In this document: positions 1 through 32,000 of the stretch, one piece after another
Layout of the letters: each line of letters begins with the position of its first letter
How positions within the stretch are numbered: the stretch's first letter is position 1
Assembly (NCBI GenBank): GCA_035764875.1
Contig: DASTYO010000154.1
Coordinates: forward strand, 1,503-33,502
Source of the DNA: Acidimicrobiales bacterium
Lineage (GTDB): Bacteria > Actinomycetota > Acidimicrobiia > Acidimicrobiales > Salinilacustritrichaceae
DNA length: 32,000 nucleotides
Direction of reading: 5' to 3'
Made by a program: the position numbers and the translations under genes
The notes under the pieces: generated by a model
Told to the model about the DNA's origin: nothing
Database searches by the model: none
Seen by the model: only the letters and a program-made list of their open reading frames with translations

Positions 1-467
1 CCCCGGCCCTGCCCCTGGCCCAGGCGGTCGGACGCCTCGGCAACTGGTTCAACCAGGAGCTCTTCGGTCGCCCCACCGACCTGCCGTGGGGCCTGGAGAT
101 CGACCCCGAGCACCGCCCGGCCGGGTACGGGTCGGTCGAGACGTTCCACCCCACGTTCCTCTACGAGGCGCTCTGGAACGTGGCGCTCGCGCTGTTCCTG
201 ATCTGGCTCGGGCACCACCGGCGGATGCGGGCCGGCCAGCTGTTCTGGGTGTACGTCGGGGGCTACGGGCTGGGCCGTCTGTGGGTGGAGGCGCTGCGCA
301 TCGACACGGCGACGCGCATCGCCGGCGTGCGGGTCAACATCTGGGTCAGCTCGTTCACGATCCTGGCGGCGGCCGCCGTCTTCCTGTGGCGGCAGCGCCA
401 CGCGCCGCCCGCAGCCGAGCCGGCTGCGGCCACGACCACCGAACCCACCGTGGAGGACGGCACATGA
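1..467 (+). CDS. lgt: prolipoprotein diacylglyceryl transferase, C-terminal part (5' end outside window)
   Basis: Frame +3 is open from nt 3 to TGA 465-467; the ORF track lists only the internal GTG at 180. The translation PALPLAQAVGRLGNWFNQELFGRPTDLPWGLEI...ETFHPTFLYEALWN carries the Lgt GRxGN(F/W)xNxELxG and HPTFLYE blocks, followed by hydrophobic helices. Confidence 0.85.
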   Translation, partial: PALPLAQAVGRLGNWFNQELFGRPTDLPWGLEIDPEHRPAGYGSVETFHPTFLYEALWNVALALFLIWLGHHRRMRAGQLFWVYVGGYGLGRLWVEALRIDTATRIAGVRVNIWVSSFTILAAAAVFLWRQRHAPPAAEPAAATTTEPTVEDGT

Positions 468-2266
468 CCACCGACCAACCGGTCGCCACCATCGGGCCGG
501 ACGCCAGCGTCGCCGAGGCAGCTGCCGAGATGCAGCGACGCGGTGCGTCGGCGCTGGCGGTGCTCGAGGACGACCGGCTGGTGGGCCTGCTCACCGAGCG
601 CGACCTCGTCCGGGTCATCGTCGACGGCGCCGATCCCGCGGCGGTGCGGGTCCGCCAGCGCATGCGCCTCGACGTCGTCACCGTCCCGCCCGGCACCGAC
701 GCCATGGAGGCGCGCGAGCTCATGGGGCGCCACGCCGTGCGCCACCTGCCGGTGGTGGAGGACGGGCGGGTGATCGGGCTCATCGAGCAGACCGAGCCCC
801 GCACCGGGCTGCACTTCCACGAGCACCGGGTGCGCGAGGCCGGCCCCGACCCTGCGCCCATCGCCGACTTCCGGGGCCCGTACGCCGACGGCCCGCCTCC
901 CTCGCACCTCGAGGTCGACGCGCCCGAGCTGTCGCACTTCGGCCTCGCCGAGGTCCGCCGGGGCATCGTCATCTGGTGGACGCTCACGTGGTGCGTCGTC
1001 CGAGCGCTCCTGCGCCGCCGGTTCGCGCTGCTCCGCCGGCGTGACGTCGCCGGGTGGTGGGATGCCGCCTCGGAAGGCGCGGTCGACGCGTTCGAGAAGC
1101 TCGGTCCCGCCTTCGTGAAGCTCGGCCAGATCATGGCGTCCTCGCCGGGCGTCTTCCCGGAGCCGCTCGCCGACGCCTGCCAGCGGACGCTCGACGAGGT
1201 GCCGCCGTTCGACAGCGAGACGGCGCGACGCATCATCGAGGAGGACCTGGGCCGACCGCCCGAGGAGCTCTTCCGGTTCTTCGACGACAAGCCGCTGTCC
1301 GCCGCGTCCATCGGCCAGGTGCACGCCTGCGTCCTGCCCGACGGGCGCCAGGCCGTGCTCAAGCTGCAGCGCCCGGGCGTCCGGGCGCTGATGACCACCG
1401 ACCTGCGCATCCTGTGGCGAATCGCGACGCTGGCCGAGAAGTGGGACTGGCTGTCGTCGGCCGACCCGGTGGCCATCGTCGAGGACACCGCCTACGTGAA
1501 CTTCCAGGAGCTCGTCCCGGCGCTCGAGGCGAAGCGGCAGGCTGAGTTCCGGGAGAAGATCTGGTTCTTCGGCGACAACGCCAACATCACCGCGCCCGAG
1601 GTGTACTGGAACTGGTGCGGCCCGCGGATCATCTGCATGGAGCGGATGACCGGCACCCCGCTCGACGAGTTCGAGGCCATGGCCCGGCAGGGCATCGACG
1701 GCGAGCTCATGCTCCGCTGGGGAGCCAAGGTGTGGATCGAGTCGGTGTGCGTGCACGGCCCGTTCCACGGCGACATGCACGCCGGCAACATCTGGTTCCT
1801 GCCCGACGGGCGGGCCAGCTTCCTCGACTTCGGGATCATGGGCGAGCTGACGCCCGAGTACCGCGACGTCATCAAGGACATCCTCTACACCTGCATGATC
1901 GACGGCGACTTCACCCGCATCGCCCGGGCGTACCGCAAGGTCGGCGTGTTCCCCGACGACGTCGGCTCCGACGAGGAGCTGGGCATGCGCCTGTCGATGA
2001 TCCTCGGCCCGATGCTCGAGGCCGGCATCGGCGGCATGAACCTCGGCGAGATGCTGAAGATGAGCATCGACCTCATGGACAGCTACGGGGCGAAGGGCCC
2101 GCGGGAGCTGGTGCTCATCGCCAAGCAGCTCGCGTACATGGAGCGCTACGCGAAGGGCATGGCCCCCGACTACCGGATCATCCAGGACCTGTACCTGGTG
2201 AAGAACATCTTCCCGGAGGCGGTCGAGGCCAAGGCGGCCGAGCTCGGCATCGAGGTCCCGGCGTAG
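464..2266 (+). CDS. CBS-pair domain fused to ABC1/UbiB (AarF)-family atypical kinase
   Basis: ATG 464 follows GGAGGA (452-457) and overlaps the lgt stop (ATGA). The N-terminal ~115 aa form a CBS pair (VLEDDRLVGLLTERDLV; RHLPVVEDGRVIGLI). The ABC1 blocks follow: FEKLGPAFVKLGQIMASSPGVFP, AASIGQVHA, VLKLQRPG, HGDMHAGNI, LDFG. High GC3 throughout. Confidence 0.85.
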   Translation: MTTDQPVATIGPDASVAEAAAEMQRRGASALAVLEDDRLVGLLTERDLVRVIVDGADPAAVRVRQRMRLDVVTVPPGTDAMEARELMGRHAVRHLPVVEDGRVIGLIEQTEPRTGLHFHEHRVREAGPDPAPIADFRGPYADGPPPSHLEVDAPELSHFGLAEVRRGIVIWWTLTWCVVRALLRRRFALLRRRDVAGWWDAASEGAVDAFEKLGPAFVKLGQIMASSPGVFPEPLADACQRTLDEVPPFDSETARRIIEEDLGRPPEELFRFFDDKPLSAASIGQVHACVLPDGRQAVLKLQRPGVRALMTTDLRILWRIATLAEKWDWLSSADPVAIVEDTAYVNFQELVPALEAKRQAEFREKIWFFGDNANITAPEVYWNWCGPRIICMERMTGTPLDEFEAMARQGIDGELMLRWGAKVWIESVCVHGPFHGDMHAGNIWFLPDGRASFLDFGIMGELTPEYRDVIKDILYTCMIDGDFTRIARAYRKVGVFPDDVGSDEELGMRLSMILGPMLEAGIGGMNLGEMLKMSIDLMDSYGAKGPRELVLIAKQLAYMERYAKGMAPDYRIIQDLYLVKNIFPEAVEAKAAELGIEVPA

Positions 2267-2291
2267 GCCGGGAAGGGACAGCCTTCCGGCC
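2266..2291 (+). terminator. stem-loop abutting the kinase stop codon (terminator-like, no U-tract)
   Basis: GGCCG(G)GAAGG-GACAG-CCTTCCGGCC gives a 10-bp stem with one bulged G and a 5-nt loop, starting at the last base of TAG 2264-2266. It sits in the 48-nt gap before the amidase gene. No T-run follows, so its function is uncertain. Confidence 0.3.
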
Positions 2292-2314
2292 GCACGTCGC
2301 TAGGTTCTGCGGCC

Positions 2315-3709
2315 ATGGACGCACCATGGTCTGGGGATGCGGTGTCGCTCGTCGAGGCGTTCCGCGCCGGTGAGCGATCGCCGCTGGAGGAGCTCGACGC
2401 AACGCTTTCCGCCATCGAGGCGTCGGGGCTGAACGCGTTCAGCCACGTCGACCCCGAGCGCGCCCGCAAGGCAGCTGCCGACGCCGATGTCGCCGCGCCC
2501 TTCGGTGGCGTGCCCATCGGGGTCAAGGAGCTCGGCAACGTCGAGGGCTGGCCTGCCACGCACGCCTCGGTGGCCCTGGCCGACCAGGTCGCCGACCACA
2601 CCGACACGCACGTGCAGCGGCTGGAGGCCGCCGGCTCCGTGCTCGTCGGGCTCACCACGTCCAGCGAGTTCGGCGGCGTCAACCAGACGCGCACCAAGCT
2701 CAACGGCGCCACGCGCAACCCCTGGGACCTCGACCGGACGCCGGGCGGGTCGTCGGGCGGCACCGCCGCCGCGGTGGCGGCCGGCATCGTCACCCTCGGC
2801 ACCGCGGGCGACGGCGGCGGCTCCATCCGCATCCCGGCCGGCTTCTGCGGGATGGTGGGCCTGAAGTGCACGTGGGGGCGCATCCCGCGCGGCCCGCGCG
2901 TCGGACCCGGCAACCTCACCGCCGTGCCCGGGTGCGTGAGCCGATCGGTGCGCGACACCGCCCGCTGGTTCGACGTGGTGAACGGCTTCGACCCGCGCGA
3001 TCCGCTGAGCCTGCCCCGCGTCGAGGGTTGGGAGGCCGGTCTCGGCTCGTTGCTGCCCGAGCTCGCCGGGCGACGAGCAGCGATCGTCGTCGACATCGGC
3101 CAAGCCGTCGTCGCGCCCGAGGTCGTCGAGATCGTCACCGCTGCGGCCGAGGCGCTCATCGCCGACGTCGGCCTCCGCCGGGTGGACGTCTCCGTGCGCC
3201 TCCCCCGCACCGGCGGGGCGTGGGGCGTCACCGGCAGCGTCTGGGTGGCCGAGGAGCTGGGCGACCGGTGGCCGGCCTGCGCCGACGACCTCACGCCCGC
3301 CATGCGGCGCGCCGTGGAGGGCGCCTACGAGCACTTCGACGCCCGTGCGGCGATCCAGGCGGAGCGCCGGCGCATCGAGCTGAACGAGGCGATGGCCGAC
3401 CTGTTCGCGCAGGCCGACGTGGTGCTCGCCGCCACCAACCCCGACGTCGCCTTCGCCGCCGACGCACGACCGCCCACCACGTTCGGCGGGCTCGAGGCGC
3501 CGCCGATCAACCACGGTGCCCTCACCATCCCGTCGAACATCTACGGCAACCCGGCCATCTCCATCCCCGTCGGCCAGGCGTCGGACGGGCTGCCCGTGGG
3601 GTTGCAGGTGCTGGCCCCGCACCACCACGAGCAGGTGCTGCTCGACCTGGCGCTGGCGGTCGAGCGCGAGCGGCCCTGGCCGCTGGTGGCGCCGGGCGCA
3701 CCGCACTGA
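2315..3709 (+). CDS. amidase-signature (AS) family amidase
   Basis: GGSSGGTAAAVAAG and GGSIRIPA serine motifs plus the upstream GVKE lysine (Ser-cisSer-Lys triad). 464 aa is the typical length. Confidence 0.9.
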   Translation: MDAPWSGDAVSLVEAFRAGERSPLEELDATLSAIEASGLNAFSHVDPERARKAAADADVAAPFGGVPIGVKELGNVEGWPATHASVALADQVADHTDTHVQRLEAAGSVLVGLTTSSEFGGVNQTRTKLNGATRNPWDLDRTPGGSSGGTAAAVAAGIVTLGTAGDGGGSIRIPAGFCGMVGLKCTWGRIPRGPRVGPGNLTAVPGCVSRSVRDTARWFDVVNGFDPRDPLSLPRVEGWEAGLGSLLPELAGRRAAIVVDIGQAVVAPEVVEIVTAAAEALIADVGLRRVDVSVRLPRTGGAWGVTGSVWVAEELGDRWPACADDLTPAMRRAVEGAYEHFDARAAIQAERRRIELNEAMADLFAQADVVLAATNPDVAFAADARPPTTFGGLEAPPINHGALTIPSNIYGNPAISIPVGQASDGLPVGLQVLAPHHHEQVLLDLALAVERERPWPLVAPGAPH

Positions 3710-3723
3710 CCGACGCAGCGCTG

Positions 3724-4086
3724 TCAGTCGATGGCAGGGTTGTGGTCGGTCGGCGGCGCGTCGGTGGCGTAGCAACCGTCGCTGGCGCCGGGTGCGCCGG
3801 CATCGGGGCCATGGTGGGCGGTCTCGATGCCATACATCGCGCCAGACAGCGTGTGGCCCGAGTTGATGGGCTCCCCGACGTCCACGCAGAAGGTCGCCAA
3901 GCCGTTCACGACGACGACCGCTCCATGGTTCCGGTCGTTCGCCAGGTACACCTTGTGGCCCGAGTCGCTCGGGCCCGTCTTGACGTGATGGACCTCGTGC
4001 GCGGCGACCGGCGCCGCAGCGGTCAGCACCGCAGCTGCCACGACGGCGCCCGCCGCCAGCGCACGGATCCCGTTGCTCTTCTCCAC
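3724..4086 (-). CDS. small secreted His-rich protein, function unknown
   Basis: GTG start with GGAGGAG 7 nt upstream. Signal-peptide-like N-terminus MEKSNGIRALAAGAVVAAAVLTAAAPVAA|HEVHH. The predicted mature ~89 aa has 8 His and 2 Cys. I recognise no family. Confidence 0.65.
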   Translation of the reverse strand: MEKSNGIRALAAGAVVAAAVLTAAAPVAAHEVHHVKTGPSDSGHKVYLANDRNHGAVVVVNGLATFCVDVGEPINSGHTLSGAMYGIETAHHGPDAGAPGASDGCYATDAPPTDHNPAID

Positions 4087-4136
4087 TGGTGTTCTCCTCC
4101 CGTCGTGCGGCCGACGCGGCCTTCTGTGCCACCGGA

Positions 4137-4168
4137 TGCAAGGTCCGGGGTCCCGGCCCCTCCTTGCA
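4137..4168 (-). promoter_or_regulatory. inverted repeat between LAL-regulator stop and small secreted-protein gene (terminator or operator)
   Basis: TGCAAGG (4137-4143) and CCTTGCA (4162-4168) are perfect 7-bp arms enclosing GGGG..CCCC / CCGGG..CCCGG self-complementary segments. It lies in the 117-nt gap between two co-directional minus-strand genes. Confidence 0.3.
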
Positions 4169-4203
4169 CCTTCCGGAGACCGTACGAAGGGAACGTCAGC
4201 GGA

Positions 4204-6957
4204 TCATCGGGGAGATCCCTCATCCCGCAGGAGCGCAGCGAGCTCCGTGCGGTTGCGCACGCCCAGCTTCGCCAGGATGTTGGAGACGTGCCGCTCGACC
4301 GTCTTGCGTGAGAGGAACAGGTGGGCGGCGATCTCCGGGTTCGTCGCGCCCTCGGCGGCGAGGCGGGCGACTTCGTGCTCGCGGTCTGTGAGCGAGCCAG
4401 GCCGGCCCCCGCCGCGACGCCAGGTTCGCACGCCGAGGCGCCGCAGCGCCTGCTCGGCACGGGCCTCCTCGGTGACCGCCCCGATGTCGATCGCCACGGT
4501 GGCCGCGAGCCGGTAGCGCTCGATCGCCTGCGTTCGATGGGTCCGTTCGAGGACCTCGGCAGCGTCGAGGTTCGACCACAGCGCGTCGAAGCGCATGTCG
4601 AGGTCCTCCGCGCGCTCGACCGCGCGGTCGAACATCGCCACCGCACGCTCGTCGTCACCCACCGCGGCAGCGAGCCATGCCTGTGCGTTGGCGTGCCATG
4701 CGGCGCTCGGCGTGCCGCTCGGATCGACGCCGGGATGATCGAGCTCCCACCGCTGCATGGCGCCGAGGGCCGCTTCGACCAACCCCACGCGCGCCAGACC
4801 CTCGACGGAACGGACCTCGAGCTCGCCGCGGCAGCGCGCGCACCCGACCTGGTCGATGTCGCGCTGGGCAGCGGCGAACGTCGTCGCCACGCTGCCGGCG
4901 TGCCCGCGTCCGAGCAGCCTCGCTTGGAGGAGGAGGAGCTCGAGCTGGGCCGCCACACGGTGGTGCGGTTCCGGATGGGTGCGCACGACCTGCGCGAGTG
5001 CATCCACGGCAGCTCGCCAGTCGCGCCGTGACGCACCGATGAAGTGCGCGGGGGCGGCCACGGGCATCTGCAGGGAGGCGAGGTGCCCGATGCCCGCCGC
5101 GAGAGCGGCTGCCCGGTTCGCAGTCGCCTCTGCCTCTTCGAGCGCACCGAGGGTTCGCAGGGTCGCTGCCAACCAGAAGGACGCCTCCAGCATGGCCACC
5201 GGCAACACCTTCGCCGTTGCTTCGTCGAGCAGTCGCTCGAGCAGCTCTCGGGCCTCTCGGTAGCGGCCGAGGTAGCGCAGCGCCATCGCCCGGCGCAGGC
5301 GAGCGAAGAGCACGTCCACGCCGTCGCCGCGGCGTGCCGCGACCATCTCGTCGACGAGCTCGAGCATCGCGGGTGGGTCTTCGTCCATCATCGCCCGGTC
5401 GTACGCCGTGCGCAGCGCCACCAGGTGGGCCGGGGAACCCGGTACCGCTCGCCGCGCGAGCTCGAGTGCCGCCGCCGACAGGGTCTGCGCCTCGGCTTGC
5501 CGGTGGTCGAACCACCGGAGGATCGACGACTCGAGCGACAGGGCCCGGACGCGGTGATCACTGTCGTCCATGCCGTCCCGCATGGCGCGCTCGAGCCACA
5601 GCTTCGCCTTCTCACTGTCACGCTGCTCGTACGCGATCTCGGCTGCGCGGAGCGCAGCGCGCGCCCGCTCCATCGGAGACGGAGAGAGCTCTGCGACCTC
5701 TGCCCAGCATGTGAAGGCGACGCTGCGGTGGCCCAGGGTGCTCGCGACGTGAGCGACGGCCGCGAGCAGCTCGAGCCTCGGTCGACCGTCAGGTGCGTCG
5801 GCGGCGGTCGCGGCGAGCTGCTCCATGCCCTCGCGCCCGAGGAGCCGTGCGCCCGGGGATGTCGCGATGCGGAGCGCGAGCTCGTGCGTCGGCGCACCAG
5901 CGCTCCGGAGGCGGAGCAGCGCCTCGTACAGCGAGATGACATCGGAGCGGGGGTCGCGGACGATCGTCTGCGCGATGGCGGCCTGGAGGCGTGCGGCGAG
6001 CGGGGGCGGTGTCTCAGCTGCAGCCGCCCCACGCAGCAGGTCGTGGGCGAGTGCGAGCGCGGGACCGCTCTCGACGATCAGCCCACGGCCGGCCAGCTCC
6101 GCCGCTGCAGCATCGACGCGTTGGCGCTCCCAACCGGTGACGGCGGCGATCTCGTCCGACGCGACAGATCGGCCCCACACGGCCAGGAGCGAGAGGAGCA
6201 GCGAGGCATCTGTCGAACAGCTCGCAGCGCGCCTCCTGAGCAGATCGAGCGCGTCGTCGCGCGTGCCGTCGGTTCGCGCCAGTGCCTGCACCCAGAACGG
6301 CGATCCCGCTGCTCTTTCGACCAGGGCTGCGGCCTCTTGGTCGGCGAGATCCGGGTTGGTCCGCAGCGCGAGCTCGCGGGCGTCCTCGACGGGCAGCGGC
6401 GGGACGTCGATCAGCACGAAGCGGCGTCCGAGGACGCGGTCGAGAGCGGTCGCCGCTCGGCCAGCGCTCGCGCCCGGCCGCGACGCGACCATCACGGTCA
6501 GCGGTCGCCCAGACGCGTCCGCGGCGACGACGAGGTGGTGGAGCAGCGCGGCCGACGTGTCATCGACCCACTGCAGGTCGTCCACGGTGAGCACGATGGA
6601 GCCGAACACGCCCAGCGCACGATGGACCAGCTCGAACGCCTGGATGGCGGCGAGCGGGCTCGAACCGAGCCCGTCCCCGAACAGCACGCGGTCGAGGGGA
6701 GCTCCGACGTCGGTGTGGGCCACGCGCCGGAGGAGCGGCATCGCGGCCGAGAGGGCGACGTCGCGCTCCGGCTCGTGTCCGACGAGACCGACGTGCGTGG
6801 CCGTCGCCGATGCGATCGCCTTCCGCACGAGCGCCGTCTTCCCGGCGCCTGGTGGACCGACGATCAGGCATGCATGGGGCCCGCAGAGGCGCTCGGCATC
6901 GTCGAGCAGCGCGCCGATGGTGGAGAGCTCCCTCGACCGCCCGACGAAGATGTCCAC
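4204..6957 (-). CDS. LAL-type transcriptional regulator (AAA+ NTPase, helical/TPR-like region, LuxR-family HTH)
   Basis: N-terminal FVGRSRELSTIGALL with Walker A GPPGAGKT and Walker B-like LTVDDLQWVD. Long Ala/Leu/Arg-rich helical middle. C-terminal LTDREHEVARLAAEGATNPEIAAHLFLSRKTVERHVSNILAKLGV is a LuxR/GerE HTH. Confidence 0.9.
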   Translation of the reverse strand: MDIFVGRSRELSTIGALLDDAERLCGPHACLIVGPPGAGKTALVRKAIASATATHVGLVGHEPERDVALSAAMPLLRRVAHTDVGAPLDRVLFGDGLGSSPLAAIQAFELVHRALGVFGSIVLTVDDLQWVDDTSAALLHHLVVAADASGRPLTVMVASRPGASAGRAATALDRVLGRRFVLIDVPPLPVEDARELALRTNPDLADQEAAALVERAAGSPFWVQALARTDGTRDDALDLLRRRAASCSTDASLLLSLLAVWGRSVASDEIAAVTGWERQRVDAAAAELAGRGLIVESGPALALAHDLLRGAAAAETPPPLAARLQAAIAQTIVRDPRSDVISLYEALLRLRSAGAPTHELALRIATSPGARLLGREGMEQLAATAADAPDGRPRLELLAAVAHVASTLGHRSVAFTCWAEVAELSPSPMERARAALRAAEIAYEQRDSEKAKLWLERAMRDGMDDSDHRVRALSLESSILRWFDHRQAEAQTLSAAALELARRAVPGSPAHLVALRTAYDRAMMDEDPPAMLELVDEMVAARRGDGVDVLFARLRRAMALRYLGRYREARELLERLLDEATAKVLPVAMLEASFWLAATLRTLGALEEAEATANRAAALAAGIGHLASLQMPVAAPAHFIGASRRDWRAAVDALAQVVRTHPEPHHRVAAQLELLLLQARLLGRGHAGSVATTFAAAQRDIDQVGCARCRGELEVRSVEGLARVGLVEAALGAMQRWELDHPGVDPSGTPSAAWHANAQAWLAAAVGDDERAVAMFDRAVERAEDLDMRFDALWSNLDAAEVLERTHRTQAIERYRLAATVAIDIGAVTEEARAEQALRRLGVRTWRRGGGRPGSLTDREHEVARLAAEGATNPEIAAHLFLSRKTVERHVSNILAKLGVRNRTELAALLRDEGSPR

Positions 6958-7120
6958 TGAACGGGAGGATACGGAAAGCCGGACCGCGGCGGTAGACCGC
7001 TCGACGACCGTCCGCTCCGTGGCCGTGCCGCCCGAGGGCCGGCGACAGACTCGTCACACGCGCACGTTCGCGCCCCGATCGGAGCGCCGGACCGGGCTCC
7101 GACCTCCGTAGCCTGGAGCG

Positions 7121-8143
7121 ATGGCCAGCCCGATCCTGCAGACCGTGCGCCTCGGCGCGCCGCCGTGGCCCACCGTCGACCCGTTCCTGTTCTGCGTGCA
7201 CCACGTCGACGCCTACCCGGCCGGCAACCTCCACCTCGGCCCCGACGCCGACCTGCGGGGCCGCAGCATCGGCCAGGACTTCTCGGCGACCGACGGCTGG
7301 AACATGTACCACGGCTCGGTCGTGCCCGGCTTCCCCTCGCACCCGCACCGCGGCTTCGAGACCATCACGTACGTGCGGCGCGGCCTCGTCGACCACGCCG
7401 ACTCCCTCGGCGCCGCCGCCCGCTACGGCAAGGGCGACGTCCAGTGGATGACCGCCGGCCGGGGCATCCAGCACGCCGAGATGTTCCCGCTGCTCGACCC
7501 CGACGGCCCCAACCCCATGGAGCTGTTCCAGATCTGGCTCAACCTCCCCGCCGAGGACAAGATGGTCGAGCCGAGCTACAAGATGCTCTGGGACGACGAG
7601 ATCCCCCGCGTGCCGGTCGAGGGCGAGGGTGAGATCACCGTGATCGCCGGGGCCATCCCGGGGCCGTCCGGGCTCGTCGTGCCGCCGTCGCCGGCGCCCG
7701 ACTCGTGGGCCGCCCGAGCCGACACCGACGTCGCGCTGTGGCACGTCCGCCTCGGTGCCGGCGGGTCCACGGTGCTGCCGCCGGCCCGGTTCCCCGACAC
7801 CGCCCGGGTGCTCTACGTCTTCGACGGCGACGGGCTGTCCGTCGCGGGGTCGGAGCACGACGTGCCCACCGGCATCGTCGTCGACGCGGCGCAGGAGGTG
7901 CCGCTGGCGGCCGTCGGTGGCGGCGTGGACGTGCTCGTGATGCAGGGTCGGCCCATCGGCGAGCCGGTCGCCCAGTACGGCCCGTTCGTGATGAACACCA
8001 AGGCCGAGATCCAGCAGGCGTTCGAGGACTACCAGCGCGACCACTTCGGCGGCTGGCCCTGGGACCGTCCCGACCCGGTCCACGGGCGCGACCCGCAGCG
8101 CTTCGCCCGCCACGCCGACGGGCGTGAGGAGCTGGCCTCCTGA
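7121..8143 (+). CDS. pirin-family cupin protein
   Basis: HPHRGFETITYVRRGLVDHADSLG and IQHAEMFP cupin metal-site blocks typical of pirin/YhhW-like proteins. Confidence 0.9.
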   Translation: MASPILQTVRLGAPPWPTVDPFLFCVHHVDAYPAGNLHLGPDADLRGRSIGQDFSATDGWNMYHGSVVPGFPSHPHRGFETITYVRRGLVDHADSLGAAARYGKGDVQWMTAGRGIQHAEMFPLLDPDGPNPMELFQIWLNLPAEDKMVEPSYKMLWDDEIPRVPVEGEGEITVIAGAIPGPSGLVVPPSPAPDSWAARADTDVALWHVRLGAGGSTVLPPARFPDTARVLYVFDGDGLSVAGSEHDVPTGIVVDAAQEVPLAAVGGGVDVLVMQGRPIGEPVAQYGPFVMNTKAEIQQAFEDYQRDHFGGWPWDRPDPVHGRDPQRFARHADGREELAS

Positions 8144-8147
8144 TCGA

Positions 8148-9161
8148 TCAGGCGGCGGCGTCGAACTCCTGCAGCACGCGCTCGGCCTCCGGATGGGCGC
8201 CGATGCGGTCGAGCAGGACCTGGCGCTGCTGGTCGGCCTCGAGCGCCGGCTTGTCGACCACCGCCCACTTCACGAGGTCGTCCCAGAACCGGTCGATGAC
8301 CGTGGCGCCCGAGATGGTGCCCCCGTCCACCGTGCGGAACGTGCAGTGCCGGATCTCGCCCAGGTAGAGGCGCAGCGAGGACACGTGGATCTCCTCGTCG
8401 GTGCGGATCCGCCCGATGATCTCGGCGGCCTCCTCGGCCTGCGCGGCGCGCGCTCCCCACAGGTCCGGCGTGCGGAGCACGGCCTGGGTCTCCGAGAACC
8501 CGAGCTCGGCGCGGAACTCGATGAGCAGCAGGTTGGCGAGGAACGACACCAGGCCCTCGATGTCGCCCCGCAGCTCGGGGATGCGACGCTCGTCGTCGGG
8601 CCGGGCGATGGTCTCGGGCGGCTCCACGTCGGGGAAGGCACCTTCGCCGAACGCGAGGTCGCGAGCCACGAACCACATCTCGTCGTGACCGCCGATGCCC
8701 TGGTCGGGAAGGCCTCCCTCGTCGAGGCCGTGGGCGAGGAGCAGGCCCTCGTTCAGGTGCCCGATGCCCATCTCGGAGATGTCCTCGACGATCACGTCCT
8801 GCAGGTCGGGGAACGTGATGTCAGCCAGCAGGCGGCCCTTGGCCTCGATCTTGCCGATGATGGTGAGGCTGTTCCAGAACGTCTCGCCCAGGTCGTTGCG
8901 CAGCAGCACCCGCTGCTGCTCGACGTTGGGCAGGCGGGCGCCGTCGAGCAGCGATGCGTCGGCGTCGAACAGGTCGCCGCCCCGCTCCCGCAGCGCCTCG
9001 GCCCACGCGTCGACCGCGGGCGCCCGCACCGCCGTGCGCGGCGGCTGGTAGGTGCCGTCGGCGAGGAAGCCGCCGTGCATCCGACGCCCGGCCACGACCT
9101 GTGGCTCGGCGTAGTCGTGGTCGGCGAGGAGCTCGTCTCGGGTGTAGCGGAGCTTGCGCAT
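8148..9161 (-). CDS. hypothetical acidic helical protein with ExxH motif (possible di-iron/ferritin-like fold)
   Basis: ATG 9161 (MRKLRYTRDELL) with GGGGGA upstream. It is in frame with, but far shorter than, the 748-aa track ORF. High GC3. Candidate metal ligands: IEAKG, EMGIGH, IEFRAE, TDEEIH. The family assignment is a guess. Confidence 0.7.
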   Translation of the reverse strand: MRKLRYTRDELLADHDYAEPQVVAGRRMHGGFLADGTYQPPRTAVRAPAVDAWAEALRERGGDLFDADASLLDGARLPNVEQQRVLLRNDLGETFWNSLTIIGKIEAKGRLLADITFPDLQDVIVEDISEMGIGHLNEGLLLAHGLDEGGLPDQGIGGHDEMWFVARDLAFGEGAFPDVEPPETIARPDDERRIPELRGDIEGLVSFLANLLLIEFRAELGFSETQAVLRTPDLWGARAAQAEEAAEIIGRIRTDEEIHVSSLRLYLGEIRHCTFRTVDGGTISGATVIDRFWDDLVKWAVVDKPALEADQQRQVLLDRIGAHPEAERVLQEFDAAA

Positions 9162-9182
9162 GCGGGTCCCCCTGTCGCTCGT

Positions 9183-9200
9183 CTTGACCCGCCGGTCAAG
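9183..9200. promoter_or_regulatory. 18-bp palindrome in divergent promoter region
   Basis: CTTGACC-cgcc-GGTCAAG has perfect 7-bp arms. Each strand reads a TTGACC -35-like hexamer. It is centred in the 96-bp gap between the 8148-9161(-) and 9258-10367(+) genes. Confidence 0.3.
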
Positions 9201-9257
9201 GTAGCCCGTCCGGGAGCCCCCTTGCCTCCCCCGTGCCCGGGCGCGTAGGCCGGGGCG

Positions 9258-10367
9258 ATGCTGGACTGGGTCCCACGGTGGCTGCGCTGGGTGTTCGGCG
9301 CGCTCGTGATGGGCCTCGTGGTCTGGTTCCTGGTCATCCCCCAGTTCTCCGAGGCCGAGGACTCCCTCGACGCGATCAGCGACGTGCACGTCGGCTACGT
9401 CGTGCTCGGCGGCCTGCTGGTCGCTGCCGCGGTCGCCGCCCAGGCCGAGCTCACCCGGGTCGTGCTGCCCGAGGGCGAGCAGCCCGGCCTGTTCGCCATG
9501 GTCCGCATCGAGCTGGCCACGACGGCGGTCAGCCACACCGTGCCGGGCGGGACGGCGGCCGGCACCGCGCTGGCGTACCGGTTGCTCACGCAGGCGGGCG
9601 TCACCGGACCCTCCGCCGGGTTCGCGCTCGGCATCCGTGGCATCGGCTCGGCGCTCGTGCTCAACGTGCTGCTGTGGGCCGCGCTGGTCGTGTCGATCCC
9701 GACCCGCGGCTTCGACCCCCGCTACACCACGGCGGCCCTGCTCGGCTCGCTGCTGCTCACGGTCGTCGGCGTCATCGTGGTCGGGCTGCTCCGCGCCCCC
9801 GCCGCGACCACGCGCCTGGTCTGCCGGCTCGTGCGGCCGATCCCGTTCGTCGCCGGCGACCGCGTGCCGGCCCTCATCGACCGGCTGTCGGCGCAGCTGC
9901 GCCAGCTCGTCTCCGACCGGGGCCTCGCCGTCCGCTCCACCGCCTGGTCGGCGGTGTACTGGCTGGCGCTCGCCGCCGCGCTGTGGATCCTGCTGTACGC
10001 CTTCGGCTGGACGGGCGACCCGGTGTCGGTGATGGTGGCGTTCGGGCTCGTCAACGTGCTCGCCGCGCTGCCGGTGACCCCGCGCGGGCTCGGCGTGCTC
10101 GAGGCGGTGCTCATCCCGATGCTGGTCGGCTTCGGCTCGCCCGTGGTGGTCGCCACGCTCGGGGTGATCAGCTGGCGGCTCCTGTCGTTCTGGGCGCCCA
10201 TCCCGCTCGGCACGATCAGCTACCTCTCGATCCGGCTGTCCCAACCCGAGGTCGCGGGAGCGGCGAGCCGCAAGCAGGCCACCGGCGAGCTCGCCGAGGC
10301 CGGTCGCACGGGCCGCGAGTCCTTCGGCGACTGGGCCGAGCGCCACGGCCTCCGCCGGCCCGACTGA
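9258..10367 (+). CDS. UPF0104/YbhN-type integral membrane protein (lysyl-PG synthase TM-region-like, flippase-like)
   Basis: Multiple hydrophobic helices and a SHTVPGGTAAGTALAYRLLTQAGV loop resembling the conserved P-x-GG/aGE..R block of this family. The opposite-strand 748-aa ORF is an R/D/G/P-rich shadow. Confidence 0.75.
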   Translation: MLDWVPRWLRWVFGALVMGLVVWFLVIPQFSEAEDSLDAISDVHVGYVVLGGLLVAAAVAAQAELTRVVLPEGEQPGLFAMVRIELATTAVSHTVPGGTAAGTALAYRLLTQAGVTGPSAGFALGIRGIGSALVLNVLLWAALVVSIPTRGFDPRYTTAALLGSLLLTVVGVIVVGLLRAPAATTRLVCRLVRPIPFVAGDRVPALIDRLSAQLRQLVSDRGLAVRSTAWSAVYWLALAAALWILLYAFGWTGDPVSVMVAFGLVNVLAALPVTPRGLGVLEAVLIPMLVGFGSPVVVATLGVISWRLLSFWAPIPLGTISYLSIRLSQPEVAGAASRKQATGELAEAGRTGRESFGDWAERHGLRRPD

Positions 10368-10390
10368 GCTCCGCCGCGGGCGCGGCCCGA

Positions 10391-10690
10391 TCACGTGGAG
10401 CCGGTGACGCCCTCGACGACGTAGATCCGCGATCGCGCAGCGCCCTCACGGAGCTCCCGGATCTGGGTGTACTCCTCGCTTCGATACCACTCGAGAGCCG
10501 CTCGCTTCGTCGGGAACTCGAGGACGACGGTGCGCCCGGGCGGCGCGTCGCCCTCGAGGACCTCGATGTCGCCACCTCGGACGATGTAGCGCCCGCCGGC
10601 CGCGAGGATGCTCGAGGCCGCCGCCTGCTTGTACACCTCGTACCGCTCCGGATCTGTGACCTCGCCTTGGTAGATCACGTATGCGGACAT
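10391..10690 (-). CDS. DUF1330 domain protein
   Basis: 99 aa. MSAYVIYQGEVTDPERYEVYKQAA...VVLEFPTKRAALEWYRSEEYTQIRELR is the typical DUF1330 (dimeric alpha-beta barrel-like) pattern. Strong GGGAGGAGG SD. Confidence 0.85.
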   Translation of the reverse strand: MSAYVIYQGEVTDPERYEVYKQAAASSILAAGGRYIVRGGDIEVLEGDAPPGRTVVLEFPTKRAALEWYRSEEYTQIRELREGAARSRIYVVEGVTGST

Positions 10691-10782
10691 GCGCGCCTCC
10701 TCCCTGGTCTGTCGAGAGCCGCACCATCGTGCCTCTCGCCTCGGTCCCGATGCTCCGACGATTCCTCCACCTCGGAGCGACA

Positions 10783-10833
10783 GCCGTGGCCGCCTCGGAT
10801 GCCACGGCGGCGCACGTCACACATGTCGTGCGC
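10783..10833. promoter_or_regulatory. two back-to-back inverted repeats upstream of the AOX gene
   Basis: GCCGTGGC-10nt-GCCACGGC (10783-10808) is followed immediately by GCGCACG-10nt-CGTGCGC (10810-10833). The pair ends 45 nt before the AOX ATG. Confidence 0.3.
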
Positions 10834-10878
10834 GCTGGTGAGGTATCGACGGATCACGGCCCCGACCAGGAGGAGCCC

Positions 10879-11604
10879 ATGACCGTCGCACCCCACGCCT
10901 CCCCGGCCGGACCCGTGACCGCCGCCATCGGCGAGCGGCCGCCGTTCGGCCCGATGGAGCCGCTCGACCACGAGCGCCTCGTCGAGGAGCACCGCCGCTC
11001 CCTCGCCAGCCCCCGCCGCCGGTACTCGCGGAGCGCCCGGCTGCTCTTCGCGGTGATGGACCGCCTGTACGGCGAGGAACCCACGCTCGAGAAGTTCCGC
11101 GTCCTCGAGCTGGTGGCTCGCGTGCCGTACCAGGCGTGGGAGCACGTCGCCTACGTGGCCGTCACCCACACGGCGCGTCGGACCCGCCTCGCCCGGCGGA
11201 TCTTCGACCGCGTCCGGACCTCGCGCTTCGAGCAGGACAACGAGCAGTGGCACCTCCTGATCCTCGAGGACCTCACCGCCGGTGCGCCGCGGACCTTCGT
11301 ACGAGGCACGCTGGTGCCGCAGGTGCTGGCCTTCGCCTACTACCAGCTCTCCTGGCTGCTCTACGCGATCCGGCCCGCCTGGTCCTACCGGCTGAACGCC
11401 GACTTCGAGGACCACGCCGAGCACGAGTACGCGCACCTCGTGGCCGAGCACCCCGAGTGGGAGGACGTGCCCTACGACGGGCAGTTCACGGACGAGTTCG
11501 GCTCCTACCGGAGCCTGGCCGACCTGTTCCGCCAGATCTGCCACGACGAGCGGCTGCACAAGGAGGAGAGCGAGCTGCGGATGGCGCAACCCCGCCTCGG
11601 GTAG
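10879..11604 (+). CDS. aox: alternative oxidase (AOX/PTOX-type di-iron carboxylate quinol oxidase) family protein
   Basis: ATG 10879 follows AGGAGGAG. The four AOX iron-ligand blocks are present in order: LELVARVPY (E), DNEQWHLL (ExxH), FEDHAEHEY (E), CHDERLHKEE (ExxH). The track ORF start at 10681 is an upstream extension. Confidence 0.8.
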   Translation: MTVAPHASPAGPVTAAIGERPPFGPMEPLDHERLVEEHRRSLASPRRRYSRSARLLFAVMDRLYGEEPTLEKFRVLELVARVPYQAWEHVAYVAVTHTARRTRLARRIFDRVRTSRFEQDNEQWHLLILEDLTAGAPRTFVRGTLVPQVLAFAYYQLSWLLYAIRPAWSYRLNADFEDHAEHEYAHLVAEHPEWEDVPYDGQFTDEFGSYRSLADLFRQICHDERLHKEESELRMAQPRLG

Positions 11605-11648
11605 CCGGTCGGTACCGGGCTGGGCGCTGGCATGCTGGACGGCTGCCC

Positions 11649-14600
11649 ATGGCCCCCGAGACCGCCACGCCCACCGCCACCGACCTGCGCGCCCGCCTCG
11701 ACGAGGCGAGCATCGCCGACGCGCACCGCCTGGGGCGGCGGCTGCGCGGGCTGAAGCGCAAGAAGGGCGAGGCACGGGAGCGGGCGCTGCGCGACATCGC
11801 AGCGCAGCTCGAACGGTCGATCGCGTCCGTGGCGGCGAAGCGCGCGTCGGCGGTCGCCCCGACGTACCCCGACGAGCTGCCCATCACCGCACGCCACGAC
11901 GAGCTGCTCGAGGTGCTGCGCGACAACCAGGTCGTCATCGTCGCCGGCGAGACCGGCTCGGGGAAGAGCACGCAGCTGCCCAAGCTGTGCCTCGAGCTCG
12001 GGCGCGGCGTGCGTGGGCTCGTCGGCCACACCCAGCCCCGGCGGATCGCCGCCCGCTCGGTCGCCGAGCGCGTGGCCGAGGAGCTCGGCGTCGAGGTCGG
12101 CGGGCAGGTCGGCTACGCCGTCCGGTTCACCGACCAGGTGGGCGACGACACCCGCCTCAAGGTGATGACCGACGGCATCCTGCTCAACGAGCTCCAGCGC
12201 GATCGCCTGCTGCTCGCCTACGACACGATCATCGTCGACGAGGCCCACGAGCGGAGCCTGAACATCGACTTCATCCTCGGCTACCTCAAGGAGCTGCTGC
12301 CGCGCCGGCCGGACCTCAAGGTCGTCGTCACGTCGGCCACCATCGACACCGAGCGCTTCGCCGAGCACTTCGCCGACGAGTCGGGCCCCGCGCCCATCGT
12401 GGAGGTGTCGGGTCGCACCTACCCGGTGGAGATGCGGTACCGGCCCGACGCCGACACCGGCGACCCGCCGGACGACACGGTGCAGGCCGTGGCCGACGCC
12501 GTGCAGGAGCTGGTGCGGGAGGGCCCCGGCGACGTGCTCGTCTTCGCATCGGGCGAGCGCGAGATCCGCGACATGGCCGACGCGGTCGAGGGGCTCCGGC
12601 TCCCCGGCACCGAGGTGCTCCCGCTGTTCGCCCGCCTCTCCTCGGCCGAGCAGCACCGGGTGTTCGCCCGCCACGGCAACCGCCGCATCGTCATCGCCAC
12701 GAACATCGCCGAGACGTCGATCACCGTGCCCGGCATCCGGTACGTCGTCGATCCCGGCACCGCCCGCATCTCCCGCTACAGCAAGCGCACGAAGGTCCAG
12801 CGCCTGCCCATCGAGCCGGTGTCCCAGGCCAGCGCCGACCAGCGGGCCGGGCGCTGCGGCCGCGTCGCGCCCGGCATCTGCATCCGCCTCTACTCGCAGG
12901 AGCACTACGACGCCCGGCCCGAGTTCACCGAGCCCGAGATCCTGCGCACAAACCTCGCTTCGGTCATCCTGCAGATGACCGCCATCGGCCTCGGCGACGT
13001 CGAGTCGTTCCCGTTCGTCGAGCCGCCCGACCGGCGCAACGTCGCCGATGGCGTGACCCTGCTGGAGGAGCTCGGCGCCCTCGAGCTCGACCGGCCCGCG
13101 GACGACCGGCGCCTCACCGAGCTGGGCCGCCGCCTCGCCCGCCTCCCGCTCGACCCGAGTCTCGGTCGCATGGTGCTGGAGGCCGAGCGCAACCGGTGCG
13201 TCCACGAGGTGATGGTCATCGTGGCCGGCCTGTCGATCCAGGACCCGCGGGAGCGACCCACGGGGCAGGAGGAGCGGGCCGGCCAGCTCCACGCCCGCTT
13301 CCGGGTGCCGGGCTCGGACTTCCTGGGCTACCTCGCGCTGTGGGACCACGTGAAGGAGCGCCAGCGGGAGCTGTCGTCGTCGCGGTTCCGCCGCGAGTGC
13401 CGGGACGAGCACCTCCACTTCGTGCGCCTGCGCGAGTGGCAGGACGTGTACACCCAGATCCGCCAGGTGGTGCGCAGCCTGGGCATCGCCATCGACCGCC
13501 AGCCCGCCGAGGCCGACGCCATCCACCGGGCGCTGCTGTCGGGGCTGCTCGCCAACGTCGGGGCGCGGGACGACGACGGCGGTCCCGGCGACGGGGACGG
13601 CCGGCGGCGGGACGCCCGATCGCGCGGGCCGGTCGAGTACGTGGGGCCGCGCAGCGCCCGCTTCGCGCTCGCTCGCGGCTCGGTGCTGGCCAAGAGCCCG
13701 CCCCGCTGGGTGATGGTGGCCGAGATCGTGGAGACCAACCGCCTGTGGGCCCGCACCGCGGCCACGGTCCAGCCGGCCTGGATCGAGCAGGCGGCGGCGC
13801 ACCTCGTCACCCGCACCTACGACGCGCCCCACTGGAACCCCGACCGGGGTGCGGCCCAGGTGGTCGAGCGGGTCCGGCTGCGGGCGCTCACCATCGTCGA
13901 GGGCCGGACCATCAACCTCGACCGGGTCGACCGCCGCCTCGCCCGCGAGCTCCTGATCCGGCACGCGCTCGTGCGCGGCGAGTGGGACACCCACCACGCG
14001 TTCGTCGAGCGCAACGCGGAGCGGGTCGCCGAGGTGCGGGCCATGGAGGACCGGGCCCGCCGGCGCGACATCCTCGTCGACGAGGACGTGGTGCACGACT
14101 TCTTCGACGCCCGCGTCCCGGACGACGTCACCGACGTGCGGCGGTTCGACCGGTGGTGGCGCGACGCCCAGCAGGACGATCCGCACCTGCTCGACCTGTC
14201 GGTCGCCGACCTGGTCGAGGACGAGGCCGCCGACCTGGACGAGCATGCGTTCCCCGAGCGGCTGGAGGCACCCCTCGATCGCGGCGCCACCGCCGAGATC
14301 CGCCTCGACTACGACTTCGACCCCGGCCGCGAGTCCGACGGCGTCACCTTCGAGATCCCGGTGGCCGTCCTCAACCGCACCGATCCCGAGCCGTTCGAGT
14401 GGCTGGTCCCCGGGCTGCGGGCGGAGCTGGTCGCCGCCCACGTCAAGGCGCTGCCGAAGCCGATCCGCCGGGCGCTCGTGCCGGCCCCCGACCGGGCCGC
14501 CGAGGTCGTGGCCCGGGTGGGTCCCGACGACGGGCCGCTGCGGGCGGTGCTGGCCGCCGAGCTGAGCCGCATGGCCGGCGTGCCGGTCACCGCCGACATG

Positions 14601-15611
14601 TGGGACGGACTGGTGCTCCCGCGCCACCTGCGCCCTCGGTACCGGGTGGTGGAGGAGGGCCGCACGCTCGCCGAGGGCGACGACCTGCAGGCGCTCGCGC
14701 GCCGGCTGCGCGCCCACGTGCGCGCCACGGTCGTGTCGCAGGCGCCCGAGCTCGAGCGCGACGGCCTCACGTCGTGGTCGTTCGGGACGCTGCCCCGGGT
14801 GGTCGAGACCACGCTCGACGGCCTGCCGGTGCAGGGCTACCCGGCCGTCATCGACACCGACGACTCGGTCGGCGTGCGCATCCTCGCCTCGGTCGAGCAG
14901 CAGCGAGCGCTGCACTGGAACGGCGTGCGTCGCCTCCTCGCCCTGCAGCTCGGCCGGCCGGCCCGGCAGCTGCAGCAGCGGATCGACTCCCGGGTGCTGC
15001 TCGGCCTGACGAGCGCGCCGCACGGCACGGTGACCGGCGCCGTCGACGACGCGCTCCACGGAGTGCTCGACGCCCTGCTGCTCGCCGCCGGCGGCCCGCC
15101 CTTCGACCAGGCCGGGTTCGAGGCGCTGCTGCGCACCGTGCGAGGCCGCTGGCTCGACGACCTCGTGGGGGTGGTGACCACGCTGTCCGAGGTCGTGCAG
15201 CATGCGGCCCGCATCCGGGACCGCCTGGCCCAGCCGGCGCCCGCGTCGTGGTCGGCCTCGCTCGACGACGTCACCGACCAGGTCGCCCGGCTCGTGTTCG
15301 ACGGCATGGTGGTCAGCATCGGCACCGACCGCCTCGCCCACCTGCCCCGCTACCTCGACGCCGTCGACGTCCGGCTCGACAAGCTCCGGGAGAGCCCGGC
15401 CAAGGACGTCGAGCGGATGCGCACCATCCAGCGGCTGGAGGGCGCCCACGCCGAGCTCGTCGCCGTCCACGGCCTCACCGCTGCCCTCGACGACGTGCGC
15501 TGGCTCATCGAGGAGCTGCGCGTGCAGCTGTTCGCCCAGCAGCTCGGCACGGCGGTCTCGGTGAGCGACCGGCGCATCATGGAGCGCCTCCACAAGATCC
15601 GCCGCCCCTGA
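11649..15611 (+). CDS. hrpA: ATP-dependent RNA helicase HrpA (DEAH-box)
   Basis: GETGSGKSTQLP (motif I), DEAHERS (motif II), SATID, TNIAETSITV, QRAGRCGR, and a long HrpA-type C-terminal region. ~1320 aa from ATG 11649 (MAPETATPTATDLRARLDE). Confidence 0.95.
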   Translation: MAPETATPTATDLRARLDEASIADAHRLGRRLRGLKRKKGEARERALRDIAAQLERSIASVAAKRASAVAPTYPDELPITARHDELLEVLRDNQVVIVAGETGSGKSTQLPKLCLELGRGVRGLVGHTQPRRIAARSVAERVAEELGVEVGGQVGYAVRFTDQVGDDTRLKVMTDGILLNELQRDRLLLAYDTIIVDEAHERSLNIDFILGYLKELLPRRPDLKVVVTSATIDTERFAEHFADESGPAPIVEVSGRTYPVEMRYRPDADTGDPPDDTVQAVADAVQELVREGPGDVLVFASGEREIRDMADAVEGLRLPGTEVLPLFARLSSAEQHRVFARHGNRRIVIATNIAETSITVPGIRYVVDPGTARISRYSKRTKVQRLPIEPVSQASADQRAGRCGRVAPGICIRLYSQEHYDARPEFTEPEILRTNLASVILQMTAIGLGDVESFPFVEPPDRRNVADGVTLLEELGALELDRPADDRRLTELGRRLARLPLDPSLGRMVLEAERNRCVHEVMVIVAGLSIQDPRERPTGQEERAGQLHARFRVPGSDFLGYLALWDHVKERQRELSSSRFRRECRDEHLHFVRLREWQDVYTQIRQVVRSLGIAIDRQPAEADAIHRALLSGLLANVGARDDDGGPGDGDGRRRDARSRGPVEYVGPRSARFALARGSVLAKSPPRWVMVAEIVETNRLWARTAATVQPAWIEQAAAHLVTRTYDAPHWNPDRGAAQVVERVRLRALTIVEGRTINLDRVDRRLARELLIRHALVRGEWDTHHAFVERNAERVAEVRAMEDRARRRDILVDEDVVHDFFDARVPDDVTDVRRFDRWWRDAQQDDPHLLDLSVADLVEDEAADLDEHAFPERLEAPLDRGATAEIRLDYDFDPGRESDGVTFEIPVAVLNRTDPEPFEWLVPGLRAELVAAHVKALPKPIRRALVPAPDRAAEVVARVGPDDGPLRAVLAAELSRMAGVPVTADMWDGLVLPRHLRPRYRVVEEGRTLAEGDDLQALARRLRAHVRATVVSQAPELERDGLTSWSFGTLPRVVETTLDGLPVQGYPAVIDTDDSVGVRILASVEQQRALHWNGVRRLLALQLGRPARQLQQRIDSRVLLGLTSAPHGTVTGAVDDALHGVLDALLLAAGGPPFDQAGFEALLRTVRGRWLDDLVGVVTTLSEVVQHAARIRDRLAQPAPASWSASLDDVTDQVARLVFDGMVVSIGTDRLAHLPRYLDAVDVRLDKLRESPAKDVERMRTIQRLEGAHAELVAVHGLTAALDDVRWLIEELRVQLFAQQLGTAVSVSDRRIMERLHKIRRP

Positions 15612-15632
15612 GGGCGCCGGCTCGGTGCGGCG

Positions 15633-16805
15633 GTGTCCGGTCTGTCACGCTTGGGGGCGATGATCGATCTCACGGTCGCGTCGATCCCCGTGTACTTCGC
15701 CACCATGGGCGCCGAGTACCGCTACCTGAAGGCGCGTGCGGGCGAGCAGGGCCCGAGCCCGGCCGACTACACCGAGAAGGACACGGCCACGTCGCTGGCC
15801 ATGGGCGTGGGCTCGCTCATCGCCCCGCTGGTGCTGCCCCGCCTCGTGCGCGACGTCGTGCCCGGCAAGGGCAAGCACGGCAAGGCGCTCATCGGCGTGG
15901 CCGCCGCCGCGGCGGTGGCCGCCACCGTGGCCGACCGGGTCGCCGAAGGCGCGCCGGCCGACGCCGACTGCACGCCGGCCGCCGACCGGCGACGCCGACG
16001 GGCGCGCCTCGCCGACCGGGTGCGACGGATCGCCGGCCCGGTGGCCGTGGGCGCCGGGACGCTCGCCGCCAGCACCACCTTCGCCACCCGGACGAACCCC
16101 GAGGTCCAGTGGCGGCGGAAGGGGCACGAGCGCGACCGCGGCACCGGGCCGCTGGCGTGGGCGGCAGCCATCGCCGGCTGGGACTTCATCTACTACTGGA
16201 ACCACCGGTTCATGCACGAGGTGCGTGGCCTGTGGGCCATCCACGTCGTGCACCACTCGAGCGAGCGCTACAACCTCTCCACCGCGCTGCGCCAGCCGGT
16301 GGCCGACATCCTCGGCGTGTGGGTGCCCTACGGCGTGCTCGCCCGGGCCGGCATCCGCCCGCACCTCGTCACCCAGGCCCGCGCCGTCAACCTGCTGTAC
16401 CAGTACTGGATCCACACCGAGGTGATCCGCTCGCTCGGCCCCGCCGAGGAGGTGCTGAACACGCCGTCGCACCATCGGGTCCACCACGGCTCGCAGCGCC
16501 AGTACCTCGACCGCAACCACGGCTCCATCCTCATCGTGTGGGACCGCCTGTTCGGCACGTTCGAGCGCGAGGGCGAGCGGGTGGTCTACGGCCTCACCCG
16601 CAACATCGAGACGTTCAACCCGGTGAAGGTGGCCACGCACGAGTACCGCGACATCGTGCGCGACATCGCCGGGTCCACCACGTGGCGCGACCGGTTGTCG
16701 TTCGTCCTCCGCGGCCCGGGTTGGGCCTACGAGCGCCACCACCAGCTCGCCGCCGCGGGCGAGCCCATCGTCGACGACCCCGACGACGCCGTCACCGCCG
16801 CCTGA
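15633..16805 (+). CDS. fatty acid hydroxylase / sterol desaturase superfamily membrane protein
   Basis: Three His boxes: HRFMHE, HVVHHSSE, HHRVHHGS. It carries an Ala/Arg-rich low-complexity insert before the catalytic region. The start could be GTG 15633 or ATG 15660. Confidence 0.85.
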   Translation: MSGLSRLGAMIDLTVASIPVYFATMGAEYRYLKARAGEQGPSPADYTEKDTATSLAMGVGSLIAPLVLPRLVRDVVPGKGKHGKALIGVAAAAAVAATVADRVAEGAPADADCTPAADRRRRRARLADRVRRIAGPVAVGAGTLAASTTFATRTNPEVQWRRKGHERDRGTGPLAWAAAIAGWDFIYYWNHRFMHEVRGLWAIHVVHHSSERYNLSTALRQPVADILGVWVPYGVLARAGIRPHLVTQARAVNLLYQYWIHTEVIRSLGPAEEVLNTPSHHRVHHGSQRQYLDRNHGSILIVWDRLFGTFEREGERVVYGLTRNIETFNPVKVATHEYRDIVRDIAGSTTWRDRLSFVLRGPGWAYERHHQLAAAGEPIVDDPDDAVTAA

Positions 16806-16814
16806 CCAGCGGTC

Positions 16815-17057
16815 CTACCAACGCAGCTCGATCTCGATCTCGCTGCCCTCCTCGCCGACCTCGACCTCGAGGGAGAACGTCAGCTGCGACGGCACCTTCA
16901 CCGTCGTCTTCAGCCCGTTCAGGTCCACGGAGATCTCGTTGTGGCGGGCCAGCTGGTCGGCCAGGTCGCGGAGCCGCTGCGCCGCCTCCTCGCGGGACAG
17001 CGTCTCTTCGTGCTCGTGCTCGATCAGGTCCTCGGCCATGCCGCGAGCATGCCCCAT
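16815..17057 (-). CDS. amphi-Trp domain protein
   Basis: ETLSREEAAQRLRDLADQLARHNEISVDLNGLKTTVKVPSQLTFSLEVEVGEEGSEIEIELRW shows the acidic beta-rich pattern ending in E-L-x-W that is typical of small amphi-Trp proteins. The start may instead be ATG 17039. Confidence 0.7.
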   Translation of the reverse strand: MGHARGMAEDLIEHEHEETLSREEAAQRLRDLADQLARHNEISVDLNGLKTTVKVPSQLTFSLEVEVGEEGSEIEIELRW

Positions 17058-17069
17058 GCGGCACCGGGG

Positions 17070-18065
17070 TCACAGACCGGCCTCGGTCAGCGCCGCCTCC
17101 GTGCTCGCCCGCCCCAGCGCGATGAGCTCCGGCGCCCGGTGGAACTCGAACATGCGGGCGCTGGCCTTGGGGATCTCGACGAGGACGTCGGGCGGGTAGC
17201 CGGCGAGCTTGTACGAGGTGAGGGTCGCCTGCATGACCTCGTAGGCCATGTTCACGATCTCCAGGCGACCGACGTCGGCCACGTCGACGCCGGGGGCGGG
17301 CGCCGCGGGCGTGGTGCGGTCGGCGCGGGCGAGCATGGCCCGCACCGCCTCCCAGTCGAAGAACCGGGCGGCCCGCCGGCGCAGCGTCACCGGGTCGGTG
17401 GTCGACGGGGGCCCGTCGACGGCCGGGCCCGGCTCGTCGAGCACCGGGGCGGTCACCGGACCGGACGCGCGGGTGGGGGAGTGGCGGCGGACCTCACCGG
17501 AGAGGCTCACGGCGATGGTGATGTCGGCGTGGGCGGGCAGCGTCGGCAGGATGGGCACCGGGTTCATGAGGGCGCCGTCGACGAGCAGCTGATCGCCCGA
17601 GACCACCGGCGTGAAGAGCGACGGGATGGCCACCGAGGCCCGGATGGCATCGGCGAGGCGGCCCTCCTGGAACCACACCTCACGGTGGGAGAGCACGTCG
17701 GTGGCCACCGCGGTGTAGGCGACGGGGAGGTCCTCGATCCGCATGTCGCCCACCATCTCCCGGACGATCGAGAACACCTTCTCGCCGCGGATGGCCCCGC
17801 CGGCCGAGAGGGACAGGTCGACGAGCCGCAGCACGTCGAGCTGGCGCAGGCCGGTGACCCACGCGGTGTACTCGTCGAGGCACCCGGCGGCGTGCACACC
17901 CGCCACCAGCGCGCCCATCGACGAGCCGGCGAGGGCGACGATCTCGAACCCCCGGTCGAGGATCACCTGCAGAGCACCGATGTGCGCGTAGCCCCGGGCA
18001 CCGCCGCTGCCGAGCACCACGGCTGCGGTGCGAGGACGGTCATCGGCCGCGGCCATGCCCTGCAT
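17070..18065 (-). CDS. patatin-like phospholipase
   Basis: Oxyanion GSGGARG, nucleophile elbow GSSMGA (GxSxG), catalytic Asp in DGAL. Confidence 0.9.
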   Translation of the reverse strand: MQGMAAADDRPRTAAVVLGSGGARGYAHIGALQVILDRGFEIVALAGSSMGALVAGVHAAGCLDEYTAWVTGLRQLDVLRLVDLSLSAGGAIRGEKVFSIVREMVGDMRIEDLPVAYTAVATDVLSHREVWFQEGRLADAIRASVAIPSLFTPVVSGDQLLVDGALMNPVPILPTLPAHADITIAVSLSGEVRRHSPTRASGPVTAPVLDEPGPAVDGPPSTTDPVTLRRRAARFFDWEAVRAMLARADRTTPAAPAPGVDVADVGRLEIVNMAYEVMQATLTSYKLAGYPPDVLVEIPKASARMFEFHRAPELIALGRASTEAALTEAGL

Positions 18066-18075
18066 CCTTGCCGAT

Positions 18076-18103
18076 GCGTCCGGTCGGGCGCACCGGGGGA
18101 CGC
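18076..18103. promoter_or_regulatory. imperfect inverted repeat in the 88-bp patatin/hydrogenase divergent region
   Basis: GCGTCCGGT-cgggcgc-ACC(ggg)GGACGC. The outer 6-bp arms are perfect and the inner 3 bp pair after a 3-nt bulge. It ends ~50 nt upstream of the first hydrogenase-operon gene. Confidence 0.2.
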
Positions 18104-18153
18104 ACGGTGACCTAGGGCTCTAGCGCCCGGACCGCCGTCGTTCGGACCATGAG

Positions 18154-19293
18154 GTGGTGGAACGCACGGGAGCGGGAGCACGAGCCGTCATCGATCCGGC
18201 CGGTCTGGATGCGATGCTCCGGCACCTGGCGGCCCGTGGCTACCAGCTGATCGGACCCACCGTGCGCGACGGCGCCATCGTGCACGCCCCGATCGACGGC
18301 ATCGAGGACCTGCCCGCCGGCTGGGGTGATGTGCAGTCCGCCGGCTCGTACCGCCTCCGCCGCCGGGGCGACGGAGCGCTGTTCGGCCACGCCGTCGGTC
18401 CCGAGTCGGCCCGCCGGTTCCTCACCCCGCCGACCCGAACGCTGTGGTCGGCGATCCGCACGCCCGACGGCTTCGAGGTCGAGGTCGAGGTTGCTGCGCA
18501 GCAGCAGCCGCCGGTCGCGCTGATCGGGCTGCGCCCGTGCGACCTCGCCGCGATCGCCGTGCAGGACCGCACCCTGGCCGGACCGCGCCCGGATCCCGCC
18601 TACGTCGAGGCGCGCCGGCGGAGCTTCGTCGTGGCGGTCAGCTGCTCCGACCCCGCGAGCACCTGCTTCTGCACCTCGACGGGCACCGGGCCCACCGTCG
18701 TCGGCGGGCACGACCTCGCGCTCGCGGAGCTGCTCCACCCTCGCCACCGGTTCCTGGTCGACGTCGGGACCGACGCCGGCGCGGACGTCCTCGAGGCGAT
18801 CCCGCACTCGTCGCCGTCGAGCGAGGACCTGGAGGCGGTCGCCGCAGCCGGCGACGCCGCGGTCGCCGCCATCCGTCGGCGGCTGGACCCGCGTGCCCGG
18901 GAGCTCACCGCGGCGATGGAGCACCCGCGCTGGGACGACGTCGCCGCCCGCTGCCTCTCGTGCGGGAGCTGCACGCTCGTCTGCCCGACCTGCTTCTGCA
19001 CCAGCGTCGTCGACACCACGGACCTGGCCGGGGCCCGCGCCGCCCGGGTGCAGCGGTGGGAGTCGTGCTTCGCGCTCGACCACAGCTTCGTGCACGGCGG
19101 CAGCGTGCGCGTCGACGTCCGGTCCCGCTACCGCCAGTGGCTCACGCACAAGCTCGCCACGTGGTGGGAGCAGTTCGGCATCTCGGGCTGCGTCGGCTGC
19201 GGGCGCTGCATCGCCTGGTGCCCGGCCGGCATCGACCTGACCGCCGAGGTGGCGGCCATCGTGCAGGACCACCAGCAGGAGGTGGACGCATGA
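18154..19293 (+). CDS. hyhB: [NiFe]-hydrogenase Group 3b-type beta subunit (AsrA-like 4Fe-4S protein)
   Basis: Cys clusters CSDPASTCFCTSTG, CLSCGSCTLVCPTCFC and CVGCGRCIAWCP. First gene of the overlapped operon. The symbol follows mycobacterial hyh nomenclature by analogy. The start codon (GTG 18154) is uncertain. Confidence 0.85.
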   Translation: MVERTGAGARAVIDPAGLDAMLRHLAARGYQLIGPTVRDGAIVHAPIDGIEDLPAGWGDVQSAGSYRLRRRGDGALFGHAVGPESARRFLTPPTRTLWSAIRTPDGFEVEVEVAAQQQPPVALIGLRPCDLAAIAVQDRTLAGPRPDPAYVEARRRSFVVAVSCSDPASTCFCTSTGTGPTVVGGHDLALAELLHPRHRFLVDVGTDAGADVLEAIPHSSPSSEDLEAVAAAGDAAVAAIRRRLDPRARELTAAMEHPRWDDVAARCLSCGSCTLVCPTCFCTSVVDTTDLAGARAARVQRWESCFALDHSFVHGGSVRVDVRSRYRQWLTHKLATWWEQFGISGCVGCGRCIAWCPAGIDLTAEVAAIVQDHQQEVDA

Positions 19294-19772
19294 GCACCAC
19301 GACCATCCGCGACCTCCTCGCCGACCACCGGTTCTTCGCGGGGCTGCCGGCCGCGGACCTCGACCTCATCGCGGGGTGCGGGGTGAACGTCGCGTTCCGC
19401 GCGGGTGCGATGGTGGCTCGGGAGGGCGACCCCGCCGACCGGTTCTTCGTCGTGCGCGAGGGTCATGGCGCCATCGAGGTCCACGCGCCCGGCCGGGGAG
19501 CGCTCGTGGTGGCGACCGCCGGTCCCGGTGACGTCATCGGCTGGTCGTGGCTGTTCCCGCCCCACCAGTGGCGCTTCGACGTGCGGGCCGTCACCGACGT
19601 GCGCGCCGTCGCCCTCGACGGCGCGTGCCTGCGCGGCAAGGCCGACGAGGACCCCGCGCTGGGCTACCGGCTCATGGAGCGCTTCGCCCGGATCCTGGTG
19701 TCGCGCCTGGAGTCCACGCGGCTGCAGCTCGCCGACCTGTACGGCACGGGGGAGGCGGCCGGTGTGCCGTGA
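19290..19772 (+). CDS. stand-alone cyclic-nucleotide-binding (CAP effector-like) domain protein, no HTH
   Basis: ATG 19290 overlaps the upstream stop (ATGA), with GGAGG 7 nt upstream. FFAGLPAADLDLIAGCGVNVAFRAGAMVAREGDPADRFFVVREGHGAIEV is the cNMP beta-roll pattern. 160 aa, with no DNA-binding domain. Confidence 0.85.
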   Translation: MSTTTIRDLLADHRFFAGLPAADLDLIAGCGVNVAFRAGAMVAREGDPADRFFVVREGHGAIEVHAPGRGALVVATAGPGDVIGWSWLFPPHQWRFDVRAVTDVRAVALDGACLRGKADEDPALGYRLMERFARILVSRLESTRLQLADLYGTGEAAGVP

Positions 19773-20589
19773 CGACCCGATGGTGCCCGTGCCGTACCGG
19801 GTGGCCGCCCGCCGTCCGGAGACCGGCGACGTGGTGACGCTGGACCTGGTGCCCGCGGCCGCGCCGATCCCCGACCCGGAGCCGGGGCAGTTCACGATGC
19901 TCTACGCGTTCGGCGTCGGCGAGGTGCCCATCTCGGTGAGCGGGCTGCCCGGCGACGAGGGCGTGCTCCGTCACACCATCCGCGCCGTCGGCGCGACCAC
20001 CGCGGCGCTCTCCGGCACCGAGGTCGGGCACCACGTCGGCGTGCGGGGCCCGTTCGGGCGCGGGTGGGACCTGGACGCGACCGACGGTGCCGACGTGGTC
20101 GTCGTTGCCGGCGGCCTTGGGCTCGCTCCGCTGCGTCCGGTCGTGCGGCACCTCGCCGCCGGACCCACAGGGCGGGAGCTCGCGGTGCTCGTCGGCGCAC
20201 GGTCGCCGGACGCCGTGGCGTTCGCCGGTGAGCTGGCGGGCCTGGACCGGCGAGGCGACGTGCAGTCCGCGGTCATCGTCGATGCGGCCTCCCCAGCGTG
20301 GACGGGGCCCGTGGGCGTGGTCACCGATCTGCTCGCACACGTGCAGGTCGACGTGGCGCGTGCCGTCGCCCTGGTGTGCGGTCCGGAGCCGATGATGCGG
20401 TTCGCGGCCCGGGCGCTCGAGGCGATGGGCGTGGGCCCCGAGCGCATCCAGGTGTCGCTGGAGCGCAGCATGCACTGCGGGTTGGGCCGGTGCGGCCACT
20501 GCCTGCTCGGGCCACGGTTCGTGTGCCGGGACGGGCCGGTGTTCCGCTGGAGCGACGCCGCTCCCCTCCTGGGGGTGCGAGGGCGGTGA
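19762..20589 (+). CDS. hyhG: [NiFe]-hydrogenase Group 3b-type gamma subunit (AsrB/PyrK-like FAD/NAD(P)-binding, 2Fe-2S)
   Basis: GTG 19762 has GGAGG 6 nt upstream and overlaps the cNMP-gene stop; ATG 19780 is the alternative. Ferredoxin-reductase-type FAD/NAD blocks ([21 protein letters not shown]) and the C-terminal CGLGRCGHC...C 2Fe-2S motif. Confidence 0.85.
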
Positions 20590-21371
20590 GCGCCACCAAG
20601 CCGCGCCTCGCCGTGTGGAAGTTCGCGTCCTGCGACGGATGCCAGCTGACCCTGCTCGACTGCGAGGACGAGCTCCTCGACGTCGCCGGCGAGCTCGACA
20701 TCGCCTACTTCCCCGAGGCGACCCGCGCCGTGAAGCGGGGCCCGTACGACCTGTCGCTCGTCGAAGGCTCGATCACGACGGCGGAGGACGTGGTCCGCAT
20801 CCGCGAGGTCCGGTCCGCGTCGCGGCAGCTGGTGACCATCGGCGCGTGCGCGTCCGCGGGCGGCATCCAGGCCCTCCGCGACTTCGCCGACGTCGACGCG
20901 TACCTGGCGATCGTCTACGCGACGCCGTCGTTCATCTCGACCCTGGCGACGTCGACGCCCGTCGCCGCGCACGTCCCGGTCGACTTCGAGCTGCGGGGCT
21001 GCCCCATCGACCGCCACCAGCTCCTCGACGTGATCGCCGCGTTCCTGCACGGCCGGCGACCGGACGTGCCGACCTCCAGCGTGTGCGTCGAGTGCAAGCG
21101 CCGCGGCAACGTCTGCGTCACCGTCGCCCGTGGCACCCCGTGCCTGGGCCCCATCACCCAGGCCGGGTGCGGTGCGCTGTGCCCCGCCTACCACCGAGGG
21201 TGCTACGGGTGCTTCGGTCCGGCCGAGGATCCGAACCCGCCCGCGCTGACCGTCGAGCTGCGCCGGCGCGGCCTCGCAGACCCCGACCTCGTCCGCCTGC
21301 TGCGCACCTTCAACGCCGGCGCCCGGCCGTTCCGGGACGAGAGCGAGCACCTCGCGGAGGCCGGACCATGA
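20586..21371 (+). CDS. hyhS: [NiFe]-hydrogenase small (delta) subunit
   Basis: GTGA overlap with hyhG. Proximal-cluster Cys pattern [17 protein letters not shown], plus C-terminal [11 protein letters not shown]...[24 protein letters not shown]. Confidence 0.9.
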
Positions 21372-22672
21372 CCCACCGCAGCACCGGCAGCCGCACGCTA
21401 CGCGTCGACTCCCTCGCCCGGGTCGAGGGAGAGGGTGCGATGCACGTCGACATCGTCGACGGGCGCGTGCAGGACGTGCAGCTGCGGATCTACGAGCCGC
21501 CCCGCTTCTTCGAGGCGTTCCTGCGGGGCCGCGCCCACACGGAGCCCCCCGACATCACGGCGCGGATCTGCGGCATCTGCCCCGTCGCCTACCAGATGAG
21601 CGCGTGCGCAGCGATCGAGGCAGCCTGCGAGGTCACCGTCGACGGCCCGCTCGCCGACCTCCGTCGCCTCCTCTACTGGGGCGAGTGGATCGAGAGCCAC
21701 GCCCTGCACATCCACCTCCTGCACGCGCCGGACTTCCTCGGCTACGAGGGCGGCATCGAGATGGCACAGGACCACCCGGAGGAGGTCCGCCGCGGCCTCG
21801 CGCTCAAGAAGGCGGGCAACGACCTGGTGGCGCTCGTCGGCGGCCGCCCCATCCACCCGGTGAACGTGCGCGTCGGCGGCTTCCACCGGGTCCCGACCCG
21901 CCGTGAGCTGCGGGCGTTCGCCCCCCGCCTGGAAGCCGCCCTCGAGCAGGCCATCGACGTCGTCCGCTGGGTCAGCCGCTTCGACTGCCCCGGCCCGGAT
22001 GCGGACTGGGAGCTGGTCGCGCTCCGCCACCCGGGTGAGTACGCGGTCACCCGCGGCCGCCTCGTCTCGACCGCCGGCCTCGACATCGGCGCCGACGAGC
22101 TCCTCGACCACATCGCCGAGACCCAGGTGCCGCACTCGACGGCGCTGCACGCCCACCTGCTGGAGCGGGGTGCGTACCTGGTCGGCCCGCTCGCCCGGTT
22201 CGCTCTCAACCACGACGCGCTCGCGGCGCCCGCAGCCCAGGCAGCGGCGGAGGCCGGCCTCGGTCCGGCCACCCGGGACCCCGCCCGCTCGATCGTGGTG
22301 CGCGCCGTGGAGGTCGTCCACGCCTGCGCCGACGCGCTGCGGATCATCGAGTCCTACGACGAACCGGACGCGCCCGCCGTGCCGGTCGAGCCCCGCGCCG
22401 GCGTCGGCTGCGGCTGGACGGAAGCGCCGCGCGGCCTGCTGTGGCACCGGTACCGGCTCGACGCCGACGGCACGATCCTCGAGGCGACGATCATCCCGCC
22501 CACCGCCCAGAACCAGCCGACGATCGAGCACGACCTGCTCCACTTCGTCGAGCACCACGTCGACCTGCCCGACGACGAGCTGCGCCGGGGCGCGGAGCAG
22601 CTGATCCGCGCCTACGACCCGTGCATCTCGTGCGCGACGCACTTCCTCGACCTCACGGTGCGGCGGACATGA
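21368..22672 (+). CDS. hyhL: [NiFe]-hydrogenase large (alpha) subunit, Group 3-type
   Basis: ATGA overlap, with GGAGG 7 nt upstream. RVEGEG, N-terminal Ni-Fe ligands RICGIC (Cys68/Cys71), and C-terminal DPCISCATH followed by a 9-aa tail (FLDLTVRRT) for endopeptidase removal. Confidence 0.95.
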
Positions 22673-23139
22673 GCCCCCGTGCCGTGGTCATCGGCGTCGG
22701 CAACGAGTGGCGCGGCGACGACGGTGCCGGCATCGCCGCGGCGCGGCAGGTCGGTGCCCGGCTCGCCCGGCAGGTCGTCGTCCACGAGCTCGACGGGGAG
22801 CCGGCCCGCCTGCTCGACGCCTGGGACGGCGCCGAGCTGGCCATCGTCATCGACGCCGTGCGCAGCGGCGCACCCGCCGGCAGCGTGCGCCGCATCGACG
22901 CCGCGTCGCTGGAGTCCGCCGGGACAGCGGGGAGCAGCCACGGGGGCGGGATCGGCACGGCCTACCGGCTCGGGCGCGCGCTCGGCCGGCTGCCGCAGCG
23001 GCTGGTGGTCCTCGGCATCGAGGTCGACGAGACCGCCCACGGACGCGTGCTGAGCGCCGCCGCCACCGAGGGCCTGTCGCGCGCGGCGTCCGAGGCCGTG
23101 GCGCTGGTGGAGGTGGTCGGCGCCGAGGGGAGGACGTGA
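22669..23139 (+). CDS. hydrogenase maturation endopeptidase (HoxW/HybD family)
   Basis: ATGA overlap with hyhL. VIGVGNEWRGDDGAG N-terminal motif, plus IDAV Asp and SSHGGG His blocks. Confidence 0.85.
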   Translation: MSPRAVVIGVGNEWRGDDGAGIAAARQVGARLARQVVVHELDGEPARLLDAWDGAELAIVIDAVRSGAPAGSVRRIDAASLESAGTAGSSHGGGIGTAYRLGRALGRLPQRLVVLGIEVDETAHGRVLSAAATEGLSRAASEAVALVEVVGAEGRT

Positions 23140-23384
23140 TGTGCTTCGCGCAGGTCGGCCGCGTCGTCGCCCTGGACGGCGCCGCCGGCGCGATCGTCGA
23201 CGTCGACGGCCGTCGACGACCCGTCTCGCTCGCCGCCCTCGTCCTCGACGGCACGACACCCCGGCCGGGGGACTGGCTGCTCATCCACACCGGCTTCGCG
23301 CTCGACGTGCTCGACCCGGCCGACGCCGCCGACATCGCCGCCCTCGGCCGGGAGATCCGCGCCGCCGGAAGGGAGGACCCATGA
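23139..23384 (+). CDS. hypC: hydrogenase assembly chaperone HypC/HupF family
   Basis: TGATG overlap, with GGGGAGGA upstream. Starts Met-Cys (MCFAQVGRVVAL) and contains PGDWLLIHTGFALDVLD, the HypC hallmark. 81 aa. Confidence 0.85.
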   Translation: MCFAQVGRVVALDGAAGAIVDVDGRRRPVSLAALVLDGTTPRPGDWLLIHTGFALDVLDPADAADIAALGREIRAAGREDP

Positions 23385-24310
23385 CCACCACCACTCCCGC
23401 CACGCGAACGGCCCCCATCGGACTCGGGTTGGCCGGCATGACGGCCTGCATCAGCGGCGTGTCCGTCTTCGTCAACGGCTACGGCGTCCGCCGCTGGTCG
23501 GATGCGACCGCGTACACCACGGCCAAGAACCTGATCGCCGCCCTCGTGCTCGGCTCGGTGCTCGTCGCCGTGGCGGCGACCAGGGCGCGTCCGCCGGCGG
23601 CCGCCACCCGCCGCCCTCGGGCGGCCATGCTCGCCGTCGCCGTCCTCGGTGGCAGCGTCCCGTTCGTGCTGTTCTTCGAGGGCCTGGCGCGGGCGAGCTC
23701 GCCGGACGCCGCCTTCCTGCACAAGACGCTCGTGCTGTGGGTGCCGCTGCTCGCCGTGCCGGCGCTGGGCGAGCGCACCGGAGCGCTGCACGTGGGCGCG
23801 ATCGCGCTCCTGTTCTCCGGTCAAGCCGTGCTCGCCGGTGGGGTGGACGAGATCGGTCGGGGCTCCGGTGAGGCGCTCATCCTCGCAGCCACCCTGCTCT
23901 GGGCGATCGAGACCGTCATCGCCCGCCGCCTCCTGCGCGGCAGCGTGCCGGCGCCCACGTTGGCCGTCGTGCGCATGGGCGGCGGTGTGGTGCTGCTCCT
24001 GGCGTGGGTGGCACTCCGCGGCGACATCGGCATCCTCACGGGTGCAGGGGCCGGGGCATGGGGGTGGGCGGTGCTCACCGGTGGGCTGCTCTCGCTGTAC
24101 GTGCTGGGCTGGTACGCCGCCCTGGCGCGTGCCCAGGCCGTCGACGTCACCTCCGTGCTCGTGATCGGCGCCTTGGTGACGGCGGCGCTCGACAGCGGCG
24201 TCGGTGGGGTCGCGGCACCGACGCCGGTGGCACTCGTGCTCCTCGTCGCCGGTGGGCTGCTCGCAGCGGTCGCCGCGCTCGCGGCACCGGCACGGGCGGA
24301 GGCGGCATGA
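23381..24310 (+). CDS. EamA/DMT-superfamily permease
   Basis: ATGA overlap with hypC, with GGAGG 4 nt upstream. ~10 hydrophobic helices in two halves, consistent with tandem EamA domains. 309 aa. Confidence 0.8.
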   Translation: MTTTTPATRTAPIGLGLAGMTACISGVSVFVNGYGVRRWSDATAYTTAKNLIAALVLGSVLVAVAATRARPPAAATRRPRAAMLAVAVLGGSVPFVLFFEGLARASSPDAAFLHKTLVLWVPLLAVPALGERTGALHVGAIALLFSGQAVLAGGVDEIGRGSGEALILAATLLWAIETVIARRLLRGSVPAPTLAVVRMGGGVVLLLAWVALRGDIGILTGAGAGAWGWAVLTGGLLSLYVLGWYAALARAQAVDVTSVLVIGALVTAALDSGVGGVAAPTPVALVLLVAGGLLAAVAALAAPARAEAA

Positions 24311-25089
24311 GCCGTGGTCCGGAGCCGCCCGTTCCCGGACCGCTGCTGTTCGCGCGCTTCGCCTACCCGCCGAACGAGCTCGGCCTCTGCGGCCCGGACG
24401 CCCACCGCGAGCTCCTCGAACGTGCCGACGCGAGCGTCGAGGACGGCGACCTCCGGCGACTCGCGATGGCGTTCGAGGGCGCGTGGCCCTACCTCGAGCT
24501 GATCGCCCACGAGCACGGCATCGCCGACCCGCTCGACGCGCGCGTCGTCGAGGCGTACTGGATCGGCAACCCCTTCCTCCGGGACGTCGGGATCGGCGCC
24601 GTGGGCGACTCGCTCGAGCAGCGGTTCCGTCGAGCGGTCAGCACGCGCTGGCCGCACCTGGTGGAGCTCGCGCTGGCCGGTGCCCGACCCCACCACAACT
24701 TCCACGTCTTCTGCGTCTACCCGTGGGTGGGGCTGCTCCGCACCGGTGCCACCGACCACGCGCTCCACGTGCTCGAGCGCTGCCGCATCCGCCCGGGGCG
24801 CGTCCTCCAGGTCCAGGGGCCGGAAGCGCTGGTCCGCACGCGCCCGCTCACCTGGGACGGCGCCCGACTCGGCCTCGGCCCGCCGCGCGTCGACCCGGCA
24901 CGGGTCGGCGACGCGGGCTACCACCTCGACCGCCGCATCGCCTGCGGCGACGTGGTCGCCCTCCACTGGGACTGGGCCTGCGCGCGGCTGGACGAGCGGC
25001 AGGCACGCGCGCTGCGAGCCGAGACCGCCCGCCAGCTGGCGTTCGTCAACGCGCTCACCCTGCCTGCCCCGGCGGTGGTGATCGGGTAG
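24307..25089 (+). CDS. uncharacterised protein; C-terminal ~100 aa HypC-like
   Basis: ATGA overlap with the permease gene, with GGAGG 4 nt upstream. High GC3. aa 158-260 (from nt 24778) read RCRIRPGRVLQVQG...CGDVVALHWDWACARLD, paralleling the operon HypC MCFAQVGRVVALDG...PGDWLLIHTGFALDVLD. I do not recognise the N-terminal 157 aa (LCGPD, HHNFHVFCVYPW). Confidence 0.75.
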   Translation: MSRGPEPPVPGPLLFARFAYPPNELGLCGPDAHRELLERADASVEDGDLRRLAMAFEGAWPYLELIAHEHGIADPLDARVVEAYWIGNPFLRDVGIGAVGDSLEQRFRRAVSTRWPHLVELALAGARPHHNFHVFCVYPWVGLLRTGATDHALHVLERCRIRPGRVLQVQGPEALVRTRPLTWDGARLGLGPPRVDPARVGDAGYHLDRRIACGDVVALHWDWACARLDERQARALRAETARQLAFVNALTLPAPAVVIG

Positions 25090-25122
25090 CAGCGATCCCG
25101 CGGTGGCGCGTGCGCGACCCGT

Positions 25123-25578
25123 TCAGGACGCCAGCTTGGCCTTGACCATCGCCGAGACCCGCTTGCCTTCGGCCCGGCCGGCCACCGCCGCCATCACCGC
25201 GTTCATCGCCGGGCCCATCTGCGACGGCTCGGTGAACCCGCCCTTGGCCAGCGCCTCGTCGACCATCGCCTCGAGCTCGTCGTCGCCGAGCTCCTCGGGC
25301 AGGTAGGCCGAGAGCACCGACCGCTCGTCGAGCTCGCGCTGGGCCTGCTCGTCCCGTCCGGCGGCCTGGAACGCCTCGGCGGCCTCGTCCCGGCGCTTCA
25401 CCTGGGTCCGCAGGACCTGCTCGACGTCGGCGTCGGTGAGCTCCTTCGCGGCCTTGCCGGCGACGGCGGCCTCCTTCACGGCGGCGATGGCCATGCGCAG
25501 CGCGGCCACCCTCACCTGGTCACGTGCGCGCATCGCCTCCTTGAGGTCCTGCTGCATCTGCTCGGCGATCCGGCTCAC
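25123..25578 (-). CDS. yqeY: GatB/YqeY domain protein
   Basis: LKEAMRARDQVRVAALRMAIAAVKEA...RRDEAAEAFQAAGRDEQAQRELDE...MGPAMNAVMA is the typical YqeY pattern. 151 aa. Confidence 0.9.
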   Translation of the reverse strand: MSRIAEQMQQDLKEAMRARDQVRVAALRMAIAAVKEAAVAGKAAKELTDADVEQVLRTQVKRRDEAAEAFQAAGRDEQAQRELDERSVLSAYLPEELGDDELEAMVDEALAKGGFTEPSQMGPAMNAVMAAVAGRAEGKRVSAMVKAKLAS

Positions 25579-25680
25579 GTCGGCGTCCTCCTCGTCGGTT
25601 CGACACGAGCCTGCCCCATGGCCGGGGCCGGGGACCGCCTCGGTTCCCGTTCCCGGGGCTCCGGGTGCGCCGGCGCGCCC

Positions 25681-25712
25681 GGCGTCGCCGCGCCGACGCC
25701 TTGTCGTACGAC
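25681..25712. promoter_or_regulatory. hairpin plus perfect 10-bp palindrome upstream of the ECF sigma gene
   Basis: GGCGTCG-ccgcgc-CGACGCC (25681-25700), then GTCGTACGAC (25703-25712, self-complementary). It ends 31 nt before GTG 25744, in the yqeY/sigma divergent region. Confidence 0.25.
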
Positions 25713-25743
25713 CCGGCCCCGTGCACCTTTAGGTGTTGTGAGC

Positions 25744-26235
25744 GTGAAGGCGTCGCGGGACCTCGCAGGCAAGCCGTCGTCACGCGACGCGTTCGAAGAC
25801 TTCGTGGTGGCGTGCGAGCCCACGCTGCGACAGGCGCTGACGGCGATGTTCGGCATCGACGGCGGCCGCGAGGCGGCGGCCGATGCGCTCGGCTACGCCT
25901 GGGAGCACTGGGAACGAATCGCGACGATGGCCAACCCGACCGGCTACCTGTTCGTCGTGGGTCGCAACCGGCACCGTCGGGGATGGCGTGCCCGACGGTC
26001 GAGGCCCGTCTTCGACGTCGGGAGCCAGCCGTCGGAACCCTGGTGCGAACCGGCCCTCGTCGAGCAGCTGGCGCGCCTGTCCGACCGTGAACGGGTCGCG
26101 GTGCTGTTGGTGCACGGTTTCGAGTGGTCCCTGACGGAGGTCGCTGATCTGTTGGGCGTGACCAAGAGCACGGCGCAGACGCACGCCGATCGTGGGATGG
26201 CCAAGCTGCGGGCGGGCCTGGGGGTGGCGACGTGA
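25744..26235 (+). CDS. ECF-type sigma-70 family RNA polymerase sigma factor
   Basis: Region 2-like FEDFVVACEPTLRQAL...NPTGYLFVVGRNRHRR. Region 4 HTH LSDRERVAVLLVHGFEWSLTEVADLLGVTKSTAQTHADRGMAKLR. The start is GTG 25744 (AGGTG 8 nt upstream) or GTG 25738. Confidence 0.85.
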   Translation: MKASRDLAGKPSSRDAFEDFVVACEPTLRQALTAMFGIDGGREAAADALGYAWEHWERIATMANPTGYLFVVGRNRHRRGWRARRSRPVFDVGSQPSEPWCEPALVEQLARLSDRERVAVLLVHGFEWSLTEVADLLGVTKSTAQTHADRGMAKLRAGLGVAT

Positions 26236-27596
26236 CGATCACCGATCAGCTCCGAGAGGTCGCTCGCCGAGCCAACGAGAACCCGATCACGGCCGACGAG
26301 GTCCTGCGCCGGACGTCGCGTGTGGTCGCCGACCAGGCGGAGGCCCGGCTTCGGGATCCGGCCGGACGCCGAGGTCGGGCGTGGCTGGTCGCAGCTGCGG
26401 CGGTGGTCGTCTCGGCAGCGATCGTCGCGTCCGCCCTGGGCTCCGAGACGGATCGCGGCGCCGAGACCGCGACCGTCGCTCCCTCCACCACACGGCCCGA
26501 GGTCGCTCCCGCACGGCTCGCCATCCGACCCGGCTCCATCGCGTTCGCGGCCGATGCGGGCGCTGGACCGTCGCTGACGACCCCGCTGGAGTTCGCGAAG
26601 GTGGAGACCGAGCCGCAGCCCATGGACGTCTACATCACGCGCGAGGGTGAACCGACTCGGCGGTTGACCTCGAGCGAGGCACACGAGCGCTGCCCTGCGT
26701 TCTCCCCCGACGGGCGGTGGCTGGCCTACGTGGCCAGGAGCTCGAGCGGTGCTGCGTCGATCATCGTCCTGGATGTCGCCGGCGCCAGGGTCGCGGACGA
26801 TCCAGCGCTCCGCGTGGACCTCCCGCCGGGTCCGTACGGGGTGAGGAGGGCGATCGGCTCGCCGTGTCCCGAGTGGTCACCCGACAGCAGCCACCTCGCC
26901 TACCTGGCCTACACGATCAACTCCGAGACCATCCCGATCGGCCGGAAGCCGGACCTCGCCGAGCTGCGGGTCACGACGCTCGATGGGCAGGAGCGCGAGC
27001 TCACCGTCGGACGTCCCGCCCGGGGGTCGGCGCCGTTCGCATGGTCAGCGGAGGGCGATGAGATCGCCTACGTGAACGACGACGGCGTGTGGGCGGCCCA
27101 CCTGGACGGGACCCCGCCATCGCTGCTCTGGCGCCCGGCCGAGCTCCCCATGGGCGTGGCGTGGTCGTCGAGCGGCGACCTGGCGGTCACCATGTGGACG
27201 CACGCAGTCCACGTGCTGCGCGCGGGTGGGAGCACCGAGGTGGTGCCCGGGGTGATCCACGAGTACGACGGCGTCGCCGACTGGTCACCGGACGGCTCCC
27301 GGCTCGCCTTCGTGGATGCCGATGGCTCGATCGTCGTGAGCGACCGTGACGGGGACGGCGCGGCGACGCGGATGCGACCACCGAGCGTGGACGACCAGCT
27401 GGTCGACGTCTGGGACGTCGCGTGGAGCCCTGACGGGACGCGTCTGCTCGGCTTGGCGAGGTCCCCCTCGGACGGCTTCACCTTGATCTCGCTGGCGCCC
27501 GACGGTTCCGAGGCGGAGGCGCTCACGCCGTGGACCTGGGGGCTCGACCGGATCAACCTGCGCGACGTCTCGTGGCAACCGGATCACGGCGGCTGA
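26232..27596 (+). CDS. single-pass membrane protein with extracytoplasmic TolB-like (PD40/WD40-like) beta-propeller; candidate anti-sigma/sensor
   Basis: GTGA overlap with the sigma gene. TM helix AWLVAAAAVVVSAAIVASAL at about aa 50-70. Repeated FSPDGRWLAY, WSPDSSHLAY, WSPDGSRLAF and WSPDGTRLL blades. Confidence 0.85.
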   Translation: MTITDQLREVARRANENPITADEVLRRTSRVVADQAEARLRDPAGRRGRAWLVAAAAVVVSAAIVASALGSETDRGAETATVAPSTTRPEVAPARLAIRPGSIAFAADAGAGPSLTTPLEFAKVETEPQPMDVYITREGEPTRRLTSSEAHERCPAFSPDGRWLAYVARSSSGAASIIVLDVAGARVADDPALRVDLPPGPYGVRRAIGSPCPEWSPDSSHLAYLAYTINSETIPIGRKPDLAELRVTTLDGQERELTVGRPARGSAPFAWSAEGDEIAYVNDDGVWAAHLDGTPPSLLWRPAELPMGVAWSSSGDLAVTMWTHAVHVLRAGGSTEVVPGVIHEYDGVADWSPDGSRLAFVDADGSIVVSDRDGDGAATRMRPPSVDDQLVDVWDVAWSPDGTRLLGLARSPSDGFTLISLAPDGSEAEALTPWTWGLDRINLRDVSWQPDHGG

Positions 27597-27626
27597 CCAG
27601 ACCTCCCAGGGGCGCCAGCACAGGAC

Positions 27627-28073
27627 ATGGATCTGCCCGCAGGCTGCCGATCCGACGAGGTGCCTGCTTCCGGCTCCGACAGCGCAGCGCCGCGTCGGCC
27701 GTCGTACGCTCGGGCACCGTCCCGACACCCGGCGGTGCCCGTGTCCCCTCGAACCCACGCAACCGGCGAGCCCGACCGTCGCCGCCCCCCGGTGCGGACC
27801 CTGCACCAGCCCGTGGGTCCGGCGCGCCTGCACGCCACCATCGCCGGGCGGGCGGTGCTCGAGGAGGCGGAGGTCGTGGAGCTCACCGACCGCACGCTGG
27901 TCGTGGAGGTGCGCGACGCCATGCTCGCCCTCGCCCTGAGCGTCGCCCACGAGGTGCAGGTCACGGTCGACCTCGGCGGTGGCGAGGCCACGCTGGTCGC
28001 CGAGCCCGGTCGTCGGGCGACGGACAACCCCACGTCGCGCCAGGTCGAGCTGGTGCTGCGCGAGCGGCGCTGA
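27627..28073 (+). CDS. hypothetical protein, possibly degenerate PilZ-like
   Basis: The 3' two-thirds (from about GTG 27792) have near-uniform G/C third positions; the 5' third is markedly less biased, so the true start is uncertain. It contains RRPPVR (RxxxR-like), then ELTDRTLVVEV where PilZ has (D/N)xSxxG. Confidence 0.5.
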   Translation: MDLPAGCRSDEVPASGSDSAAPRRPSYARAPSRHPAVPVSPRTHATGEPDRRRPPVRTLHQPVGPARLHATIAGRAVLEEAEVVELTDRTLVVEVRDAMLALALSVAHEVQVTVDLGGGEATLVAEPGRRATDNPTSRQVELVLRERR

Positions 28074-28104
28074 CCGGCTCGCCCGGCACCTACAGTCCGA
28101 CCCC

Positions 28105-29022
28105 ATGCCCGACGCCACCTCCGCCGACCCGAGCACGTACGACGAGCTGGGCCTGTTCCACGAGAACGCCGCCGAGGCGGGGCTCGAGTGGCACGGCCCG
28201 CCCACCGTCGAGCGGGTGTCGGTCGACCTCGGCGCCGACCGCCACCTGAGCGCCCTGCGGTGGGGGTCCGGCGACCCCGAGGTCGTGCTGCTCCACGGCG
28301 GTGGCCAGAACGCCCACACCTGGGACACCGTCGCGCTGGCGCTCGACCGTCCGCTCGTGGCCATCGACCTGCCCGGCCACGGCCACAGCGGCGACGTCGA
28401 CGCCACCCGCCCGGTCGGGCCGCGCTCGTTCGCCGAGGACGTGGCCGTGGCGGTCGGCGAGCTGGCGCCGGGAGCCACCGGGGTGGTCGGGATGTCGCTC
28501 GGCGGGCTCACCGCCATGCAGCTCGCCGTCGTGGCCCCGCACCTCGTGCGTCGCCTCGTCATGGTCGACGTCACGCCGGGCGCCGACCGCGAGAAGGCGT
28601 CCGACGTCGTCGCCTTCCTCGCCGGACCCGAGTCGTTCGAGAGCTTCGACGAGATCCTCGAACGCACGGTGGCGTTCAACCCCACGCGCAGCGAGTCGTC
28701 CCTGCGGCGGGGGATCCTCCACAACGCCGTGCAGCGCGACGACGGGCGGTGGGTGTGGCGCCACCAGCGCACCCGCCTGGCCGAGGGCCAGCAGGCCGAC
28801 ATCGACTTCGCCGGCATGTGGGACGACCTCGCCACCATCCAGGTGCCGATCATGCTCGTCCTCGGCGACCGCTCACCGGTGGTCGACGAGGCGGATCGGG
28901 CGATGTTCGCCGAGCGCCAGCCCACGGCCGAGGTCCTCACGGTCGCCGACGCCGGCCACTCCATCCAGGGCGACCAGCCCCTGGTGCTCGCCGAGCACCT
29001 CGCCCGCTTCCTCACCGGCTGA
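28105..29022 (+). CDS. alpha/beta hydrolase
   Basis: VVLLHGGGQNAHTWD, nucleophile elbow GMSLGG, C-terminal ADAGHSIQGDQP catalytic His block. Confidence 0.9.
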   Translation: MPDATSADPSTYDELGLFHENAAEAGLEWHGPPTVERVSVDLGADRHLSALRWGSGDPEVVLLHGGGQNAHTWDTVALALDRPLVAIDLPGHGHSGDVDATRPVGPRSFAEDVAVAVGELAPGATGVVGMSLGGLTAMQLAVVAPHLVRRLVMVDVTPGADREKASDVVAFLAGPESFESFDEILERTVAFNPTRSESSLRRGILHNAVQRDDGRWVWRHQRTRLAEGQQADIDFAGMWDDLATIQVPIMLVLGDRSPVVDEADRAMFAERQPTAEVLTVADAGHSIQGDQPLVLAEHLARFLTG

Positions 29023-29052
29023 TCCTTCCGGCACCACCTCCGCCGGTCGCCC

Positions 29053-29080
29053 ACCGGCGGGAGTGCCCCCAGAACGGGGA
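29053..29080 (+). repeat. 28-nt direct repeat, copy 1 (ACCGGCGGGAGTGCCCCCAGAACGGGGA)
   Basis: Read base by base: identical to 29117-29144. It sits in the 126-nt gap after the alpha/beta hydrolase stop. An upstream arm CCGCCGGT (29040-29047) is complementary to its first 8 nt. Confidence 0.95.
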
Positions 29081-29116
29081 GGGGCCGGCTTCTGGCACCA
29101 GGTTTCCCGGTCATCG

Positions 29117-29144
29117 ACCGGCGGGAGTGCCCCCAGAACGGGGA
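29117..29144 (+). repeat. 28-nt direct repeat, copy 2
   Basis: Perfect copy, offset 64 nt from copy 1. It ends 4 nt before GTG 29149. Its 3' GGGGA plus the following AGG form the only SD-like purine run for that gene. Confidence 0.95.
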
Positions 29145-29148
29145 AGGC

Positions 29149-30360
29149 GTGCTCCATCATGGGGCGGTGCGCCGCGCCCTCGCCGCCGCGATCCTCGGGA
29201 TCAGCCTCTGGCTCGGGTCCCTGGCGTGGACCGGCTTCATCCTCACCCGCACGGTGCTCGACCCCGACCGGTCCCGGCAGGTCGCCGAGGACCTGTACGA
29301 GGACGAGGCGGTGCGCGACCAGCTGGTCGAGAACATCGCCGACGGCGTCGAGGCCGCCCTGCCGCCCGGCACCGTGCCCCGAGCAACGGTCGAGGCGGGC
29401 GCCCGCCAGACCCTGGAGTCGCCGGCGGTGGAGGCGCTCTTCGTCGACGCGTTCGTGCAGACCCACGCCGCGCTCCTCGGCGAGGGCGAGGCGCCGGAAG
29501 CCCTGGACGCCGGCGCCTTCGGGTCGGCGGCGCGGGAGTCGCTGGTGGCCGCCCACCCCGAGCTCGCGCCGTTCCTGCCCGAGGCGCCGCAGCTGGCGAT
29601 CCCCCTGCCCACCGAGCGGGTGCCCGACCTCGGTCCCGTGCGCGACGTGGTGGTGGCCGCGGTGCCCGTGCTGGCCCTGCTGTCGGCGGCGGGGGCGCTG
29701 CTCGCCCTGCTCGTGACCTCGAACCGGCCCGCGGTGGTCCGCCGGGCCGGCGTGTGGGCCATGGGGCTCGCCGCGGTGGTGCTCGCGTTCGCCTACGGCG
29801 TGCCGGCGCTGGTCCGCGAGCTGGCGCCCGACCAGGCCGAGGTCGTGGCGGCCCTGGTCGGCGCCATGGCCGCCTCGACGCGGGTCCCCGCCCTCGTCCT
29901 CGGGGCCACGGGGCTGGCCGGGGTGGTGCTGTCCGCGGTGTGGCGGGCCGCGCCGGCGCGCTCCCCCTCGCCGCCTCCGCCGCCGGTGACCTCGCCCCCG
30001 CGGCGCCGGCGGGCGGCAGGTGGCTCGCCGCCGCTGCCCCCGAGGAGGCAGCGCCAGGACCTCGAGCGCCCACCTCGGGGTGCGCCCCGTCCCCGCTCAC
30101 CTCGCTCGGCGCCGGCCCCGGCGGCGGGCGGACGCAGCGGGCCCGTCGAGGCGCCGACGCGGGTGCAGCCGGCGCCCCCACGGCAACCGCCGACGGCATC
30201 GCCGAGGCCATCGGCAGGCACGCCGGACGTGACGAGGATCGAACTGCCCGGCCGGCGGTGGGTCGACGGCGTGGGCTGGGTGGTCGACACGTCGGTGGGG
30301 GAGATCCCCGCCGACGCGCGGTGGGTTCCCGGCGTGGGTTACGTGGTGGGGGAGCCCTGA
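29149..30360 (+). CDS. membrane protein with Pro/Arg-rich linker and duplicated C-terminal W-V-x-G-V-G-(W/Y)-V-V motif
   Basis: N-terminal TM (AAAILGISLWLGSLAWTGFIL), three more hydrophobic helices around aa 165-260, then a ~110-aa P/R/S/A-rich tract, ending RRWVDGVGWVVD...ARWVPGVGYVVGEP. The start (GTG 29149 or GTG 29167) is uncertain. Confidence 0.7.
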   Translation: MLHHGAVRRALAAAILGISLWLGSLAWTGFILTRTVLDPDRSRQVAEDLYEDEAVRDQLVENIADGVEAALPPGTVPRATVEAGARQTLESPAVEALFVDAFVQTHAALLGEGEAPEALDAGAFGSAARESLVAAHPELAPFLPEAPQLAIPLPTERVPDLGPVRDVVVAAVPVLALLSAAGALLALLVTSNRPAVVRRAGVWAMGLAAVVLAFAYGVPALVRELAPDQAEVVAALVGAMAASTRVPALVLGATGLAGVVLSAVWRAAPARSPSPPPPPVTSPPRRRRAAGGSPPLPPRRQRQDLERPPRGAPRPRSPRSAPAPAAGGRSGPVEAPTRVQPAPPRQPPTASPRPSAGTPDVTRIELPGRRWVDGVGWVVDTSVGEIPADARWVPGVGYVVGEP

Positions 30361-31625
30361 GCGCTGCGCCGGTGCCCGTTGGACTCGTGCACGTGCTGGC
30401 CGGCCTGCCCGCGCGCCACGTTGAGGAAGCGCTCGATGCCCGCCACGGCTGCCTTGGTGCGGGTGCTGGCGAACACGTCGAAGGCGTGCTGGGCGCCGGG
30501 GTACTCGACGTAGACGACCGGGCTGCGGGACTCGGCGCGCAGCATGTCGACCATCGAGCGGGCCTGGGCGATCGGCACGAGGCTGTCGTTGGTGCCGTGC
30601 AGCAGCATCATCGGCACCGCGTCGGCGCTGATGTGCGACATCGGTGAGGCCTTCTCGTACACCGCGGTCGCCGAGTCGTACGGCTGCTTCACCACCCGAT
30701 CGACCAGCAGGTCGAGCAGGTCGTCGCGCCCGGTGCCGTCGCGGTTCGTCCAGTCGTACACGCCGTAGAAGGGGACGGCGGCCTGCACGGCCGTGTCGGC
30801 GTCCTCGAAGCCGGGCTGGAACTCCGGCTCGTTGGGCGTGAGCGCGGCCAGCGCGCACAGGTGGCCGCCCGCCGACCCGCCGGTGAGGGCCAGCCAGCTC
30901 GGGTCGCCGCCGTGGTCGGCGATGTTGTCCTTCACCCAGGCGAGCGCCCGCTTGAGGTCGACGATGTGGTCGGGCCACGTGGCCCGCGGGCTGAGCCGGT
31001 AGGTGACCGACACGCACACCCACCCGCGCTCGGCGAGGTGCGCCATCAGCGGGTAGGCCTGGCCCTCCTTGTCGCCGAGGACCCACGCGCCGCCGTGGAC
31101 CTGCACGATGACCGGGGCGCCGGCGTCGGCCGGCAGGTCCGGCCGCTTCCACACGTCGAGGGTGGTGCGCTTCCCGAACTCGCCGTACTGGATGTGGCCG
31201 CCGTCGACGTAGCGCCGGCGCACCGCGCGGGTGGGGTACGTGGGCAGCTTCGTGGTGGTTGCCTCGGCGGGCGACTCCGCCATGCGCTGGCGGTAGTCGG
31301 CACCCAGCTGGTCGACCAGGGCCCGCTCGACGATGTCCTCGGCGTCGGCGGCCTGCTGGTGGGTCCGCCAGAGGGCGGCGATCGACCCGGCGGTGAGGGC
31401 GAGGCCGAGCTTCCCCGCCGCGCTGCGGTGCGTGCCCCGGGCGAGGGCGACGGCGGCCGAGGCGGCGTGGGCGACCATGTGCTCGCGGGGCAGCTCGGAT
31501 CCGGGGAGCCCGAACATGAACGACGGGACGGAGGCCGGTCCGCTGCGGGCGAACGGAGCCCGGGCGTTGGCGGCGTGGAGCGCCCGGAGCGTGCTGGTCA
31601 GCAGGTACTTGGTGCCTCGTTCCAT
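30339..31625 (-). CDS. alpha/beta hydrolase fold-3 esterase/lipase (HGGx-type)
   Basis: VHGGAWVLGD oxyanion block, GGSAGG nucleophile elbow, and HGTNDSLVP / GAQHAFD C-terminal blocks. The 3' end overlaps the convergent gene by 22 nt. Confidence 0.9.
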   Translation of the reverse strand: MERGTKYLLTSTLRALHAANARAPFARSGPASVPSFMFGLPGSELPREHMVAHAASAAVALARGTHRSAAGKLGLALTAGSIAALWRTHQQAADAEDIVERALVDQLGADYRQRMAESPAEATTTKLPTYPTRAVRRRYVDGGHIQYGEFGKRTTLDVWKRPDLPADAGAPVIVQVHGGAWVLGDKEGQAYPLMAHLAERGWVCVSVTYRLSPRATWPDHIVDLKRALAWVKDNIADHGGDPSWLALTGGSAGGHLCALAALTPNEPEFQPGFEDADTAVQAAVPFYGVYDWTNRDGTGRDDLLDLLVDRVVKQPYDSATAVYEKASPMSHISADAVPMMLLHGTNDSLVPIAQARSMVDMLRAESRSPVVYVEYPGAQHAFDVFASTRTKAAVAGIERFLNVARGQAGQHVHESNGHRRSAQGSPTT

Positions 31626-31646
31626 GGCGCAAACCTTCGCATCCCG

Positions 31647-32000
31647 TCAGTCGGTGCCGCCAGCGCCTGCGGCCCGGCTCGGCGCCACCCGGGGCGGCTC
31701 GTGGGGCATCTTCGGGTACACGGGCGGCCACGGAGCATCGAGGAGGCCGGCGTCGCGGTCGGCCGCCGACCGCGCCAGCAGGGGGTCGAGGCGCTGCTCG
31801 CACGCGTCGATGCCCTCCCACGGGTCCCCGTGCTCGGCCAGGCGCGCCGGCACCGTCTCGATGGTGAGGTTGCTCGGGTGGATGGCATCGAGCTCGTCCC
31901 ACCGGAACGGCGTGCTCACCTGCGCGCCTGCCCTCGCCCGGACCGACCAGGCGCCGAACACCGTCTTGTGGGGGGCGTTCTGGTTGAAGTCGACGAAGAC
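31647..32000 (-). CDS. LigD polymerase (primase-polymerase) domain protein, C-terminal part (5' end outside window)
   Basis: The frame is open to the window edge. VFVDFNQNAPHKTVFGAWSVRARAGAQVSTPFRWDELDAI...LTIETVPARLAEHGDPW matches the conserved C-terminal blocks of NHEJ LigD Pol domains. Confidence 0.8.
   Translation of the reverse strand, partial: VFVDFNQNAPHKTVFGAWSVRARAGAQVSTPFRWDELDAIHPSNLTIETVPARLAEHGDPWEGIDACEQRLDPLLARSAADRDAGLLDAPWPPVYPKMPHEPPRVAPSRAAGAGGTD

Follow-up and report, generated by a model that had tools for sequence, protein, structure and literature searches.

Nine open reading frames fill positions 18154-25089 on the plus strand of the window, the whole 32,000-nucleotide stretch analysed here, which is 100% identical to the contig of an Acidimicrobiales metagenome-assembled genome. 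All nine translate cleanly, with the boundaries originally given for them. They are listed below, preceded by the region 5′ of the first gene.

18066..18153, no strand: divergent intergenic region of 88 bp, presumed promoter
18154..19293, + strand: beta subunit (HyhB/HydB-like, AsrA-like Fe-S protein) of the diaphorase module; Pfam Fer4_22, E 3e-30
19290..19772, + strand: CRP-type effector-domain protein of 160 aa without a DNA-binding domain; Pfam cNMP_binding, E 1e-14
19762..20589, + strand: gamma subunit (HyhG; FAD/NAD(P)-binding and 2Fe-2S, AsrB/PyrK-like); Pfam NAD_binding_1 and DHODB_Fe-S_bind
20586..21371, + strand: delta (small) subunit of the hydrogenase module; Pfam Oxidored_q6, E 1e-22
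21368..22672, + strand: alpha (large, catalytic) subunit of Group 3b type; RICGIC and DPCISCATH motifs; NCBIfam ShyA, 278 bits
22669..23139, + strand: large-subunit C-terminal maturation endopeptidase; NCBIfam 97 bits (cut-off 47), Pfam HycI
23139..23384, + strand: HypC chaperone starting MC..., with Cys2 present; Pfam HupF_HypC, E 4e-16; TIGR00074, 51 bits (cut-off 48)
23381..24310, + strand: EamA/DMT permease with about 10 transmembrane segments by hydropathy profile; Pfam EamA, two repeats, E 1e-15
24307..25089, + strand: DUF6390 protein; Pfam PF19927, E 2e-90

Consecutive genes are joined by ATGA overlaps at 19290-19293, 21368-21371, 22669-22672, 23381-23384 and 24307-24310, by a GTGA overlap at 20586-20589 and by a TGATG overlap at 23137-23141, exactly the strings given in the earlier note. 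For gamma, the GTG that the note took to be Shine-Dalgarno-supported is preceded by GGGGGAGG and, if used as the start, creates an 11-bp overlap with the cNMP-domain gene (19762-19772); the alternative ATG at 19780 lacks a Shine-Dalgarno sequence and would leave a 7-nt gap after that gene. Motifs resembling GGAGG, described before for most junctions, lie 5-12 nt 5′ of seven of the eight internal starts, the exception being that of the endopeptidase. The sole non-coding gap 5′ of the operon, 18066..18153, separates its first gene from a patatin gene on the minus strand and presumably carries the operon promoter; a scan of this gap for the E. coli-type consensus gave no match, a result that says little at 74% GC.

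Start/stop overlaps are frequent in high-GC operons. The genes at 18154-25089 form one tightly packed operon, and the arrangement goes beyond chance: at least 31 species-level genomes share the gene order, and 1- or 4-bp overlaps are possible at most junctions there (delta/alpha in 29 of 32, alpha/protease in 29 of 33, HypC/EamA in 25 of 27 and EamA/DUF6390 in 20 of 35); start codons in these genomes were taken as the candidate closest to the upstream stop, a choice that favours short distances. The junctions suggest translational coupling, through which the extra proteins may be co-translated with the enzyme. Elsewhere in the window, another gene pair also overlaps start to stop, at 26232-26235.

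The operon encodes a cytosolic NAD(P)-linked Group 3b [NiFe]-hydrogenase. Pfam and NCBIfam agree on the core gene identities first proposed, and each of the four subunits has a sulfhydrogenase model as its best NCBIfam match, with scores far under equivalog cut-offs that were built on archaeal enzymes: sulfhyd_HydB for beta (133 bits, then ShyB and AsrA), hydrogenase gamma for gamma (168 bits, AsrB 165 bits) and sulfhyd_ShyD for delta (161 bits, HydD 154 bits). The alpha subunit extends 9 residues beyond DPCISCATH at its C-terminus. Against solved structures it scores 218 bits with 5yxy, 211 bits with P. furiosus SHI alpha and 175 with MvhA; by group, the 3b enzymes of T. kodakarensis and P. 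furiosus reach 218-209 bits, compared with 175 for 3c, 139 for 3d and 137 for 3a. These best matches support the assignment of the large subunit to Group 3b, as the earlier note had it.

The four subunit families are shared with Pyrococcus furiosus sulfhydrogenase I/II, the Thermococcus kodakarensis cytosolic hydrogenase and M. smegmatis Hyd3/Hyh. The Hyd3 genes follow the order seen here, namely beta, gamma, delta, alpha and then the endopeptidase, but no gene lies between beta and gamma, and MSMEG_3931-3927 includes neither EamA nor DUF6390 (PMC2799521). The absence of all three extras from this gene list suggests that they are lineage-restricted additions. Further likenesses are found in Frankia synton-4 (Francci3_4500-4495; PMC11879354) and the 3b cluster of Rhodococcus equi 103S (PMC13332983), both with a cNMP-domain gene inside the diaphorase pair and both without hypA/B/D/E/F. 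These five genes and any known Ni transporter are likewise absent from the remaining ORFs of the window, as first observed. The Frankia and R. equi descriptions name no hypC, EamA or DUF6390, and they remove the cNMP-domain gene from the list of undescribed members.

Three separable gene modules make up the operon: a beta-X-gamma diaphorase module, a delta-alpha-endopeptidase hydrogenase module and a HypC-EamA-DUF6390 accessory module. In a Kribbella species, HypC-EamA-DUF6390 occupies one strand and gamma-cNMP-beta the opposite one, with delta-alpha-protease apart; the three extras, once treated as a single module, are here divided between two. In a Gaiellaceae MAG (L058), the EamA-DUF6390 pair is intact and divergent from the 3b operon. 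Such rearrangements bear on whether the extras are neutral passengers of shared ancestry with no role in the hydrogenase. Some synteny by descent is to be expected, as large-subunit identity in the sampled 3b loci is 65-76%, and the reference 3b enzymes do lack the extra genes (PMC2799521). This explanation is disfavoured and highly improbable, given that the Kribbella modules are each internally intact, that DUF6390 accompanies hydrogenase clusters of non-homologous types (3b, 1h-type and one with a 535-aa large subunit) in several arrangements, and that it enters domain fusions and spans bins assigned to Actinomycetota, Chloroflexota, Dormibacterota and a CPR lineage.

The CRP-like protein is a stand-alone effector domain lacking the canonical cyclic-nucleotide contacts. 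Its alignment to the 227-aa regulators GlxR and Mtb Crp covers only their residues 5-147, and the protein stops after the central helix; its orthologues measure 154-162 aa in 30 of 31 cases and 186 aa in the other, and none of the 31 reaches the full HTH-bearing Crp length. In the orthologues, GWSW..P.RW.FDARA replaces the GE..RS/TA phosphate-binding cassette, and the cassette Glu and Arg become Trp. A cAMP-responsive transcription factor of the operon is thus a very doubtful identity for this protein, despite its significant cNMP_binding match and closest similarity to GlxR and Mtb Crp; the label ‘small transcriptional regulator’ used in Frankia (PMC11879354) finds no support here, where the HTH is missing. 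The gene invariably lies inside the diaphorase gene pair, keeps this position in Kribbella and may even be fused to beta, in one ORF of a single MAG contig where an indel error is possible. Most likely the protein would be a diaphorase subunit that binds a ligand and has a regulatory role, rather than a transcription factor.

The ‘260-aa unknown’ protein at the end of the operon is a member of Pfam DUF6390 (PF19927), a family on which a literature search found no paper. Its AlphaFold2 model (pLDDT 88.7) comprises a helical N-domain (about residues 11-159) and a C-domain that, like HypC, consists of a beta-barrel and a helix (about 159-249). When the C-terminal 113 aa are compared with Pfam, HupF_HypC ranks directly after DUF6390 (E 0.007), at a score of 16.9 against a threshold of 28.5. 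The top Foldseek match among solved structures is T. kodakarensis HypC (2z1c), with a probability of 1.00 and a HypC-normalised TM-score of 0.70; the matches listed include E. coli HypC as well. Searched against solved structures, the family profile comes near significance with HypC only (E about 0.08), the single other match having an E of 2.3. Profile alignment with hhalign places residues 159-238 on HypC 2-68 (93.7% probability, E 1.9e-7), with C159 on HypC Cys2 and H220 on the GDW.L.H histidine, while shuffled, reversed and unrelated controls reach at most 0.8%. Alignment and model together indicate that the C-domain is homologous to HypC and keeps its Cys and His, sharing the fold with HypC, HybG, HupF and HoxL. 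Unlike in these proteins, the Cys is internal and comes after a helical domain of 158 residues, in which further Cys and His are conserved. C28, H130, C159, H220 and C225 are among the residues conserved in stand-alone and fused members alike.

A survey of the best-scoring 80 loci, from a family encoded in at least 597 species genomes and thus leaving its distant members outside the sample, found hydrogenase or hyp genes within 10 kb of DUF6390 in 64. EamA-DUF6390 pairs account for 35 loci (31 with 3b genes visible), 3b clusters without EamA for three, 1h-type clusters for 25 and hyp genes only for five; the 64 are the sum of these classes less four truncated EamA loci showing only HypC or protease. 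Six of the 80 have full flanks and no hydrogenase gene within 10 kb. The three extra genes all recur beside related 3b hydrogenases, and their conservation argues that they are not chance neighbours. The view of DUF6390 in the earlier note as a feature of this hydrogenase class does not hold, since 25 of the 80 loci are of 1h type and DUF6390 also follows hypC in another [NiFe] cluster.

The position of DUF6390, often immediately 3′ of hypC, hypA or hypB and in one locus present as two copies that flank hypC, might suggest another HypC/HupF-type chaperone. It would carry or protect either the Fe(CN)2CO group or a large subunit still undergoing maturation and would take no part in sensing or transport, with EamA as an unrelated hitch-hiker. 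The HypC-like fold, the profile match and the retained Cys and His agree with such a role, and some HupF-type paralogues of HypC are known to contain extra segments (PMC3534401). A chaperone of this kind is nonetheless rather unlikely: HypC is defined by a Cys at its processed N-terminus, and the equivalent Cys here is internal, at residue 159; EamA-DUF6390 remains paired away from 3b genes and also occurs fused, in one sequence cluster whose neighbours are a 3b-like hydrogenase and an Nramp gene (Kerfeldbacteria MAG). DUF6390 is moreover fused to DNA-binding domains of four kinds (PadR, MarR, XRE and GntR), three of them with transporter genes directly 3′, which is unexpected for a pure chaperone. 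HypC is not reported to be fused to a DNA-binding domain or a permease; for DUF6390 both kinds of fusion occur.

The PadR, MarR and GntR fusions are found on many contigs each, with a 15-member cluster for PadR, a 17-member cluster for MarR and 9 contigs for GntR. PadR-DUF6390 heads an operon just 5′ of a 1h-type hydrogenase, with an ABC importer whose best matches are nickel_nikA and the Opp2B nickel permease, every NCBIfam nickel-transporter match falling under its curated cut-off. XRE-DUF6390 has hypC on one side and an importer of Opp/Nik type on the other, GntR-DUF6390 is first in an operon for an importer of Fbp type with a hydrogenase nearby, and DUF6390-MarR comes immediately after hypC; the PadR, XRE and GntR fusions thus all have ABC-importer genes directly 3′ and hydrogenases nearby. 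NikR with nikABCDE provides one-component, metal-responsive regulation of Ni import for hydrogenases or urease. HTH-DUF6390 fusions resemble such systems in that, next to hydrogenase genes, they head operons for Nik/Opp-like or Fbp-like importers. Unlike in NikR, the candidate sensor domain is unrelated to the ACT-like domain, and the protein of the window has no DNA-binding domain.

The HTH fusions and the conserved C28, C159, C225 and H130/H220 would also fit an Fe-S cluster sensor of O2 or redox state, comparable to IscR or NsrR, that in aerobes would adjust how the hydrogenase is expressed or matured. Most hosts are aerobic Actinomycetota whose 1h and 3b enzymes tolerate O2, and M. smegmatis Hyd3 is induced by hypoxia (PMC2799521). 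Such a sensor is distinctly improbable, as DUF6390 lacks CxxC spacing of the Fe-S type, and the importer operons headed by fusions, together with a transporter gene within 2.6 kb in 62 of the 80 loci (EamA 35, FecCD-type 16, Fbp-like or other ABC 11), point to metal supply over redox. CbiMQO lies 3′ of DUF6390 in two loci (L004 and L006). The neighbouring transporters are a mixture of Ni-like, Fe-like and DMT types and do not single out one ligand.

In 35 of the 80 species loci, though in none of the 1h-type ones, the gene directly 5′ of DUF6390 is EamA, and the permease of the window has conserved polar residues. EamA/DMT proteins are usually metabolite carriers. The only metal-related precedent found is PaCntI, the exporter of the Ni/Zn metallophore pseudopaline (PMC5719457), likewise a permease with two EamA domains in a metal-acquisition context; no metallophore synthesis genes accompany the permease in the window, and the likeness is drawn from domains and context.

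As a whole, the best explanation, which we hold to be about evenly poised between right and wrong, is a three-module 3b operon in which DUF6390 would act as a metal sensor or hand-off protein and the CRP-like protein as a diaphorase subunit. That M. smegmatis Hyd3 and the Pyrococcus 3b enzymes function without extra genes in the cluster counts against it. Homology, conserved residues, gene neighbourhood and fusions are what support these functional roles. On the best reading, EamA-DUF6390 would be a metal (Ni or Fe) sensing or hand-off module serving hydrogenase maturation. DUF6390 would then bind Ni or Fe and be devoted to [NiFe]-hydrogenases: in fusions with a DNA-binding domain, it would control transporter operons adjoining hydrogenase genes, and standing alone and coupled to EamA, it may link the permease cargo, a metal or metal chelate, to HypC maturation of the large subunit. 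DUF6390 thus looks like an unstudied family with a HypC-like domain, seemingly one that senses or handles metal.

The enzyme core of the operon is ordinary. Nine plus-strand ORFs fill positions 18154-25089 of the window (74% G+C). Upstream they are bounded by a divergently transcribed patatin gene, and a convergent YqeY gene lies 34 bp beyond their downstream end. Two of the products, the large subunit and the EamA protein, match proteins of a 33.5-kb Acidimicrobiales MAG contig at 100% identity. The earlier note had described the ORFs as joined by overlapping stop and start codons, and inspection of the sequence recovered every junction:

19290, 21368, 22669, 23381 and 24307, + strand: ATGA overlaps
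20586, + strand: GTGA overlap
23137, + strand: TGATG overlap
19762-19772, + strand: 11-bp overlap of the cNMP-domain and gamma genes, which holds if gamma starts at the GTG with a Shine-Dalgarno sequence

The alternative gamma start, an ATG at 19780, would leave a 7-nt gap after the cNMP gene. Seven of the eight internal starts have a GGAGG-like motif upstream, and start/stop overlaps are seen again in orthologous loci. The hydrogenase proteins were assigned as follows:

Beta: Fer4_22 (Pfam); top NCBIfam match HydB
Gamma: NAD_binding_1 and DHODB_Fe-S_bind (Pfam)
Delta (small subunit): Oxidored_q6 (Pfam); top NCBIfam match ShyD
Alpha (large subunit): NiFeSe_Hases (Pfam); top NCBIfam match ShyA, 278 bits
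Endopeptidase and HypC (the latter beginning MC): Pfam and NCBIfam matches

Sulfhydrogenase subunit models are the best match for each of the four subunits, and the heterotetramer gene set is complete and contiguous: alpha, delta, an AsrA-like Fe-S beta and a gamma with FAD/NAD(P) and 2Fe-2S domains. Both CxxC Ni-Fe ligand motifs are present in the large subunit, as RICGIC (residues 66-71) and, near the C-terminus, DPCISCATH; the latter is followed by nine residues, a tail that fits maturation by the neighboring endopeptidase. Among solved structures, Group 3b enzymes score highest against the large subunit (T. kodakarensis 5yxy, 218 bits; P. furiosus SHI, 211-209), above group 3c (175-161, with MvhA at 175), 3d (139), 3a (137 or lower) and group 1 (about 107 or lower). 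The NCBIfam scores are 278 for ShyA and 219 for HydA vs 147 for VhuA and 137 bits for FrhA. Together with the full gene set, these scores support the Group 3b membership that had been proposed.

The rest of the window lacks hypA, hypB, hypD, hypE and hypF as well as a recognised Ni transporter, as had been noted and as Pfam and tblastn now confirm. Rfam returned no RNA family in the whole window, and thus no NiCo or cobalamin riboswitch as a clue; a promoter and terminator scan, uninformative at 74% G+C, returned nothing. The upstream neighbor of the operon is a patatin-like phospholipase gene (17070-18065, - strand), and an opposite-strand patatin-like gene also lies upstream of the 3b operon of a Nocardioides MAG (L002 1025-1849), with one gene between. 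Elsewhere in the window, at 25618-27596, a 4-bp overlap links the gene for an ECF-type sigma factor (Sigma70_r4_2) to one for a 454-aa PD40/WD40 beta-propeller, possibly a sigma/anti-sigma pair. A 307-aa ORF at 10681-11604 has a modest match to alternative oxidase (AOX, E 1e-11), and three sizeable ORFs with coding-like GC3 (8124-9245, 27627-28070 and 29149-30357) have no Pfam match.

Three further genes are interleaved with this core or follow it: the cNMP gene, which encodes a CRP-like protein, an EamA permease gene, and a gene whose product belongs to DUF6390 (PF19927; 302.8 bits, gathering score 25, with 4-240 of the 244 profile positions aligned). Look-ups from DUF6390 homologues found the protease-HypC-EamA-DUF6390 tail behind 3b genes three times: in Actinotalea, where the cNMP gene is absent, in a Nocardioides MAG, and in a further MAG where CbiMQO comes next. 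In a species scan with one genome per species, the DUF6390 family was present in at least 597 genomes. The nine proteins of the operon, with a panel of further proteins from hydrogenase clusters, were mapped onto the 80 best loci, those of the closest relatives among these genomes:

EamA-DUF6390: 35 of 80 loci, 31 with 3b genes in view and 4 on truncated contigs
3b operon without EamA: 3 of 80 loci
Group 1h-type cluster (592-aa large subunit, NifU-Rieske, DUF5947, DUF6084, HypA/B/C): 25 of 80 loci
hyp genes alone in view: 5 of 80 loci
Neither hydrogenase nor hyp gene detected: 12 of 80 loci, 6 of them with full 10-kb flanks

The three extra genes are thus conserved near related 3b hydrogenases, as modules. 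The cNMP gene occurs in most 3b loci and is missing from Actinotalea-type loci, and in all three EamA-less 3b loci DUF6390 is divergent from the operon. In Kribbella sp. NPDC020789 the cluster falls into [HypC-EamA-DUF6390], an opposite-strand [gamma-cNMP-beta] and [delta-alpha-protease], while a Gaiellaceae MAG (L058) retains EamA-DUF6390 as a divergent pair. These two arrangements place the cNMP gene with the diaphorase genes and group EamA and DUF6390 together, with hypC or close to it. The rival view that the three genes are neutral passengers, which is disfavored, can point to the synteny expected by descent among closely related genomes and to reference 3b enzymes without these genes; against it stand the occurrence of DUF6390 in different types of hydrogenase cluster and in domain fusions, and the retention of the same pairings when the cluster is broken up. 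The earlier note, which took the three proteins for candidates for an undescribed module of this hydrogenase class, is therefore confirmed in its observations and supported in part in its interpretation: DUF6390, found also in the 25 group 1h-type clusters, is not specific to the 3b class. As a separate observation, the 1h-type clusters of Arthrobacter and Pseudarthrobacter (loci L026, L037, L064 and others) carry a fixed, uncharacterised gene set between large subunit and protease, namely NifU-Rieske, DUF5947, DUF6084 and a roughly 500-aa protein without a Pfam or NCBIfam match; a literature search on DUF6084 gave one paper, which was unrelated.

Nor is the cNMP gene undescribed, as it has already been mentioned between the diaphorase genes of Frankia (PMC11879354) and R. 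equi (PMC13332983), whereas Hyd3 of M. smegmatis comprises MSMEG_3931-3927 only, without it (PMC2799521). Its product has the cNMP-type beta-barrel and central helix (Pfam cNMP_binding, 54 bits), which is what recommends the rival reading as a cAMP transcription factor. It aligns solely to residues 5-147 of GlxR and M. tuberculosis Crp, the effector domain and central helix; the chain stops at residue 160 and the C-terminal helix-turn-helix (HTH) domain is absent. Orthologues are 154-162 aa long in 30 of 31 cases and 186 aa in one, none near the HTH-bearing Crp. The canonical phosphate-binding cassette (Glu of GE.., Arg of RS/TA) is not kept either: GELS...PRTSS of GlxR aligns with GWSW...QWRFD, the orthologues have GWSW...P.RW.FDARA in its place, and conserved Trp residues occupy the positions of the Glu and Arg through which GlxR contacts cAMP. 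The label 'transcriptional regulator' is not supported, and the CRP-like protein is better read as a putative subunit of the diaphorase that binds a ligand, or as its regulator. This corrects an annotation that is now spreading in published work: no DNA-binding domain is present in the 'cNMP transcriptional regulator' of 3b operons.

The most interesting part of the operon is the EamA-DUF6390 tail, and within it DUF6390, which is widespread, unstudied, HypC-related and probably metal-binding, and is linked with [NiFe]-hydrogenase clusters, transporters and one-component regulators. A literature search on DUF6390 or PF19927 found no paper, and NCBIfam has no family for it. The AlphaFold2 model is confident (pLDDT 88.7, pTM 0.89) and consists of a helical domain (11-159), a beta-barrel (162-228) and a helix (230-249). 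No relative of the N-domain was detectable, Pfam giving noise only (DUF7437, E 0.037). The C-domain has the beta-barrel and C-terminal helix of HypC type by Foldseek and hhalign, and four independent tests tie it to HypC. With the C-domain taken alone, Pfam ranks HupF_HypC directly behind DUF6390, at E 0.007 and below threshold (16.9 bits vs a PF01455 gathering score of 28.5). The top solved structure in Foldseek is T. kodakarensis HypC (2z1c_B; probability 1.00, HypC-normalised TM-score 0.70), and in a search of solved-structure sequences with the DUF6390 profile HypC alone came near significance (E about 0.08). Finally, hhalign against a 60-sequence HypC alignment gave a probability of 93.7% (E 1.9e-7), pairing residues 159-238 with HypC 2-68, while eight column shuffles, one reversed alignment and two unrelated alignments stayed at or below 0.8%.

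The alignment contains many invariant residues, of which N23, C28, G29, D46, D74, D77, E82, Y84, W85, G87, H130, C159, R160, G164, G214, H220, W221 and C225 are kept across divergent and fused members. In the hhalign alignment C159 pairs with Cys2 of HypC and H220 with the His of GDW.L.H; both of these HypC residues have been implicated in binding the iron in the Fe(CN)2CO precursor. DUF6390 therefore might be thought a plain HypC-type chaperone. The hallmark of HypC, a free Cys at position 2 of the processed N-terminus, is absent: the aligned Cys is residue 159, behind a conserved helical domain. With its Cys internal, DUF6390 lacks the defining HypC feature and is HypC-like rather than HypC. 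The conserved Cys and His residues and the modeled fold suggest that it probably binds metal, Ni or Fe; the rival reading as an Fe-S redox sensor would draw on the same cysteines, and has against it the neighboring Ni- or Fe-type importers and the lack of an Fe-S-type CxxC spacing.

Fusions tie the family to regulation and transport. Searching 1.84 billion cluster representatives, a set that may favor long sequences, with the DUF6390 profile gave 1678 members at E <= 0.001, and the longer ones include, by Pfam, PadR+DUF6390, XRE-HTH+DUF6390, GntR+DUF6390, DUF6390+MarR, EamA+DUF6390 and partial HypC+DUF6390. The PadR form belongs to a cluster of 15 sequences and the MarR form to one of 17, both spread over many contigs; the GntR form occurs on 9 contigs, and the XRE form has two members; this recurrence rules out a gene-calling artefact for the PadR, MarR and GntR forms. 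Artefacts may account for the singleton partial-HypC fusion and for the EamA fusion (one cluster, two contigs). They may also account for the single ORFs of 503 aa joining beta and cNMP in one MAG (L087 2803-4314) and of 712 or 700 aa joining delta and alpha in two MAGs (L088 5148-7286; P0167), which are either real fusions or products of assembly indels.

The fused genes keep telling company. DUF6390-MarR directly follows hypC and ends a [NiFe] cluster, and PadR-DUF6390 is the first gene of an Opp/Nik-type importer operon immediately upstream of a 1h-type hydrogenase, with nickel_nikA and the Opp2B nickel permease as top NCBIfam matches of the importer, both sub-threshold. XRE-DUF6390 has hypC on one side and another Opp/Nik-type importer on the other, with hydrogenase genes adjoining; GntR-DUF6390 opens the operon of an Fbp-type importer, a few kb away from the gene for a hydrogenase small subunit. 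A domain that is found joined to several unrelated DNA-binding domains is usually one that senses a ligand. A 394-aa protein without a Pfam or NCBIfam match, encoded between PadR-DUF6390 and the Nik/Opp-like importer (L091 2972-4156; L092 1532-2716), may be part of the same system. In a Kerfeldbacteria MAG, EamA+DUF6390 adjoins genes for a large subunit of 3b-like type (ShyA, 247 bits) and for Nramp. The existence of this fusion argues that the EamA and DUF6390 proteins of the window work together.

Transporters also accompany DUF6390 in the species scan, with a transporter gene within 2.6 kb in 62 of the 80 loci:

EamA neighbor: 35 loci, in 3b contexts only
Divergent FecCD/Peripla_BP_2/ABC importer: 16 loci, mainly Arthrobacter with 1h-type clusters
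Fbp-like importer or other ABC genes: 11 loci

CbiMQO follows DUF6390 in two cases. The adjoining ABC importers have sub-threshold substrate matches only, of AEP/Fe, BtuC/FecCD and Nik/Opp type; with Ni-type and Fe-type importers both adjoining the family, its ligand may be either metal. In a Nocardioidaceae MAG, two DUF6390 genes (L061 383-1102 and 1469-2230) flank one hypC and are followed by an Fbp-like ABC importer. The EamA permease of the window has two EamA stretches (Pfam, E 1e-15) and about ten hydrophobic segments, two of eleven peaks overlapping; NCBIfam has no family for it. Its conserved residues are limited to H137 and several acidic residues, with no His/Cys-rich metal motif, and lend no direct support to a metal-ion channel. 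The pseudopaline exporter CntI is the sole metal-related EamA precedent found (PMC5719457).

On the reading that we favor, which draws on sequence, structure prediction and context, DUF6390 would sense metal or hand it on from transport to maturation, EamA would move Ni or Fe or a chelate of either, and the CRP-like protein would regulate the diaphorase. The fullest version, which we put forward tentatively and regard as rather unlikely as a whole, is that DUF6390 is a previously unrecognised HypC-derived domain that reads or carries Ni or Fe for the NiFe(CN)2CO center, coupling importers and permeases (here EamA) and HTH-fused transcription to maturation in Actinomycetota and neighboring phyla. 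If true, EamA would represent a novel kind of transporter that carries a metal or its chelate for enzymes of Group 3b. Metal supply and its regulation are poorly known for the widespread H2-cycling hydrogenases (groups 1h, 2a and 3b) of aerobic soil and water Actinomycetota, and where the Fe(CN)2CO group gets its iron is still disputed, even for E. coli (PMC10847431). Being present in at least 597 species, related to HypC, rich in Cys and His, and tied, next to hydrogenase genes, to importers and to four kinds of DNA-binding domain, DUF6390 offers a testable handle on both, and a Pfam domain of unknown function gains a working annotation.

Follow-up and report, generated by a model that had tools for sequence, protein, structure and literature searches.

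The protein encoded by the last gene of a [NiFe]-hydrogenase operon (positions 24307–25089, plus strand) consists of two domains. The C-terminal domain (aa 158–260) is homologous to the hydrogenase maturation chaperone HypC and has the HypC-type OB barrel followed by a helix, while the N-terminal domain is all-helical and without a match to a known fold. The protein belongs to Pfam DUF6390, a large family that has a disguised HypC domain, occurs in hydrogenase clusters of several classes and is repeatedly tied to importers and DNA-binding domains. We propose that DUF6390 is a module derived from HypC that binds metal through Cys and His residues, acts as a chaperone or sensor and couples [NiFe]-hydrogenase maturation to the supply of metal, and we give this reading a probability of roughly one half. 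The homology, the conservation, the gene neighborhoods and the fusions are observed; metal binding, the metal, the mechanism and the hand-over to the Hyp machinery are what we infer from them.

The operon and its last gene

The open reading frame at 24307–25089 is genuine and encodes 260 amino acids. Its ATG at 24307 is preceded, a few bases 5′, by GGAGG, its stop codon ends at 25089, and its GC3 is 0.93. The start codon and the TGA that ends the EamA gene upstream share bases (ATGA), and the gene is translationally coupled as the last of nine genes in a 3b-type [NiFe]-hydrogenase operon. The sequence-only reading had described the gene in this way, including the position of Cys159 (codon TGC, 24781–24783), and this description holds.

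All nine genes are on the plus strand, with junctions of -4, -1 or +7 nt. The operon begins with an HyhB-like 4Fe-4S subunit (18154–19293; Pfam Fer4_22, E 3e-30), followed by a stand-alone cyclic-nucleotide-binding domain protein (19290–19772; cNMP_binding, E 1.2e-14), an HyhG-like NAD(P)/FAD and 2Fe-2S subunit (19780–20589; NAD_binding_1 and DHODB_Fe-S_bind), the HyhS-like hydrogenase small subunit (20586–21371; Oxidored_q6, E 1.2e-22) and the HyhL-like [NiFe]-hydrogenase large subunit of 434 aa (21368–22672; NiFeSe_Hases, E 7e-20). Then come a HycI-type maturation endopeptidase (22669–23139; HycI, E 1.4e-6), a canonical HypC of 81 aa that starts with MC (23139–23384; HupF_HypC, E 4.4e-16), an EamA/DMT-type membrane transporter (23381–24310; EamA, E 1e-15) and the DUF6390 gene. 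A divergent patatin gene lies upstream of the HyhB-like gene and a convergent YqeY gene downstream of the DUF6390 gene. Scans of positions 17800–25700 for sigma-70 promoters and intrinsic terminators returned none, an expected and uninformative outcome for actinobacterial sequence of 74% GC.

The sequence-only reading had regarded the protein as unknown. It is, however, a full-length member of a catalogued family: the match to DUF6390 (PF19927) scores 302.8 bits against a cut-off of 25 (E 2.2e-90) and spans aa 10–250 of 260 and profile positions 4–240 of 244. Clustering divides the family into more than 4000 groups at 90% identity and into 1189 at 50%, and the species-representative genomes that were scanned include at least 597 with relatives. 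Most of the hosts are aerobic Actinomycetota and Chloroflexota whose hydrogenases belong to groups 1h, 2a-like and 3b. The Pfam entry gives no function, and a literature search found no paper that mentions DUF6390; searching the literature on Mycobacterium smegmatis locus tags and on hypothetical proteins of hydrogenase clusters likewise gave nothing concerning it. NCBIfam has no family for the 260-aa protein or for the EamA protein of the operon.

Two domains and a conserved Cys/His set

The parallel between aa 158–260 (24778–25089) and HypC, seen by eye in the sequence-only reading, is borne out by profile and structure comparisons. Aligning the DUF6390 C-terminal profile with a HypC profile (hhalign) gives a probability of 92–96% (E 5.5e-9 to 1e-7) in the exact register proposed, where R158-C159 corresponds to M1-C2 and GDVVALHWDW to GDWLLIHTGF. 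With 100 column-shuffled HypC profiles, the score did not exceed 16.7, compared with 47.4 for the real profile, and the probability did not exceed 3.6%; the N-terminal half, used as a negative control, aligned with HypC at 0.08%. HMM searches against all PDB sequences returned HypC as the only or the top matches (E 0.09 and 0.008). The AlphaFold model (pLDDT 89, pTM 0.89) has strands in the region 162–228 and a helix at 230–249. Its best Foldseek match in the PDB is HypC from T. kodakarensis (2z1c_B; E 1.9e-3, probability 1.0, TM 0.72 on the target), and E. coli HypC (2ot2) is also among the matches. HupF_HypC (PF01455) is the sole other Pfam family that matches aa 158–260, and it does so below threshold (E 0.005, 17.3 bits vs a cut-off of 28.5); for the full-length protein, no match to it was reported. 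Although a single pairwise BLASTP comparison of aa 158–260 with the HypC of the operon is not significant (E = 0.21), the shuffle controls together with the profile and structure scores show that the likeness to HypC is far beyond chance.

The alignment also carries over the residues that matter in HypC. Cys159 aligns with HypC Cys2, as had been suggested, and is conserved in 98% of 95 diverse family members. His220 (24964–24966), conserved in 95%, aligns with the His that is invariant in HypC, which is His50 in the HypC alignment and lies in the strand that follows the P-G-D-W motif; a further cysteine, Cys225 (24979–24981), is present in 89%. In HypC itself, Cys2 is known to ligate the Fe(CN)2CO unit (PMC11565642). 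The retention of both the Cys2- and the His-equivalent residues raises the possibility, favored in the sequence-only reading, that DUF6390 is a second HypC-type chaperone or scaffold. In this scenario, Fe(CN)2CO would be held on Cys159, together with HypD or the protein's own N-terminal domain, and delivered to the large subunit. However, the cysteine in HypC follows the cleaved Met, and the N-terminal end is modeled as inserting into HypD and into the large subunit (PMC11565642). Cys159, by contrast, is internal, preceded in the AF2 model by a helix (149–159) and not at the mature N-terminus. The subthreshold HupF_HypC score also argues against this role.

The domain in front of Cys159 (aa 1–157; 24307–24777) is all-helical, with helices at 11–159 in the AF2 model. 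It had been called unassignable, and so it is: the best Foldseek matches in the PDB have probabilities of 0.14 or less and none is credible, and at E ≤ 10, Pfam gives only noise besides DUF6390 (DUF7437 at 0.037, RING-H2 finger at 0.21). Two of the motifs singled out in it by eye are deeply conserved. One is LCGPD, which contains Cys28 (24388–24390; 100% of the 95 members), and the other is HHNFHVF, which contains His130 (24694–24696; 98%) and His133 (24703–24705; 93%). The HEHG motif, picked out along with them, is not conserved among family members. Hence three cysteines and two to three histidines are deeply conserved across the 95 members, fusion proteins included.

These invariant polar residues, together with a conserved D-R-C-R junction between the domains, could also be read as the mark of an enzyme, for example one that supplies a cofactor ligand such as CO under aerobic conditions, or of a pro-protein that is cleaved before Cys159 to free a HypC-like domain with an N-terminal Cys. 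For organisms that lack HypX, it is still an open question where the CO comes from. Nevertheless, no likeness to any enzyme fold or family was found, nothing points to cleavage, and it would be unusual for an enzyme domain to be joined to DNA-binding domains of four different families, as DUF6390 has been (see below). We consider both variants very improbable.

Gene neighborhoods, importers and fusions

Neighboring genes were counted by tblastn distances around DUF6390 genes in 80 species-level loci. These represent the closest relatives (49–60% identity) and include many related Arthrobacter genomes, such that the counts are not phylogenetically independent. Hydrogenase or hyp genes, with hydrogenases of groups 3b and 1h, are present in 68 of the 80 loci, which agrees with the expectation of enrichment near hydrogenase genes. 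The 3b-type operon recurs in identical form in about 35 loci, and a group-1h cluster adjoins about 25. The gene for the cyclic-nucleotide-binding protein occupies the equivalent place in 31/80. In some loci, SufE, NifU-type and class-V aminotransferase genes lie near DUF6390. Within 10 kb of the DUF6390 gene, the Pseudonocardiales loci L035, L068, L074 and L042 have neither a hydrogenase nor an importer gene. One distant family member lies on a contig of 1.6 kb, which shows no gene context.

The absence of hypD, hypE and hypF from the vicinity had been considered notable. It is true for the window, the entire 32-kb stretch under analysis, where none of hypA, B, D, E and F is detectable (tblastn, every match E > 0.01), but about 35 other genomes show it to be the norm for operons of this type. 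Elsewhere the DUF6390 gene follows such genes directly. On a Mycobacterium plasmid, it overlaps the end of hypD in a Huc-like cluster, and on a Sulfobacillus plasmid, the order is hypFCDE-tatA-DUF6390-hydAB in a group-1-like cluster. These positions, behind hypD and behind hypE-tatA, and the location in hydrogenase clusters in general would suit an Fe(CN)2CO scaffold. Yet a canonical HypC is encoded within 1.5 kb in 46/80 loci and in the present operon, so that nothing is missing that a second scaffold would have to supply.

The other recurrent neighbors are transporters. An importer gene lies within 300 bp of DUF6390 in 59 of the 80 loci and is often nearer to it than any hydrogenase gene. 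Three unrelated types are involved: EamA, which forms a gene pair with DUF6390 in 35/80, FecCD/Peripla_BP_2 and Fbp-like ABC systems. A fourth type, Nik-like SBP_bac_5 ABC systems, flanks forms of DUF6390 that are fused to a helix-turn-helix (HTH) domain. Among solved structures, the binding proteins have their best homologues in Fe(III)- and iron-complex-binding proteins, Ni-binding CeuE and NikA; the ABC systems are family-level matches below the curated cut-offs, and Fe, Ni, peptide, phosphonate or polyamine are all possible substrates. As a rule, EamA/DMT transporters carry organic metabolites, frequently as exporters, and no metal-binding motif is obvious in the EamA protein of the window. 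A natural EamA-DUF6390 fusion protein is encoded on two independent contigs, beside a [NiFe] hydrogenase.

This close association might mean that DUF6390 belongs to the transporter, e.g., as a regulatory or substrate-binding subunit for a nonmetal solute, and is a mere passenger in hydrogenase clusters. The proximity of the importer, the loci without hydrogenase genes and the existence of the EamA fusion would fit such a role. However, the partner transporters come from four unrelated families while the hydrogenase/HypC context is the constant, and the domain itself is derived from a hydrogenase chaperone. A transporter subunit is therefore rather improbable.

DUF6390 is also fused to DNA-binding domains. 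Five representative fusion proteins carry domains of four families, GntR, PadR (twice), XRE and MarR; according to Pfam, such an HTH domain is confined to some relatives and absent from the 260-aa protein in the window. The GntR fusion occurs on nine contigs and one of the PadR fusions on eight, from different samples. Given this recurrence, and that of the EamA fusion, an origin of the fusions in assembly or gene-calling artefacts was rejected. The genes for these fusions to DNA-binding domains are found at the head or the flank of ABC operons of the Fbp-like or NikA-like type, and they adjoin HypC or hydrogenase genes.

A dedicated cofactor carrier would hardly be expected to occur fused to transporters and to DNA-binding domains of four families. 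Taken together with the internal position of Cys159 and the usual presence of HypC alongside, the fusions make a metal-binding or metal-sensing module a better fit than a second Fe(CN)2CO scaffold, and DUF6390 is probably not such a scaffold. The interpretation given in the sequence-only reading is therefore supported in part, in its HypC homology and hydrogenase linkage, while the observation on which it was built is confirmed.

A sensor of a different kind would also be in keeping with the DNA-binding fusions. IscR and mitoNEET-type clusters are ligated by three Cys and one His, which resembles the conserved set in DUF6390 (three Cys and one to three His). The protein might thus carry an Fe-S cluster or a redox-active Cys/His site and act as a sensor of O2, redox or Fe-S status, or as a protector, in hydrogenase maturation in aerobes. 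The mostly aerobic hosts and the SufE, NifU-type and aminotransferase genes near some loci are consistent with this model, and it has been proposed that the NiFe cofactor receives its iron from the Isc system (PMC10847431). Against it, DUF6390 has no CxxC-type cluster motif, no likeness to a known Fe-S sensor was found, and the tight pairing with importers is explained less simply than by a metal sensor. We regard this alternative as unlikely.

Proposed role and comparison with known systems

In the preferred reading, that of a module linking metal supply to maturation, DUF6390 would be a two-domain cytoplasmic accessory protein. Its C-terminal domain descends from the HypC/HupF fold, retains the Cys and the His of the HypC iron site and is capped by an unrelated helical domain of ~150 residues that adds near-invariant Cys/His. 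Cys28, His130, mostly His133, Cys159, His220 and Cys225 form a putative metal site, which might hold Ni or Fe or possibly an Fe-S cluster. The stand-alone form, as encoded here, may act as a cytoplasmic metal acceptor or chaperone with the adjacent transporter (here EamA) and HypC, while in the forms fused to DNA-binding domains, which may be one-component regulators that control importer operons, DUF6390 may be the part that senses the metal.

A more specific version of this model can be offered tentatively. DUF6390 would be a previously unrecognized HypC-derived metal-trafficking and -sensing module that serves specifically the biogenesis of [NiFe] hydrogenases among aerobic Actinomycetota, Chloroflexota and some Bacillota. 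The stand-alone or transporter-fused form would pass Ni (or Fe) from a dedicated importer to the Hyp machinery, and the HTH-fused forms would be metal-responsive transcription factors of a new family, in control of the same importers. If this holds, DUF6390 would be a missing maturation factor for atmospheric-H2-oxidizing hydrogenases and possibly the long-sought dedicated metal donor.

Maturation of [NiFe] hydrogenases is regarded as well mapped, with HypA–F plus a protease. It is nevertheless an open question how soil bacteria that live aerobically supply their high-affinity hydrogenases with metals. The origin of the iron in the Fe(CN)2CO unit is another (PMC10847431). With a metal chaperone or sensor of the kind proposed, hydrogenase biogenesis would gain both a new component and a new family of regulators, in the very organisms that account for most atmospheric H2 uptake.

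DUF6390 resembles HypC, HybG and HupF (PF01455) in its OB barrel followed by a helix, in the Cys at the start of strand 1, in the His that corresponds to that of the H-x-G-F strand, and in being encoded in [NiFe]-hydrogenase clusters. It differs from them in several respects. HypC is a single domain of ~70–110 aa with its Cys at the mature N-terminus, whereas DUF6390 is a two-domain protein of 260 aa with the Cys at position 159, behind 157 helical residues. The barrel of DUF6390 has an insertion of ~15–20 residues, and HWDWxC replaces the HxGFA motif of HypC. Moreover, DUF6390 scores below the Pfam threshold, and it accompanies the canonical HypC rather than replacing it.

An internalized HypC domain is not in itself the architectural novelty that the gene had been thought to present. 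An N-terminally extended mycobacterial HypC-family protein (WP_069954230.1, 236 aa) likewise has its HypC domain in an internal, C-terminal position (aa 187–235), and its gene lies in a Huc-type cluster, the same cluster as a DUF6390 gene. Unlike DUF6390, however, this protein passes the HupF_HypC threshold, and the N-terminal domains of the two are unrelated (hhalign, 0.3%).

A further protein with a probable resemblance to HypC is CooT, which is dimeric. Unlike DUF6390, it is a single domain with an N-terminal Cys, and no CooT chain is among the top 50 Foldseek PDB matches of the DUF6390 model. CooT is a small all-beta protein that binds Ni(II) through Cys2 and is encoded with a nickel enzyme, CO dehydrogenase (PMC6006190). 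It thus sets a precedent for small beta proteins whose N-terminal Cys works with nickel instead of iron.

Finally, the HTH-fused forms, and only these, can be compared with metal-responsive one-component regulators such as NikR. DUF6390 has no sequence or fold relationship to these regulators, and the likeness would be a functional analogy: a DNA-binding domain is joined to a Cys/His-bearing, putatively sensory domain, in genes that adjoin a Nik-type importer and hydrogenase genes.

The HypC-related domain of the last operon gene

The ORF at 24307-25089 (+) is a real gene. It encodes 260 aa, and its GC3 is 0.93 (the window as a whole has 73.7% GC). The ATG start and the TGA stop of the preceding gene overlap as ATGA, and a GGAGG lies a few bases 5′. 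The gene closes an operon of nine tightly spaced genes (spacings of -4, -1 or +7 nt), which begins with a HyhB-like 4Fe-4S subunit (start 18154) and continues with a stand-alone cNMP-binding protein (19290), a HyhG-like NAD/FAD/2Fe-2S subunit (19780), the hydrogenase small subunit (20586), the 434-aa [NiFe] large subunit (21368), a HycI-type endopeptidase (22669), a canonical 81-aa HypC (23139) and an EamA/DMT transporter (23381-24310 (+)), which received no NCBIfam subfamily assignment. The subunits have the same beta/gamma/delta/alpha composition as that listed for the mycobacterial Hyh enzyme (PMC2799521), and on the basis of this composition the operon probably encodes a group 3b hydrogenase.

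The encoded protein matches Pfam DUF6390 over its full length (E 2e-90). Clustered at 90% identity, the family provides more than 4000 relatives; at 50% identity it forms 1189 clusters. The sequence-only reading had proposed, by eye, that aa 158-260 parallel the HypC of the operon. A single BLASTP comparison of these two sequences gives no more than chance similarity (E = 0.21). However, comparison of a profile of the DUF6390 C-terminal part (95 diverse members) with a HypC profile (73 sequences from related loci) gives a probability of 92-96% (E 5.5e-9 to 1e-7), and an hhalign repeat with independent sub-alignments gives 95% (E 3.5e-8). Hence, it is the evolutionary information in the profiles, not the single pairwise comparison, that lifts the parallel beyond chance. 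The controls agree: 100 column-shuffled HypC profiles reach at most a score of 16.7 (probability 3.6%) relative to 47.4 for the real profile, while the reversed profile and the N-terminal half yield 0.9% and 0.08%, respectively. The alignment reproduces the proposed register exactly, placing R158-C159 on M1-C2 (Cys159 is the TGC codon at 24781-24783) and G-D-V-V-A-L-H-W-D-W on G-D-W-L-L-I-H-T-G-F. This puts His220 opposite the invariant His of HypC, and the subsequent helix is also aligned.

Other searches point in the same direction. HupF_HypC is the sole other Pfam family for aa 158-260 (sub-threshold, E 0.005), and in HMM searches against all PDB sequences HypC proteins are the only matches to the full-length profile (E 0.09) and the top matches to the C-terminal profile (E 0.008). 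The AlphaFold model is confident (pLDDT 89, pTM 0.89) and has an all-helical N-terminal domain (11-159), strands (162-228) and a long helix (230-249). Its best Foldseek match in the PDB is Thermococcus kodakarensis HypC (2z1c_B; E 1.9e-3, probability 1.0, target TM 0.72), followed by Escherichia coli HypC and generic OB-fold proteins. We therefore regard the homology between aa 158-260 and HypC as established.

Across 95 diverse full-length members, the best-conserved residues include Cys28 (100%), His130 (98%), Cys159 (98%), His220 (95%), His133 (93%) and Cys225 (89%). The window protein has all six, and we infer that they meet in space; the homology with HypC predicts that Cys159 and His220 are neighbors. 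The HEHG motif, also listed in the sequence-only reading, lacks conservation among these members. The N-terminal domain had been called unassignable, and Foldseek against the PDB, Pfam and profile comparison detect relatives only within DUF6390. The window protein carries Pro163 (codon 24793-24795) in C-R-I-R-P-G, where at least 90% of close relatives have Trp (C-R-I-R-W-G).

Flanking the operon are a divergent patatin-like phospholipase gene (17070-18065 (-)) and a convergent YqeY gene. A small, Pfam-supported Amphi-Trp domain protein (16815-17057 (-)) is likewise encoded divergently upstream. An ORF of 1712 aa (11987-17125 (+)), whose translation is rich in Arg, Pro, Ala and Gly, overlaps not only the Amphi-Trp gene but also a 1362-aa minus-strand ORF (11505-15593); we take the 1712-aa ORF for a putative high-GC artefact. 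Downstream, an ECF-type sigma factor gene (Sigma70_r4_2; 25618-26235 (+)) overlaps by 4 nt the start of the next gene (26232-27596 (+)), whose 454-aa product contains PD40/beta-propeller repeats. The two are possibly a sigma/anti-sigma-like pair with no relation to the operon.

Hydrogenase neighborhoods of DUF6390 genes

When one genome was scanned for each species, relatives were present in at least 597 of 600 candidate stretches, and the 80 closest loci were fetched. These are mostly from Actinomycetota, with some from Chloroflexota and one from a Dormiibacterota MAG. Of the fetched stretches, 68 contain one or more hydrogenase or hyp genes, and six of the 12 that have none are truncated by a contig end near the DUF6390 gene. 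The gene order of the window operon recurs identically in ~35 loci. No homologue of hypA, B, D, E or F is detectable across the 32-kb window, which for hypD/E/F bears out the sequence-only reading. For hypD, E and F such an absence is typical of the operon type: in none of the ~35 same-order loci does any of the three lie less than 10 kb away. The cNMP-binding protein (160 aa, 19290-19772 (+)), whose gene lies between those for HyhB and HyhG and overlaps the former by 4 nt, occupies the same operon position in 31 of the 80 loci. In one family representative (P0261), the DUF6390 N-domain is joined to HEAT repeats and a cNMP domain.

Another ~25 DUF6390 genes are located at the edge of group-1h-type clusters, which comprise a 597-aa large subunit, NifU-Rieske, DUF5947, DUF6084, protease and HypC. 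Moreover, on a Mycobacterium intracellulare plasmid with a Huc-like cluster, the DUF6390 gene overlaps the end of hypD (hucSL ... hypF-hypC-hypC(long)-SIS-hypE-hypC-hypD-DUF6390), and on a plasmid of Sulfobacillus acidophilus (Bacillota) it lies between hypF-hypC-hypD-hypE-tatA and a membrane-bound hydrogenase. A canonical HypC is encoded within 1.5 kb of the DUF6390 gene in 46 of the 80 loci, often directly upstream. Collectively, these data show that DUF6390 is associated with hydrogenases across enzyme classes and phyla, and that it accompanies HypC rather than replacing it. An Fe-S cluster or redox/O2 sensor would also be consistent with the 3Cys+His pattern, with hosts that are aerobic and with the proximity of NifU, SufE and class-V aminotransferase genes, but we consider this role doubtful.

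DUF5947 and DUF6084, both families without an assigned function, are encoded between the NifU-Rieske and protease genes in ~23 loci (e.g., 13549-14981 (-) in locus L021). In three Pseudonocardiales loci (L035, L068 and L074; ~8660-9930, minus strand), hydrogenase and importer genes are absent within 10 kb. There, the DUF6390 gene and one for a class-V aminotransferase (cysteine-desulfurase-like) are divergently oriented, and the former adjoins a short-chain dehydrogenase gene.

Transporter linkage, fusions and a proposed role in metal supply

Transporter genes of unrelated families are recognizable less than 300 bp from DUF6390 in 59 of the 80 loci. EamA transporters (35 loci, including the window) are a fixed part of the operon type. 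In the Arthrobacter group the neighbors are Peripla_BP_2, FecCD and an ATPase, and the closest homologues of known structure to this binding protein include iron-complex binders as well as CeuE, a Ni-binding protein of Helicobacter pylori. The third type, Fbp-like, has a 560-aa fused permease, and its binding protein is closest to Fe(III)-binding proteins among those of solved structure; a fourth family (Nik/SBP_bac_5-type) flanks fused DUF6390 forms. That DUF6390 is a transporter subunit for a non-metal solute appears quite improbable.

Natural fusions were sought among the best 150 of the 1189 50%-identity representatives. The gene for a 563-aa EamA-DUF6390 protein (8001-9692 in locus L094) occurs on two independent contigs, where a 3b-like hydrogenase as well as an Nramp gene are its neighbors; such fusion to the cytoplasmic end of a transporter indicates direct physical coupling. 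DNA-binding domains are fused as well (L083 1468-2499, L088 1346-2455, L091 4413-5516, L092 593-1852 and L087 385-1527). The GntR-DUF6390 gene (nine contigs) comes first in an operon that also encodes an Fbp-type ABC importer, and a [NiFe] hydrogenase is encoded 8 kb away. PadR-DUF6390 occurs in two different clusters, one (eight contigs) followed by an SBP_bac_5 protein (best NCBIfam match NikA) and two permeases, the other adjoining HypC. Nik/Opp-type ABC systems lie on either side of the XRE-DUF6390 gene, which has HypC directly upstream and a hydrogenase cluster alongside, while the start of DUF6390-MarR overlaps the end of HypC, with SufE close by. Cys28, His130, Cys159, His220 and Cys225 are kept in the fusion proteins. 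That four DNA-binding families have recruited the domain independently, beside importer operons, is a hallmark of effector-binding sensor domains, and these HTH-type fusions may represent a new family of one-component regulators.

The sequence-only reading envisaged a second HypC-type chaperone or scaffold, holding the Fe(CN)2CO unit, and this interpretation is supported in part. HypC Cys2 is an established thiolate ligand of this unit (PMC11565642), the homology and the Cys/His residues are retained, and the DUF6390 gene can sit directly behind hypD. However, Cys159 follows a helix inside the chain, the window operon, like other loci, already encodes a normal HypC, and transporters and DNA-binding domains are odd partners for a dedicated cofactor carrier, which makes such a carrier unlikely. 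An enzyme or a self-cleaving pro-HypC is highly improbable.

We instead favor, with a probability of roughly one half and on genomic grounds, DUF6390 as a HypC-derived metal-binding module that connects metal supply to hydrogenase maturation. The metal would be bound through a Cys/His site formed by both domains. In the window operon, EamA and DUF6390 might form a unit of transporter and cytoplasmic acceptor or chaperone that would work for the HypC, the protease and the large subunit of the same operon, while in the fused relatives the DUF6390 domain would make importer expression metal-responsive. Nickel is favored by the dedicated hydrogenase context, the NikA-like systems and the Cys/His-rich ligand set; NikR and InrS use His3Cys sites. 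The small beta protein CooT, which has an N-terminal Cys, can bind Ni (PMC6006190). Iron is favored by the HypC ancestry, the Fbp-type systems and the unresolved origin of the [NiFe] cofactor iron (PMC10847431).

DUF6390 compared with HypC and other families

No paper in the literature searched mentions DUF6390, and in the hydrogenase-cluster papers covered such genes appear as hypothetical proteins only. The family is a concrete, widespread and testable candidate for specialists in hydrogenases and metal homeostasis. The window protein belongs to DUF6390 and falls outside HypC/HupF as defined by the Pfam threshold, an N-terminal Cys and a small single domain. It shares with HypC/HupF the fold, the register and two signature residues, a resemblance that reflects common descent. 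Its architecture should be called novel with some reserve, since a 236-aa protein of the M. intracellulare plasmid (11100-11810 in locus L081), annotated as HypC/HybG/HupF, also has an internal HypC domain (aa 187-235). Its N-terminal domain of ~180 aa is unrelated to that of DUF6390, a SIS-domain gene follows, and DUF6390 is encoded in the same cluster; it is a second kind of internalized HypC. What is new in DUF6390 is a HypC-derived domain, in a two-domain architecture of its own, within a large family without an assigned function.
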